Shown here: in pieces, positions 1 to 64,000 of the stretch | Layout: every line of letters begins with the position of its first letter | How positions within the stretch are numbered: position 1 is the stretch's first letter | Assembly (NCBI RefSeq): GCF_044704955.1 | Contig: NC_091984.1 | Location: 177,630,001-177,694,000, forward strand | Length of the DNA stretch: 64,000 nucleotides | Source of the DNA: Pristiophorus japonicus | Lineage: Eukaryota | Reading direction: 5' to 3' | Translations under genes and position numbers: made by a program | The notes under the pieces: generated by a model | The model's database searches: none | What the model saw: only the letters and a program-made list of their open reading frames with translations | Told to the model about the DNA's origin: nothing

Positions 1-2405
1 AGGAGGATTTCCTGGAGTGTATTAGGGATGGTTTTCGAGGCCAATATGTCGAGGAACCAACGAGAGGGCTAGCCATCCTAGACTGGGTAATGTGTAATGA
101 GAAAGACTAATTAGCAATCTTGTTGTGCGAGGCCCCTTAGGGAAGAGTGACCATAATATGGTACAATTCTTTATTAAGATGGAGAGTGACACAGTTAATT
201 CAGAGACTCGGGTCCTGAACTTAAGGAAAGGTAACTTCGATGGTATGAGGCGTGAATTGGCTGGAATAGACTGGCAAATGATACTTAAAGGGTTGACAGG
301 CAATGGCAAACATTTAAAGATCACATGGATGAACTTCAACAATTCTACATCCCTGTCTGGAGTAAAAATAAAACTGGGAAGGTGGCTCAACCGCGGCTAA
401 CAAGGGAAATTAAGGATAGTGTTAAATCCAAGGAAGAGGCATATAAATTGGGCAGAAAAAGCAGCAACCCTGAGGACTGGGAGAAATTTAGAATTCGGCA
501 GAGGAGGAAAAAGGATTTAATTAGGAGGGGGAAAATAGAGTATGAGAGGAAGCTTGCCGGGATCATAAGAACATAAAAAGACTGCAAAAGCTTCTATAGA
601 TATGTGAAGAGAAAAAGATTAATGAAGACAAATGTAGGTCCCTTGCAGTCAGATTCAGGTGAATTTATAATGGGGAACAAAGAAATGGCAGACCAGTTGA
701 ACAAATACTTTGGTTCTGTCTTCACGAAGTACTAGGGGACCAAGGGTCTAGTGACAAGGAGGAACTGAAGGATATCCTTATTAGGCGGAAAATTGTGTTA
801 GGGAAATTGAGCGGATTGAAGGTTGATAAATCTCCGGGGCCTGATAGTCTGCATCCCAGAGTACCTAAGGAAGTGGCCCTAGAAATAGTGGCTGCATTGG
901 TGATCATTTTCCAACAGTCTATCGACTCTGGATCAGTTACTATGGACTCGAGGATAGCTAATGTAACACTACTTTTTAAAACAGAAGGGAGAGAAAAAAC
1001 AGGTAATTATAAACTGGTTAGACTGACATCAGTAGTGGGGAAAATGTTGGAATAAATGATTAAAGATAAAATAGTAACGCATTTGGAAAACAGTGACAGG
1101 ATCGGTCCAAGTCAGCATGGATTTATGAAAGGGAAATCATGCTTGACAAATCTTCTGGAATTTTTTGAGGATGTAACTAGTAGGGTGGACAAGGGAGAAC
1201 CAGTGGATGTGGTGTATTTGGACTTTCAAAAAGCTTTTGACAAGGTCCCACACAAGAGATTGGTGTGCAAAATCAAAGCACATGGTATTGGAGGTAATTT
1301 ACTGACATGGATAGAGAATTGGTTGGCAGACAGGAAGCAGAGAGTTGGGATAAACGGGTCCTTTTCAGAATGGTAGTCAGTGACTAGTGGGGTGCCGCAG
1401 GGCTCAGTGATGGGACCCCAGCTCTTTACAATATACATTAATGATTTAGATGAAGGAATTGAGTGTAACATCTCCAAGTTTGCAGAGGACACTAAACTGG
1501 GTGGCAGTGTGAGCTGTGAGGAGGACGCTAAGAGGCTGCAGGGTGACTTGGACAGGTTAGGTGAGTAGGCAAATGCATGGCAGATGCAGTATAATGTGGA
1601 TAAATGTGAGGTTATCCACTTTGTGGGCAAAAACACCAAGGCAGAATATTATTTGAATGGCGGCAGATTAGGAAAAGGGGAGATGCAACAAGACCTGGGT
1701 GTCATGGTTCATCAGTCATTGAAAGTTGGCATGCAGGTACAGGAGGCGGTGAAGAAGGCAAATGGTATGTTGGCCTTCATAGGTAGGTGATTTGAGTATA
1801 GGAGCAGGGAGGTCTTACTGCAGTTGTACAGGGCCTTGGTGAAGCCTCACCTGGAATATTGTGTTCAGTTTTGGTTTCCTAATGTGAGCAAGGACATTGT
1901 TGCTATTGAGGGAGTGCAGCGAAGGTTCACCAGACTGAATCCCGGGATGGCTGGACTGACATATGAGGAGAGACTGGATCAACTGGGCCTTTATACACTG
2001 GAGTTTAGAAGGATGAGAGGGGATCTCATAGAAACATATAAGATTCTGACGGAACTGGACAGGTTAGATGCGGGAAGAATGTTCCCGATGTTGGGGAAGT
2101 CCAGAACCAGGGGACACAGTCTTAGGATAAGGGGTAGGCCATTTAGGACTGAGATGAGGAGAAACTTCTTCACTCAGAGAGTTGTTAACCTGTGGAATTC
2201 CCTACCACAGAGAGTTGTTGATGCCAGTTCATTGGATATATTCAAGAGGGAGTTAGATAAGGCCCTTATGGCTAAAGGTATCAAGGGGTATGGAGAGAAA
2301 GCAGGAAAGGGGTACTGAGGGAATGATCAGCCATGATATTATTGTATGGTGGTGCAGGCTCGAAGGGCTGAATGGCCTACTCCTGCACCTATTTTCTATG
2401 TTTCT
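1..2405 (+). mobile_element. CR1-clade LINE, ORF2 (endonuclease C-terminus + RT) with stops and frameshifts; 5' part lies outside the window
   Basis: ORF fragments carry CR1 ORF2 motifs: [48 protein letters not shown] and RRNFFTQRVVNLWNSLP. The 3' UTR ends in a ttctatgtttcta tail. Confidence 0.95.
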
Positions 2406-2406
2406 A

Positions 2407-4267
2407 CGTAACATTCCTCCCTGATGTTCACTGACAGTGCATCAGCTACCTGCGACATTCCCTCCCTCATGTGCACTGACGTTGTTTCCGCTGCCTGAGG
2501 CATTCCCTCCGTCATGTTTCCGGACAGTGTTCCCATTTCTCATGAGAGTGTTGTTACTTCTCCCATCAGTCCTGATTCCTCATCAGCCACCCCACTGATG
2601 GTGTCCAGGAGTGATCGCGTAAGTTCAATGCTCTCCACATTCATTGCCATCATGTGAACCACATCTGTTAGATCCTGCACCTCAGGAGAGCGCTGTCAAG
2701 CTCTCCTTCCCCTCCTCACTCTGGGTGAGGCTCGCAGCATCCCACTGGGACCCGCAGCCTCGGATGGTGGGGCCCTGGGTGTGTCTCACTCATCCCACTG
2801 GGACCCACAACCTCGGACGGTGGGGCCCTGGGTGTGTCTTGCTGCATCCCACTGGGACCCGCAGCCTAGAATGATGGGGCCTTGGGTGTGCCCCACTGCA
2901 ACCCACTGGAATCCCTAGCCTCGGACTGTGGGAAACCATGGAATGTCCCAGCAACACTCGTACCACTAAGGAAAGGGGCTGGCAGCTCAATGGACGGCAC
3001 CTGCACCTTGTCCAAAGTGAGTACAACAGTGGGGGCGTTATCCATCCCCTCCCCCTCCCCCTCACCCTCATGCTCTTAGTCTGGAAGGTGGGATTGGATG
3101 ATGTTCTCCTCTTCAGGCTCGGCCACGTCTGAATCTTCAGCTGCATCGTCAGGGTTGGCCTCAAGGTTTGCAAAATATAACAGAACAGTTAAATGGTTAG
3201 CAGCAGAGGAGGGGGCAGGGTGGGATGAGTAGGCTCACATAGCGCAGGCAGCAGGCTGATTTGAAGGACCACGATGAATGATAGCACATTGCATCAACCG
3301 AAGCTTGGCTGATGGAGACATCCCCATGAACCGAAGATTGGCTTGCCCCCATAGTACTTAACATTTAGCAAAGCCAGACTGTGCAGACTGTGGGATTTGC
3401 AGGACTTATCCTCTCTCTCGAGCGTGGGCCCAGCTTGTGCAGTGGTGGTTGCTTTTTTCCAGGCAGGACCCATCAAAGCAGCGACCCTCTCTTCCAAGGG
3501 TGTCAGTGGCTGCAGATTTGCCGGGCCTCCTCCTGTTCGAGTTCTTTCCCATTTGTTGTATGCCATCTTCCTCTGCAAAGATGAAAATATAACTTTTTAG
3601 AGAGGGTGTCTTTCTGCTGGGTGGGACATTTACAACTGGTCACATTTACAATTGCAATTCCAGTGAATAAATGAAAATATTACTTACAATAACGACTTGA
3701 GCAAGGTCCTGCCACTTCTTTTTGCCTCCAGACCTTGAGGTGGTCACCATTGCACAGTAATCTTCTGCAAGTTGGCTACAGCATTTCTTCACTTCTTTTG
3801 GTGGAACATTTATGTGACCTCTGCTGGTGTCCAGCTCATGCCATCTGGCCTCAATCGCAATAACTAGTGCCTCCACTTCATCCTGTAAGATATTCTTGGT
3901 CCTTGAGCCGTGTTGCATCTTGTATTGCAGCTCCGATTTTTCCAATGAGAATTAAAGTTTTCACACACAACTGGCGCTTTAAAAATGGCTGAATGCAGAC
4001 TGAGAACTGTACTGGGCATGCGCGTCCATAGGAATAATGTCAAAAACGTCCTTTTTTTTCGTGCATGCGCAGATGGGGGCTGCATCGTTTTTTTCGGCGC
4101 AGACAATAAGCTCCACCCCCCGAAGCTACAGGGCAGGCTGCGCAGCGCCAATTTCAAAAAATAGAATAGGGAAACTTGCTACTTTTTTTCTGGAGTAGTA
4201 GGGGCCAAGAAAAACGGGCGTAACTCTGGCAATACGCCAAAAAAAGGCACTGGGGAAAATTGAGCCC
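2407..4267 (-). mobile_element. Harbinger (PIF/Harbinger) transposon fragment carrying a degraded three-exon Myb/SANT-like gene; truncated on the left by the CR1
   Basis: Minus-strand peptides EVEALVIAIEARWHELDTSRGHINVPPKE..KKWQDL and RKMAYNKWERTRTGGGPANL are paralogous to the Myb gene at 52544. The element ends in the TIR-like ggaaaattgagccc at 4267. Confidence 0.85.
2738..2935. repeat. ~54-bp tandem repeat (about 4 units) in the low-complexity exon of the Harbinger Myb-like gene
   Basis: The motif ca(t/a)cccactgg recurs at 2738, 2791, 2845 and 2899. Confidence 0.85.
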
Positions 4268-4666
4268 AGTGCAACAGGCGGAGTTTTGCTGGTGGGTCAT
4301 GGGTGGGGTGGGGCGCGGCAGTGGGCGGTCGTAAGGAAACCTTTGATCATGACTTGCATTCAGATTCTAAATAGGTTTGCAAAGATTCACTCTAGAGGAA
4401 TTGTAAAGATGTTTTAAATTTATTCTTTGCGCTTTGTCTGGTAGTACTGAATAGCCGATATCTTACTGCATACATTTACGATGCCTCCACATAACAGCCA
4501 GAAAAGTCCAGTCTCCCGTGACCCCACCACCTCTGGTGAGCAAATGATTTCATTTATCTCACAGTTTACTAAAAGCCGCAGACACTGTCTAGACTCACAC
4601 GTAAACAAATGATTTTGTGCGCAATGTATTGGCCGGTTGTTAGGGTACAGAATTATACAGCAACAT

Positions 4667-4787
4667 GGGTAGAAATTGGTCTGAGCGGTCTGATATTAAC
4701 AGTGGAAACGAATATTGGGTGGAGGGTATAACTGGCAGTCCATACCATACCGCCCGTTTTACGCGTTTGCTACAGACCAATTTCTAA
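4667..4787. mobile_element. Short MITE (probably Harbinger-derived)
   Basis: Inverted ends gggtagaaattggtctg ... cagaccaatttcta. Confidence 0.55.
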
Positions 4788-4896
4788 ATGAGTCACAGAC
4801 AAGCAATGTCGACTGGTTCAAGCGCAAACCGACACATATCTTCTTAGGGTTCAGTAATGTAACAGCACGTAAGTCTATCGGAGTATCAATACTTGC

Positions 4897-5010
4897 TTGC
4901 AATAATGGCCATTGCTGTCACAACTACGAGGCAAGAAAGGCAGAATGTAAGAATAATGCAGAGATTTCTGTCTCTATTTCTTGGTCCTGTCAATCGAGCC
5001 CAGTTGAATC
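4897..5010 (-). CDS. Gene A transmembrane exon (GFNWARLTGPRNRDRNLCIILTFCLSCLVVVTAMAIIA)
   Basis: Acceptor ttctcacttag|GA. The exon is 114 nt, phase 1-1 if the CAA|gcaagt donor is used. Basic residues precede a 21-aa hydrophobic stretch (type II topology), and a lectin gene lies on the same strand nearby. Confidence 0.7.
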
Positions 5011-5116
5011 CTAAGTGAGAATATAGAAATAAAGCAAACTTAAACAATGAAGAAATGAACGATAAAACAGTTTTTACAAAATTAAAATCTATATAGGTTT
5101 TAATACTATTAATTAC

Positions 5117-5195
5117 CTTTGTTGATGAATAGATAGTTTTCACTGTCATATGTGTGTAAACTCTGGATGGTGTCTGTAGAAGGTCCTTCGTCCAT
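5117..5195 (-). CDS. Type II C-type lectin receptor gene A, cytoplasmic-tail exon (MDEGPSTDTIQSLHTYDSENYLFINK)
   Basis: ATG at 5195, 26 open codons plus 1 nt, then donor AAG|gtaatt. It joins in phase with the TM exon and contains a YxxPhi motif (YLFI). The exon may extend further 5'. Confidence 0.65.
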
Positions 5196-5873
5196 TGTAC
5201 TTGATTGATTCACATTTGCGAATGTAACTGGAACTGTTGAACCTATGTGGTTTCAATGCTGAAATCAAATGCCCTGTGTAAATATATACATATAATTTTG
5301 CTGTCTCAACGATTCTCACATGGGGATTTTATGAATTACAGATGCACTGAGGAAAAAAAAACTTTTACAGTACAGCACAGTGAAAGGAACTGAAACTGTG
5401 AGTGTAACCAATGCATTTGCACTGAAGAAGACCTATACTGCTGAACCAAAGTAAGGTTCAGCCAAACTTGAACTACCACAGCCTTAGAAGTCATGAGCCC
5501 TGTGGACAAGGTCATGATTGAGTTTTAGGCGCCGTCGCTGTTTTATTTTTTTCAGTAACCCGAGGCAAATTCGTTCTCATCCGGAAAGCAATCAAGTCCT
5601 CACCAACTACTGTTAACGGCCGCCCCAAATGGATGTCGCACAAAATGAGGTAAATTGATGTGGGGGCATGGTGGTAGCTGGAGCAGCACAAACCTTAAGT
5701 GCAACGCCGTCCTGGTGGTGTTGCACGAGGGATCCGGGACCAATCTGTAGTCCTGGTGCGGCGTTGCTGCTTCGCCGTGCGTTTGTGTGCGAGGCTGTGA
5801 AGCTCGCAACGCATAGTGGGCAGTGAGGATCTCTGAAATTTAAAGGCCCATACATATTGAAGCAAAGGAAAAT

Positions 5874-8490
5874 AAACATAGAAACATAGAAAATAGGTGC
5901 AGGAGCAGGCCATTCGGCCCTTCAAGCCTGCACCGCCATTCAATATGATCATGGCTGATCATGCAACTTCAGTACCCACCTCTGCCTTCTCTCCATGATC
6001 CCTTTAGCCATAAGGGCCACATCCAACTCCCTTTTGAATATATCCAATGAAATGGACTACATGCTTTCTGTGGCAGAGAATTCCACAGGTTCACAATTCT
6101 CTGGGTGAAAAAGTTTCTCCTCATCTCGGTCGTATATAACTTACCCCTTATCCTTAGACTGTGACCCCTGGTGCTGGACTTCCCCAACATCGGGAACATT
6201 CTTCCTGCATCTAACCTGTCCAGTCCCGTCAGAATTTTATACGTTTCTATGAGATCCCCACTTATTCTTCTAAATTCCAGTGAGTATAAGCCTAGCCAAT
6301 CCAGTCTTTCCTCATATATCAGTCCTGCCATCCCGGGAATCAGTCTGGTGAACCTTCACTGCACTCCCTCAATAGCAAGCACATCCTTCCTCAGATTATG
6401 AGACCAAAACTGCACACAATACTCAAGGTCTGGTCTCACCAAGGCCCTCTACAACTGCAGCAAGACCTCCCTGCTCCTATACTCAAATCCCCTTGCTATG
6501 AAGGCCAGCATGCCATTTGCTTTCTTTACTGCCTGCTGTACCTGCATGCTTACCTTCAATGACACCCAGGTCTCGCTGCACCTCCCGTTTTAGTAATCTG
6601 TCACCATTCAGATAATAATCTGCCTTCCTGTTTTTGCCACCAAAGTGGATAACCTCACATTTATCCACATTACACAGCATCTGCCATGCATTTGCCCATT
6701 CACCTAACCTGTCCAAGTCCCCCTGCAGCCTCTTAGCATCCTCCTCGCAGCTTGCACTGCCACCCAGCTTAGTGTCATCTGCAAACTTGGAGATATTACA
6801 TTCAATTCCTTCATCTAAATCATTAATGTATATTATAAATAGCTGGGGTCCCAGCACTGAACCCTGCGGTAGCCACTAGTCACTGCCTGCCATTCTGAAA
6901 AGGACACGATTATTCCCACTCTTTGCTTCCTCGGTCCTCTTGTATTTTCGGGAGGTTATTCGTGTCTTCCTTAGTGAAGACAGAACCAAAGTATATGTTC
7001 AACTGGTCTGCCATTTCCTTGTTCCCCATTATGAATTCACCTGATTCTGACTGCAAGGGACCTACATTAGTCTTCATTAATCTTTTTCTCTTCACATATC
7101 TATAGAAGCTTTTGCAGTCAGTTTTTATGTTCCCTGCAAGCTTACTCTCATACTCTATTTTCCCCCTCCTAATTAAACTCTTAGTCTTCCTCTGCTGAAT
7201 CCTAAATGTCTCCCATTCCTCAGGTTTGCTGCTTTTTCTGGCCAATTTATATGCCTCTTTCTTGAATTTAACACTTTCCCTAATTTCACTTATTAGCCAC
7301 ACCTGTGCCACCTTTCTTTTTTTTATTTTTATGTCACACAGGGATGTACAATTGTTGTAGTTCATCCATGTGATCTTTAAATGTCTGCCATTGCCTATCC
7401 ACCATCAACCCTTTAAGTATCATTCGCCAGTCTATCCTAGCCAGTTCACATCTCATACCGTCGAAGTTTCCTTTCTTTAAGTTCAGGACCCGAGTCTATG
7501 AATTAACTGTGTCACTCTCCATCTTAATGAAGAATTCTACCATATTATGGTCACTCTTCCCCAAAGGGCCTCGTATGACCAGATTGCTAATTAATCCTCT
7601 TTCGTTACACAAGACCCAGTCTAGGATGACCTGCTTTCTAGTTGGTTCCTCGACATATTGGTCTAGAAAACCATCCCTTATACATTCCAGGAAATCCTAC
7701 TTCACAGTATTGCTGTCAGTTTAGTTAGCCCAATCAATATGTAGATTAAAGTCGCCCATGAGAACTGCTGTATCCTTATTGCATGTGTCCCTAATTTCCT
7801 GTTTGATGCCATCCCCAACCTCCCTACTACTGTTTGGTGGTCTGTACACAACTCCCACTAACGCTTTCTGCCCTTTGGTGTTTCTCAGCTCTACTCATAT
7901 AGATTCCACATCATCCATGCTAATGTCCTTCCTTACTATTGCGTTAATCTCCTCTTTAACCAGTAACGCTACCCCACCTCCTTTTCCTTCCTGTCTATCT
8001 TTCGTGAATATTGAGTACCCCTGGATATTGAGTTCCCAGCCTTGGTCACCTTGGAGCCATGTCTCCATAATCCCAATTACATCATATCCGTTAACATCTA
8101 TCTGTGCAGTTAATTCATTCACCTTATTACGAATGCTCCTTGCATTGAGACTCAGAGCCTTCAGGCTTGTTTTTTTAACACTCTTTGTCCTTTTAGAATT
8201 CTGTTGTAATGTGGCCCTTTTTGATTTTTGCCCTTGTTTTCTCTGCCCTCCACTCTTGCTTTTCTCCTTCCTACTTTTTGCTTCTGCCCCCTTTTTACTT
8301 CCCTCTGCCGCCCTGCATAGATTCCCAAACCCCTGCCATTTTAGTTTAAACCCTCCCCAACAGCACTAGCAAACACTCCACCTATGTCATCGGTTCTGGT
8401 CCTGCCCAGGTAAAGACTGTCCAGTTTGTACTGGTCCCACCTCCCCTAGAACCGGTTCTCACCCCCTTGCACCATTCCTCAAGCCACATA
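5874..8490 (-). mobile_element. CR1 LINE, 5'-truncated in ORF1, with a ~0.6-kb internal deletion near 6931
   Basis: Tail aaacatagaaacatagaaaatagg at 5874. RT (KFADDTK) and endonuclease (GIMETWL, GGGVALLVK) fragments are present. The segment equivalent to ~17052-17640 of the long copy is missing. Confidence 0.92.
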
Positions 8491-8944
8491 TAAAATGCAC
8501 TGATTCAATACATTCTTCAGCCCTTTCTGTCTTTTAACAAATAATCAATATTTAAAAGTTCCAATTGCCAATATTCAGCACTTAAAGCTGAATTACCTTC
8601 CCAAACTCAACAAATGGAAACACAGCCTCAGTGCTACCACAAATGGCTCAGCAAGCCAGGGAAGGGGCACTCAGGTTCTCGGACACAGCATTCTAGCTTT
8701 GTGTAGGTGGTCAACACTGCAAAACAGGTCCTCTACCCACAGGGACCAGGAGGCCCCCCAGAAAGAACAATGTGGGAGTACATTACCAAGGCCATCAATG
8801 CCAGCAGTGTCAACCCCACCACCTGGCTCCTGTGCCCAAAGAAGCTCTATGACCTCAGACTAGTCAAGGTCAGTGAATGCATCTTCAAAAGACATCACTT
8901 ACCAACTGAACCACTAGCCTCACACACTGCTCAATGCAAGACCC

Positions 8945-9512
8945 CTTGGTTAAGATCACATTTAGACTAGTGCGTACAGTTCTGGTCGCCATATTATAAG
9001 AAGGATATAGAGGCACTGGAGAGGGTGCAGAGATGATTTACAAGGATAATACCAGAAATGTGAGGGTATACATCTCAGGAAAGGATGAATAGGCTGGGTC
9101 ACTTTTCTCTTGAAAAAAGAAGGCTGAAGAGTGACCTAATAGAGGTCTTTAAAATTATGAAAGGTTTTGATAGGGTGGATACAGAATGTTTCCACTTGTT
9201 GGGAAGAGCATAACTGGAGCATCAATATAAGATAGTCACCAAGAAATCCAATAGAGAATTCGGAAGAAAATTCTTTACCCAAAGAGTGGTGCGAATGTGG
9301 AACTCAATATCAGAGGGAGTGGTTGAAGCGAATAGTGTAGATGCATTTAAGGGGAGGCTAGACAAGCATATGAGGGAGAAGGGAATAGAAAGTTATGCTG
9401 ATAGATTTAGATGAGGAAATACAGGAGGAGGCTCGAATGGAGCATAAATGCTGGCACGGACTGGTTGGATCGAATGGCCTCTTTATGTGCCATATATCCT
9501 ATGTAATCCTAT
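8945..9512 (+). mobile_element. Older CR1-type 3' fragment
   Basis: Degenerate CVQFWSP..RKFFTQRVVRMWNS coding sequence; tail atcctatgtaatcctatg. Confidence 0.8.
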
Positions 9513-10059
9513 GACCTGCTGAGTATTCAGAGCATGTTCTGTCTTCAAGGCCTTTACTTACCATCCGAGCCATTGCAAGCATCCAGCAGCACTGCCAAAA
9601 CACTTAAAACGTTTTTCCCCTCTATTCCAGCAAGCTACCACTTCAATAAAATAAAACAACCCAGTCCAAACCTTTCTATTCAAACTTACCCAACTGAAGT
9701 GTGTGTCCCTTTAATAGCTGCAGATATTGCCTCTGTCAGCGTCTGTCAGCCTGTTTGCACACCCGGTTAAATAGGTATGCTTAGCACCCAGCGCTGACTT
9801 GAGTGCTAGTGCCGAAGTTCGCAGGGTGACTTCAAGTCGGCGTTGCATGCCGACTTGATGTCACCATGCTGCCATTTTTTTTAGGGTGCTGCCGAGGATG
9901 ACCAATACAGCGATGCCCACCGGGACCGCCTCCAATTGGTGCAAAAGCAGTACCACCATTTATTCATGCATCGCTGGCGCTATCAGGTGGCGGTAAGGGC
10001 ATCAATTTCTCGCCCAATTACCTTAACTACATTGACCCCGTCAGGCTAGATTTTGATAC

Positions 10060-10143
10060 ACCAGCCTTTGGAGTGGAACTTGAACTCACAACCATTCTGA
10101 CTCTGAGGCGAGGGTGCTACCCATTGAGTCATGGCTGACACAC
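10060..10143 (-). mobile_element. tRNA-derived SINE head
   Basis: The minus strand reads gtgtcagccatgactcaatgg (A-box-like) ... gagttcaagttcc (B-box-like). Confidence 0.55.
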
Positions 10144-10519
10144 TATCAGAAACTCTTGAAATATATATATTGTCCCTCACTCCTAACGACACAGAGTTCA
10201 GATGTTTATATCCAGGCCAACTCGCTTGCAGTGTAAGTCCAAGGACGGCTTGTGATTTTTCGGCAGATGATTTTCATGATTTTTTTTATCTGGGATAGCG
10301 ATTTGAAAGATTGCTCATCCTTTAACAATGTAGAACAATTTCAGCAATAAATCCCCACATATAACAGGACTTCTTTTAAAAACAAATCATTGGGCTATGA
10401 CACACTGTTGGGATGAAGTAGGGGGAGTTGTACGCTATTCCTGGCTGTCATTGATGGTGACATGTGGCGACAACATTCATAAGAACTACTTCACGCCCAA
10501 GGTTGACATCTTGTAGTAT

Positions 10520-10995
10520 GCTGACCCACTCCGACCCTCTGTCCTCAGCCTCCTACACTGTTCTAATGAAGCTCAATGGAAGCTCAAGGAACAGCACCTT
10601 GTCATTCGATTAACCACTTTGCAGCCTTCCAGACTCAACTTTGAGTTCAAGAATTCCAGATTGCAACCAGTGCTCTTATTTTTAGGGGGGACAAAAGCTG
10701 CTGGTAATTATTATATTCTTGCCATTTGCAACTCCTCTAGACCCATCTTTTGTTTCTTTACTTGTCCCATTAACACCCCTTTTGCCCTGCACTATCATCC
10801 ATTTTGTCATTTACTCTCTGCTGTCTTCCAGCCTATCACAGAAATTCCCTTTTGTTTTTCCTTCCCATGCCCCTTTCCCTGTTACATCTCTAAATGTTTC
10901 CAGTTCTATGAAAGGTCATCAACCTGAAATGTTAACTCTATTTCTCTCTCCACAGATGCTGACTGACTTGCTGAGTATTTCCAGCATTTTCTGTG
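10520..10995 (+). mobile_element. Penelope-like element 3' end (GIY-YIG C-terminus + pseudo-LTR)
   Basis: Codes LLHCSNEAQWKLKEQHLVIRLTTLQPSRLNFEF, typical of the PLE endonuclease tail. This is followed by a pyrimidine-rich spacer and a degenerate hammerhead-like motif at 10901-10937. Confidence 0.7.
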
Positions 10996-11940
10996 TTAAA
11001 TTAAGAAAAAAAACAGTTTCGATGCTTGAAATATAGCAGCACAGAGGTAAAATTAATGTTTATTTTGAGCTTTCAAGTAAATTGTATTTTGAATACTGCA
11101 ATTGTTCCCATATATAGCAAATGATATGGAATTAAAAGCTGGCATCAACTGATTGGGCTACTACTGCTTGTGCTTAACTGTTCTAATAGCGAAAAATTGG
11201 TGACATGCAAAAAATAGGTAGGACTAATCAGCTTGAAGCTACCTTTTAATTCCAGGTTGTTTACTATATGTGGGAATAACTACAGTATTATTTTAAGACA
11301 TTGACGAATGATATGAACTTATAGCCAAGTATTGCCAGAAATGGCATCTTGAATCAGAGTGTGTCCTCCATCTTTTGTACATTTGTACAATGCCAGTGGC
11401 TCTCTTCAACTCACTATCATCCTAAATGTTAAATTTCAGCATGATGCTCATCCAGTCTAATGAGTGTCACATTCCACTTGTCACTAACCTACAAACACCA
11501 CCTAAAAACGACTGAGAAAGTAGAAACCCGAAATAACAACATGCCGATTCTGCTCCTCAGATTGCTGAACCAGCTGCTAAAGGAAGTTGCCTCAACTCAA
11601 GTATATTTGGAACAGCAGTTGACTATTAATCCCATCGAGGTTGTTCTGCCACTCAGTGACAACATGCTGATCTGCATCCTAACTCCATTTGGCTCCATAT
11701 CCCTTAATACCCTTATTATCTTATCAAAGTATAACATTGTCCGCGGCAATCTGGCCTGTCAGTAACTGCATCAAAGTTGGAAATTCACCTCGAACTGTAG
11801 AAACACATTCAAAATTGATAGCTGTCTTGCCAACTTTTGTGGTCAGCCACTTGCCTGACAGGCACATGAGTAGATTTAAGATTTTTGAAACTAAGCTATT
11901 GGAAAGTCCAGGTAAATAGAGTTTTAATTTCCATGATATA

Positions 11941-12770
11941 AAACAACAACTTGTTTTTATATAGCACCTTTAACATAGTAAAACATCCCAAGACCCTTTA
12001 TAGGAGTCTTATATAATAAAATTTGACACATACGGAGAAATGAGGACAGATAGCCAAAAGCTTGGTCAAAGAGGTAGGTGTTAAGGAGTGTCTTAAAGGA
12101 GCAAAGAGTGGTAAAGAGGTGGAGAGGTTTTGGGAGGGAATTTTAGAGATTAGGGTCCTGGCAGCTGAAGGCACAGCCACCAATGATTGAGCGATTAAAA
12201 TCAAGGATGGTCAATGGCCACAATTGGAGGAATGCAGATATCTCGGAGGATTGTGGGGCTGGAGGAGATTACAGAGATAGGGAGGAGCGAGGCCATGGAG
12301 AGATTTGAAATCTAATATGAAAATGTAGGTCAGTGAGTACGGGGGTGATGGGTGAGCAGGACTTGGCGCGAGTTAGGACACGGGCAGCCGAGTTTTGGAT
12401 CACCTCTAGTTTACGTAGGGTAGAATGTGGTAGGCCAGCCAGGAGTGCGTTGGAATAGTCAAGTCTAGAGGTAACAAAGGCATGGATGAGGGTTTCAGCA
12501 GCAGAAGAGCTGAGGCAAGGGTGGAGATGGGCAATGTTACCGAGGTGGAAATAGGCGTTTTTTGTTATACCGCAGATGTAGTCCGAAGCTCATTTCAGGA
12601 TGAAATATGACACCAAGGTTGCAAATAGTCTGGTTCAGCCTCAGACAAATGTTAGGGAGAGGTGGATGGAGTCAGTGGCTAGGGAATGGGGTCGTGACGG
12701 GGACCGAAAACAATGGCGTCGGTCTTCCCAATATTTAATTGGAGAAAATTATTGCTCATCCAGAACTGAA
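11941..12770 (-). mobile_element. L2-clade LINE 3' fragment
   Basis: On the minus strand it ends ...gtgctatataaaaacaagttgttgttt, an L2-type tail. Degenerate RLDYSNALLAGLP coding sequence lies near 12430-12470. Confidence 0.75.
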
Positions 12771-12789
12771 TGCAGGACAAGCACAGCAT

Positions 12790-13720
12790 CTGGGAGCCAT
12801 ATGGCTGCACTGGTGCAACTTAACTAAATTGTGGTATTAAGAGGCCATCCCGGGCCTCTCGGGCAGCAATGTGCACCACTTCTGGTGCCATATCCACCTT
12901 GGGTTTCTCCTCCTCCTCAAGTTCCACCTGCCCCACCGAAGAGGCTGTGCGCTCTGCACCTTGCTCCTCCTGCAATTCCAAACCTCGCTGCTGCGCTATA
13001 TTGTGCATACTGAAGGACTTCTGCAGATCTGTCAAGGCATCTGCAATGCATCTTCAGCATGCCGATTGCTTGCTCTATTACACATCTGGTCATCATGTGG
13101 CTTTCATTATAGCGCTATTGGCCTCATTGCTTGACCTCCTCAAGGGTGTCATGAACCACGACATCACATCTTCAGTGGTAGCCCTTGTCTCCAAGCAGCC
13201 AGCCAGTAAGTCTGTTCGGAGGTGCAAAAACTGCAGGAGGGTGGACTGGCACAGGACCATAGAGTCATGACTGCTCCCTGGGAATCTGGAGCACACATGC
13301 ATGGTGATCTTTTTGTGGTTGCAGGCAAGCTGCATATTGAGGGAGTAGAACCCCTTCCAGTTCCTGGGTGATGTAGGGATGCATTATTAGCCATGTGTGC
13401 AGTAGATGACACCCTACACTTGTGGGAAGCCAGCAAGAGCTGTAAAGCCGAGCACCCGCTCAGTCATACTGGATTTATCAGTGGCAAAGAGTGCTTAAAT
13501 GTCTGACTTGTGAAACATGACATCGGTCACCTGGGTGATGCATCTGTGAGCAGCCGACTGTGAGATCCTGCAAATGTCTGCTGCAGATCCCTAGAAGGAG
13601 CCTCGGGTGAAGCGGTTGAGGGCAGTGGTGACTTTGACAGTCACTGGCAAGGAATGTCCATCAGGTCCTCTGGGCAGCAGGTCTTCCACCAGAAAGCTAC
13701 AAATGTCTGCGACAATGTGG
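12790..13720 (-). pseudogene. Harbinger DDE transposase (HARBI1-like) remnant
   Basis: Motifs FPGSSHDS and LGDKGY-like, with an acidic C-terminus (ELEEEEKP..AAREARDGLL). Multiple frameshifts. Confidence 0.8.
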
Positions 13721-15570
13721 CTATGAAAAAGCAAACAAAGCACTATGGTTCATTTCTAGAGGGATGGAGTTAAAAAGCAGAGGAGTTGCGTTAAACTTGC
13801 ATAGAACCTGGGTTAGACTTAGAGGATGAGACTGGAGATTAATAATGGGGAACAGGGAAATGGTGGAGACTTTGAACATATATTTTGTGCCGGTCTTCAT
13901 GGTAGAAGATACTAAAAACATCCCAATAATGGATAAACAAGGGGCTAGAGGAAGGGAGGAACTTAAAACAATCACCGTCACTAAAGAAGAAGTACTCAGT
14001 AAAATAATGGGACTAAAGATGGACAAGTCTCCTGGACTTGATGGCTTGCATCCTAGGGTCTTAAAAGAAGTGGCTGCAGAGATTGTGGATGCATTGGTTG
14101 TAATCTACCAAAATTCCCAGCGGATTGTAAAACTGCAAATGTAATGCCCCTATTTAACAAAGAAGGCAGACAGAAAGCAGGAAACTATAGACCAGTTAGC
14201 CTAACACCTGTCGTTGGGACAATGCTGGAGTCCATTATTAAAGAAGCAGTAGCAGAACATTTGGAAAAGCATAATTCAGTCAAGCAGAGTCAGCATGGTT
14301 TTATGAAAGGGAAATCATGTTTGACACATTTGCTGGAGCCCTTTGAGTATGTAACGAACAAGGTGGATAAGGGGGAACCAGTGGATGTGGTGTATTTGGA
14401 TTTCCAGAAGGCATTTGATGAGGTGCCACATAAAAGGTTACTGCACAAGATGAAAGTACATGGGGTTGGGATAATATATTAGCATGGATTGAGGATTGGC
14501 TAACTAACAGAAAATAGAGAGTTGGGATAAATGCATCATTTTCCGGTTGGAAAGCAATAACTAATGGGGTGCCACAGGGATCGGTGCTGGGGGCTCAACT
14601 ATTTACAATCTATATTAATGACTTGAATGAAGGGACCGAGTATAATGTAGCCAAGTTTGCTGATGATACAAAGATGAGTGGGAAAGCCAGTTGTGAGGAG
14701 GACACAAAAAATCTGCAATGGGATATAGACAGACTGAGTGAGTGGGCAAACGTTTGGCAGGTGGAGTATAATGTGGCAAAGTGTGAGGTTATCCACTTTG
14801 GCAGAAAAAATAAAAAAGCATATTATTATTTAAATGGAGAAAAATTACAAAATGCTGCAGTACAGAGTGACCTGGGGGTCCTTGTGCATGAAACACAAAA
14901 AGTTAGTATGCAGGTACAGCAAGTAATCAGGAAGGCAAATAGAATGTTGAACTTTATTGCAAGGGGGGTAGAGTATAAAAGCAGAGAAGTCCTGCTACAA
15001 CTGTACAAGGTATTGGTGAGGACACACCAAGAGTACTGCGTGCAGTTTTGATCTCCTTATTTAAGCAGGATATACTTGCATTGGAGACTGTTCAGAGATG
15101 GTTCACTAGGTTAATTCCTGAGATGAAGGGTTTGACTTCTGAAGAAAGGTTGAGTAGGTTGGGCCTATACTCATTGGAGTTTAGAAGAATGAGAGGTGAT
15201 CTTATTGAAACATATATTATACTGAGGGGGCTTGACAAGGTAGATGCAGAGAGGATGGTTCCACTCATGGGGGCATCTAGAACTAGGGGGCATAGTTTCA
15301 GAATAAAACTGAGATGAGGAGAAATTTCTTCTCTCAGAGGGTTGTAAATCTGTGGAATTCTATGTCACAGAGATCTGTGGAGACTGGGTCATTGAATGTA
15401 TTTAAGGCAGAGATAGATTTTTGAGCGAAAGGGAGTAAAGGGTTATGGGGAGTGGGCAGGGAAGTGGAGCGGAGCCTTTGATCAGATCAGCCATCATCTT
15501 ATTGAATGGCAGAATGGGATCGATGGGGCCAAATGGCCTACTCCTGCTCCTATTTCTTATGTTCTTATGA
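13720..15570 (+). mobile_element. CR1 LINE ORF2 fragment with 3' tail
   Basis: NYRPVSLT, YLDFQKAFD, PQGSVLG and KFADDTK motifs; tail ttcttatgttcttatg. Confidence 0.92.
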
Positions 15571-15969
15571 CTACACTTGGAGTACTGTGAACAGTTTAGT
15601 CTCCATGATATAAAAAGGATACAAAATGCACTGGAGTGGTGCAAAAAAAGATTTACTAGAATGATACCAGAACTGAGAGGTGATATGTATCAGGAAAGAT
15701 TGAACACGATATGGCTCTTTCCTCGAGGTAGAGGTGTTTATGATTATGATAGGGTAGGTGTAGAGAATCTGTTTCCACTTGCGAGTGACACCAGAACTAG
15801 AAACCATAAATATAAGATAGTCACGAATGAATTCAATAGGCAATTCAGGAAAAATGTCTTCACCCAGAGTAGTTAGAATGTGGAATTGGCAATCACAAGG
15901 AGTAGTTAAGACACATAAAGCATTTAAGGGGAAGCTCGATAAGCACATGAGGGAGAAAGGAATAGGATA
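15571..15969 (+). mobile_element. Older CR1-type 3' fragment, split by the long CR1 (resumes at ~20727-20835)
   Basis: Reads LEYCEQF..FRKNVFTQ. The sequence gggagaaaggaataggat continues as gatatattaatggggttag after 20726, matching copies at ~9375 and ~28420. Confidence 0.7.
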
Positions 15970-16065
15970 GAAACATAGAAACATAGAAAATAGGTGCAGG
16001 AGTAGGCCATTCGGCCCTTCGAGCCTGCACCGCCATTCAATGAGCTCATGGCTGAACATGCAACT

Positions 16066-19057
16066 TCAGTACCCCATTCCTGCTTTCTCGCCATACCCCT
16101 TGATCCCCCTAGTAGTAAGGACTTCATCTAACTCCTTTTTGAATATATTTAGTGAATTGGCCTCAACAACTTTCTGTGGTAGAGAATTCCACAGGTTCAC
16201 CACTCTCTGGGTGAAGAGGTTTCTCCTCATCTCGGTCCTAAATGGCTTACCCCTTATCCTTAGACTGTGACCCTTGGTTCTGGACTTCCCCAACATTGGG
16301 AACATTCTTCCTGCATCTAACCTGTCTGAACCCATCAGAATTTTAAACGTTTCTATGAGGTCCCCTCTCATTCTTCTGAACTCCAGTGAATACAAGCCCA
16401 GTTGATCCAATCTTTCTTGATAGGTCAGTCCCGCCATCCCGGGAATCAGTCTGGTGAACCTTCGCTGTACTCCCTCAATAGCAAGAATGTCCTTCGTCAA
16501 GTTAGAAGACCAAAACTGTACACAATACTCCAGGTGTGGCCTCACCAAGGCCCTGTACAACTGTAGCAACACCTCCCTGCCCCTGTACTCAAATCCCCTC
16601 GCTATGAAGGCCAACATGCCATTTGCTTTCTTAACCGCCTGCTGTACCTGCATGCCAACCTTCAATGACTGATGTACCATGACACCCAGGTCTCGTTGCA
16701 CCTCCCCTTTTCCTAATCTGTCACCATTCAGATAATAGTCTGTCTCTCTGTTTTTACCACCAAAGTGGATAACCTCACATTTATCCACATTATATTTCAT
16801 CTGCCATGCATTTGCCCACTCACCTAACCTATCCAAGTCACTCTGCAGCCTCATAGCATCCTCCTCGCAGCTCACACTGCCACCCAACTTAGTGTCATCC
16901 GCAAATTTGGAGATACTACATTTAATCCCCTCGTCTAAATCATTAATGTACAGTGTAAACAGCTGGGGCCCCAGCACAGAACCTTGCGGTACTCCACTAG
17001 TCACTGCCTACCATTCTGAAAAGTACCCATTTACTCCTACTCTTTGCTTCCTGTCTGACAACCAGTTCTCAATCCACGTCAGCACACTGCACACTACCCC
17101 CAATCCCATGTGCTTTAACTTTGCACATTAATCTCTTGTGTGGGACCTTGTCGAAAGCCTTTTGAAAGTCCAAATATACCACATCAACTGGTTCTCCCTT
17201 GTCCACTCTACTGGAAACATCCTCAAAAAATTCCAGAAGTTGTGTCAAGCATGATTTTCCTTTCACAAATCCATGCTGACTTGGACCTATCATGTCACCT
17301 CTTTCCAAATGCGCTGCTATGACATCCTTAATAATTGATTCCATCATTTTACCCACTACTGAGGTCAGGCTGACCGGTCTACAATTCCCTGTTTTCTCTC
17401 TCCCTCCTTTTTTAAAAAGTGGGGTTACATTGGCTACCCTCCACTCCATAGGAACTGATCCAGAGTCAATGGAATGTTGGAAAATGACTGTCAATGCATC
17501 CGCTATTTCCAAGACCACCTCCTTAAGTACTCTGGGATGCAGTCCATCAGGCCCTTGGGATTTATCGGCATTCAATCCCATCAATTTCCCCAACATAATT
17601 TCCCGACTAATAAGGATTTCCCTCAGTTCCTCCTCCTTACTAGACCCTCTGACCCCATTTATATCCGGAAGGTTGTTTGTGTCCTCCTTAATGAATACCG
17701 AACCAAAGTACTTGTTCAATTGGTCTGCCATTTCTTTGTTCCCCGTTATGACTTCCCCTGATTCTGACTGCAGGGGACCTACGTTTGTCTTTACTAACCT
17801 TTTTCTCTTTACATATCTATAGAAACTTTTGCAATCCGTCTTAATGTTCCCTGCAAGCTTCTTCTCGTACTCCATTTTCCCTGCCCTAATCAAACCCTTT
17901 GTCCTCCTCTGCTGAGTTCTAAATTTCTCCCAGTCCCCGGGTTCACTGCTATTTCTGGCCAATTTGTATGCCACTTCCTTGGCTTTAATACTATCCCTGA
18001 TTTCCCTTGATAGCCACGGTTGAGCCACCTTCCCTTTTTTATGTTTACGCCAGACAGGAATGTACAATTGTTGTAGTTCATCCATGCGGTCTCTAAATGT
18101 CTGCCATTGCCCATCCACAATCAACCCCTTAACTATCATTCGCCAATCTATCCTAGCCAATTCATGCCTCATACCTTCAAAGTTACCCTTCTTTAAGTTC
18201 TGGACCATGGTCTCTGAATTAACTGTTTCATTCTCCATCCTAATGCAGAATTCCACCATATTATGGTCACTCTTCCCCAAGGGGCCTCGCACAACGAGAT
18301 TGCTAATTAATCCTCTCTCATTACACAACACCCAGTCTAAGATGGCCTCCCCCCTAGTTGGTTCCTCGACATATTGGTCTAGAAAACCATCCCTTATGCA
18401 CTCCAGGAAATCCTCCTCCACCGTATTGCTTCCAGTTTGGTTAGCCCAATCTATGTGCATATTAAAGTCATCCATTATAACTGCAGCACCTTTATTGCAT
18501 GCACCCCTAATTACCTGTTTGATGCCCTCCCCAACATTACTATTACTGTTTGGAGGTCTGTACACAACTCCCACTAACGTTTTTTGCCCTTTGGTGTTCT
18601 GCAGCTCTACCCATATAGATTCCACATCATCCAAGCTAATGTCCTTCCTAACTGTTGCATTAATCTCCTCTTTAACCAGCAATGCTACCCCACCTCCTTT
18701 TCCTTTTGTTCTATCCTTCCTGAATGTTGAATACCCCTGGATGTTGAGTTCCCAGCCCTGATCATCCTGGAGCCACATCTCTGTAATCCCAATCCTATCA
18801 TATTTGTTAACATCTATTTGCACAGTTAATTCATCCACTTTATTACGGATACTCCTTGCATTAAGACACAAAGACTTCAGGATTGTTTTTTTAACACCCT
18901 TTGTCCTTTTAGAATTTTGCTGTACAGTGGCCCTTTTTATTCTTTGCCTTGGGTTTCTCTGCCCTCCACTTTTCCTCATCTCCTTTCTGTCTTTTGCTTT
19001 TTTCTCCTTTTTGTTTCCCTCTGTCTCCCTGCATTGGTTCCCATCCCCCTGCCACAT
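16066..19057 (-). pseudogene. CR1 ORF2 (APE endonuclease + reverse transcriptase), broken by a 7-nt duplication and one nonsense codon
   Basis: Forms 662-aa and 312-aa ORFs with LNARS, GVVYRPP, SDHN, PQGS and FADD motifs. gcacact is duplicated at 17082-17095, and there is a TAG near 17009. Confidence 0.93.
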
Positions 19058-20004
19058 TAGTTTAACTCCTCCCCAACAGCACTAGCAAACACTTCCCCTA
19101 GGACATTGGTTCCGGTCCTGCCCAGGTGCAGACCGTCCGGTTTGTACTGGTCCCACCTCCCCCAGAACTGGTTCCAATGCACCAGGAATTTGAATCCCTC
19201 CCTGCTGCACCACTGCTCAAGTCACGTATTCATCTGCGCTATCCTGCAATTCCTACTCTGACTAGCACGTGGCACTGGTAGCAATCCCGAGATTACTACT
19301 TTTGAGGTCCTACTTTTTAATTTAGCTCCTAGCTCCTTAAATTCGTTTCGTCGGACCTCATCCCTTTTTTTAACCTATGTTGTTGGTACCAATGTGCACC
19401 ACGACAACTGGCTGTTCTCCCTCCCTTTTTAGAATGTCCTGCACCCGCTCCGAGACATCCTTGACCCTTGCACCAGGGAGGCAACATACCATCCTGGAGT
19501 CTCGGTTGCGGCCGCAGAAACGCCTATCTATTCCCCTCACAATTGAATCGCCTATCACTATCGCTCTGCACTCTTTTTCCTGCCCTCCTGTGCAGCAGAA
19601 CCAGTCACGGTGCCATGAACTTGGCTGCTGCTGCCCTCCCCTGCTGAGTCATCCCCCTCAACAGTACTCAAAGCAGTGCATCTGCTTTGCAGGGGGATGA
19701 TCACAGAGGACCCCTGCACTACCTTCCTTGTACTACTCTTCCTGCTGGTCTTCCATTCCCTAGCTGGCTGTGGACCCTTCTCCTGCGGTAAGACCAACTC
19801 GCTACACGTGCTACTCACGTCATTCTCAGCATCGTGGATGCTCCAGAGTGAATCCACCCTCAGCTCCAATTCCACAATGCGGTCCGTCAGGAGCTGGAGG
19901 CGGATACACTTCCCGCAGATGTAGTCGTCAGGGACACCAGAAGTGTCCCTGAGTTCCCACATGGTACAGGAGGAGCATATAACGTGACTGAGCTCTCCTG
20001 CCAT
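19057..20004 (-). pseudogene. CR1 ORF1 (zinc finger/leucine zipper + SGNH esterase), frameshifted near 19558
   Basis: CSSC..CGKC followed by L-x6-I-x6-V heptads. Esterase blocks IGDSIVR, CLPGARVKDV and VVVHIGTNNIG. It ends ...GEELN* at 19059-19057. Confidence 0.9.
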
Positions 20005-20169
20005 GACTTAACCGTTAGATACTCTTAAATTGGCAACAAAAATGTTAAAAGTTACTCACTGTTATAGAAGAGAAAAAAGAAAAGAAAAACTACTCACCAA
20101 TCACTTATCCCCTTGGCTGTGACGTCACCTTTCTATTTCTTTTTTGCCTTCTCCCTGTAGCTGCACAAG

Positions 20170-20726
20170 CCACGCCTCTCCACGCACCTCTCGCCAACTC
20201 TGGGCCTCGGATTCCCTGCTGTGCCTTTTATAGGCCTCTCTCCGAAGTCCCGACTGCCTCTCCATGCACCTCTCGCCGACTCTGGGCCCCGGACTCTCTG
20301 CTGTGCCTTTTATAGGCCTCTCTCCGAAGTCCCGACTGCCTCTCCACGCACCTCTCGTCGACTCTGGGCCCCGGACTCCCTGCTGTGCCTTTTATAGGCC
20401 TCTCTCCGAAGTCCCGACTGCCTCTCCACGCACCTACTCGACGCTGGGCCCCGGACTCCCTGCTGTGCCTTTTATAGGCCTCTCTCCGAAGTCCCGACTG
20501 CCTCTCCACGCACCTCCTCGACGCTGGGCCCCGGACTCCCTGCTGTGCCTTTTATAGGCCTCTCTCCGAAGTCCCAACTGCCTCTCCACGCACCTCCTCG
20601 ACGCTGGGCCCCGGCTCCCTGCTGTGCCTTTTATAGGCCTCTCTCTGAAGTCCCGACTGCCTCTCCAAGCACCTCCTCGACGCTGGGCCCTGGACTCCCT
20701 GCTGTGCCTTTTATAGGCCTCTCACC
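20170..20726 (-). repeat. Seven ~80-bp tandem monomers forming the CR1 5' end, each with a TATA-like box
   Basis: gctgtgccttttataggcc recurs at 20218, 20300, 20382, 20462, 20542, 20621 and 20701. Confidence 0.93.
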
Positions 20727-21161
20727 GATATATTAATGGGGGTTAGAAGGGGGAGAAAGTTCATCTGGAGAATAATCACAGCGTGGACTTGTTGGGCTCA
20801 GTGGCCTGTTTCTGAGCTTTGAATACTTTGTAATAATTTGTTGTACTTTGTAATAGAAGTGCTACTCTGAGAGCAATACCACTAGCCTAATGGCATGATC
20901 AAAAATGTTAACTCTGTTTTTATCAACTCTTTGCAGTTAGTTCAATTATGATTTAATGTCACATTAATAATAAATTAAGCATTGATTTTTTTAAAAAACT
21001 GCTTTTGTTTTTAGATCTAAAGATTCGACTTATTACTCGGAAGAAAGGAAGTAAATGTGAAAACATTTCATGGAAATTATCTGGTATTCTGCAGTGATTG
21101 TAAACAGATGATTTGTGTTCCAGAGGGTGGCGCTGATACACAGCAGAACTGAAAATAAGTA

Positions 21162-23306
21162 GGGCGGTAATTGGACATTGTCAGAAACCGACAGATGTCA
21201 CCGTGGCTTCAGGTTTACGCTCGCTGAAAATGGCCGCAGCGTTACCGGGAAATAATTTGTGCTGGGGCCTGGGATTTGTAGCCCAGCGCTAACTTATGGT
21301 GTAACACCCTCCTGGAGGTGTTAGATTTTTTAATTGCCTATAATTCATTGCGAACCTCACAGCCTTTGGGAGCGAGGCTGTGGAGCTCGCAATGAATTGT
21401 GGGCAATTAAAAGGGTGATGAATTAAAGGGGTAATGTTCGGAACTTCATTTTCAACCCTTATTTTCTTTCAAAATAATATAAACATTAAAAAATGCCCCA
21501 AAATGGCAGTTTACAGCTCTTAAAGCTTAATTGCCTCCCACACTGAAAACAAATGGTAAAAGTGCTTCAGCAAGCCAAGGAAGGGGCACTCAGGGTCTCG
21601 GACACAGCACTTTAGTTTTGTGCAGGGAGTCAACACTGCAAGAGAGGTGCTCTACCCACATGGGCCAGGAGGCCCTCCAGAAAGAACAACATGAGACCAG
21701 ATCACCGAGGCCATCACCGCCACCCCCGCGACCTGGCCCCAGTGCCCAAAGAAGCTCCATGCCCTTAATTCAGTGGTCAAGGCCAGTAACTGCATCTTCA
21801 AGAGCCATCTCCTACCAACTGCACCACTAGCCTCACACACTGCCCAATGCACGCACCCCATCCCCCACAATCACTCACCTACCAACAATCTGTACCAATC
21901 ACGAGGCACGTCTCCCATTACTCACCTCACCTCACCCCCTTGGAGGAAACAATGCAGGTCATTCTTGGCAGGGGAGTGGCTGAGCACTTGCCGAGCGAAG
22001 GGGCAGATAGGATACAAGATATTGGTATCCTCATGTTATCCATCTTCTGGCAAGCACACCTCTTGCTTTCCTGCCCCCCCTCACCACAACTCCACCCTTG
22101 TGCCTTCCTCATTTCACCGCCCCCCCCCCCCCCAATAAATACAGCTTGCCCAGCCAGTGGAAGGAGAAGAAGATGATGAAGATGAAGAAGAAGATTGATT
22201 TGACACTGAGTGCTACCAGCTTTTCAATGTCGACAAGCAAGGCCATTTGCAATGTCTCCCACGTAAAGTCAGCAGCCTTCCACCAGCCATGCTGCAGCCA
22301 CTGGGGCAGCACTGCATGACTTCAGCCGATAGGCAAAGGCACAAACAAGACAGTCATTAAGAGAATGCATAAGGGTGATGTGTTGATTTCTTGGTGTCAT
22401 ATTGGATGAATAGTTGGATAAAGTTGGATTCTAAAGTTTGCTTTGTGGTGGCTTTTATTTCAGCATCGCGGCCAAGAGGACAGTGTGATGGTCAGTAACA
22501 GAGGGAAGGTAAGGTGTGGGATTAATGTTGAAAGGGGAATTAGGGTTGTGGTCACTGGGACCACAGGCAGATGATTCCATCCTGGATATCCCGGCAAAAA
22601 AGGGTTGCATCCTTCCTTCTGCTTCCTTCTCTTTGGCTTCCTCCTCTTCGGTCTTCTCCTATTAGGCTTTCTCCTCTTTGGCTTCTGCTTCTTCCTCTTC
22701 CCTCTGTGAGTAGATAATGTAAATCTGAAATTACAGCATAAAATGCTGGAAATACACAGCTGACCAGGAAGCATCTTGCGTAAGATGCAAATTCGGTTTC
22801 TCTCTCCAATGGACGTTGCCTGACCTGCTGAGTACTTGCAGCATTTTCTGTTTTCTCAGAGGCCTTTCTTTACCATTGGAGGCCTTTCAAGCATCCAGCA
22901 GCACTCCATACACACTTAAAAAAACATTTCAAATCTATTGCAGCAATCCACTTCTTCAATAAAATCAAAAGAAGCCAGCCCCAAAGTTTAAATGCAAACT
23001 TACCTGAAAGATGTGTGTGTCGCTTTAAGAGGTGCTGCATGCATGCTCGGTTTACCTGGCGTTGCTTAGGACGCAGCGCTGAACTCAGCACTAGGGTCGA
23101 AGTTCGCAGTGGTGACGTTAAGTAGGCGTTGCTCATCGACTGACATCACCACCGCAGGGCAATACCTTAGAACACCAGCCTAGCGGGACTTCCAATATGG
23201 AGGGCGCTGCGGGACCTGTGACCAGCTGGCGGAGGACTGGCGGTCGCCTCTTTCTTGACTTAACGCCGCGCTAACGGGTGGAGCTAAGGTAGAGAATGTC
23301 TCCTCC
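21162..23306. mobile_element. Non-autonomous Harbinger-type element (family B) with a Myb-like remnant (+) and an acidic transposase-tail remnant (-)
   Basis: Colinear with 5640-10015. Myb-like exon at ~21550-21790; Glu-rich minus-strand segment at 22600-22710. Confidence 0.6.
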
Positions 23307-24149
23307 ATAGAGTACATACACAAGGGGTTTATTTTAATCTGATATATCCCACAAAAAAGGGTTCTGCTGCACAGGAACACATTTAAAATGTATAACATGA
23401 TAGATTGGCATGCAAAATAAAACGCGTCATTACATTTAAGAGCAGGAGATAAATGTTCCTGCCACCAGCAAGATCCTGTAAAATGGGTCTCGCTGTGAAA
23501 CTATAGGCTGCATAGTGAAGGTTGTGGCAATAAATGGAGCGAGGTTTTGTGAGAACCTTTCACTCTTCCATCAACTTTTCCACACACATTCGCTAGTTGA
23601 TTTACACATCAGAGAACGCAGTACCAATCAGATGAACTGGTCAGTACAAAACGCTTGCAGCCCTTAAAGAATAGAGGCAAAATCACGAAGCTGATTTGTT
23701 TGAGATTTTAATTAAGTTCTCTCAGTACCATTGTTAACGCACCATTTTCTACTGCATCTTAAACTCCAATAGAGGCACAATCAGGGTGCTAAATAAATTT
23801 GCAGCCTAAAATAAGTGCAGAATTTGGAGCATAAATGAATACAACGCGCAAAAATCTCCTTCATCTCTTACGACCATTTATCGATCGTGGCTAGGAACGT
23901 ATCTCTGCCCATAATAATGGCCCTGTCCCTAAGTGACAAATGCGAGTTTCTTGCAATTCCCTTTCATCGCAGGATCTCTTCAAATTGCAACCAGATTTGC
24001 AGTTTCACAGGTAACAGTAGTCACCGTAACCAGGCACAAATCAGCTCCTCCAGGAACCATTGAAGATTTTCTCTTACCACGGTAAACCATTTTACACTCA
24101 ATTGTAGAAATAAGAAATGGATCTTTTGTTGTCTCTAACCCCTGCTTTA

Positions 24150-24600
24150 TATTATAATGGATGAAGAAGAAGACGATCAGAGATAGGCAGTGCAGAGAGT
24201 GAAGAACCACAAGCAGAGACAACACCCCAATCGCAAGCACCCCATCCAGAGAGTGCCTTGGCCTCGACTAGCATTCCAGGAGATGTCTGGTGTGCTGGCT
24301 GCAATGGATGCACTTTACAAAGGAGGCCATCGATTGACTATATGACTTGCTCCGAGATGACTAAATGACCCCCTCCGCAGACAGCAGAGCCATCAATATA
24401 GAATGAAGGTGATCACATAACTCAACCGTTACGCAGTTTAAGTCATCTCAGATCCTTCCAGTCATCCATAGGAAACTGTGCAGGATTATTGCAATTGGCA
24501 AGTAACTGATGCCTTGTTCTGTAGGGCTGAAGAGTTCACTCAATTTGGAATTCTCCAGTGGAGCAAAGGCTGTGGGCTCAAAGATTCGACAGGATATCTG
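24150..24600 (+). pseudogene. Highly degraded Harbinger transposase N-terminal region
   Basis: Reads ..PIQRV..PRLAFQEMS..MHFTKEAI.., resembling RxYRxRxSYLDMSExxCxRRLRF of the other copies. Confidence 0.5.
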
Positions 24601-24609
24601 CCTTCTCCA

Positions 24610-24985
24610 TAAAACACAGAAAGCACCCCAAAATAGAAGGGAACCAAGAGGCTAATGAGAGCGTGGAACTTTAAGTAATTAATATCAGTAGAGACAAATT
24701 ACTTGTGAAACTAATGGGACTAAAAGCTGACAAATCCCATTGACCTGATGGCCTGCACCCTAGGGTTCTAAAAGAGGTGGCTGCACAAATAGTGGATACA
24801 ATCGTCGTGATCTTCCAAAAGCCCCTAGATTCTAGAACCATGCCAGCAGATTGGATGGTAGCAAATGTAATCTCGCTATTCAAGAAAGGGGGAAGAGAAA
24901 ACAGGAAACTTCAGGCCAGCTAGCCTGACATCAGTCATTTATAAAATGCTGGAATCCATTATTAAGGAAGTGGTACAGGGCAATT
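24610..24985 (+). mobile_element. CR1 ORF2 internal fragment
   Basis: Degenerate GLKADKS..PDGLHPRVLKEVA..NFRPASLTS coding sequence. Confidence 0.8.
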
Positions 24986-25624
24986 CAAAAATTGTCAAGC
25001 TGGAGCTTGACAGATCTTCTGTATCTCAGCAGCCAAGACATTTGGAATGGCAAGATTGCAGTATTTACCCATTTCTTGCCCAGCAAATGTCCTGAAAACT
25101 CTTGCTCCTGATAAAAGCAGGCACATAGCCTCCTTTTACAGGCCTGAGTTTTAAAATACACTTCAAACATAAAACAACATTTAAAAAAAAATTAATTTAA
25201 AAAACCCTGCCCACTAAGTTAAATTTATTTTAAAGCATTATGAAAAAAACTTTTAAAAAAATTGGAAAAAATATATATTTTTAATAATACATAAATAACT
25301 TTAATTTAAATTAATGTTAAATATGTAGTGTATTTTTTCTATTTTTAATTAATGTTGGGGGGGGGGGTTGGTTCGCATTCATAATAATAGGAACTCCAAC
25401 TCACGGAGTTCCCATTATTATGAATGAGAACATACTTTACCTGATTGGCTGCCCAGAGCCATGTGACTGCAGCTCCAGCCCTGCGCACATCCTGACGTGC
25501 ATGTGCTGCAACGCGCAGTCAGTGGAAGCCTCAGGACTGGGAACTCACGTGGGCACAGCAGCTTCAGGTAAATGTGCTTCTTTTTAAAGTTTTTTTACCA
25601 GATCGCCGACCAAGATTTCTGGAC

Positions 25625-26017
25625 GTTAGATTCTGAGGGGGATTAAAAGGTAGATTCTGATAGGTTGCTTCCCCTAGCTGGGGAGTCTAGAACTGGGGTG
25701 GGATGGGGGCAGGTGAAGTGGGTATAGACTCAGAATAAGGAGTTAGCCATTTAAGACTGGCATGAGGAGGAATTTCTTCACTCAGAGGGTTGTGAATCTT
25801 TGAAATTTTCTACCACAGAGGGTTATGGATGCTGAATCATTCTGTATATTCAAGGCGGAGATAGATTGATTTTTGGACTCTAGGAGAATCAAGGGATTAT
25901 GGAGACTGCGTGGTAAAGTATAGTTGAGGTCGAAGATCAGCCATGATCTTATTGAATGGTGGAGCAGATTCAAGGGGCTATATGGCCTACACTTGCTCCT
26001 AATTCTTATGTTCTTAC
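25625..26017 (+). mobile_element. CR1 3' fragment
   Basis: RRNFFTQRVVNL coding sequence, 3' UTR and ttcttatgttctta tail. Confidence 0.8.
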
Positions 26018-26419
26018 GTTGTTATATTCTTATGATCTGTCAATACTGTGGTCATGCACTGGTGTGTGCACGGGAAAGCACACACTCACGCATTCACTCC
26101 AGGTCTGTCTGTTGTTGGTTCAATGCATTTAGCAGTATTTCCCAACAGATAGGGGTGAAATTTGTTTTGGCCAAAAGTGTAAAATGGATGATAGCAAATC
26201 GGCAACCCGATTTACACTGCGCCCTGAATTTCTTCTCAATTGACTTCAAGAAGAGCAATTTCACCCCATAGTTTAACTTGATGGGGTAGATTTTCAAATT
26301 GCATCCCCAGGTAAAGCGGTGGATCAGCAGTAGGTTTTGGAGCCTCCTGATCTTCATTTCCATTGAAATCAATGGAAGAAAATCAACATTGTCTATAACT
26401 GGCAGTGATCACATCACTT

Positions 26420-26835
26420 CACACTTCACACTTCTTTAGGTTTATTTTCATGTGTCTGCCCATTTCACCAGACTGTCTATGTCCTCGAGAATTCTGTTAC
26501 TACCTTCTTCACAGTTTACTACACTTCTGAGTTTTGTTCCATCTGCAATCTTTGAAATTATGCTCTGTATATCAAAGTCCAGGCCATTTTATATCAAAAA
26601 TTGTAGTGGCCCCAATACCAACACCTGGGGGACACCCCTGTATACTTCCCTCCAGTCTGAAAAGCATCCAGTCACCATTACTCCCTGCTTTTTGTCTCTT
26701 GGCAAATTTCATATCCATGCTGCCACTGCCCCTTTAATCCCATGGGCTTCAATTTTGCAAACAAGGTACTATATCAAACGCCCTTTGAAAATCTATATAC
26801 ACATCAACCACACTAACCTCATTAAATCTTTCCAT
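26420..26835 (-). mobile_element. Old CR1-type RT fragment
   Basis: Antisense to GVPQ..LGP and SKIADGT(K) motifs. Confidence 0.65.
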
Positions 26836-27609
26836 TAATTCATCACATTTAATTCTTCCATTTCTGACATTGTTTTGCTCCGCATTGCCCAATATTTCTC
26901 ACAAGAAAAATTAGATGTTCGGCAATATTGTTTGATAACTGACACCGCACAAAAGTTTCACAAAACCAACTGTGTTCTGGGATTTATGTGACCCTCATTT
27001 GAAGAAAATCAAATTCAAATTGGTTTTAGCATGAAATATTCATGGGAATACCAATCAGTGGTGATATTAGGAGATTTGAGGTCAATGCGTAGCAATCTGA
27101 TTCTAAATAGTGCATTTCCCCGTGTCAGTTCTTCCAGCTTAGTGTCACTGACTGTCCGAATTATAGGATGCAGAGAGATCCACCTATCTAGGTGGTGGTC
27201 TATTTTGGTGTAGTGTCTATTTCGGTTAGAGTGCTTATTCCTGTGTGTTGGGTGTTGCGCTCACTCTTTCAGAAACCTCCCTCTGTAGGACATGAGCTAT
27301 CCTCATATGGGCCTTTCTGTTCTCAGTCCTCAACTGTCCTCTTCTTTCTAACCCTTCCTTCATAGAGATATTGAAACATAGGAATTACTAGGTGGAAAAA
27401 GTCCAAGATCCATCAAGTTCACCTTCTACCATCATGATAGTCGCATGATACGATGATAATGGTAATCTCCATCAATTAGCCTACAACAGACCCAGGGAAG
27501 GAAAACCATCAGTGGTAGAAAGCTTTGGGAACCATTGATCTGAAATCATCTGTTTATCCTAAGCATGCTACATTTACCATACGCCAAGTCTGAAATTACT
27601 CATATGCTG

Positions 27610-28335
27610 TCTTAAAGAAGTTGGGGAAGGACGACATTAGGTGGTGCATTTCAGAACATGCTGAAGGCATGGCCCCCAATCGGTGTGCGAGGGAGGGATG
27701 GTGCATACACAATACGCCAGAATCAAAGGAATGAAGAGGTCAGGCGGGTGAGATGGTAGCGCTGCGGCAGATTACAGAGAGGGGGAGAGGCGAAGCCATG
27801 AAGAATTTAAATGCAAGGATAAGAATTTTAAATAAAATTCATTAGGAGACTTGGAGCCAATGTACATCAGCAAGGACAGATGCAGCAGAGTATTGGGCGA
27901 GCTGAAGTTTATAGAGGGCGGAAGCGGGCTAAGAGAGCATTGGAATAGTTGAGTATGGAAGTGCCAATGGCATGCATGAGGGTTTCTGTGGCAGGTGGAT
28001 GAGGTGGGGCAGAGGTAGGCGATGTTAAGGAGATACAAGTTTACAGCATTCATATTGGAGCAGATTTGGAGCTGAAAGCTTGGCTCAATGACAAATAATT
28101 CATAGAGGCTGTGAACAGTCTGGATCTGCCTGAGACAGTGGGCAGGGGGGAGATAGATACAGTGGCAAGTATATGGAGTTTGTGATGATGGTGATGATGA
28201 CAGCTTCAATGTTTAACTGGAAGATATAACAGCTCACCAAAGACTGGATGTCAGAAAAACAGTTTGATAACATCAATGCAGTGGAGGGACTTCAGAGACA
28301 TGGTGAAGAGGTAGAGGTGGATGTTCTTAGAATAC
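27610..28335 (-). mobile_element. Degraded L2-type LINE fragment
   Basis: Patchy similarity to 12150-12760. Confidence 0.55.
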
Positions 28336-28470
28336 ATGATATAATCAAAAGTAAATTGTCACAAGGTGAATAGGATTAAAGTATTTGATAAATTTAAGGG
28401 GAAGATAGATAAACACATGGGGGAGAAAGGAATAAAAAGATATTTTGATGGGGTTAGCATAGCAAACATT

Positions 28471-29171
28471 ATGGCCTGGATTTTGCGGTCAGTACAGAAG
28501 GGCTAGCACGCGCTGCTGACCCCGAAGGAAGCTGGCCACAAAGATTTAGTGAACTCTGTGGCTCAATTTCCCCTATGACAATGTCAATTGCATTCTAGCG
28601 TCATCTATAGGGGATCTGTGGCATCCCAGAACAGTGAATTGATCAAGCAGGCTGAGCAGCCAATCAGATTGAAGCATTCTCACAGACCACAAACCAGGAA
28701 CTAAAAAAAAACAGGAACCAATTGATTATCATTCACTTTTTAATAATTTTACAGAGAGCAAAATAAAGATGGGGACATACACTGGGATTAAGGTAGAAGC
28801 TGAAATATTAAAAACAATCAATTTTTTTTTACTATTTTAAAAATCTATGGAATTATCATCAGGAAATGGAAGCAATGACACTCCAGAATTATTAACAAGT
28901 TTTTCAGAGCCTGAGTTGTTGTTCAGCAGTAATTATGACTGAGTACTCTGTTAAAAACTCAGTTACATCTCAGTCAACTTTTTCAATGGTTTCAACAATA
29001 AGAATGTTGCGCAAAAAGTTGAAGTTCATGCCAAATCAGTGATTTCTAATGATTGCACATGTGAAAACTGCAACAGTGCAGCCTATGGAGGAGCAGGGTA
29101 TCACTGACAGCAGCTTCTGGATTTCCACATTTAACTGCGCAAGTGCACACGCTAGAAGTTGCTGTCAATTT
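28471..29171. mobile_element. Non-autonomous DNA transposon split by the LTR element (resumes at 37467-37532)
   Basis: Imperfect inverted ends ggcctggattttgcggt and actgtaaaccctgggcc lie either side of the provirus. Confidence 0.5.
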
Positions 29172-29778
29172 TGTAAGAATAAAAGTGTTTATTAATGATT
29201 AAAATTGATTATGTGTATGTATAAATATTAAAAAATCTGTAGATTAACGGAAAGGCCTGTTTGTGTTGAGAAGCTCACAGATTGCCAACATGGGCTAAGT
29301 TTTGTAAGAAACAAATTGAAAGCCCCCAGAACTGCTGCGTGGGTTTTGTGTATTGGAAAGCCATTTAAACTAATCAGAGATGGCTGAGCCAGAACAGATA
29401 ACCATATGTGTGAGGAGAGCCAATAAGCTGCTGCCCTGGAACCAAAGTCTAATCGGGAGACTTTGAGGACAATGGCCTTGAAGAATATAAAAAACGCAAG
29501 CCATCTCTTCTCTCCCTGCTGGACACACGGCAAAAGGCCTCCTGTTGAAGACCAGCCAAATCAGCATGCCGTGTGTTCAAACCAGCCAGCAAAAGGGGAG
29601 TAACGTATATCACTTTTATTATAACCTCATTGTATCTCTGTTGTAACTAAGGTAGATCTATAGGATATTTGACGAATGCTGTTAAATGCATGTGTGTGTT
29701 TTTAATAAATTGTGCAATTGTTCTGAAAGAATCGTCTCACTGTCAAATGTAAGCCCAGAGAAATTCAGAAATCTTACA
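29172..29778 (+). repeat. 5' LTR (607 bp)
   Basis: tgtaag...cttaca, with TATA-like aatataaaaa near 29484 and aataaa near 29704. Direct repeat of 36842-37466. Confidence 0.95.
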
Positions 29779-29782
29779 AAAT

Positions 29783-29800
29783 TGGTGGAGAATGCGGGCA
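29783..29800 (+). promoter_or_regulatory. Primer-binding site, tRNA-Ala type
   Basis: TGGTGGAGAATGCGGGCA (18 nt) is complementary to the vertebrate tRNA-Ala 3' end TGCCCGCATTCTCCACCA. It lies 4 nt after the LTR. Confidence 0.85.
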
Positions 29801-30008
29801 ACTGGCGAGACAGCTTTTTGATGATTATTTTGAACAAGTGGAAATCTCGGGAGTTGCGATTCTAACCTGTGTTGCGATTATAATTGAAACAATTAAACGG
29901 ATCGGGAGTTGCGTCTTAGGGGAGCACTCGTCTCGATAGTTGTAACTGTTTAAGTAATGTGGGTTGGAACTGTTTAAATGGGGACCCACCAATAATTTAA
30001 GACACAGG

Positions 30009-32781
30009 ATGACGGGATCAGTCATGGACAGAAAGCCAACAATAAAAAGTAATGTTGAGCTAGTTTATCAGGAGAGGTTGTCCAAGACACAGAAGAGTTA
30101 AGGGCACAGGCACAGCACGAGGGCGGACCTGCCTCATTTGGGGAGATGTACATTAATGATTTAGACGAGGGGATTAAATGCAGTATCTCCAAATTTGCGG
30201 ATGATACTAAGTTGGGTGGCAGTGTGAGCTGCGAGGAGGATGCTATTAGGCTGCAGAGTGACTTGGATAGGTTAGGTGAGTGGGCAAATGCATGGCAGAT
30301 GAAGTATAATGTGGATAAATGTGAGGTTATCCACTTTGGTGGTAAAAACAGAGAGACAGACTATTATCTGAATGGTGACAGATTAGGAAAAGGGAAGGTG
30401 CAACGAGACCTGGGTGTCATGGTACATCAGTCATTGAAGGTTGGCATGCAGGTACAGCAGGCGGTTAAGAAAGCAAATGGCATGTTGGCCTTCATAGCGA
30501 GGGGATTTGAATACATGGGCAGGGAGGTGTTGCTACAGTTGTACAGGGCCTTGGTGAGGCCACACCTGGAGTATTGTGTACAGTTTTGGTCTCCTAACTT
30601 GAGGAAGGACATTCTTGCTATTGAGGGAGTGCAGCGAAGGTTCACCAGACTGATTCCCGGGATGGCGGGACTGACCTATCAAGAAAGATTGGATCAACTG
30701 GGCTTGTATTCACTGGAGTTCAGAAGAATGAGAGGGGACCTCATAGAAACGTTTAAAATTCTGACGGGTTTAGACAGGTTAGATGCAGAAAGAATGCTCC
30801 CAATGTTGGGGAAGTCCAGAACCAGGGGTCACAGTCTGAGGATAAGGGGTAAGCCATTTAGGACCGAGATGAGGAGAAACTTCTTCACCCAGAGAGTGGT
30901 GAACCTGTGGAATTCTCTACCACAGAAAGTAGTTGAGGCCAATTCACTAAATATATTCAAAAGGGAGTTAGATGAAGTCCTTACTACTCGGGGGATCAAG
31001 GGTTATGGCGAGAAAGCAGGAAGGGGGTACTGAAGTTTCATGTTCAGCCATGAACTCATTGAATGGCGGTGCAGGCTAGAAGGGCTGAATGGCCTGCTCC
31101 TGCACCTATTTTCTATGTTTCTATGTTTCTATGGTGAGAATTACACAGGAGAGAGTAGATAGGGGAGAGTTGAGATCAAAACGGGCAGTTTCGTGGCACT
31201 TAGCGTTTTTTATTGTGCCAGGAGAGATGAGGAATTAATGAGGCAAGACGCCAAAGTGATACAAGATTTGAAAAAATTGCAAGTAAGAGAGATTTAGTTA
31301 AAAGGAAGATTGAAGGTATAAAACAAAAGGAAGAAGGCCTCCAACTTGTGAAGCAGTTAAAAAAGAGGGAGAAATACAGCAGTTAAGACAAGAAATTGGC
31401 CACTGTAACCACAGTATTAAGCAATTAGAAAGAGGGGCCGAAGAGGCAGCTTTACGGGTCAGCAACAAAGTATTTCAAACCGCAGCCATTGTTGAAGCAA
31501 ATGAAAACAAATTAGAGTTAAAAAAATATAAATTGGAAAACTTGAGGCTCCAACAAGAGATAGAAGATGCTAGAACTGCATTAAGAGAAGTCATTAAGAA
31601 GCCACATAGGGAAGCAGAAATAACGAGGCTAAAAAGTAAGTTAGTGGAGCAGCAGGCCCTAGTATCCGCAGTAACACGGGGAGCCATAACAGAGATAGCA
31701 GAAGGGGAAAAGGGAGAAACAGATTGAGAAGAGGAAGGAAGTCAGTATAATTCCCAGGAGAGTGGTGTAGAATGAGATACCTTGGAGACACAAGAGCCAA
31801 CTGTAGCCGTAATAACCACTTCTTCATGACGTAATGCACACGGCAACATCACCAGTAACCATACCGACTCACGGCCCATATCTGGTGCTGACGCCACGCC
31901 GTGTAGCCACGAGTTGGGGCCCATTAATGATGGGGACGACCCACTGGAAGTTAATAGGAGGTGGTCAAATTTTAGGAGGGGTCACCCTGAGTTGGAAGAG
32001 AGAGACTTAACTCGAGTCCTCTTCTTGGCCTGTTCCACTTCACTAAAAGATAATCTGCCAGAAGCAGTACTCCGGGCTGCCGCAGCGGCCGATGTACTCA
32101 TGACCGAGATCCTAAACCATTTAGGGATCCGAAACTTGAACTTAGTGACTCTGCTTAATCAGACCAAGCAGCACCCAGAAGAGACCCCTGGAGCCTTCAG
32201 TAATCACGTGTACGATATCTATAAACGTATGCAGAACCAGGCACCTGCAAATGCTACAGCAAGAAAGAATCAGGAACAATTTAAATCTACGTTCCTGACC
32301 CAACTCCACCCTTTAGTTAAAACCACCCTGGGAATAGCCATGAGGCCCACCAATCAGTGGACAGATATCGAGACCAATGCTCAAATAGCCTGGGAGATGG
32401 TAAAAGACCAGTTAAAGGGGAAGTCACCACCAACTGCAAATAAACCAGTGTCAATGGTGGAGGGATCTCAAAACAACCCCTTTAAAGGGACAATGCTTTA
32501 ATTGTAAGATGGTAGCCCACCTAGCAAAAGATTGCAGCAGACCCAGACCAGCACCGAACCATGATGCAACGCATAAATATCTCCCGAGGGATGAATCCAA
32601 GCCCTGTGGGACAGATCAAAGATTGGATAAATTGATAACCCTTATACAAACCCAAATTGCCACAAATTATTTACTGGTGTACGTAATCAACAATGCACAC
32701 TCATTAGAGACCCATTCCAGGATCGACCCTATGACAGAGTTCGGCCCCCAAAGATTGGTCGGAAGTGGAGTTCCGACGTGA
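30009..32781 (+). pseudogene. gag: gag remnant: N-terminal coiled-coil region, capsid-like domain, CCHC zinc knuckle
   Basis: Coiled-coil-like ENLRLQQEIEDARTALRE..RLKSKLVEQQ; MHR-like TKQHPEETPGAF; C-F-N-C..HLAKDC at ~32495-32535. Interrupted by a CR1. Confidence 0.7.
30147..31132 (+). mobile_element. Young 5'-truncated CR1 nested in the provirus gag region
   Basis: A 295-aa open RT C-terminus nearly identical to 16066-17004; tail ttctatgtttctatgtttctat. Confidence 0.95.
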
Positions 32782-35700
32782 TGGTAGCGGGAGACCAGTA
32801 GTCCTTGTTGTCTTAAAAGGGGGCAGGCATATGCTTATCGATACTGGCTCAGCCGTTACCATCATCCACACCCCATACCCTGAATGCCATGCGGCGGTGG
32901 ACAAGGGTTATATGACTCTTAAAGGGTTTAACGGTGATACAACCACCGCGTATACAGGGAAGGCCACTGAACTTCAGTTGGGAGGCCTCACCTGTAACGT
33001 CCTAGCACCTATGCTGATGACTATCCCGGTCGGAAGGAGAATGTTAGGGACTGATGTGTTGGATCAGTATGGCGCGGTGATCGATTAGAATCAGGACTGT
33101 GTTTGGATGGGATTGGGAGATAAGGCAGGAGTGATAGAAATTTCAGATGCTCACTCGGTTTTTGCTATTAAAAAGCCATCTGAGTACGACGCTCCAGGGA
33201 GCGAAAATGAAGCTGTGGCGAAATTAATTCGGGAACACCTAGCGGTGTTTGCCACATGCAAGCCTGACTGTGGAAAAATGTCAGGCGAGGAATCTATTGA
33301 GGGACCCCTCCACTTATTCACTAAACAGTACCCCATCCCAAGGGAGAGTCACCTTTACATCCGAGATACCACAAAATCCCGAATCGAGCAGGATGTTCTT
33401 AGGACAAGCACTTTCACAACCAAGTCACCTGCATGGCCGGTTAAAAAGCCTGATAGCAGCTGGCGACAGACTATTGATTACAGAAAGTTAAATTCTGTAA
33501 CACCAGCCTGCTCACCGGTAGTAAGAGAAACTCCTACCATATTATCTCAAATTCCTGCCGGTTCCAAATACTTCTCGACCCAGAAGCCGATGGATTCTGG
33601 AGTATCCCTGTTAAAGGGGAAGACCAGTACAAATTTGCATTCGCATTTGAGGACCAGAGCTACACCTGGACATGCTTGCTTCAAAGGTTCCACAATGCCC
33701 CTGCAATTTTAAAAATACTTTTCTCGCCCTACCTGCTTGCTGCAGTATGTAGACGGCCTACTGCTGGCAACCGACAGCATGGAGGAGCATCTGTCGCTTT
33801 TGCACGAACTTTTGACATTGTTGGCTCAGGCAGGACTAAAGGTGAATCTCTGTAAGGCTCAATTAGTAAAAGAACAGGTCACCTTTCTAGGAGTGTCCAT
33901 TTCTCCAGAGGGATCATCATCCCCTGACTCTCACAAAGTGGTGATAATACAGCGACTGTCATTACCCACTTCAAAAACAACCTTACGATCATTCTTGGGT
34001 TTGGTGGGGTACCAAAGGAACTTTATCCCAAGCTTTGCAGAGTGTGCAAAGCCCCTGTATGATTCAATAAAACTGCAGGGTGATGACATACGCCCGGCAT
34101 GGACTGATGCCCACACCCAGTCTGTGGCTAAATTAAAAACTGCAGTGATACAGGCCACATGTCTGATCCCTCCTGACACCATGCAGCCCTTCCATTTGGA
34201 CTCAGGGCCACAGAGCAAAGCATCCCTGCAGTTCTGTGCCAAATGCGAGCTGATCGACGACAGCCCATTGCATACGCGTTTCAAATCCTGCAGGGGGCAG
34301 AAAAGACATATACCGCATGCGAGTGCCACCTACTGGCCGTCTTCTGTCGGTTGATCACTTTACCTTTATTACTGGGCTACAGGCAACAATCCTACACAGT
34401 GGACACACACCTCTGAAACAACTGATGAAACCTGGAGATTCGCTAGTTTCCTCGCAGCGCCTCAGCAAATGGACATTGGAATTTATGGAGACATTGATAC
34501 CATTTCCAAACCCACCACCTTGCTGCCACAATTTCTGATCTATGAGGGGGACCCGCATAAATGTCCGTTACCCTTGAGACCCATCCTGTGCAGAAAGAGC
34601 CCATACAGGATGCCCCAGAGGTCTACATCGATGGGTCCTCATATCACATTGAAGGATCCCCTCACACCGGATATGCTGTGGTATTGCCAGAAAGAACCAT
34701 CCAGCGAAGATGCAACAGACAGTTTTCACAATATGCAGAAAGACTGGGATAAAGTTCCTTTGGTACCCCACCAAACCCAAGAATGATCGTAAGGTTGTTT
34801 TTGAAGTGGGTAATGACAGTCGCTGTATTATCACCACTTTGTGAGAGTCGGGGGATGATGATCCCTCTGGAGAAATGGACACTCCTAGAAAGGTGACCTG
34901 TTCTTTTACTAATTGAGCCTTACAATATGCTGTAAAGGAAACCTTAGATAGACCCTTGAATATTTGGTCTGATAGTGCCTATGCTATAAACACCATGCTC
35001 TCCTTGCCCCATACCACAAAAATGACTATTGTACGATAGATGGCAAGGCCCTGGTCACGCCTGCTCTGGTCATACCTTAAACAGCGATCCCAGCCCTGCT
35101 TCATAGGAAAGGTAGCAGCCCATAGAAAAGGGGGTCCACATAGTGAGGGAAATTCCAGAGCAGCCAAGGATGCAGCGATTGATGGGGAGATAGAGGATAT
35201 AGTTGTTGAGCCCTGCAATGCTGTTAGCAAGGCCTCCCCAACAGATCACCTAGATTTAAAATCCCTGCAGCAGCAATACTGGTCATATGCTGTTGTAAGT
35301 GCCTGGCACGAGGAAGGCAGACCCCTTCCTCAACCAACAGCCTGGGCTCCCAATACCATACTAGCCACCACCCCTGACTCAGATGAGCAGTTGCTGATGT
35401 TCAAAAGAAAGCCAAACACTTTCCCGGTGGTGTGTTCCCCCAGAGGTGGGTCAGTAACTGCATTCCCTCCTCCACTCCCACCCCACAGCAGGGCACTATT
35501 CGGCCCTCGTAACCTTCTATAAGGTAGCATTCACAGCTTGGTGGCCTTCTATGAAGGAAACAATCGACCAATACGTGGCACAATGCCTACCGTGCCTGCA
35601 ACACAATCCTCCAGCATGCACTAACCGAGCCTTGCTTCAAAGCGTACCCCCACCTCAAGGGCCATGGACTCTCCTCCAGATCGACTTAATTGGGCCACTT

Positions 35701-36500
35701 CCATAGGCGCAAGGCTATTTTCAGCATGCCCTAGTGGTGGTGGATCAATTCACTAAATGGATCGAAGCATTCCCCTGCCGCTCCAACATCGCAATCACAG
35801 CAGCCAAAACACTACTGAATCATGTGTTTTGTAGTTGGGGAATACCAGTACAAGTGGACAGTGATCAAGGTTCACACTTTACCGGTAACATTTTTACCCA
35901 TCTGCAGGAAATGTTGGGAATAATACACAAATTACATATTGCTCACCACCCCCAGTCGTCCAGAGGGGTGGAAAGGAGGAACAGGACCCTCAAGTTAATG
36001 TTAAAAAAATTGTGCGTGGACCACCCCACTCAATGAGCTAACATGCTACCAATGTGCTTAATGGCAATGAGGTCCACATCTCTCAGAACAGGGGTCTCCC
36101 CATTTCAGGCCATGACGGGGGAGGCTCATGAGAACAACAGGCCAGCTAACACTAAAGGGATGAGTCCCCTGACAATGAGAACATGTAGTTCCAAGTGGCT
36201 GGAACAAGTGATTGATCTGATCAGTGTGATCTATCGATTTGTGGCCACCAAATTGGGGAAGTCAAAAAGACAAATTAAAAAGTACTTTGACAAGAAAGTG
36301 CGTCCTTTTGAATAAGAGGTGGGAGATTCAGTAATGATTCCAAATTATGGGAAAAAGTATGCTTTTGAGCCCAGGTGATGGGGTCCACATAAGATTATAG
36401 ACCGATTGAATCCCGCGGTTTATTTGATTGAGTTACCGGGAAGAAGGGTGTTAAGTACAAGAAGTGGTTTCACATTAATCAGTTAAAAAGCCAAAGAGTA
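32765..36500 (+). pseudogene. pol: pro-pol remnant: protease, RT, tether, RNase H, integrase
   Basis: Protease LIDTGS. RT SPAWPVKKPDSSWRQTIDYRKLN, GFWSIP and QYVDG (YVDD decayed). Tether HTPL..SSQRLSKW. RNase H VYIDGSS, SDSAYA and KVAAH. Integrase CLPC, QIDLIGP, DSDQGSHF and HPQSSRGVERRNRTLK, plus a GPY/F-like tail. Confidence 0.92.
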
Positions 36501-36828
36501 AATACTGCACTGATTTTGTTTTCCACAGACCATGTTACGTACGGATCCTCACGATTGCCAGGACGACACTGGCCAAGACTGAAGCCGAGGGAAGATGGAG
36601 AAGCGGGAGCTGCAGCATGACACATGAACATCAATCATCAATGTACTTCGAGAAGTGATGGTGCACTGAAGATACGAGAAGGGGAAGAGTCTCTGCTGGA
36701 GATGTTATCGGACTGTTATTAAATCTCCTACACCTTACGAGGTGGGGACCAAGTCAGGCCACCCACTTTTCTTCCTCTCTCTCTCAATGCTTACGATATG
36801 AGTGTGTCAATAAGGATATTTCCCCCTC

Positions 36829-36840
36829 AAGGTGGGGAGT
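36829..36840 (+). promoter_or_regulatory. Polypurine tract
   Basis: aaggtggggagt immediately before the 3' LTR. Confidence 0.7.
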
Positions 36841-36841
36841 T

Positions 36842-37466
36842 TGCAAGAATAAAAGTGTTTATTAAATGATTAAAATTGATTATGTGTATGTATAAATGTT
36901 AAAAGTTGGGATTAATGGAAAGGCCTGTTTGTGTTGAGATAAAATGGAAGCCCACAGATTGCCAGCATGGGCTAAGTTTTGTAAGAAACAAAATGAAAGC
37001 CCCCAGAGCTGCCGCATGGGTTTTGTGTATTGGAAAGCCATTTAAACTAATCAGAGATGGCTGAACCAGGACAGATAGCCACATTTGTGAGGAGAGCCAA
37101 TAAGCTGCTGCCCTGGAACCAAAGTCCAATCGGGAGACTTTGAGGACAGTGGCTTTGAGGAATATAAAAAACGCAAGCCAGGAACTTTTCTCTCTCTTCT
37201 CTCCCTACTGGACACAAGGCAAAAGATCTCTTGTTGAAGACCAACCAAATCAGCATGCTGTGTGTTCAAACCAGCCAGTAAAAGGGGCATAACGTATATT
37301 GCTTATTATAAACTCATTGTATCTCTGTTGTAACTAAGGTAGATCTATAGGATATTTGACGACTGCTGTTAAATGCATGTGTGTGTTTTTAATAAACTGT
37401 GCCAATTGCTCTGAAAGAATCATCCCACTGTCAAATGTAAGCCCAGAGAGATTCAGAAATCCTACA
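36842..37466 (+). repeat. 3' LTR (625 bp)
   Basis: tgcaag...cctaca, colinear with the 5' LTR, with many substitutions and small indels. Confidence 0.95.
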
Positions 37467-38440
37467 GTTTTACACACTAATAATAGCCAACGCTGACAGT
37501 TTCACCACCATTACAACTGTAAACCCTGGGCCTATGTCGTCATTCAGGAAGGATAAATCATTAAAATATGGACTAATCTTACGTCAGTTTTGGGTAACAT
37601 CTAGGTTAGATTTTCAACTTGCCACCTACGTGTGGAACTGGCAATCCAGACAAGCTACTTGTACAAACCTCCTGATTTTCATTTCCACTGATTTCAATGG
37701 GAATAAAAATTGGGGGGTTTCAATAAAGGGTGGCAAATCCACAAGGTCAATCGTACACCCCGGCAGCACTTTGAAAATCTAGTCCGCAATAGAGAATTAA
37801 ATTAAATGAACACTGAGGGGCATGGACTAATCATAGACAGACAGTCAGCACGGATTCATCAAAGTGGGAACGTGTTTCACTAATTGAAGAGAATTTTGTG
37901 AGGAAATCATAGAATGTATAGCTGGTGGATGTAGTATAAATGGATTTTGAGATGGTTTAATGAGGCAAAGACATGGTTACTTTATTATAATCACACTGAT
38001 CAATAACATTTTGCAACATCTCACAGAAATAAAAGATACTAAGCACTTCAATGCGAGTTAGTTAGTTACTTCAACTAATCTCGATGAATTGTTGATTGAA
38101 TATATATGAGGATGTGTTTATTTTATATAAAACCATAACAGCCAGCTTCTTACCCTCAAAGCTCCTCATTTATAATAATTATACTATTAAACAAGCTATA
38201 ATTCAGTGAAAGAAAATATGGCACTGTTTTCAAACAAATGCTGTTTGGCCGGACATGCACATGGACCATACCGACATGACCAAATCCTGTGATATAAAAC
38301 ATGTTTCACAGATTGTGATTATTTGGTTAATTAGCACACTATAAGCAATCAAACATTTTATGCTCAGTACTCATTTGAGGCTCTGATTTGCAAATTCCTT
38401 TGGCAGCTGCTCTTCATTATGTTCTGCTCATAATACATCA

Positions 38441-38573
38441 TCAGATGGCCATTTTTTCACAAATATATTTATACTTGGTAGTGCAATAATCGTCATTCCA
38501 CAAACCTTTAATGGCAAGATGAATGCAATCTTTGGAATTCTTATAATTATCTGGCTGACCTGATCTCCAGAAG
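38441..38573 (-). CDS. Gene B last CRD exon (FWRSGQPDNYKNSKDCIHLAIKGLWNDDYCTTKYKYICEKMAI*)
   Basis: Acceptor ttttgtcactag; QPD, WND and YICEK motifs; stop at 38443-38441. Confidence 0.92.
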
Positions 38574-39149
38574 CTAGTGACAAAAACAAAATACATATAT
38601 GAACCATAGGTATAATCTACCAATTTGAAGCAGGGATACAAAAATGAATAGATAGGGGTGAAAGTCAGTATAAAAATTGTTACTAAAATACTGCTTTAAG
38701 AGTTTTGCCTTCTGAGGGGTAGAATTTCCCTGAAGGTTCTCCCGATTTCCCAACGTAACTTCTTGCCACCAAGTATTCGCGGATGTCGGTGCGCAGGGAG
38801 CCTCTGTTTCAAACAAATTGGCACTTCATGAATAAGTTCAAATAACCCCAAAACGGTGATAATGAATACAACCATTTTCCGACCTTTGTGCCCATCACTT
38901 TCTGCCAACGACCCCCCCCCCCACCGCTTCCCCCACAAACGTCGGTTGAAGTTGGGCGCAGCACCTGATCGGAGATATTCTTTTAAGTGGGTTTAAGGAT
39001 TTGCTGCAAGTGTCTGTTAGTGTGTCAGACCCCTCCCTCTGCCCCATGTAAAAGGGACGTAGTCATAGGATTATACAGACATAATTTAAACAGGGGCCCT
39101 AGTCTATCGCTCTATGGCAGCTCTTCTTGGGTTCCCAGTTTATTTGGTT

Positions 39150-39342
39150 GAGGAGGATGATAGCATACTGGTTATGTTACTGGACTAGTATTCCAGTGAT
39201 GCAAGTTCAAATCCCAGCACAGTAGTTTGTGAATTCCATTAATCTGGAATAAAAAAGCTGTATCAGTAATGGTGACCATGAAGCTATCAGATTGTGGTAA
39301 AAACCCCGCTTGTTTACTAATGTCCTTTTGGGAAGGAAACCG
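39150..39342 (+). mobile_element. tRNA-derived SINE 5' portion
   Basis: tagcatactgg (A-box-like) and agttcaaatccc (B-box-like), followed by a repeat body. Confidence 0.55.
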
Positions 39343-40810
39343 CCAAAATTGGGAGAGCTGTCCCACAGACTAGTCAAGCAGCAGCCTGACATAATCATAC
39401 TTACAGAACCAACATCCCAGATTCCTCCAGCACCAGAACTGGGTTATGTCCATCTCATCAGCAGGACAGACTCACCAGAGGCGGTAATACAGTGGTATAC
39501 AGTAGAGAAGGAGTGGCCTTGGGAGACCTTAACATTGACTGCGGATCATGAAATTTCATAGCATCAGGTCAAACATGGGCAAAGAAACTTACCACCCTCC
39601 CTCAGTTGATGAATGACTTTTAACGCAACTTGGAAGAAGTACAGAGGTTAACAATAATGTACTCTGTGCTTCAAAGTCTATCACCAAGAGTGGCTTGGCA
39701 GCACCACTACTGACTCAGCTGGCCGAGTCTGGAAGGACATAGCTGCCAAACGACCAACGAGTGCAAAAACATACTTGACCTTGCTACTCAACAATCTACC
39801 CATTGGGGATGAATCTGTCCATGACGGTATTGTTAGGAGTGACCATCGCAGTCCTTGTGGAGACAAAACCTAGTCTTCACCGGGTGTTGAATGGCAATAC
39901 CAATGTGCCAATATTCAGAACTGATCTAGCAGCTCAAAACTGGACATCCATGAGGAGCAGCAGCAGAACTGTATTCCACCAGAATCTGTAACCAAATGGC
40001 ATGGCATTTCCCAGTCTGTAATTGCCACCAAGTAAGGGAACCAACTCTCATTCAATGAGTGTAGAAGAGCAGCACTAAGTGAACATGAAAATTTGTGCCA
40101 ACCTGGAGTAACTACAACACAGCTTGCTAAACAGCTGAAGCACAGAGCTAAGCTATCTCACAACCAATGAGTAAAAACAAAGCTCTGCGGTCCTGCCACA
40201 TCCAGTCATGAATGGTGGTGTGTAATTAAACAAGAGGTGGAGGTTCCATGAAAATCCTCATCCTCAACGATGGCGATGACCAGCACGCGAGTGCCAAAGA
40301 CAAGGCTGAAGCATTCACAACCATCTTCAGCCAGAAGTGCCAAGTGGATGATCCATCTCGGCCTCCTCCTGAGGTACCCACCATCACAGATTCCAGTCTT
40401 CAGCAAGTTCGATTCACTCCACGTAACATCAATAAACAGCTGAGTGCATTGGATACAGCAAAAGCTATGGGCATCAACAATATTCCAACTATAGTGCTGA
40501 TTACTTGTGCTCCGAACTATCCATGTCACTAGCCAAGCTGTTCCAGTACAGCTGCAACACTGACATATACCCAACAAAGTGGTAAATTGCCCATGTATGT
40601 CCTGTCCACAAAAAGCAGAACAAATCCAATCTGGCCATTTACTATCTCATCAGTCTGCTCTCAATCAGCAGCAAAGTGATGATAGTACTGTTGATGACAC
40701 TTTCCAAGTGCCACTTACTCATCAATAACCTGTTAACTGATGTTCAGTTTGGATTCTGCCAGGATCATTCAGCTGCATACCTCAACAGCCTTGGTGTAAA
40801 CATGGATCAA
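39340..40810 (+). mobile_element. Degraded LINE ORF2 of a separate CR1/L2-group family
   Basis: PKLGELSHRLVKQQPDIIILTE, SDH, AKDKAEAF..FSQKC and QFGF motifs. An RT fragment, probably of the same family, lies on the minus strand at ~42280-42420 (WADKWQVTFAPHK). Confidence 0.75.
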
Positions 40811-41062
40811 AATCCAGACTTTCAAACAGGTGTTTCTTATTAACAGAGCACCCAATCAGCACCTGTTTTCATCCTTTGGCCAAAATAACCCTCTGCTTTC
40901 TGCCTGTGCGCTCTCTAGACTGCAATTTTCCTGGCCATTAAAATGAATGCGGGGAAATCATGGGCTACCGAGCGTACTAGCAGAAACGCGGACCGTTTGT
41001 CCAAAAGTTGATAACTCATTAAAAGGGAAGAATTCTGTAATGAACAGCATGAATTTACTTAC

Positions 41063-41174
41063 TTTGGAGTGCTTGAAAAACTTGTACCATCTTCCCAAGC
41101 CACACACCTTTATTGATCATGTCAATGAGTCCAATCCAATAAAACTGGGAATCTGCTCGATTAACAAGGAAATC
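41063..41174 (-). CDS. Gene B middle CRD exon (DFLVNRADSQFYWIGLIDMINKGVW-/-WEDGTSFSSTP), 1-nt deletion
   Basis: ttacag|GAT and AA|gtaagt splice sites; YWIGL and WEDGT motifs. The exon is 112 nt where 113 is needed. Confidence 0.9.
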
Positions 41175-42499
41175 CTGTAAGGCGATTGGATATAACTTTA
41201 ATTACACCAAGTACAAGGATATCCAATAAAGAATGACAAAAAACAAAGGGGTAGAAACTTGCTTTGGGCAAATGCCGTGCCCGACCCGATATTCAGTTCA
41301 ATTGACTAAAAAGGGCTGAAATTCTCCTCTTCTGCGCATCTGGTAAGCACCTGCAGGGGCCACTAACAGGGCATGGAAATTGGCTAATGCCCCATGAGGC
41401 TGCCGTCGCCTGTGCAAGCCTCGTAGGTCTCGAATCGGACCTGTGACCCAGCAAACCTTAAAGGGGAGATGCGTTGCACCACTCACCGCCTTCTTGGATG
41501 TCTCCCGACTCACTGGTCAGGCCAATCGCCGCTCATTTCTTGGGATCTGGGCCACCATCGTGCAGCCCGGCACTCCGCCTGGTGACGGACTGCGGCCACA
41601 GCACCCCTTAGCGCTGGTTGCCCAGTGGAGGCCTTCAAATGGTCTGTAGAGTTCTCAGCGTCCCTCCCCTAAACGGAAGGGGAAGGATGTTGAAACGAGT
41701 CAGCGCTACGCGGAGAAGCTGCACAAGTGGCGCCCCCGAACCTGCCCCAAAGGGAAGTGGAGAACGCGAGATTGCGTTCCACTTCCTGTGAGGGGCGGTA
41801 ACCACAATTTTGCAGCCAGGTGGGAGTTCCGCCCCAGGCGCGAGTTCCGCCCCAGGCGCAGCAAGTCCTGCCCCCCCTCGGTTATCGCCCCAAACCGAAT
41901 TTCACCTACTAAGTATTTAATTTAAATAAACAACATGGTTAATACCAATAACGCAAATGCAGGCATGTCTTATCTGCTGCTGCCAATAATGCTCTCTGTA
42001 CTTCCTTTGCTTTTGTTAAATTTTCTCCCTTTCTTACTTAAAGAACATTACTTTGCTCGCGGCTCACGATTCCACCTGTAGATTTCAACACTTGATCTCA
42101 TCGACCCTTCAATAGTAGAACCTATAGGTTCAATACTGGTAGTCAACACCCTATCAATCCCCAATCGTTTTTCCCATGCATTAATGGACATACATCCATC
42201 AAGACTGAGATCAGCAGTGAGAATAATTTGCACTAGTTTCATATGAAATAGGACAAGGGCAGAGATGCAAAACAGACAGAATGGTGGGGGATGGTCAATG
42301 CTCGTCACTTGTGTGGCGCGAATGTTACTTGCCACTTATCAGCCCAACCTGACTGTTTCCAAGTCTTGCTGCATGTGGGCACGAACAGCTTCATTTTCTG
42401 AGGAGCTGCGAATGGAACTGATTCTGCCTTCCCTTTCCTATACTTACATCTACACATATCTGGTTCCCACAATGAGAGTCTGTTTGCTTTCAAAATTCC

Positions 42500-44900
42500 G
42501 GGGGTGGGAGTTGCTGGGGAGGGTTTAAACTAGCTTGGTGGGAGGATGGGAACCTGGACATAGATTCAGAAGGGAAGAGAAGCAAAACTGGAAATGGAAG
42601 GCAGAAAATTAGTAAGTGAGTATGGAAGGCAGAGGAAACAAAGGCTAGAAAATAGACAACAAATGAGTTTGATAGTGCCAAATGGCATATACTTCAACGC
42701 AAGGAGTTTGGTGAGTAAGGCAGATGAGCTGAGGACAGTGGCAGACACATGGAAGTATGATATAATAGCTACTGTATTACTAAAACATGGCTTAAAACAG
42801 GGTTTTCAGATGAAATAAAGAGGGGGATAAAAAAGGAGGAGGGTCGCAATAAAGAAACAATTACAGCTGTGAGGAGGAATGATATTTGAGAAGTATCAAA
42901 TGAGGCCAAATATAATAGTAACATACTGCGGATGCTAGAATCTGAAAAAATAAATCAGAACATGCTGGAAATCTCAGTGGGTCAGGCAGCATCTGGATAG
43001 TAAAACAGCATTAACATTCTGGGTTGACGACCATTCTTCAGAACTTCAATCAAATGAGGCCACATGGGTTGAACTGAAGAATAAAAAAGGGGCAATGACA
43101 CTGCTGCGATTATACTATAGACCCCCGAACAGTCAGAGGCAGATAGAAGAGCAAATATGTAGGCACATTTCTGAAAAGTGCAAGAACAATATGGCACTCA
43201 TAGTAGGGGAATTCAATTACCTAATATTAACTGGGATAGAATCAATGTAAAAGGAATAATGAATGAAGAATCCTTAAATGCATTGAGGAGATTTCTATTA
43301 GCCAGTACGAAGTAAGCCCAACAAGAGAAGGGGCAGTTCTGGACTTAGTTTTAGGAAATGAAGCTGGGGCGCTGGAAGTGGTATCAGTGGGAGAGCATTT
43401 TGGTGGTAGTGATCCTAATTCAGTTAGGTTTATTGTAGCTATGGAAAAGGACATGGAGACTAGGAGTCAAAGTTCTCCATTTGGGGGAAGGCCACTTTTG
43501 CAAAGCTGAAATGTGATTTAGAAAAAGTGGACTGGAAGCAGCTACTTGAAGGTAAATCATTGTCAAAGCAGTGGGAGGCATTCAAGGGGGAAGATAGTGA
43601 GGATTCAGAGCAAACATGTTCCCACAATGAAAAAGGATGGGAGTCCCAAATCTAGAGCCCCTGAATGTCTAGGAGCATACAGGATAGGATATGGAAAAAA
43701 GGGAAGGTTTGTCAGATACCAAGCGTTCAATGCTGAGAAGAGTATAGAAAATGCAGGAGTGAAATTAAAAAGGAAAGTAGGAAAGCAAAGAGAGGACATG
43801 AAATTTTTGTAAAGGATACCCCCAAAATGTGTTATCAATACATAAAGAGCAAGAGAATAACTAAAGGTGGTTTAGGGTCTATTAGAGACCATAAAGGTAA
43901 CCTGTATGTGGAGGCGGAAGTCATGGACATGGTTCTTAATGAATACTTCACGTCTCTCTTCACAAAAGAGTGTGACATTGTAGTTAAGGAGGAGGAGTAT
44001 GAAATAATAGACGAGATAAATGTAGTGAGAGGAAAAACATTACAGTATTTAGCATCCTTGAAAGTAGATAAATCGCATGGAATAAATGAAATATATCCCA
44101 GACTGTTAACGGAAGCAAGGGAGGAAATAGCAGAGGCTCTGTCCATCAATTTCCAATCATCTCTGGCTACTGACATAGTGCTAGAGGATTGGAGGACTGC
44201 TAATATTGTTTTAAAAAGGGAGAAAGGGATAGACGGAGTAATTACAGGCTAGTCAGCCTAACCTTGGTGGTGGGCAATTTATTGCAAAAAAATTCTCAGG
44301 GATAGGATAACTTGTCATTTAAAAAGGCACAGATTAACCAAGGACAGTCAGTATGAATTTGTTAAGCGTCTGACTAACTTGACTGCATACAGTTCTGGTC
44401 ACCACATTACAGGAAAGATGTGATTGCACTGGAGAGGGTACAGAAGAGATTGACGAAGATGTTGCCAGGACTGGAGAATTTTAGCTTTGTGGAAATATTG
44501 GATAGGCTGGAGTTGTTTTCTTTGGAACAGAGGAGGCTGAGAGGAGATTTAATTGAGGTGTATAAAATTCTGAGGGGCCTAGATAGAGTGGATAGTAAAT
44601 ATCCATTTCCCTTAGCAGAAAGGTCAACAACCACCAGGGGGGATATATTTAAAGTAATTAGTAGAAGGATTAGATTGGAGTTGAAGAAAAATCTTTTCAT
44701 CCAGAGGGTGGTCGGGGTCTGGAACTCACTACCTGAAAGGGTGATTGAGGCAGAAACCCTCATCACATTTGGATATGCACCTGAAGTACCATAACCTACA
44801 AGGATACAGACCAAGAGCTGAAAAGTGGGATAAGGCTAAATGACTCTTCTCTGGCCGAATGGCCTCCTTCTGTGCCTTAAACTTCCAGGATTTTATGAAA
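42500..44900 (+). mobile_element. Old CR1 LINE from the ORF1/ORF2 junction to the 3' UTR, with an internal deletion near 44380
   Basis: YFNARSLVSKADEL, YYRPP, LDLVL, LKVDKS and LERVQKRLTKM..QRVVGVWNSLP. Confidence 0.85.
42909..43048 (-). mobile_element. 140-bp Penelope pseudo-LTR/hammerhead-like unit with a 14-bp TSD
   Basis: Homologous to 10900-10995; flanked by atcaaatgaggcca at 42895-42908 and 43049-43062. Confidence 0.75.
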
Positions 44901-45906
44901 TTATCTTTAAACTGACATCCCCTTGCAAGCTTAGCTTTGTTTGCAGAACCTTGTTGACCTAATCAAAACCATGTGTTAGTCTGTATCGTACAGAATAAAT
45001 TAATACAGAAATTTTAATACTGTATTAAGCTATTTTTCCTAAATTTCACACCAGATGTTCTGAGCCTCCTGCTAAGTCATGCCCAATGTATCTGATTTCT
45101 ACATTTCCTACTTTCTATGCTAACTATCCTAAGATACCCTTTACTTATGCAAAGCTGTTAGCATATTATATAATACACTATCCTACATAATGCTTACAAT
45201 TTTAAACGGTCAACAAAACACAGGCAGCATACTTGGAGACTTCCCTTCAGTTTCAGACTTAAATTTGTGGCCATTGTGTAAAGTAAGTTATAAAGGAAGA
45301 GGAAGAATATGCTGATATAATATTTCCATAGAAGTTACCAATCTCCTCTATAACATTGATGGAACATCAGTGGAAACATTCTGAAATGGTATAACCAGCC
45401 ATGCACACCATTTCTCCAGGAGCTCTGCCATTCCACCACCAAAGTTATGTCTGGTAATTGGAAGAATTCCAGTGGAAATCACTGACCTTTGTCTCTCGCA
45501 GTTAAATATTCATTCTGAACTTTATAGAATACAAAATAAAAGCTATATTATCTTCTCTTGTCTTTGTCTCTGTATTCTCTCTTACACAACACGGCACAAT
45601 CGTAAACACCCTTTCTCAATAAAACTGATTAAGGTTTTGAAATGAACCTTTAAAATTTTTTTTTACCAATTTTGAAAAACAGCTGAAAAGAACCTGCCAA
45701 ATGTGAAATTCAGCAGTTCAGCTGACTAAATTGCATTGGTGCATCCTGGTAAATTGGGCACACTGCAGATGCACACTCTGTGCGGTTAACAGAGGCACAG
45801 CTGTCAGAGAAGAGTTCCACTTCACTGATTTGAGAGCACCTCGGACTTTCGTGAAAACACTGCAATGAAGGCAATAAAATATTCTAATGATTAATGTAAT
45901 CATGTT

Positions 45907-46144
45907 TGTAATATATGCACCCGAGTATGCTCACAGGTTTGTAGAGCTGTTAAATTGTGAGTTGCTTAGCCAGTCATATGATGTTCACAAGACTCAATAA
46001 ACCCCCTGCATTTGTGGGCCTAGTGGATGAACTGGTAGTGTGTAGTGTGATTGTTAAACCTTCATTAATAAACCAACTAATTCTTAATAGCATTGTGTTG
46101 ATATGAATTCATAAGCAAAGAACCCATGAACCAAATACATTACA
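45907..46144 (+). mobile_element. Solo LTR (238 bp)
   Basis: tgtaat...attaca termini, aataaa signals and a perfect 5-bp TSD atgtt. Confidence 0.85.
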
Positions 46145-47151
46145 ATGTTAATGTCAAATATATATTATTTTATGTTTTAAGCATTTTAATTGTTTTGTGG
46201 GGGGAAAAAGAAAATACAGCACCACCCAGTGGCCAAGTAGTCATTGTAACAGCCAAGAGTTGACATTTTAATATTGTAATTCACTTAGGAAATGCTATAT
46301 TCTTGTTTTCTGTGCAACATGCGTCTTACATAATAACAAAAGAAAGATATAGTAATGTATATAATTCTTCAGATGTTCAACTTTGTGATGAGAAATAATA
46401 ATGCCCAAGATTATTTAAGTTTCCAAAATCTTTACAATATATTCCATTTGGTAACAGGAGTGCATTGAATCCCTCCCAAACTTGCTGTTCAGCCAAGAAA
46501 TAGGGCCACTTGTTTTTGAGGGGAACAAATCAATACCAAGCTTTCAAGGCCAACTCGAATGAAGATTACATACTGAAGGAAGGTAAGGGAGAAGGGCAGG
46601 GCTACAATGGTGGGAGGGGAAATAATGTGGTGGAGGATGCATGTGTAGACTCCTTTTTTCTGTGTGGGGGTCTTGCTTTGTGTATGTGGAGAGGTTTCAC
46701 CTTTTGCTTATGCTTTGATTATTTGGGAAGTCTTGCATTTTTAAGTGGAGTGGGGGGTCGCATAATTTTGTCTGTGGGGGTGGTTACATTTCCACCTCAC
46801 CTTGTTTCTAATTTCTGCAGTACAATTTACACAGAAACACATACTTTGGTTTAGGAGCTAATTAGTAGAATTATAAAGATGTATTTTTCTCCAAAATTAT
46901 GAGAAATAAATTTTCAAGATATTTATATGTATCATTTACTTACTTTGACCAGAGTAAATGACCAAATATTCAACATATTTACGTAATAAATTATCCCACC
47001 AACGAATTTGAAGTTCACAAATATAATTGCAAAAGCATATTGAAAACCGGAGGTGAAAACAACTTCTCACCGAACAGAAAAATAAGTAAAACGTTCAGTG
47101 AAAGTGTCTATAGAATTATTTTAATCGTATTACGGAGAATATGTATCATAC

Positions 47152-47297
47152 CTGTTCCATGCTATTGTTAATCACAACCACGTTCGATTGGCTTGATTGG
47201 TAAGCTGTTCTTGCATTCCCAAAGTTGTCCTTGGATGTCGAAAAGAAATAACATTTTCCAGCAAACAATATCCAATGTTCCGGACAGAGATTCCGAG
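47152..47297 (-). CDS. Gene B first CRD exon (RNLCPEHWILFAGKCYFFSTSKDNFGNARTAYQSSQSNVVVINNSMEQ)
   Basis: Poly-T tag acceptor and CAG|gtatga donor; CPxxW..CYFFS and VINxxxEQ motifs. Confidence 0.92.
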
Positions 47298-48955
47298 CTA
47301 AAAAAAAACAATCATTTTTGTTAGTATCACTGCACGTTGTGCGTTACATATGTGGATTTCATCCTTCCCAATCTTCCTCACGGCCGACCCTCTTTTATTG
47401 CTATTAATTGCTTCAGAGACATACTCTCTCATTCTAAGAACGAGAGATTCAATTTCAATCAGCATCTCTAGTGCATCTCACTATTATTATTTGTTTGCCT
47501 CCTTCGTACAATTATTAAGGGTCAAAATTCGTTATGTCCGTTTTTGAGACGATGTTACCACCTGAATGCTGATTTAAGCGCCGGACGTTGGGCGCAGCCT
47601 CAAAGTTTTAAATTCAGTTTAAAGTCAGCCCAAAAATGAGAGAGCAGTGCTTAAAAAGTGGCGTTGCACACTCATCCTAGGGCAGCAGCTCAGGAGGCCT
47701 ACTGAACTTCCCAACGGGAAGCTGCCGTCTTGCTCGAAAAAAAAACTGAAAGAAACGAAAAGTAACTAAAATTTCTCCGATACACATACTTCCCCACTCT
47801 TAAAACTAATGAAACCATGCAGAAACAAATAGAGATAAAAACTTACCTTCCTTTCTGGGCGATTCCGCCCGAGATACGCTCTTTAACCGCCACCTTTTTC
47901 CTGGCCGTACCGCCGCTTGTTTGTACCGTACAAAGCAAGTGTGCTGACAGAGGCGTTTTACGCTGGATAACGTCATCACATAGGTGGCGTTAGCCGGCGC
48001 AGCGTTGCCTCTTGGCGCCTCTGCCAAAGAGCCGACTGACTGTAGGATGAGGCGTCGACGCCGCCTACCCGTCGAAGGTCGGCCTCCTGCGCGTGGTAAC
48101 AGGCGGCGTCCACAGCCGAATTTCAATCCCTTAATCTCTCTTTAGCAACCTTTATCACCAGCTGGGACTTCTCTGCATCTATTTAATTTGACACTTGCCA
48201 GGTAACGAACAGAAAGAGCTGGACCATAAACAAATGTTTCATCTCGGTAGCAAATTAGCGACGGCCTAATTATTCTAGTCGGTTGTGTATTGTCGGAGCA
48301 AGGGATTAAGAAGTGAGCGTCATCGCTCAGTGTGGGCAAATGGCAAGGAATGCTTTCATGTGTTCATGATCTCATGATTTCCTCTGGTCGGCATTTCTAG
48401 AAAATTCACGGATGTCTTATTTTTAAACATATTTTCAGCTTACTGAGATATACAGGCTGCAGGAAATCTTCATGGTCACATTTACCAAGTTGTTTCAGAT
48501 CACAATTTTATAGAAAGCAATCCTTCCCTGTGCCCCCTTCATTGTGAACGCCGCTCCCAATTTTGCTCCTGCGCCCCACACCATTCTCAATGTTTGAATG
48601 CGCAGAAAAATTTAATTATAAACCTGATCGTAGCCTGTGTTGTTCGAGCTAAGATTGTTTAAACTTAAATTCCCAGAATTATCGTGAGGATTCTTCCGTT
48701 CCACTGCCGTAACTTCGGCGGAAACTTTGGAGAAACGGTTAAAAGCGGTAGTTTAGGTCACTTCTCCAGGGTTTCTGTCAAAGTTAAGGTGGGGGATCAG
48801 GAGTACACCACACAAGGTCTCCCCGTCAACATTACTGTAATGATAGATTCAATATCTTTCCTCAACAATTCACAAAATGACTATTTCCCATGTAAAACAA
48901 AACCCATTATTTGGGCGATAAGTCATGACTCTATTCTAGAAAATTGTATATTCAC

Positions 48956-49268
48956 AACATAAAAACATAGAAAATAGATGCAGGAGTAGGCCATTCGACC
49001 CTTCAAGCCTGCACCACCATTCAATAAGATCATGGCTGATCATTCACCTCAGTACCCCTCTCCATACCCCTTGATCCCTTTCGCCATAAGGGCCATATCT
49101 AACTCCCTCTTGAATATATCCAATGAACTGGCATCAACAACTCTCTGTGGTAGGGAATTCCACAGGTTAACAACTCTCTGAGTGAAGAAGTTTCTCCTCA
49201 TCTCAGTCCTAAATGGCCTACCCCTTATCCTAAGACTGTGTCCCCTGGTTCTGGACTTCCCGAACATC
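48956..49268 (-). mobile_element. CR1 3' fragment
   Basis: KSRTRGHSLRIRG..WNSLP coding sequence and tail. Confidence 0.9.
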
Positions 49269-49716
49269 AGCTCCACTGGTCAGGCCACATAGTCCGCATG
49301 CCAGATACAAGACTCCTAAAGCAAGCATTCTACTCGGAACTCATCCACGGCAAACGAGCCAAAGGCGGGCAGAGGAAACATTACAAGAACACCCTGAAAG
49401 CCTCCCAGATAAAGTGCAACATCAGCACTGACACCTGGGAATCCTTGGCCATAGACAGCCCTAAGTGGAGGAAGTGCATTCGGGAGGGCGCTGAGCTCCT
49501 TGAGCCGAGAGCATGCAGAAATTAAGCGCAGGCAGCGGAAGGAACTTGCGGCAAACCAGGCTCACTGCCCACCCTTTCCCTCAACGACTATCTGTCCGAC
49601 CTGTGACAGAGACAATGGTTCTCGTATTGGACTGTACAGGCACCTAAGAACTCATGCTAAGAGTGGAAGCAAGCCTTCCTCGATTCCGAGGGACTGCCTA
49701 TGCTGATGATGATGAT
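49266..49716 (+). mobile_element. RTE-clade LINE 3' fragment
   Basis: QLHWSGHIVRMPDTRLLKQAFYSEL..GKRAKGGQRK, a C-terminal CPTC..SRIGLYRHLRTH finger and a (tga)n tail. Confidence 0.85.
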
Positions 49717-50973
49717 CTGGTTGGACCATCAGGGAGTGAAATCCTTTTCTGTCACAAAAAAGCTCTGGGTCCTGAGAAGGTGGCCACATGGTGATATGAG
49801 TGCACTGTATTGCTCCCTGCACCTTGGGGAACTTAGCAATGCGGTAAAACGCTCCTGTCCTGTCAGTCTGTGCCTCCGTGGTCATGGGGAAGCGCGTACA
49901 GGGCCTCCGTGACCTGTCTAATGCAGTGATGGGTGGCATGGTGAGAAAGAGGGGAAATCTCGACCGCGGAGGCCCGAAAGGAACCGGACACGTAGAAAGA
50001 CAGTGCCATGGTGACCTTGACCTCGATCAACACTGATGTCTTTGATAGCAGGCTGCATATGTGGCCTGATGAGCTGACATATTTCATTGATCACCATCTT
50101 GTGGAAGCGCAGTCTCCGAAGGCAGGTATGCTCGGACATGTCGAGGTAAGACATCTTTTCCCTGTAAGTGCGGATTGTGTATGGTCTGGTCCTCCCCCTC
50201 ATTCTTGCATGTCTTAAATTGGGCACATAATGATGTGCATCACACATTGAGCAATCTGCACTCTGCAGCATCTGCGTATTAATCGATGCAGGCTGAGAAA
50301 TGGCTGACCCCATTGCAATCAAAGTATAATAGCGATTGATCAGAAGCAATAATTTCCTCACTATAAAATACACCTGGAGTAAACCCCCAATAGTCCAGAG
50401 TCTGAAAATATGTTGAGATGTTCACTTCACCTGAGAAGAACTCCAGATGTCAATCCAAACTCCCCCGAAGTTGAAGCAGCCCTTTGAATGAAGTGACCTG
50501 CGATTTAAAAAATGGCATCCACACCGATGGCTTTAGTTCAGAACAGTTTCACTTCTTCGGGGTGGTTTTTTGAGCAAGCGATATTGTGGGTGATATGTGT
50601 GTGAGGTGGTGAAAACAACGGTGGGTGATCTCCTGTGCATTAGTTTCAGCAAATGTGATCTTTACGACAAAAAAAATGGACTGGCGGTATTGAATCTCGG
50701 TGTTAATTCCGCGCGGATACTAACGTTGGGCGATATTATGGCTGTTGATTTCACCCATTCTGATGATTCTGCCCCAAAAAAGTGGGCGGGCGGTATTTTT
50801 TCCTGACATTATGCACATGGGGAAAGTAACGCTTGGTGATAAGTTTCTGAAAAATGCCCTTCAGTTTCCATTTTGAACTAAATGGGCAATATATGGGCAT
50901 TATACGTAATTTCAGCAGTAAAATGGACATTAAGTGGGTGTTAAGCATGCAAAAAACGTGGAAAATCTAGCCC
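49717..50973 (-). mobile_element. Harbinger fragment: transposase N-terminal half + one TIR
   Basis: YLDMSEHTCLRRLRF, QGAIQCTHI and RKGFHSL; terminus ggaaaatctagccc. Same family as the element starting at 59482. Confidence 0.85.
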
Positions 50974-51403
50974 TAGGTCTGTAAATGTGGGTCCTGGGTT
51001 GATTCTGTGTTGGTAAGAGCTGTTTGAGGTCCAAGCTTACTTGCCTGATTTCCTCTTCCTCCTGGAAATCTATAACAAACCTTAGAAGATGCAGTTGAAT
51101 AGTCAAGCTTGGCTATGTGATTTCAGTGTCCAAGAAGGAAGAGAAGGATAATGTACAAAAAAATAGAAAAATAAACAAGATAACGATAGATGGTTAGTTT
51201 GTCATTAATGGTTATTAGAAATGCTAAAATGTTACAACACAGCATATTTTCCATCAACAACATTAAGAACTGCAGAAAAATAGCTAACATTACGAAGAAC
51301 AATGACTAGATTAATACATTATTCTCTGCACTGTTTGACGTTCATAATCACATTCGATTGAGTGAATGGCCCATTTCCGTTTATCACTTGTTCTAATCTT
51401 TAC

Positions 51404-51481
51404 CTTGCTGGCTTTGCAGTTCAGTGTTCAAGTTCTTGAAAGAGTCTTGCAATTGCTTTATCTCCTTTGAAATGTGTAGCT
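51404..51481 (-). CDS. Gene B coiled-coil neck exon (ELHISKEIKQLQDSFKNLNTELQSQQ)
   Basis: 78 nt, phase 1-1, ttttcaag acceptor, AAG|gtaaag donor, heptad pattern. Confidence 0.75.
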
Positions 51482-52543
51482 CTTGAAAATGTTAAAAGAA
51501 AATTCTTACAATTCAACTAGTTTGGGTTAACTAATAACTAACCATCCATTTAACAATTGAGATAAAAATATAATGGGATAGATATTCCACCTGACAATTG
51601 GGCGTAAAACTTGCATTGTGGTTATCCATCAGAGAAACCATCCGATTTATATATCATTGGCCGTGATCTTGGTCTCAACTGGTAAAGTGGGCAGCATGTC
51701 AGGAACGAGTGCACGAATATGTGCACCCAAGGCTGGCTCCAAATTGGATCCTGGGCCTCTTTTCCAGAATACGTGTGAGCTGCAGGCACCAGTCAAGCAT
51801 CTGAATGCAGCTCCCCAAAACTTGCCGGCTCAGACACCTAACCCGTCCATAGGTCATTCCTGGGGGGAGGGGTGTCAGGTGAATGGAAGGGGGCGAACTG
51901 GTTAGGCCACAGTAGATTCGGTAAAAGTAATCTGCGGTGCCAGAAACCGGCGTTAACCCCCCTGATTAGCATTAATGACGGTTTTGGGTGGGCACCCCAG
52001 CACTTCTGGTGGGGAATCAGGCATGGGAGATTGCGCCCACAATTCGGCCCCCCAACTTAAAGGGCCCAAGTTTCCACACGATAAAAAACGGGCGCCCAGC
52101 CTAAAAAAAAAATCGCAATTCTGGAGCGTTCTGCAGCTCCTTGTCTGCCTGGCGCGGCGCCCAGGGGGGCGGAGCCTACACTCGCACCGATTTTGTAAGT
52201 GGGAGGGGGCGGGTACTATTTAAATTAGTTTTTTTTCCTGCTGGCAACACTGCGCGTGCGCGTTGGAGCGTGCGCGCATGCGCAGTGTGAAAAAAACATT
52301 GGCACTCGGCCATTTTAGAAAGTGCTGCAGAAAACGTGAAGATTTGTTCTTGGACCCCTGCAAAGGCTTGTATTTTAATTTTATTGATATTTCTGTGTGT
52401 GAGAGAGTGCTTTTAGCAGCACTGCTGAAGAAATCACCTGCTGAAATCAGTGAGTTCAGCTTTTCACTGCTAAACTTGCAGTACCTGTGCCTGCAAATTA
52501 AGGACTGTGTTTGGAGAAAAAAAAGTGACAATTCAACTTTGCA

Positions 52544-54224
<1,681 letters not shown>

Positions 54225-54833
54225 GGAAGTGAACGTTCACTGAGATGTGGATGAGACATGGTTGCAGCCTTTCTTTGCTGCTTTTGTTCTTGTTCTTGAT
54301 GTAGCTGTAGTAGCGTTTTTCAAATTGAAATTGTTTTGTAAGTTTTGTTACGTTACAACTTATAAGAGATCTTATGGTTTTTAAGTGATCTTATAGTGTA
54401 AATGCTCTCACAATTTTTTGTATCTTATTTAATTTTGCACCTAAAAAGTGATCCTGAAGTTTAAAAGTGTTCTTGAGAGTGTAAGATTTTTCAAATTGAA
54501 ATTGTTTTGTAAGTTTTGTAACTTTACAACTTATAAGTGATCTCGGGGTTTTCAAGTGATCTTATAGTGTAAATGCTCGCACATTCTGTAAATTATTTAA
54601 TTTTGCATCTAAAAAGTGATCTTGAAGTTTAAGTGATCTTAGAGTGTAACATTTTTCACATAGAAAGTGTTTTGTAACTTTTGTAACTTTACAAGTTTAT
54701 AAGTGATCTTAAAGTTTTTAAGTGATCTTCAAGAGTCATATTAAAAAGTATAGTTTGATACAACAAATATTTTATTAGAGTGACGTTAACTTTTCAATAA
54801 AATATTTTTTCATTAAAACTGTTTCATGTTCCA

Positions 54834-55071
54834 TTAACACAACTCAATGACAACTTCTCTGCGAAAACGCAGCCTTTTTACACAATCAGCCTCGCTCATG
54901 TCCAGGTACGAGCGCCTGGTTCGATATTGTCGACGTGGGTAAGGTCTCCTGCCCATCAACCTACGGGCTACGACGTTCCTGTTGCAGTGAGCTCGAATCA
55001 ATTCTCTCCTATGCAGTGAATTGATGGCGAACCATTGCATAATATGTGGTGTTGACAATGCAGCACCCATT
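54834..55071 (-). pseudogene. Harbinger transposase N-terminal stub (DDE core absent)
   Basis: MGAALS..RQYRTRRSYLDMSEADCVKRLRFRREVVIELC*. Confidence 0.8.
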
Positions 55072-55169
55072 CTGCAAATATAAATATAAAACTGTCGATG
55101 TGGCTGCCTCTCCCTGTCCAAATGGCCTCAGTCCCCCTCACAACTCGAAGCCTGCTGCTGTATCTTTGG

Positions 55170-55625
55170 CTGCCTGCCTGCCCCTCCCTCCCCTCCCTCC
55201 CGTTCGCGGGAACATCGCTGAGCTGACTAAGGCTTCCACCTCAAGTGGAAGGCTGCTTGCTGCCTCGTTACTGCCTGCCCCTCCCCTCCCCTCCCTCCCG
55301 TTCGTGGGAACATCGCTGAGCTGACTAAGGCTTCCACCACAAGTGGAAGGCTGCTTGCTGCCTCGTTACTGCCTGCCCCTCCCCTCCCTCCCTCCCATTT
55401 GCGGGAACGTCGCTGAGCTGACTAAGGCTTCCACCTCAAGTTGAAGGCTGCTTGCTGCCTCGTTACTGCTAGCCCCTCGTCTCCCCTCCCTCCCTCCCTC
55501 CCGTTCGCGGGAACATCGCTGAGCTGACTAAGGCTTCCACCTCAAGTGGAAGGCTGCTTGCTGCCTCGTTACTGCCTGCCACTCCCCTCCCTCCCGTTCG
55601 CGGGAACATCGCTGAGCTGACTGAA
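55170..55625. repeat. ~98-bp tandem repeat (5 units) upstream of the transposase stub
   Basis: gaac(a/g)tcgctgagctgact recurs near 55210, 55308, 55405, 55511 and 55604. Confidence 0.9.
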
Positions 55626-56414
55626 GCACTTTCACACAGGTAGGAAGATGGTTTATTTAATCTTTTCTTTGCTTATAAATGTTTATTCAGGTTGGATTTA
55701 TTTGTATAGTATTTGTATAAGTATAAATAAGGATTTATTGTCGAATGTAATGACTTCCCTTCCCCCCCCTCCCCCCACCTCGTTCTGGACGCCTAATTTG
55801 TAACCTGCGCCTGATTTTATAATGTGTAGAACAGGTTTATTCAGTTCTACAAAAATCTTCACTTGCTCCATTCTAAGTTAGTTTGGAGTACGTTTTCACT
55901 GTGGAAACTTTGAAATCAGGCGTCAGTGGCCGGACACGCCCCCTTTTGAAGAAAAAATTCTGTTCTAAAGTAGAACTGTTCTACCTGACTAGAACTGCAG
56001 AAAAAAAATGTGGAGAATTGCGATTTCTAAGATAGTCCGTTCTCCACCAGTTGCTCCTAAAAATCAGGCGCAAATCATGTGGAAACTTGGGCCCAAAGTG
56101 TGTACCCCTAAAACAGACATGAAAGTTACCAATTTCTCCATCAATGATTTCAATGGAAATGTAAATCGGGTTGTTTCTATAATGGCTGGTCGATCCACAA
56201 TGACAGTTTTACACCCAGGCGTAAGTTGAAAATCTATCCCACTGTTGGTAAAATAACCCAAGGCTCCAATGTCCACTTCATTAAATGCGCATAGAAAAAA
56301 ATTAACTGGTGGCCGCTGTCTAAAAACGGTAAGCTATTTACATAAGCAGGACATTAGAAATGTAATAAATTGTGTTCTGGATTACTGAATACAGAATGAT
56401 GACCAACATCTTAC

Positions 56415-56493
56415 CATAGGTTTTAATTTTCTCTTCTGAATTAAATGCAATCTTTGTCAAAACTTTGCCCAGCTGGCATCGCTATGTCGGACT
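56415..56493 (-). CDS. Gene B probable neck exon with a +1 frameshift (ESDIAM/QLGKVLTKIAFNSEEKIKTY)
   Basis: tttcag acceptor and ATG|gtaaga donor. It is 79 nt against 78 nt for the other neck exon; removing one C opens the frame. Confidence 0.6.
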
Positions 56494-58072
56494 CTGAAAT
56501 TTAAAGAAAAATAATGCTAACAACATAGGAATGAAACGACCGGAGGCAGTTAGCGTATGAGAATTGTGTGGGGGTGGGATGAAACTCAACTTCGGGGGTG
56601 GGATGAAACTCAACTTCAGCGGTGAGACAAAGCAGGCGGTAATGAATAGATCATCGGTTAGAGGCAGCGGACTCGCTACTGCCCATTTTGCTTCTCTCCG
56701 AAATTGAAATTCACCCGCATCAAGTGGAAATGGAGGAACAATATGCGGAAGCTTGAGGAAGAGAATGTAGAAAAGAAAATACTACTTTGTCAAAACTGCT
56801 GTGTCATCACTCCTGGTAATCTGGATAATGCATTCTTTTATAGCAATGGAGCACTATGTTCTATGAGGATCACAAATAATTATTCTGCTACTATAGCAGC
56901 TTAATTTATAGACTGACTCATACACGTGAAAATGTGTAATTGATATAAATTCTGCGAGAAATTAGAAGTTGGTTGTTGTTGGGGCGTTTGCAAATCGACA
57001 GCTGGTTAGATTATCATGGCTCGATTAGAGAAATTAGCATAAGATACATGGCGTTCTTCCTCTTTTTTCATTTTATCTCCTTATGTGATGTCCGAAGTAT
57101 AACCACCCAACGCTAGATGCCAATCATATATGTGCTTGACCACTTTCAGAAGCGTGTTGTTAGTTCATAGATAATAAATTGAAGACATTACGATTTGGCT
57201 GAACTCTCACATTTCTCTCACGACATGATGGCAGTCTCCATTCCACCTCCCTTTCTCACTGATCTCCATTCCTCCAGTCTCCCTCTCTTTCCCTGACTCC
57301 CATTCAACGACCCGCACTATTTACCGCCCGCCCGCCATCTTCCACTCTTCTCCACCTCCATCCCCCGAAACCTCAATCTCCCCCTCTCCCGATTCTCATA
57401 CTCTAGCCAACCTTTCTCGCCCTGTGCATCCATGCCTCGAACACCAGTCTCCCTCTCTACCACGACCCCACATCAACAATTCCCCAAACCCCTTCCTGCC
57501 TAATTCCCAAGAACCCACATCCTCACTTCAGGAATCACGACCTCCCATCTTCTTCCCGAGGCCTGCGATTCCGGAACTCTCAAACATCCCCGCTCACAAG
57601 CCGGTTCCAACCCCCTGCAGCTTGTGTGTGGAGTGGGGTTGGGGAGACATCAAACTGGAGGCTTTGCGGCTGTAGCTGGTGACTCCACGGAGGGGCGTTG
57701 CTGTACCGGGAAATTTACAAAACACATAGACGAGCAGCAGTTCTTCGACGATCAATGCCCCATTCAACGAGACTGGCAGGCAATTCAGGAGGGCTGGCAT
57801 TACACAGAATGTAAATCAAAATGTTTCAAAAATGTATCTTTATTTGCTGGCTTACAGCTACCCACTTATCCGAAGACATTTTGTTGAGAGGTCCTTCAAC
57901 AAGCAGGGCCCTGATTAACATAGCTAAGGGGCCTGTCTTCTGTACTTGTTGCCGGTCAGGATGCCTATAAAATGGTCCCCACGAATTTGCAGATTGAGTG
58001 TAGGTGTGTCCCCGTGAAAAGGACGCTCAGTAACTAATTTCTGCCCCCGAAGTTTACAGCTCAGATAGAGAC

Positions 58073-58332
58073 TGTTGTGTCTTTACACACTTCAGCAAAT
58101 CAACACGAGGCACATACTTTGGAGACAAGGTCACTCTGTGACCTGTACCTTCATTCACAGGACCAAGAAGTGATGACCCTGCGTGGGACCTCCCTTTATA
58201 TACCTGGATGATCAGGTGAGGAGTGTCTCCCACAATTTCACCCCCTGTGGTCAAGATGTGCATTTCTCAGGGTATACAGTGTAGAGTGTTGTTACATGAA
58301 GGTTACAGTTGTGTGAGGTTACAAACATGACA
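58073..58332 (-). mobile_element. Solo LTR (260 bp)
   Basis: tgttgt...atgaca termini, perfect 5-bp TSD gagac, and TATA-like tatataaag on the minus strand. Confidence 0.85.
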
Positions 58333-58719
58333 GAGACCATGTGACCTATTGATGAAGATTTTCAACATTCCACCCTGGCGTAAAACCTGAGTTGTGGATG
58401 GGCCACATAGCGTTGAAAGTGCTAGATTTTCATCTCTATTGATTCCAATGGAAATTAAAATCTGGCAGTTTTTATGTTCCGTGGCCGATACTAAATGTCA
58501 GTTTTACTGCAAATCTAACCAGTCGTGTCTCACTTATACAATGCATAACTAGCCCTACTGTCCACTCTGCCCCAGCTCTGTGTCTTACACTCTTTGAAAT
58601 ATTTATAATTTTTTTCTGGAAAGATACAATGGTTCCCCCCCCTCAAGTAACCCATCTGACAAGAGATTCCATACTCCCGTGGCATTCTGCATGAAGTATC
58701 AGTGTCATGGTCACCATGA

Positions 58720-59481
58720 AACTAACATGTTTTGGTGCAGGGGGGAGGACTTTAGATTCCCATGGCATTGGGACCAGTTCTGGAGCAGGAGGGACCTTTT
58801 CAAGGTGGATGGATTGTAACCTGACAGAGCTGGAACAATTGACTTCACGGGAAGGTTAACTAGTACTGGGGGGGGGGGGGGGGGGGTTTAAATAATTTTG
58901 AATTAAGAAACAATAGAGGAACTATTATTAGAGGGTGCATGCTATAGACCACAAAATAGCGCAAGGAGAAAATTTGCTTGCAAATTACAGAAAGATGCAA
59001 GATACAGTGATAATGGGATACTTCAATTATCCTAATATAGACTGGGATAGTAACAATGTAAAGAGTGAATGGGAATTAATTCCTGCAATGTGTAAACGAG
59101 AAATTACTCGATCAGTGTTTTTCCAGTCCAGCGAAGAAGGAAAAAGTGCAGGATCTAGTTCTGGGGAATGAAGTGGGGGAATGTTTAAGTGGGGGAGCAA
59201 TTTGGGAAGAGTGATCATAGTATCAGCAGGTTTACAATAGTAATGGAACAGGACAATGAATAATCAAAAGTAAAAATACTTAACTGGAGGAGGGCTAACT
59301 TCAATGTGTTGAAAAAGTATCTGGCCCAGGTGCATTGGAATAAAAATTGGTAGGCAAAACCATAACTGAACAATGGGAGACCTTCAAAGAGGATATTGTT
59401 TGGGTATAGGATAGACACATTCCCATGATGCTGAAAGGAAGGGCATCCAAAGCTCGAGTTCCCTGGATGACTAAAGATATA
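58720..59481 (+). mobile_element. Old CR1 fragment (ORF1 end + endonuclease), interrupted by a Harbinger
   Basis: Degenerate esterase C-terminus (HWDQFWSRRDLFKVDGL), VIMGYFNYPNIDW and SDH. Confidence 0.75.
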
Positions 59482-59933
59482 GGGCTGGACTTTTCATTTT
59501 TGTACAGATCAGCCAAAAATGGGTGTTATTTCCAGCATGGGTGGTAAAAATGGGTTTTGAGATCGCTGGATTATCGCCTATTTTCTAAACCCTAACTTTC
59601 CATTTTTGAAAATGGGCATTACTGTAAGTGATCAGAAATGGGCGTTAACGTTAAATTTTTTTGACCTTCTGCCATAGTGTCGCCAACCATAGCAACGGCA
59701 TAGCAACACTCATTTCCTGCATTTCAGGAGGTTCGGGGTCATCATTACATTTGCATAAAAGTAGACAGAGAGAGAGAGAGGGAGCAGAGAGGGACTGAAT
59801 GCATATGTGGGTGTGGTGTGTGCTTCTTTGGCTGTTGTGGGTAGCATGAGGGAGATTCACCAGCAGCAAAATGCCTACTAAGCACAAAGAAGGTTGTTGG
59901 CACCGAGTTTTTGTGGGAAAACTAATATTTAAC

Positions 59934-61700
59934 ATGGAAGGGATGGAGGAGGCGACCCAGCACACTGAACATGCTGGCGAAAGCAGAGAGCTGGGAGAGG
60001 AACAATTGGGAGGACACAAAAGAGCAAGGAGGTTCTCGGACGAGGCAAATGCCTCCCTCATGCAGAAGATGGAGTCATGCTGGGGTCAATTGACCCAAGG
60101 AGGGCGTGGGAAGCTCACCCCAAAGGCCTACCAGAAGATATGGGCCGAGATAGCAGAGGTGATCTCGTCGGCGACCAATGAGGTGTGTTAGGGCAACCAA
60201 TGCCGCAACCTTGTCGGATCCGCCAGAGTAAGTATTACATTTATTTACATGTACTTATATATTTATATAATTGGAATTGTAAGTATAATGAGTGATTAAA
60301 ATCAGATGTGATGTCTTGCACTTATACCGGGAAGGTTGTGCTCAAAGCCTGCGGTCATGGTGTACATCTTTAGGTAAAGAATGATTATAATGAAAATTAT
60401 CGTGATTACATCTGTCGGTTATGTGTTGTATCAGTCTCTGTGACAGCACCTAGCAATGATATCATGCAATGGTCTCATGCCATGTCGTGCTGTTGTTACC
60501 CTTTACAGAAGAAGCTTTCGAGGAATAGGGCTGAGCAGAGGCGAACTGCACTCACTGACCTTACCGATATCGAGGAATGGGTGCTGGCAGTAGTGGGGGC
60601 CCACCCATGGTTAGCCACACAAGCAGCAGCAGAGCCTGATGTGATGCCATGTAAGTAAAGTATACATCATTACATGATGTAAAGTCAATAGATGCCACAC
60701 CTACTCATATCCGACCAATATTATATGATAAATAATAATGTCCTCATGAGAATCATTGCAGTGCAGAATGTGGTGCTGGTCATGAAATGTGATGTCTGTG
60801 ATGATCTTGATAGCGGTGTTGCCTTTGTCGTGCATATGCTGTGTGTAACGCTGGACTCACCTTGTGACCCTAGCGCCCCTTTCTCCTCTAATAACCTCAT
60901 TTATAGTTTGCAGCTCAGCCAGCAGCGTAGCCCCATGCAAGAACACCGAGCCCAGAAGGTGGGGGCGCGGAAATGGACACGTCGGACTCTCCTCCATCTG
61001 GTGCTGAGGATCACCAATTCTCACCCGTGCATCTGCTGGGTTCCTTCTCAATGGATGACAGTGCTGACTTTGAACAGCCTGCATCCCCAACCTCCATAAT
61101 CCATTTGTCACTGATGACATCTAGTGCTCCTGTGGCCATTCCCACCTCCACCGTGGAGGTACTGGGCCAAAGCACCTTGCCGCAGAGCACCCCACGTGTC
61201 TCCAGGATGGCGCTGACCAAGCGGAGGTTGGCTCGATGCAGCAGTTCTGCTCCACGAGCGGGAAATCTGAGCGGGGACATGGTACACTTGTCCAGGAGGA
61301 GTGTGGACATAGGTCAGCAGATCCAGCAGACAATGGGAGGTATATCCCTCCAGCTGGCCAGCATGTCCGCCACCATGACGGAGTACGTGCCGCGGATGGT
61401 GGAGGCCCTGGAGCTGATAGCCAGGAACACTGGTGGCAGAGGCTTCCCAGTTGTCATGGAGCGTGGCACTTCACTCCAAGGTGCCACACCCGCAGTGCCA
61501 ACAACACATGAGAGCCAGGAGGAAGATCTTGCTTCTGGCGCAGAGGACATTCCCACCTTGGGACCGTCCTCTCCTGCATCCATCCAAGCAGTGGTTCTGC
61601 CGTCATTCCCCCCAATGAAGCAATGCCTGAGGAGCTTCTCAGCCAGGTGGCTTGGAATCAGGAGGGGAAAGGGTAGAGGTGGGGAGGAGAAGTGGGGGTG
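59934..61700 (+). pseudogene. Harbinger Myb/SANT-like gene (spliced, degraded)
   Basis: KRARRFSDEANASL..W..YQKIWAEIAE; gtaagt donors near 60228 and 60652; Ser/Pro-rich last exon. Confidence 0.75.
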
Positions 61701-62151
61701 GGGGGGTGGTGAAAAGAAAGTGAGGTGCGCGGATGCAGGTGTTGTCTTGGGCATATTTTTATGTTGGTGCTATTTTGGTGGGAGGGTCGGTGGAAGGGGT
61801 GAGGGGGCTACCTTGCTGGGTTGCATTTGTGTTCTGTGTTGCAGGAAATGGTGACCAATCGAATGATGTAAATGTGATAAATTTATTGTGGGATGGGGTA
61901 TTTTTTACAGTTATAATTATGATTTCACACAAATGGTCGGATTAAATGTTTTTTATTTAACATAACCCTGTTGCACATTGTCTCAGATAGCTGCACGGTT
62001 ACACACTGGTGATTCCTTAACATGAAAGGATATAATTACACTTAACTTAAATCAACTTAAACTTTAACTGTCACTAAGATGATGCACACCATTGATGTAT
62101 GACCTGCACACCCAGCAGTGTTGCAGCTTTGTAAATAACAACAACATTCGT

Positions 62152-63349
62152 TCAAGCAAAGCGCTCATATATGAACTGCTGATGTAAGAATCTTGCAGCT
62201 ATGTAGCCACCACGGGCCCTTTTCTGCGATCGAGAGGAGGCCGGGCACATGATTTCAGTGTCAGCCTGATTGTCTGGCCCGAGGTCAGCATCCACCTCCT
62301 CGTCCTCCTCTTCCTCTCTCTCCTGAGGTGGAGCATCAATCCCTTCTGGCAATTCTTGTCCCCTCCTGATAGCCAAGTTGTGCAGTATTGAGCACATCAC
62401 CACGAATTGAGCTACCTGCTCAGAGTGGTATTGGAGCTCAACTCCTGAGTGGTCCAGGCATCTAAAGCATTGCTTTAACACGCCAATGGTTTTCTCGACG
62501 ATATTGTGAGTGGCTCTATGGCTCTCGTATCGCTTCTCTGCTTCAGTGTGGGTGTCACATGGGGGGTCATCAGCCAGGTGGCGAGGCTATATCGTTTGTC
62601 ACCAAGCATCCAGCATTGACCTTGTGGCTGACTGGTAAACATGTCAGATACAGCGCTTTCACGCATTATGTGAGCATCCTGGATGCTACCTGGAAATTTG
62701 GCATTCACTGCCATAATTATTTGCTGGTGGGCGACAATGAGTTGAACATTCAGGGAGTGGAATCCCTTGCAGTTCCTAAAAACCTCTGCATCCTGAAAAG
62801 GTGCCCGCATCACGATATGCATACAGTCTATTGCTCCCTGCACCTTGGGGAAGTTAGCAATTCGGTAGAATCCTAAAACCCTCTCAATCTGAGCCTACCT
62901 GGTCATAGGGAAGCTGATAATGTCCATCCTGTGTGCATAAAGGGCTTCAGTGACCTGTCTAATGCAGCAATGTGGGGCATGCTGAGATATACTGCAAATG
63001 AGACCTGAAAGGAACCCGACGCGTAGAACGAAAGTTCCGCGGTGTCCTTGACCTCGACAGACAGTGCCTTTCTGATGGTGTTGGCAGTCTGCAGATCTCA
63101 CCTGATGAGCTGGCATATCTCACTGATAACATCCTTGTGGAAGCGCAGTCTCCTCAGACAGGTGTTATCAGACAAGTTGAGGTAAGACAGCTTCTCTCTG
63201 TAAGTGCGGGGGGTGTAAGGTCTGGTCCTCCTCATCAGTCTGGCACGTCTTAGATTGCACACATAATACTGTCAAATATATATTCTACCATCTCTAATCT
63301 GCAGCATGTGCGTACTCATCAAGACAGGCTGAGAAATGACAGACACCAT
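62152..63349 (-). pseudogene. Harbinger DDE transposase (HARBI1-like), frameshifted
   Basis: GAIDCMHI, KGFHSLNVQ, PGSIQDA, LGDKRY, LKQCFRCL and CSILHNLA motifs, with an acidic tail. Confidence 0.9.
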
Positions 63350-63351
63350 TC

Positions 63352-63533
63352 CATCATTGGATTTATTCAAGAGGGAGTTAGATATGGCCCTTACAGCTAA
63401 AGGGATCAAGGGGTATGGAGAGAAAGCAGGAAAGGGGTACTGAGGGAATGATCAGCCATGATCTTATTGAATGGCGGTGCAGGCTCGAAGGGCTGAATGG
63501 CCTACTCCTGCACCTATTTTCTATGTTTGTATG
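63352..63533 (+). mobile_element. Short CR1 3' fragment inserted just upstream of the transposase ATG
   Basis: Matches 2230-2405. Confidence 0.88.
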
Positions 63534-64000
63534 CTTCAATAACTATCAGTATTACACCGATTGGTCATAAACTGTAAATGTCCCCACTAAGACACCTAAA
63601 GTAAATTCCAATCGTCCACAGTATGATAAGATGTTTGGTCAGATGTTCATATCACCTTAAAAGAACTCCAGAGTACATCCAAACTCCCCCGAAGTTGAAG
63701 CAGCATTTTAAATGATGCGATCTGGGATTTAGAACATGGCGTCCTTACCGGTGTGATTAATTCAGGTGAGAGCAACTTTTTCACGGCGGTTTTTTCGGCG
63801 AGCGATATTGTCGGCGAGATGTGTGCAATGTGCCGAAAGTAACGCTGGGTGATTTTCTGGGCGTTAGTTTTGGCAAATGTGATCTTTACGACAAAAAAAA
63901 GTGGCCGGGCGGTATTATTAAATCTCGGCATTAATTACTTGCCAAAAGTAATGGTGGGTGATATTATAGGCATTGGTTTTGCCCACTGATCTTTCTGCCC

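Follow-up and report, generated by a model that had tools for sequence, protein, structure and literature searches.

The ORF2 of esterase-type CR1 LINEs is probably (p of about 0.7, judged from sequence) translated by programmed -1 frameshifting at an X_TTA_AAC heptamer, yielding an ORF1-ORF2 fusion protein. The analysis began from a 64,000 nt window of the Pristiophorus japonicus genome (GCF_044704955.1, contig NC_091984.1, positions 177,630,001-177,694,000 of the forward strand; coordinates below are those of the window). The original prediction of an esterase-ORF1/EN-RT fusion made by frameshifting is supported by the layout of the junction, the conservation of its silent sites and the in-frame AUGs missing from several subfamilies, from which we infer the frameshifting itself.

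The long copy in the window fits the CR1 clade with an esterase ORF1, as it combines a Cys finger and an SGNH esterase with an APE endonuclease, a reverse transcriptase and a short-repeat 3' end (Table 1). A 3' end made of short tandem repeats, and not of poly(A), is a feature of the CR1 clade. A sister copy (L023) with an open ORF1 encodes 315 amino acids with a PF13472 match (E 2.3e-14). ORF2 of the long copy, whose frame is broken once between 17069 and 17007, matches PF03372, PF14529 and PF00078 (APE endonuclease and RT). By eye, the junction region resembles published consensus rows labelled LINE/CR1, and the ORF1/ORF2 domains, the short-repeat 3' end and the junction are the same as in the vertebrate CR1 LINEs whose ORF1 combines zinc-finger/leucine-zipper and esterase (type IVB, CR1 subgroup 7, PMC4120745).

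Table 1 Features of the CR1 copies in the window.
Feature	Positions	Strand	Remarks
Slippery heptamer G_TTA_AAC	19060..19066	-	final two ORF1 codons, Leu-Asn; read from sequence
ORF1 stop TAA	19057..19059	-	abuts heptamer; read from sequence
ORF1 (Cys-finger, coiled coil, SGNH/GDSL esterase)	19057..20004	-	frame broken at two points in the long copy, which also has a premature stop
ORF2 frame (APE endonuclease, reverse transcriptase)	16066..19081	-	opens 5 codons 5' of heptamer
Basic linker, open in the -1 frame	18863..19059	-	slip site to endonuclease NARS motif (start 18862)
G-tracts, candidate weak stimulator	19017..19049	-	from 10 nt 3' of heptamer; runs 19049-45, 19042-40, 19029-27, 19019-17
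5' UTR tandem repeat	20174..20728	-	80 bp x 6.9, one TATAAAA word per unit
3' UTR	15967..16065	-	short (TTTCTATG)n repeats at end (near 15990-15967)
Second copy (group B), T_TTA_AAC TAA	8341..8350	-	5'-truncated near 8491; ORF1 ends ASAVGEGLN, stop
Third copy (group C), T_TTA_AAC TAG	42524..42533	+	element start near 42512; ORF1 ends GEGLN, stop
Decayed fourth junction, tttaaa-taa	58887..58895	+	follows an expanded run of G; the linker and the start of the endonuclease are apparently deleted

The minus strand of the long copy reads G TTA AAC TAA from 19066 to 19057, in phase with an ORF1 that ends ASAVGEELN, and the -1 frame continues as ORF2 for 670 open codons. An in-phase heptamer directly 5' of the ORF1 stop, with ORF2 in the -1 frame, had been claimed for the long, second and third copies and was confirmed at all three sites; in the third, the subfamily match begins at about 42512, leaving about 12 nt of ORF1. 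The word N-TTAAAC occurs at 40 places within the 64-kb window. Chance does not account for the junction heptamers: they occupy homologous sites with a fixed position at the ORF1 stop, where T/G_TTA_AAC is present in 158 of the 184 grouped genomic copies. The proposed slip product KL(M/K/A)W stands as a reading of the ORF2 frame and fails as a product, since tandem slippage would give L-N-L-(I/K/A)-W.

A random genome sample (60 x 10 kb) returned only 9 junction matches, and targeted searches were therefore used. Ten subfamily groups (A, B, AB2, C, F, G, D1, D2, E, H) were built from the window's own genome; they share kinship, so that counts across groups are not independent. The claimed conservation across subfamilies was borne out: TTA AAC followed by TAA or TAG is kept in 10/10 groups, and TGA is never the majority stop. 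The heptamer is T_TTA_AAC in eight groups and G_TTA_AAC, a less perfect slip site carried by the youngest groups, in two (27/30 copies of group A, with T_TTA_AAC in 2/30). The residue at codon -3 varies (E/G/S/A), while its last base is T in eight groups and G in two. The other six invariant Leu codons within the last 78 codons of ORF1 use two to four codons each across the groups, and TTA accounts for 10 of the 77 Leu codons in these stretches. A check of third-codon positions found no synonymous Leu-Asn codons in use at the junction, and published consensus rows agree.

Silent sites were compared in 104 copies found by a query without the junction, differences being scored against the group majority. 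The TTA silent sites differ in 1/201 cases (0.5%), as against 5-6% for other third-position A/T (181/2954) and other TTAAA words (41/788). The first base of the heptamer (5/101) and its final C (10/101) are not protected above their flanks. This pattern of substitution clearly points to constraint at the nucleotide level. Alternatively, the C-terminal Leu-Asn of ORF1p might be needed as protein, with the codon choice inherited by descent. Among 32 ORF1p of shark, ray and chimaera type, both residues do fall in the small set of columns that do not vary (N in all, L in 31/32), and five further invariant residues are likewise single-codon across the 10 groups. We nevertheless regard this explanation as highly improbable, as the TTA silent sites are more fixed than even the second positions of invariant residues (34/1556, 2.2%). 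In addition, L-N is not the C-terminus of the solved esterase 4C1B or of the L2-like clade, and a predicted structure places Leu-Asn past the last helix (296-310), inside a low-confidence tail.

In the groups, the -1 frame opens merely 1-5 codons 5' of the heptamer, and thus no upstream ORF2 start is possible. An in-frame ATG 5' of the endonuclease NARS motif is missing from groups B, F and D1; groups A, AB2 and C have one each, at the non-homologous codons 29, 19 and 23, that of group A (18979-18977) being its sole group-wide linker ATG. The lack of an ATG at the junction proved stronger than the original prediction had stated. The long copy's own in-frame ATG (TAATG) is private, with ATA in 29/30 of the closest genomic copies (group A).

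Termination-reinitiation offers another route, in which ribosomes restart near the ORF1 stop in the -1 frame, at UAAUG or without an AUG as proposed for L1, a separate ORF2p is made, and TTTAAAC-TAR serves as a termination/re-entry signal. ORF2 does open right at the ORF1 stop, near-cognate ATA occurs in groups A and AB2, and UAAUG is found in 14/19 copies of group E and in three published shark consensus rows (ScyCan_CR1-1a, SquAca_CR1-17a and -6c). There are also precedents: SART1 uses UAAUG (PMC3894237), translation of L1 ORF2 is thought to be AUG-independent (PMC5009743), and in both SART1 and mammalian L1 a bicistronic LINE RNA is entered for ORF2 at or near the ORF1 stop. Unlike SART1, however, UAAUG is the majority in only 1/10 CR1 groups (1/30 copies in the window's group), which rules out stop-start UAAUG as the general mechanism, and group E keeps the heptamer too. 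The stop-overlapping codon is not conserved (ATA, AAA, GCT, AAT or ATG), being AAA, GCT or AAT in 7/10 groups. Reinitiation explains neither the in-phase X_XXY_YYZ word nor its switch to G_GGA_AAC in an invertebrate-type relative described below, and we consider it unlikely.

Of the 153 placeable copies, 97 carry the endonuclease in the -1 frame, the per-copy frame being unclear in the old groups (D1 4/12, E 6/14, H 0/2). Majority lines of groups A, B, AB2, C, F and D1 are open in the -1 frame through to the endonuclease; those of G, D2, E and H are broken in homopolymer runs. The linker from slip site to endonuclease spans 56-68 codons. Its pN/pS in the ORF2 frame is 0.42-0.79, not clearly lower than in other frames, and each stop-free linker has P of 0.04-0.10 under shuffling.

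The clear nucleotide-level constraint might also reflect another RNA- or DNA-level signal (protein-binding, pause, splice or polymerase slippage), with ORF2 expressed from, for example, a spliced or sub-genomic RNA. AG dinucleotides do occur shortly 5' of the site in several groups, but their positions differ by lineage, and in groups B, F and D1 a splice there would reach no AUG. Contigs of four sequencing runs weakly speak against splicing: out of 28 joints, none of the 15 listed was a canonical splice joint leading into the junction. The TTT and AAA runs are short for polymerase slippage. The motif moreover keeps codon phase with the stop despite the variable tail lengths of invertebrate-type proteins, and such a signal appears decidedly improbable.

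A G-quadruplex or pseudoknot had been suggested as the frameshift stimulator. A GGGG run lies 7-10 nt 3' of the heptamer in 10/10 groups (G4Hunter 1.16-2.56), and a G-quadruplex is able to promote -1 shifting when spaced 6-8 nt from UUUAAAC (PMC3919603). However, the G-tract varies no less than G elsewhere in the linker (32/387 vs 313/3556), and the 10 groups have neither a stable conserved hairpin or pseudoknot nor a shared long-range helix; a 4-5 bp hairpin is present in 5/6 groups of one lineage and absent from D1, D2, E and H. Overall, the suggested stimulator is weakly supported.

Under the frameshifting reading, most ribosomes would finish at the ORF1 stop, yielding the free 315-aa ORF1p. 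In a few, tRNA-Leu and tRNA-Asn would re-pair on the -1 codons, and the slipped ribosomes would read the 56-68-codon basic linker followed by the endonuclease and reverse transcriptase, so that a fusion protein of about 1,300 aa would be made in a small, constant proportion. Our guess is that slippage would be driven by slow termination at the adjacent stop, with some help from the G-rich sequence that lies 7-10 nt downstream. The heptamers most prone to shifting include U_UUA_AAC, G_GGA_AAC and A_AAA_AAC, and G_UU(A) is named for equine arteritis virus (PMC5009743). The arrangement is that of retroviral gag-pol and nidovirus ORF1a/1b (U_UUA_AAC; equine arteritis G_UUA_AAC), where an in-phase shifty heptamer likewise ends the structural ORF and the polymerase ORF lies in -1 (PMC5009743). 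Unlike these signals, the CR1 junction has no strong 3' pseudoknot or stem-loop that we found and its stop abuts the heptamer; the element is non-LTR and has no fusion-cutting protease. The Dictyostelium elements TRE5-A and TRE3-A require a -1 frameshift for ORF2 translation according to a figure legend in a review (PMC5911963). They are likewise APE-type non-LTR elements, of another clade and with an unrelated ORF1 (PMC5006619).

The mechanism by which LINEs translate ORF2 is regarded as unsettled (PMC3894237), and the explanations known so far are variants of reinitiation. No printed precedent for -1 frameshifting in CR1 was found in the literature searched: the main text of one CR1 survey (PMC13343379) gives no mechanism for ORF2 translation, frameshifting is absent from the searched portions of two others (PMC4120745, PMC3905857), and the file searched from the PMC4316615 supplement holds 3' fragments only. 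According to the abstract of the first survey (PMC13343379), CR1-group elements dominate among the retrotransposons of most vertebrates. If CR1 frameshifts, its enzyme bears an esterase and a coiled coil at the N-terminus, the ORF1p:ORF2p ratio is set retrovirus-style, and ORF2 annotations from a downstream AUG miss the endonuclease start.

The junction is not confined to the window's own genome. In a published consensus library, 17 of 20 motif matches were judged by eye to be the same junction, and the site is present in published consensus sequences of crocodilians, frog, coelacanth, chimaera, rays and sharks. A Leu-Asn C-terminus ends 58/61 ORF1 proteins of the vertebrate-type clade, whose named members come from sharks, rays, chimaera, swallow and turtles. 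The L2-like clade, which has the same esterase fold, provides a natural negative control, as its C-terminus is slip-compatible in 0/9 proteins; zebrafish ZfL2-1 (L2-type esterase ORF1, PDB 4C1B), which matches the shark ORF1 profile at E 2.6e-36, belongs here. Among 51 invertebrate-type proteins, 25 have L-N, G-N or K-N as their last two residues, with variable tail lengths. A metagenome scan returned one locus, the invertebrate-type contig L270, which reads CAG GGA AAC TAC TAG, that is G_GGA_AAC, and stops 15 nt past the heptamer, too short a stretch to show the ORF2 frame. No relatives were found among the viral contigs scanned, and the 21 loci matched in prokaryote genomes were set aside, all being bacterial GDSL proteins at 21-29% identity.

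On balance, we lean towards a wider reading in which the LINE family that dominates in sharks, reptiles and birds would make its reverse transcriptase as a Gag-Pol-like fusion by -1 frameshifting. The signal would then be older than the chimaera-shark-tetrapod splits, with heptamers swapped in invertebrate relatives (U_UUA_AAC, G_GGA_AAC and probably A_AAA_AAC), and its driver would be either the stop next to it or a naturally occurring G-quadruplex, and not a pseudoknot.

A search for natural long ORF1-ORF2 fusions, in which long proteins can crowd out relatives, returned two gene-model proteins. One of them, a ray copy with a single member, continues at the junction from ORF1 into ORF2 and is most likely a decayed copy or a gene-model artefact. 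Within the window, a decayed tttaaat had been noted at 58887; a decayed junction does lie there, but its letters are tttaaa-taa and the sequence resumes at an apparent mid-endonuclease position.

The junction between ORF1 and ORF2 of these CR1 LINEs is a real, deeply conserved signal at the nucleotide level that, judged from sequence, has the anatomy of a candidate -1 frameshift site. The three heptamers of the original prediction (X_TTA_AAC, the last two ORF1 codons, Leu-Asn) lie at the positions proposed, in phase with the ORF1 stop and with ORF2 in the -1 frame; the fourth site is indeed decayed, and its linker, the -1 frame up to the first endonuclease motif (NARS), is apparently lost. In the near full-length long copy, ORF1 is broken, ORF2 is broken once and the 3' tail consists of short repeats. 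The 80-bp 5' UTR repeat of this copy looks like a repeated internal promoter. A sister genomic copy, L023, encodes a 315-aa ORF1 with a Cys finger, a coiled coil and an SGNH esterase. Among named proteins, those of sharks and rays are nearest to it (91% for one from Pristiophorus). Within L023:2040-3113 ORF1 is open, and ORF2 carries an in-frame internal duplication that repeats about 75 aa of the endonuclease.

Table. Features located in the window.
Feature	Position	Strand	Remark
Near full-length LINE (long copy)	about 20740-15967	-	
5' UTR tandem repeat	20174-20728	-	6.9 copies of 80-bp unit; TATAAAA word in every unit
Splice-donor-like word	20100-20090	-	5' UTR
Splice-donor-like word	20015-20005	-	just 5' of ORF1 ATG
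ORF1 of long copy	start 20004	-	
Heptamer and stop, long copy	19066-19057	-	G_TTA_AAC TAA
ORF2 of long copy		-	APE endonuclease and RT
Second junction	8350-8341	-	T_TTA_AAC TAA
Third junction	42524-42533	+	T_TTA_AAC TAG
Fourth junction	58887	+	decayed
Young CR1 3' end, first copy	30059-31033	+	97% identical to second copy; opposite orientation, about 13 kb apart
Young CR1 3' end, second copy	16066-17007	-	
Decayed LTR-type retroelement	~31300-36050	+	gag-like ORFs, aspartyl protease, RT/RNase H, integrase; frames broken
DDE_Tnp_4 transposase fragments	62152-62894	-	Harbinger-type
Similar transposase pieces	near 49650-50420		
ORF	59850-60191		possible Myb/SANT-like partner of the Harbinger-type transposase; no Pfam match
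ORF	3294-3951		as preceding; no Pfam match

Three DNA searches, four protein searches whose queries ended short of the last ORF1 residues, and 60 evenly spaced genome stretches yielded 269 loci. The ORF1 C-terminus was matched in 209, of which 207 were usable and 204 distinct; 184 of the latter were placed in ten subfamily groups (A, B, AB2, C, D1, D2, E, F, G and H, the long copy belonging to A) and 20 were left out. The junction reads T/G_TTA_AAC in 158 of the 184 grouped copies, the remainder comprising 8 with Leu-Asn in other letters, 13 with a residue change and 5 with gaps.

One of the checks proposed asked whether synonymous codons are common at the junction; they are not, TTA AAC being used in 10/10 groups. 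Six other invariant Leu codons within the last 78 ORF1 codons are each written in 2-4 ways across the ten groups; use of a single codon is also seen at five further invariant positions (Ile, Pro, Phe, His, Thr). Codon -3 encodes Glu, Gly, Ser or Ala, with T as its last base in 8 groups and G in 2. Silent sites were counted in 104 copies, found by queries without the junction, against each group majority. The two silent sites of TTA deviate in 1/201 cases, compared with 181/2954 for other third-position A/T and 41/788 for other TTAAA words. Second positions of invariant residues deviate in 34/1556. The copies are related, so that P values for this conservation overstate independence. Silent-site fixation of TTA is read, from these comparisons, as selection among source lineages; that protein constraint on the ORF1 end accounts for the junction is scarcely credible. 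Another nucleotide-level function of the conserved letters is improbable. The first base of the heptamer (5/101 deviating) and its last C (10/101) are not protected.

As for the proposed downstream G-quadruplex or pseudoknot, a GGGG run, a candidate stimulator, begins 7-10 nt 3' of the heptamer in 10/10 groups (G4Hunter 1.16-2.56). A shared helix or pseudoknot was not found among the groups; hairpins of 4-5 bp whose loop is G-rich are predicted solely in A, AB2, C, F and G. Constraint on the G-tract is no higher than on other linker G. According to PMC3919603, G-quadruplexes 6-8 nt past UUUAAAC give about 7% frameshifting in vitro, and less with long loops.

In every group a stop closes the -1 frame 1-5 codons upstream of the heptamer, and in A, B, AB2, C, F and D1 this frame is open for 56-68 codons, up to NARS; the other two frames contain 1-10 stops over this linker. 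For G, D2, E and H the majority line is interrupted in homopolymer runs, D2 being open in another build. Of the 153 copies in which the endonuclease could be placed, 97 have it in the -1 frame and 31 and 25 in the other two (31 further copies were not placeable); -1 placement is clear in A, B, AB2, C and F, and not in D1, E and H. Signs of coding selection in the linker are weak.

Reinitiation by ribosomes at the ORF1 stop is an unlikely route into ORF2. Group E has UAAUG in 14/19 copies, and A, AB2 and C have one in-frame ATG each before NARS, at unrelated positions. The ATG overlapping the ORF1 stop of the long copy is private, with ATA in 29/30 group copies. Groups B, F and D1 lack any in-frame ATG ahead of NARS, so that an AUG start would cost them this motif. 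This missing AUG, the layout and the silent-site conservation are direct observations. ORF2 is probably made (probability about 0.7) by a tandem -1 slip, in which tRNA-Leu and tRNA-Asn would shift together on the heptamer; the product would read ...L-N-L-(I/K/A)-W-Q-G..., a low-frequency ORF1-ORF2 fusion of about 1,300 aa.

PMC5911963 states that a -1 frameshift is required in Dictyostelium TRE5-A and TRE3-A. Shifty heptamers are listed in PMC5009743, which, in the text searched, handles LINE ORF2 as unusual initiation and does not contain 'CR1'. No description of CR1 frameshifting was found in the full-text literature searched, which included passages of PMC13343379, PMC3894237, PMC3708506, PMC10275272, PMC5006619, PMC3905857, PMC4120745, PMC4255032, PMC11835228 and the PMC4316615 supplement; older CR1 papers, Repbase reports and some supplements may mention the overlap.

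A quick tree held 121 of 204 ORF1-like proteins, selected for a DGLH-type motif lying 20-45 residues before the C-terminus. Leu-Asn is C-terminal in 58/61 proteins of the vertebrate-type clade, among whose named members are sharks, rays, chimaera, a swallow and turtles. The L2-like clade, which includes a close relative of the ZfL2-1 esterase (structure solved), has a slip-compatible terminal pair in 0/9. In the presumed invertebrate clade L-N, G-N or K-N is terminal in 25/51, and a slip-compatible pair lies in the tail of 43/51 versus about 16 expected, from protein sequences only. Its sole DNA example, the metagenome contig L270, reads CAG GGA AAC TAC TAG (G_GGA_AAC) and stops 15 nt past the heptamer. 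Thirteen invertebrate-type proteins (P0129, P0134, P0137, P0148, P0153, P0154, P0156, P0158, P0169, P0175, P0186, P0189, P0191) have a K-N, F-L, F-F or N-F pair 1-12 residues from the end; such pairs could point to A_AAA_AAC, U_UUU_UUA-type or A_AAU_UUU sites whose overlap is longer.

For the consensus entries tabulated in PMC13343379, compared over their first 400 nt, a query-biased motif search gave 20 rows, 17 being this junction by eye; the junction rows come from alligator, crocodile, bullfrog, coelacanth, chimaera, stingray, sawfish, catshark, dogfish, bowfin and halosaur. When the search was anchored on upstream GLH codons, 6 of the 21 rows listed span the junction, and 6/6 read T_TTA_AAC_TAR. 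For variant heptamer spellings, no synonymous-codon junction stood among the 22 rows listed, a listing short of 11 further places. AldAff_Crack-2, a bony-fish consensus labelled Crack in this table, has an esterase ORF1 end and a T_TTA_AAC TAG junction; it is possibly a CR1 that was mislabelled or transferred. P0008 is deposited as an SGNH hydrolase of Pseudomonas aeruginosa but is a CR1 ORF1 protein of shark type, most likely present through assembly contamination. Several ray gene models (P0027, P0053, P0238, P0239) fuse CR1 ORF1 to host genes.

What the first reader, a model, noticed from the sequence alone, without database searches (positions are those of the whole stretch)
29172..37466. 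Retrovirus-like (loki/spuma-type) provirus in an apparent chondrichthyan genome
Seen: pol has a degenerate tether region followed by a separate DGSS-type RNase H. The RT contains GFWSIP and WR.TIDYRKLN. Gag starts with a long coiled-coil and ends in a CCHC knuckle. The PBS is tRNA-Ala, set 4 nt from the LTR. Known: tether plus a second RNase H is typical of retroviruses and their sister lineages rather than ordinary Ty3/Gypsy, and GFW resembles foamy-virus RT. From memory, lokiretroviruses have a coiled-coil (SMC-like) Gag N-terminus and were described mainly outside cartilaginous fish. Inference: this may be a poorly described basal retroviral lineage.
Basis: partly seen in the sequence, partly recalled or inferred. 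Interest (0 to 1): 0.7.

Follow-up and report, generated by a model that had tools for sequence, protein, structure and literature searches.

The report
Decayed snakehead-type retrovirus, not loki
This is an old, broken retrovirus copy from a family with likely about a thousand members in this genome; it likely belongs to an already sampled deep retrovirus group around snakehead retrovirus rather than to loki or foamy viruses, and it likely spread inside cells without an envelope gene.

Summary
In detail: a provirus at 29172-37466 with paired LTRs (K2P 0.069), an 18/18 tRNA-Ala primer site 4 nt behind the LTR, a long-helix Gag with one CCHC knuckle, and PR-RT-tether-RNase H-IN. The loki/spuma reading does not hold. 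In an RT tree the family groups with a Xenopus tropicalis ERV and an elephant-shark-type ERV (99/99), inside Retroviridae (100/99). Joining it to lokiretroviruses (AU p=0.0015) or foamy viruses (p=0.024) is rejected. Its Gag matches snakehead retrovirus (SnRV) Gag best of 27 retroviral genomes. Coiled coil, single knuckle, GFW and an in-frame gag/pol stop are all SnRV traits. Close relatives already stand in Xu et al. 2018 under clade Huo. The family is high-copy (about 1,000 first-look candidates), has no recognisable env, and uses two primer types (Ala, Pro). This copy is dead: frameshifts, stops, a LINE fragment in gag, an inverted RT piece in RNase H. Still open: my trees do not join this group to SnRV itself, so it may be a separate deep branch. 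New member of a known kind; interest 0.3.

The parts
29168..29171 (.). left target-site duplication (ATTT)
   Evidence: 4-bp duplications in 4 of 4 siblings
29172..29778 (+). 5' LTR, TG...CA, TATA-like box 29484, AATAAA 29704
29783..29800 (+). primer binding site, 18/18 to host tRNA-Ala, 4 nt after the LTR
30009..30145 (+). 5' part of gag (start inferred from sibling frames)
30146..31131 (+). inserted LINE 3' fragment (CR1 label recalled); not part of the virus
   Evidence: 97% to window 15967-16952; RVT_1 hit; siblings join across it
31131..32734 (+). rest of gag, broken by stops and frameshifts: long helix (about 31200-31690), capsid-like region, CCHC knuckle 32494-32535, TGA at 32732
32735..33090 (+). 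aspartyl protease (DTG)
   Evidence: Pfam gag-asp_proteas E 1.7e-5
33320..34100 (+). reverse transcriptase, frameshifted
34100..34560 (+). tether (degenerate Ty3-type RNase H), frameshifted
34612..35190 (+). second RNase H (DGSS ... DSAY ... KVAAH), interrupted
34742..34927 (-). inverted copy of the element's own RT DNA (33851-34036, 98%), particular to this copy
   Evidence: absent in 18 of 18 siblings that span the site
35440..36490 (+). integrase (HHCC, core, C-terminal part), with stops
   Evidence: Pfam Integrase_H2C2 E 1.8e-12, rve E 2e-11
36500..36820 (+). splice-acceptor-like site (AG at 36528-36529), ATG at 36532 and a short stub where env would be; env origin inferred from position only
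   Evidence: no family hit
36829..36839 (+). polypurine tract, 2 nt before the 3' LTR
36842..37466 (+). 3' LTR
37467..37470 (.). right target-site duplication (GTTT)

Best explanation
This is a dead provirus of a high-copy endogenous retrovirus family that likely belongs to the SnRV-related, class III ('clade Huo') retroviruses and likely multiplied by retrotransposition inside germ cells after losing env. Shown: LTRs, 4-bp target duplication, tRNA-Ala primer site, polypurine tract, gag-pro-pol with dual RNase H, no env-sized gap, many copies sharing the short 3' end, and later damage in this copy. Inferred: genomic RNA was made from the 5' LTR; Gag (long helix, capsid, one CCHC knuckle) formed particles; Pol was made by readthrough of an in-frame UGA-C stop; reverse transcription was primed by tRNA-Ala (tRNA-Pro in other copies); copies spread in a burst and have decayed since, on the order of 70 to 160 million years if the shark rates quoted in two papers apply.
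For: RT tree, 56 rows: two sibling-copy RTs (87-88% DNA identity to the window RT) group with P0005 and Xenopus P0002 at 99/99, within a 14-row amphibian/coelacanth/fish/shark group (94/96), within non-loki retroviruses (100/99); loki 100/100 apart. RNase H and integrase trees give the same Xenopus sister (99/97, 100/99). RT bit scores: Xenopus 329, P0005 268, SnRV 185, loki 172 and 150; foamy 132, Ty3 81, MLV 76. The window's own DNA ranks Xenopus first in 4 of 5 regions, coelacanth in the tether. Gag: best of 27 retroviral genomes is SnRV, E 2e-8, no foamy row (pairwise E 2e-10). SnRV Gag has a coiled-coil hit and one CCHC and ends in an in-frame TAG. Junction stop is TGA in 20 and TAA in 2 of 22 copies; gag runs in the pol frame up to it in 15 of 21. 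Pol end to polypurine tract is 345-452 nt in the 10 of 39 copies where both markers were found; 40 of 40 scored hits cover the 361-nt stub collinearly. First-look candidates: 1091 RT, 2075 LTR, 995 stub. The copy tree is star-like. Xu 2018 S2 Fig lists Xen_tro_ERV2 and Rh_ty_ERV2 next to snakehead retrovirus under clade Huo.
Against: My RT tree does not join the 14-row group to SnRV; SnRV falls in a weak open group with foamy and class I rows (81/94). SnRV+group is merely not rejected (p=0.44), and neither is foamy+group (p=0.28). In the RNase H tree SnRV sides with class I rows (100/94), away from this family. The window integrase scores higher on loki (215-221 bits) than on SnRV (87). The stub has no detectable likeness to any env. 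Copy counts are first-look candidates with only 40 scored each, and the top hits are biased to the closest copies, so rare env-bearing members are not excluded. Readthrough is untested. No RT of the window copy itself is in the trees. Fish foamy-like ERVs, Odin and class II viruses were not in the trees.
Confidence: 0.82

Rival explanations
1. The family and its amphibian, coelacanth and eel relatives form a deep retroviral lineage of their own, not a clade with SnRV; 'SnRV-like/Huo' would then be a grade. It works the same way.
For: 14-row RT group 94/96 is one of three basal branches and excludes SnRV; RNase H lies between the loki/foamy/ERV-L side and the SnRV/class I side; integrase is closer by score to loki than to SnRV.
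Against: SnRV+group not rejected (p=0.44); Gag is closest to SnRV; published trees file these relatives with SnRV; integrase trees do not join the family to loki, so the score may reflect slow evolution.
Confidence: 0.3
2. It is the first lokiretrovirus in a cartilaginous fish.
For: Dual RNase H, WR.TIDYR and NGFW are shared; integrase similarity; six chondrichthyan genomes are unmarked in Wang & Han Table S2, so it would be new.
Against: AU p=0.0015 for family+loki and 0.0125 for group+loki; lacks the loki RT words PLSRWPM and RCPFG; no paramyxovirus-type env and no smc gene; a loki query found only a second non-loki family at 34-36% identity in this genome.
Confidence: 0.02
3. It is a foamy-like (spuma) ERV.
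For: Best PDB match of RT is foamy RT (but the PDB hit list holds no SnRV-type RT); foamy+14-row group not rejected (p=0.28); a catshark foamy-like ERV is described.
Against: Family+foamy rejected (p=0.024); Gag has a CCHC knuckle and no foamy Gag match; gag and pol share a frame across a stop, whereas foamy Pol comes from a spliced RNA (recalled).
Confidence: 0.05
4. The family spread by reinfection or with Env supplied in trans by a helper virus, not purely inside cells.
For: A splice-acceptor-like site and ATG are kept before the stub; related integrase DNA with different 3' ends and LTRs lies in four other coded organisms.
Against: All scored copies share the short 3' end; no env-bearing member was seen among 49 fetched loci.
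Confidence: 0.15

Closest known systems
Xenopus tropicalis ERV Pol (UniRef A0A803K6K2 cluster and P0002; like xe_tr_ERV2 of Xu et al. 2018 by shared RT words, compared by eye)
   Same: 64% RT identity; sister or near-sister in RT, RNase H and integrase trees; same domain order.
   Different: Amphibian host; its Gag, LTR and env were not available to compare.
Elephant-shark SnRV-like ERV (ca_mi_ERV1 of Xu 2018; probably CmiERV lineage I of Han 2015), represented here by unnamed P0005, labelled by eye
   Same: P0005 is the sister of the family in RT (98/83), 54% identity; cartilaginous-fish host for ca_mi_ERV1.
   Different: CmiERVs were defined by having env and are few (three near-complete); this family has no env and many copies.
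Snakehead retrovirus (SnRV; L067/P0129, matched to the published RT row and gag-pol context)
   Same: Gag homology and layout (coiled coil, capsid, one CCHC); in-frame gag/pol stop; NGFWSI and WRLTIDYR; dual RNase H.
   Different: 43% RT identity only; UAG-G versus UGA-C stop; large env and accessory genes; divergent integrase and RNase H; not joined to this family in my trees.
Lokiretroviruses (Wang & Han 2021)
   Same: Dual RNase H; integrase 37-39% identical to the window's.
   Different: Separate RT clade, different RT words, paramyxovirus-like env, optional smc gene.
Foamy viruses
   Same: NGFW in RT, YVDD in siblings, dual RNase H.
   Different: No CCHC-type Gag match, separate clade in all three trees.

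Membership tests
Retroviridae (endogenous) | RT inside the retrovirus clade | tested here: met
   100/99, sibling-copy RTs
Retroviridae (endogenous) | tether plus second RNase H | tested here: met
Retroviridae (endogenous) | LTRs, tRNA primer site, polypurine tract, target duplication | tested here: met
Retroviridae (endogenous) | env gene | tested here: not met
   only a stub of about 350-450 nt without family hit; read as secondary loss, as known for ERV-L-type elements (recalled) and an env-less frog SnRV-like element
SnRV-like / clade Huo | Pol groups with relatives filed under clade Huo by Xu 2018 | tested here: met
   link to the published names made by eye and from the figure's text order
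SnRV-like / clade Huo | RT forms one clade with SnRV itself | tested here: inconclusive
   not recovered, not rejected p=0.44
SnRV-like / clade Huo | SnRV-type Gag and in-frame gag/pol stop | tested here: met
Lokiretrovirus | RT in the loki clade, sister to other retroviruses | tested here: not met
   AU p=0.0015 and 0.0125
Lokiretrovirus | env like paramyxovirus fusion protein | tested here: not met
   no env
Lokiretrovirus | integrase of the loki/CGIN1 type | tested here: inconclusive
   high score, unresolved trees; CGIN1 itself not available
Lokiretrovirus | RNase H groups with loki and foamy | tested here: not met
   weak deep support
Spumaretrovirinae / foamy-like ERVs | RT groups with foamy viruses | tested here: not met
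   AU p=0.024 with five mammalian-type foamy rows; fish foamy-like ERVs absent
Spumaretrovirinae / foamy-like ERVs | Gag without CCHC, Pol from a separate frame (recalled) | tested here: not met
   CCHC present; shared frame
Odin retrotransposons | RT sister to loki, cnidarian hosts | not tested
   no Odin sequence among tool results
Ty3/Gypsy | RT in Metaviridae, single RNase H | tested here: not met

The most novel reading that the evidence does not exclude
This family and its Xenopus, coelacanth, eel and shark relatives are a separate, still unnamed deep branch of Retroviridae that is not one clade with SnRV and keeps an ancestral, loki-like integrase. That would argue against the proposed independent integrase replacement in lokiretroviruses. 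The element would also be a thousand-copy env-less expansion of that branch in a cartilaginous fish, with a switch between tRNA-Ala and tRNA-Pro priming inside one family.
Probability: 0.25. Interest if true: 0.55.

Novelty: new member of a known kind. Interest (0 to 1): 0.3.

Why it matters
As it stands it adds one more family to a group already sampled in frogs, eels, coelacanth and cartilaginous fish. What it adds: scale (about 1,000 candidates, against 100-700 insertions of all ERVs quoted for elephant shark, coelacanth and lamprey in the review), a shared env-less form, and two primer tRNAs. If the wider group proves to be its own basal branch, it would be useful for rooting retroviruses and for testing the claimed repeated swaps of integrase and RNase H.

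Tried and rejected
Capsid fold: AlphaFold model of a sibling Gag had mean pLDDT 49 and Foldseek gave no match at E<=0.001, with retroviral capsids only among weak rows; no verdict. Atlas features pointed to retrotransposon-Gag/PNMA clusters at 0.89-0.92, a lead only. Gag homologue search found nothing. Stub: no Pfam, Atlas or tblastx match. A -1 frameshift at the gag/pol junction was considered because knuckle-to-stop distances vary in frame; rejected because gag runs in the pol frame in 15 of 21 copies. A shared loki integrase was suggested by scores but two trees did not support it. First viral-contig scan found nothing; the alignment scan did. Foamy protease family search in the genome: no match and no control rang, so no verdict. 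ARAGORN found no tRNA in the first four tRNA-Ala pattern loci (0 of 4), but did in an array. Public contigs were too fragmented to confirm the inversion independently. Sequencing-run search: no RNA holder listed. Earlier scan findings: none. Magiorkinis 2012 on env-less ERVs was not held; seen only as a reference title. Tree rows were chosen by hand from about 370 fetched proteins and 27 viral loci: 61, 56, 51, 43 and 37 rows; short or domain-less rows were dropped as printed there. LG+G4 was used, not the mixture model, and five AU tests were run without correction.
Full report
Observation. The stretch 29172-37466 is one provirus on the + strand. Its LTRs (29172-29778, 36842-37466) differ at 39 of 602 aligned positions, K2P 0.069, and are flanked by ATTT/GTTT; siblings show perfect 4-bp duplications in 4 of 4 measured. 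The primer site at 29783-29800 lies 4 nt behind the LTR and matches host tRNA-Ala genes plus CCA at 18 of 18. Pfam finds knuckle, protease, RT, tether and integrase pieces, and sibling frames show tether and a second RNase H in tandem. The Gag N-part folds as one 122-residue helix.

Damage in this copy. All genes carry stops and frameshifts. A LINE 3' fragment fills 30146-31131 inside gag (97% to another copy in the window; siblings join across it). An inverted copy of the element's own RT DNA sits in RNase H at about 34742-34927 (98%) and is absent from 18 of 18 siblings spanning the site. Public contigs could not confirm it independently.

The family. The genome (5.9 Gb) gives 1091, 2075 and 995 first-look candidates for RT, LTR and the 3' stub; 40 were scored each time, at 85-91% identity apart from self. 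These are not exact copy numbers. LTR pairs of eight siblings differ by 0.038-0.107, and the copy tree is star-like with median end branch 0.042: a burst, then decay. With the shark rates assumed in PMC10699275 (0.5e-9) and PMC4422223 (2.2e-10) this copy dates to about 70 or 160 million years; both rates are assumptions. Primer sites are tRNA-Ala in 15 and tRNA-Pro in 9 of 50 sequences examined, the rest lacking a readable site; the two types cluster loosely on the tree (4 changes, shuffled mean 7.4). Integrase DNA at about 85-95% identity lies in four other coded organisms from four studies, three of which do not cover the stub or most of the LTR.

No env. Pol end to polypurine tract is 345-452 nt in the 10 of 39 copies where both markers matched, and 40 of 40 scored hits cover the window's 361-nt stretch end to end. 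It begins with a splice-acceptor-like site and an ATG, where env would start, but matches nothing. That it is an env remnant is inference. The short form was clearly copied as such, which fits intracellular retrotransposition, one of three ERV amplification routes named in PMC10435555.

Placement. An unbroken sibling RT frame finds a Xenopus tropicalis ERV first (64%), then coelacanth, frog, turtle and fish ERVs. Loki rows were recognised by words shared with the Wang & Han alignment; SnRV, foamy, epsilon and gamma rows came from viral contigs. In the 56-row RT tree the family groups with P0005 and Xenopus (99/99) in a 14-row group (94/96) inside non-loki retroviruses (100/99) (same core). AU tests reject family+loki (0.0015), group+loki (0.0125) and family+foamy (0.024), and do not reject group+SnRV (0.44) or group+foamy (0.28). 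RNase H and integrase trees repeat the Xenopus sister and leave deeper nodes weak. Against a neat SnRV filing: SnRV is not joined to the group in any of my trees, and the window integrase scores 215-221 bits on loki versus 87 on SnRV.

Gag and Pol expression. A sibling Gag matches SnRV Gag from capsid to knuckle, the best of 27 retroviral genomes, with no foamy row. SnRV Gag also has a coiled-coil stretch and one CCHC, so the long helix needs no SMC origin; in lokis smc is a separate gene. The gag/pol junction is a stop in the protease frame, TGA in 20 of 22 copies, reached in frame by gag in 15 of 21. SnRV has an in-frame UAG there, and UGA is reported for other aquatic retroviruses. Readthrough is inferred.

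What is known. Xu et al. 2018 define clade Huo as SnRV-related and present in all vertebrate groups. Their data set holds xe_tr_ERV2, ca_mi_ERV1, rh_ty_ERV2, an_ro_ERV1 and le_er_ERV4, whose RT or Gag words match this group by eye; the S2 figure text lists Xen_tro_ERV2 and Rh_ty_ERV2 beside SnRV (branch lines not visible). Han 2015 reported an SnRV-like lineage in elephant shark. An env-less SnRV-like element is reported from a frog transcriptome. [quoted passage not shown] Eight library searches showed no paper on this particular family; subscription papers and repeat databases were not searchable, so it may be catalogued there.

Papers seen. PMC7947760: main text parts 1-3 of 4, supplement parts 1, 70, 71 and search passages (last 18 of 318 pages not held). 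PMC6001957: passages, supplement file 2 whole, file 7 passages. PMC4422223: part 1 of 2 and supplement passages. PMC10699275: parts 1-2 of 4; its supplements were not seen and hold a catshark ERV that I could not compare. PMC4977317, PMC4131045, PMC12193657, PMC13517186, PMC8922424, PMC10435555, PMC9447858, PMC11905727: passages. PMC9040795 (Odin): term search with no hits and the start of the abstract. Recalled, from no call: the CR1 label, foamy Pol splicing and lack of a knuckle, ERV-L env loss.

Host. Not determined here. A second ERV family in this genome shares RT words with the little-skate element le_er_ERV4, which fits a cartilaginous fish but does not prove it.

Verdict. Observation confirmed; loki/spuma reading not supported; a decayed member of a large env-less family in the SnRV-related (Huo) group, confidence 0.82. 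New member of a known kind, interest 0.3. Most novel open reading: a separate basal branch with an ancestral integrase, probability 0.25, interest 0.55.

Noticed in passing
L045-L056 (G000, many contigs): A second, younger-looking ERV family of the same broad RT group: long open pol frames in many of the 53 scored hits, coiled-coil Gag with one knuckle, in-frame TGA-CTA junction, a third primer-site type, and no long env frame in the one 3' region translated. RT words match little-skate le_er_ERV4.
   Followed up: partly
L007, L011, L012, L017, L026, L028, L040, L043, L044: Nine copies of the window's family carry a tRNA-Pro primer site instead of tRNA-Ala; their LTRs are mostly only 67-72% like the window's while pol is 83-89% alike.
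   Followed up: partly
window 38441-38692 (-) and near 41138 (-): C-type lectin domain exon (Pfam E 2.6e-6) ending about 1 kb from the 3' LTR on the opposite strand; a second lectin-like piece upstream.
   Followed up: no
G000:C1:476.18-476.99 Mb; L025: Long tandem arrays of tRNA-Ala genes (423 pattern matches genome-wide; ARAGORN); tRNA-Pro pattern has 709 matches, many evenly spaced.
   Followed up: no
L014 and L016 (G000:C3, about 0.5 Mb apart): Near-identical proviruses with the same nested LINE pieces: a segmental duplication or assembly duplicate.
   Followed up: no
L001, L003, L013, L014, L057, L064 and others: The same LINE 3' fragment family has inserted into many provirus copies at different places.
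   Followed up: no
window 35300-37466 against runs X9, X11, X14: Three other coded organisms share integrase and polypurine-tract DNA but diverge in the stub and LTR; they may hold forms with a longer 3' gene.
   Followed up: no
window 20203-20728, 54024-54188, 55174-55627: Tandem repeats with units of about 80, 33 and 98 nt.
   Followed up: no
P0006, P0007, P0009, P0121, P0122: ERV Pol proteins of this group are annotated 'protein NYNRIN-like', a hint that the mammalian NYNRIN/CGIN1 integrase came from a related ERV.
   Followed up: no
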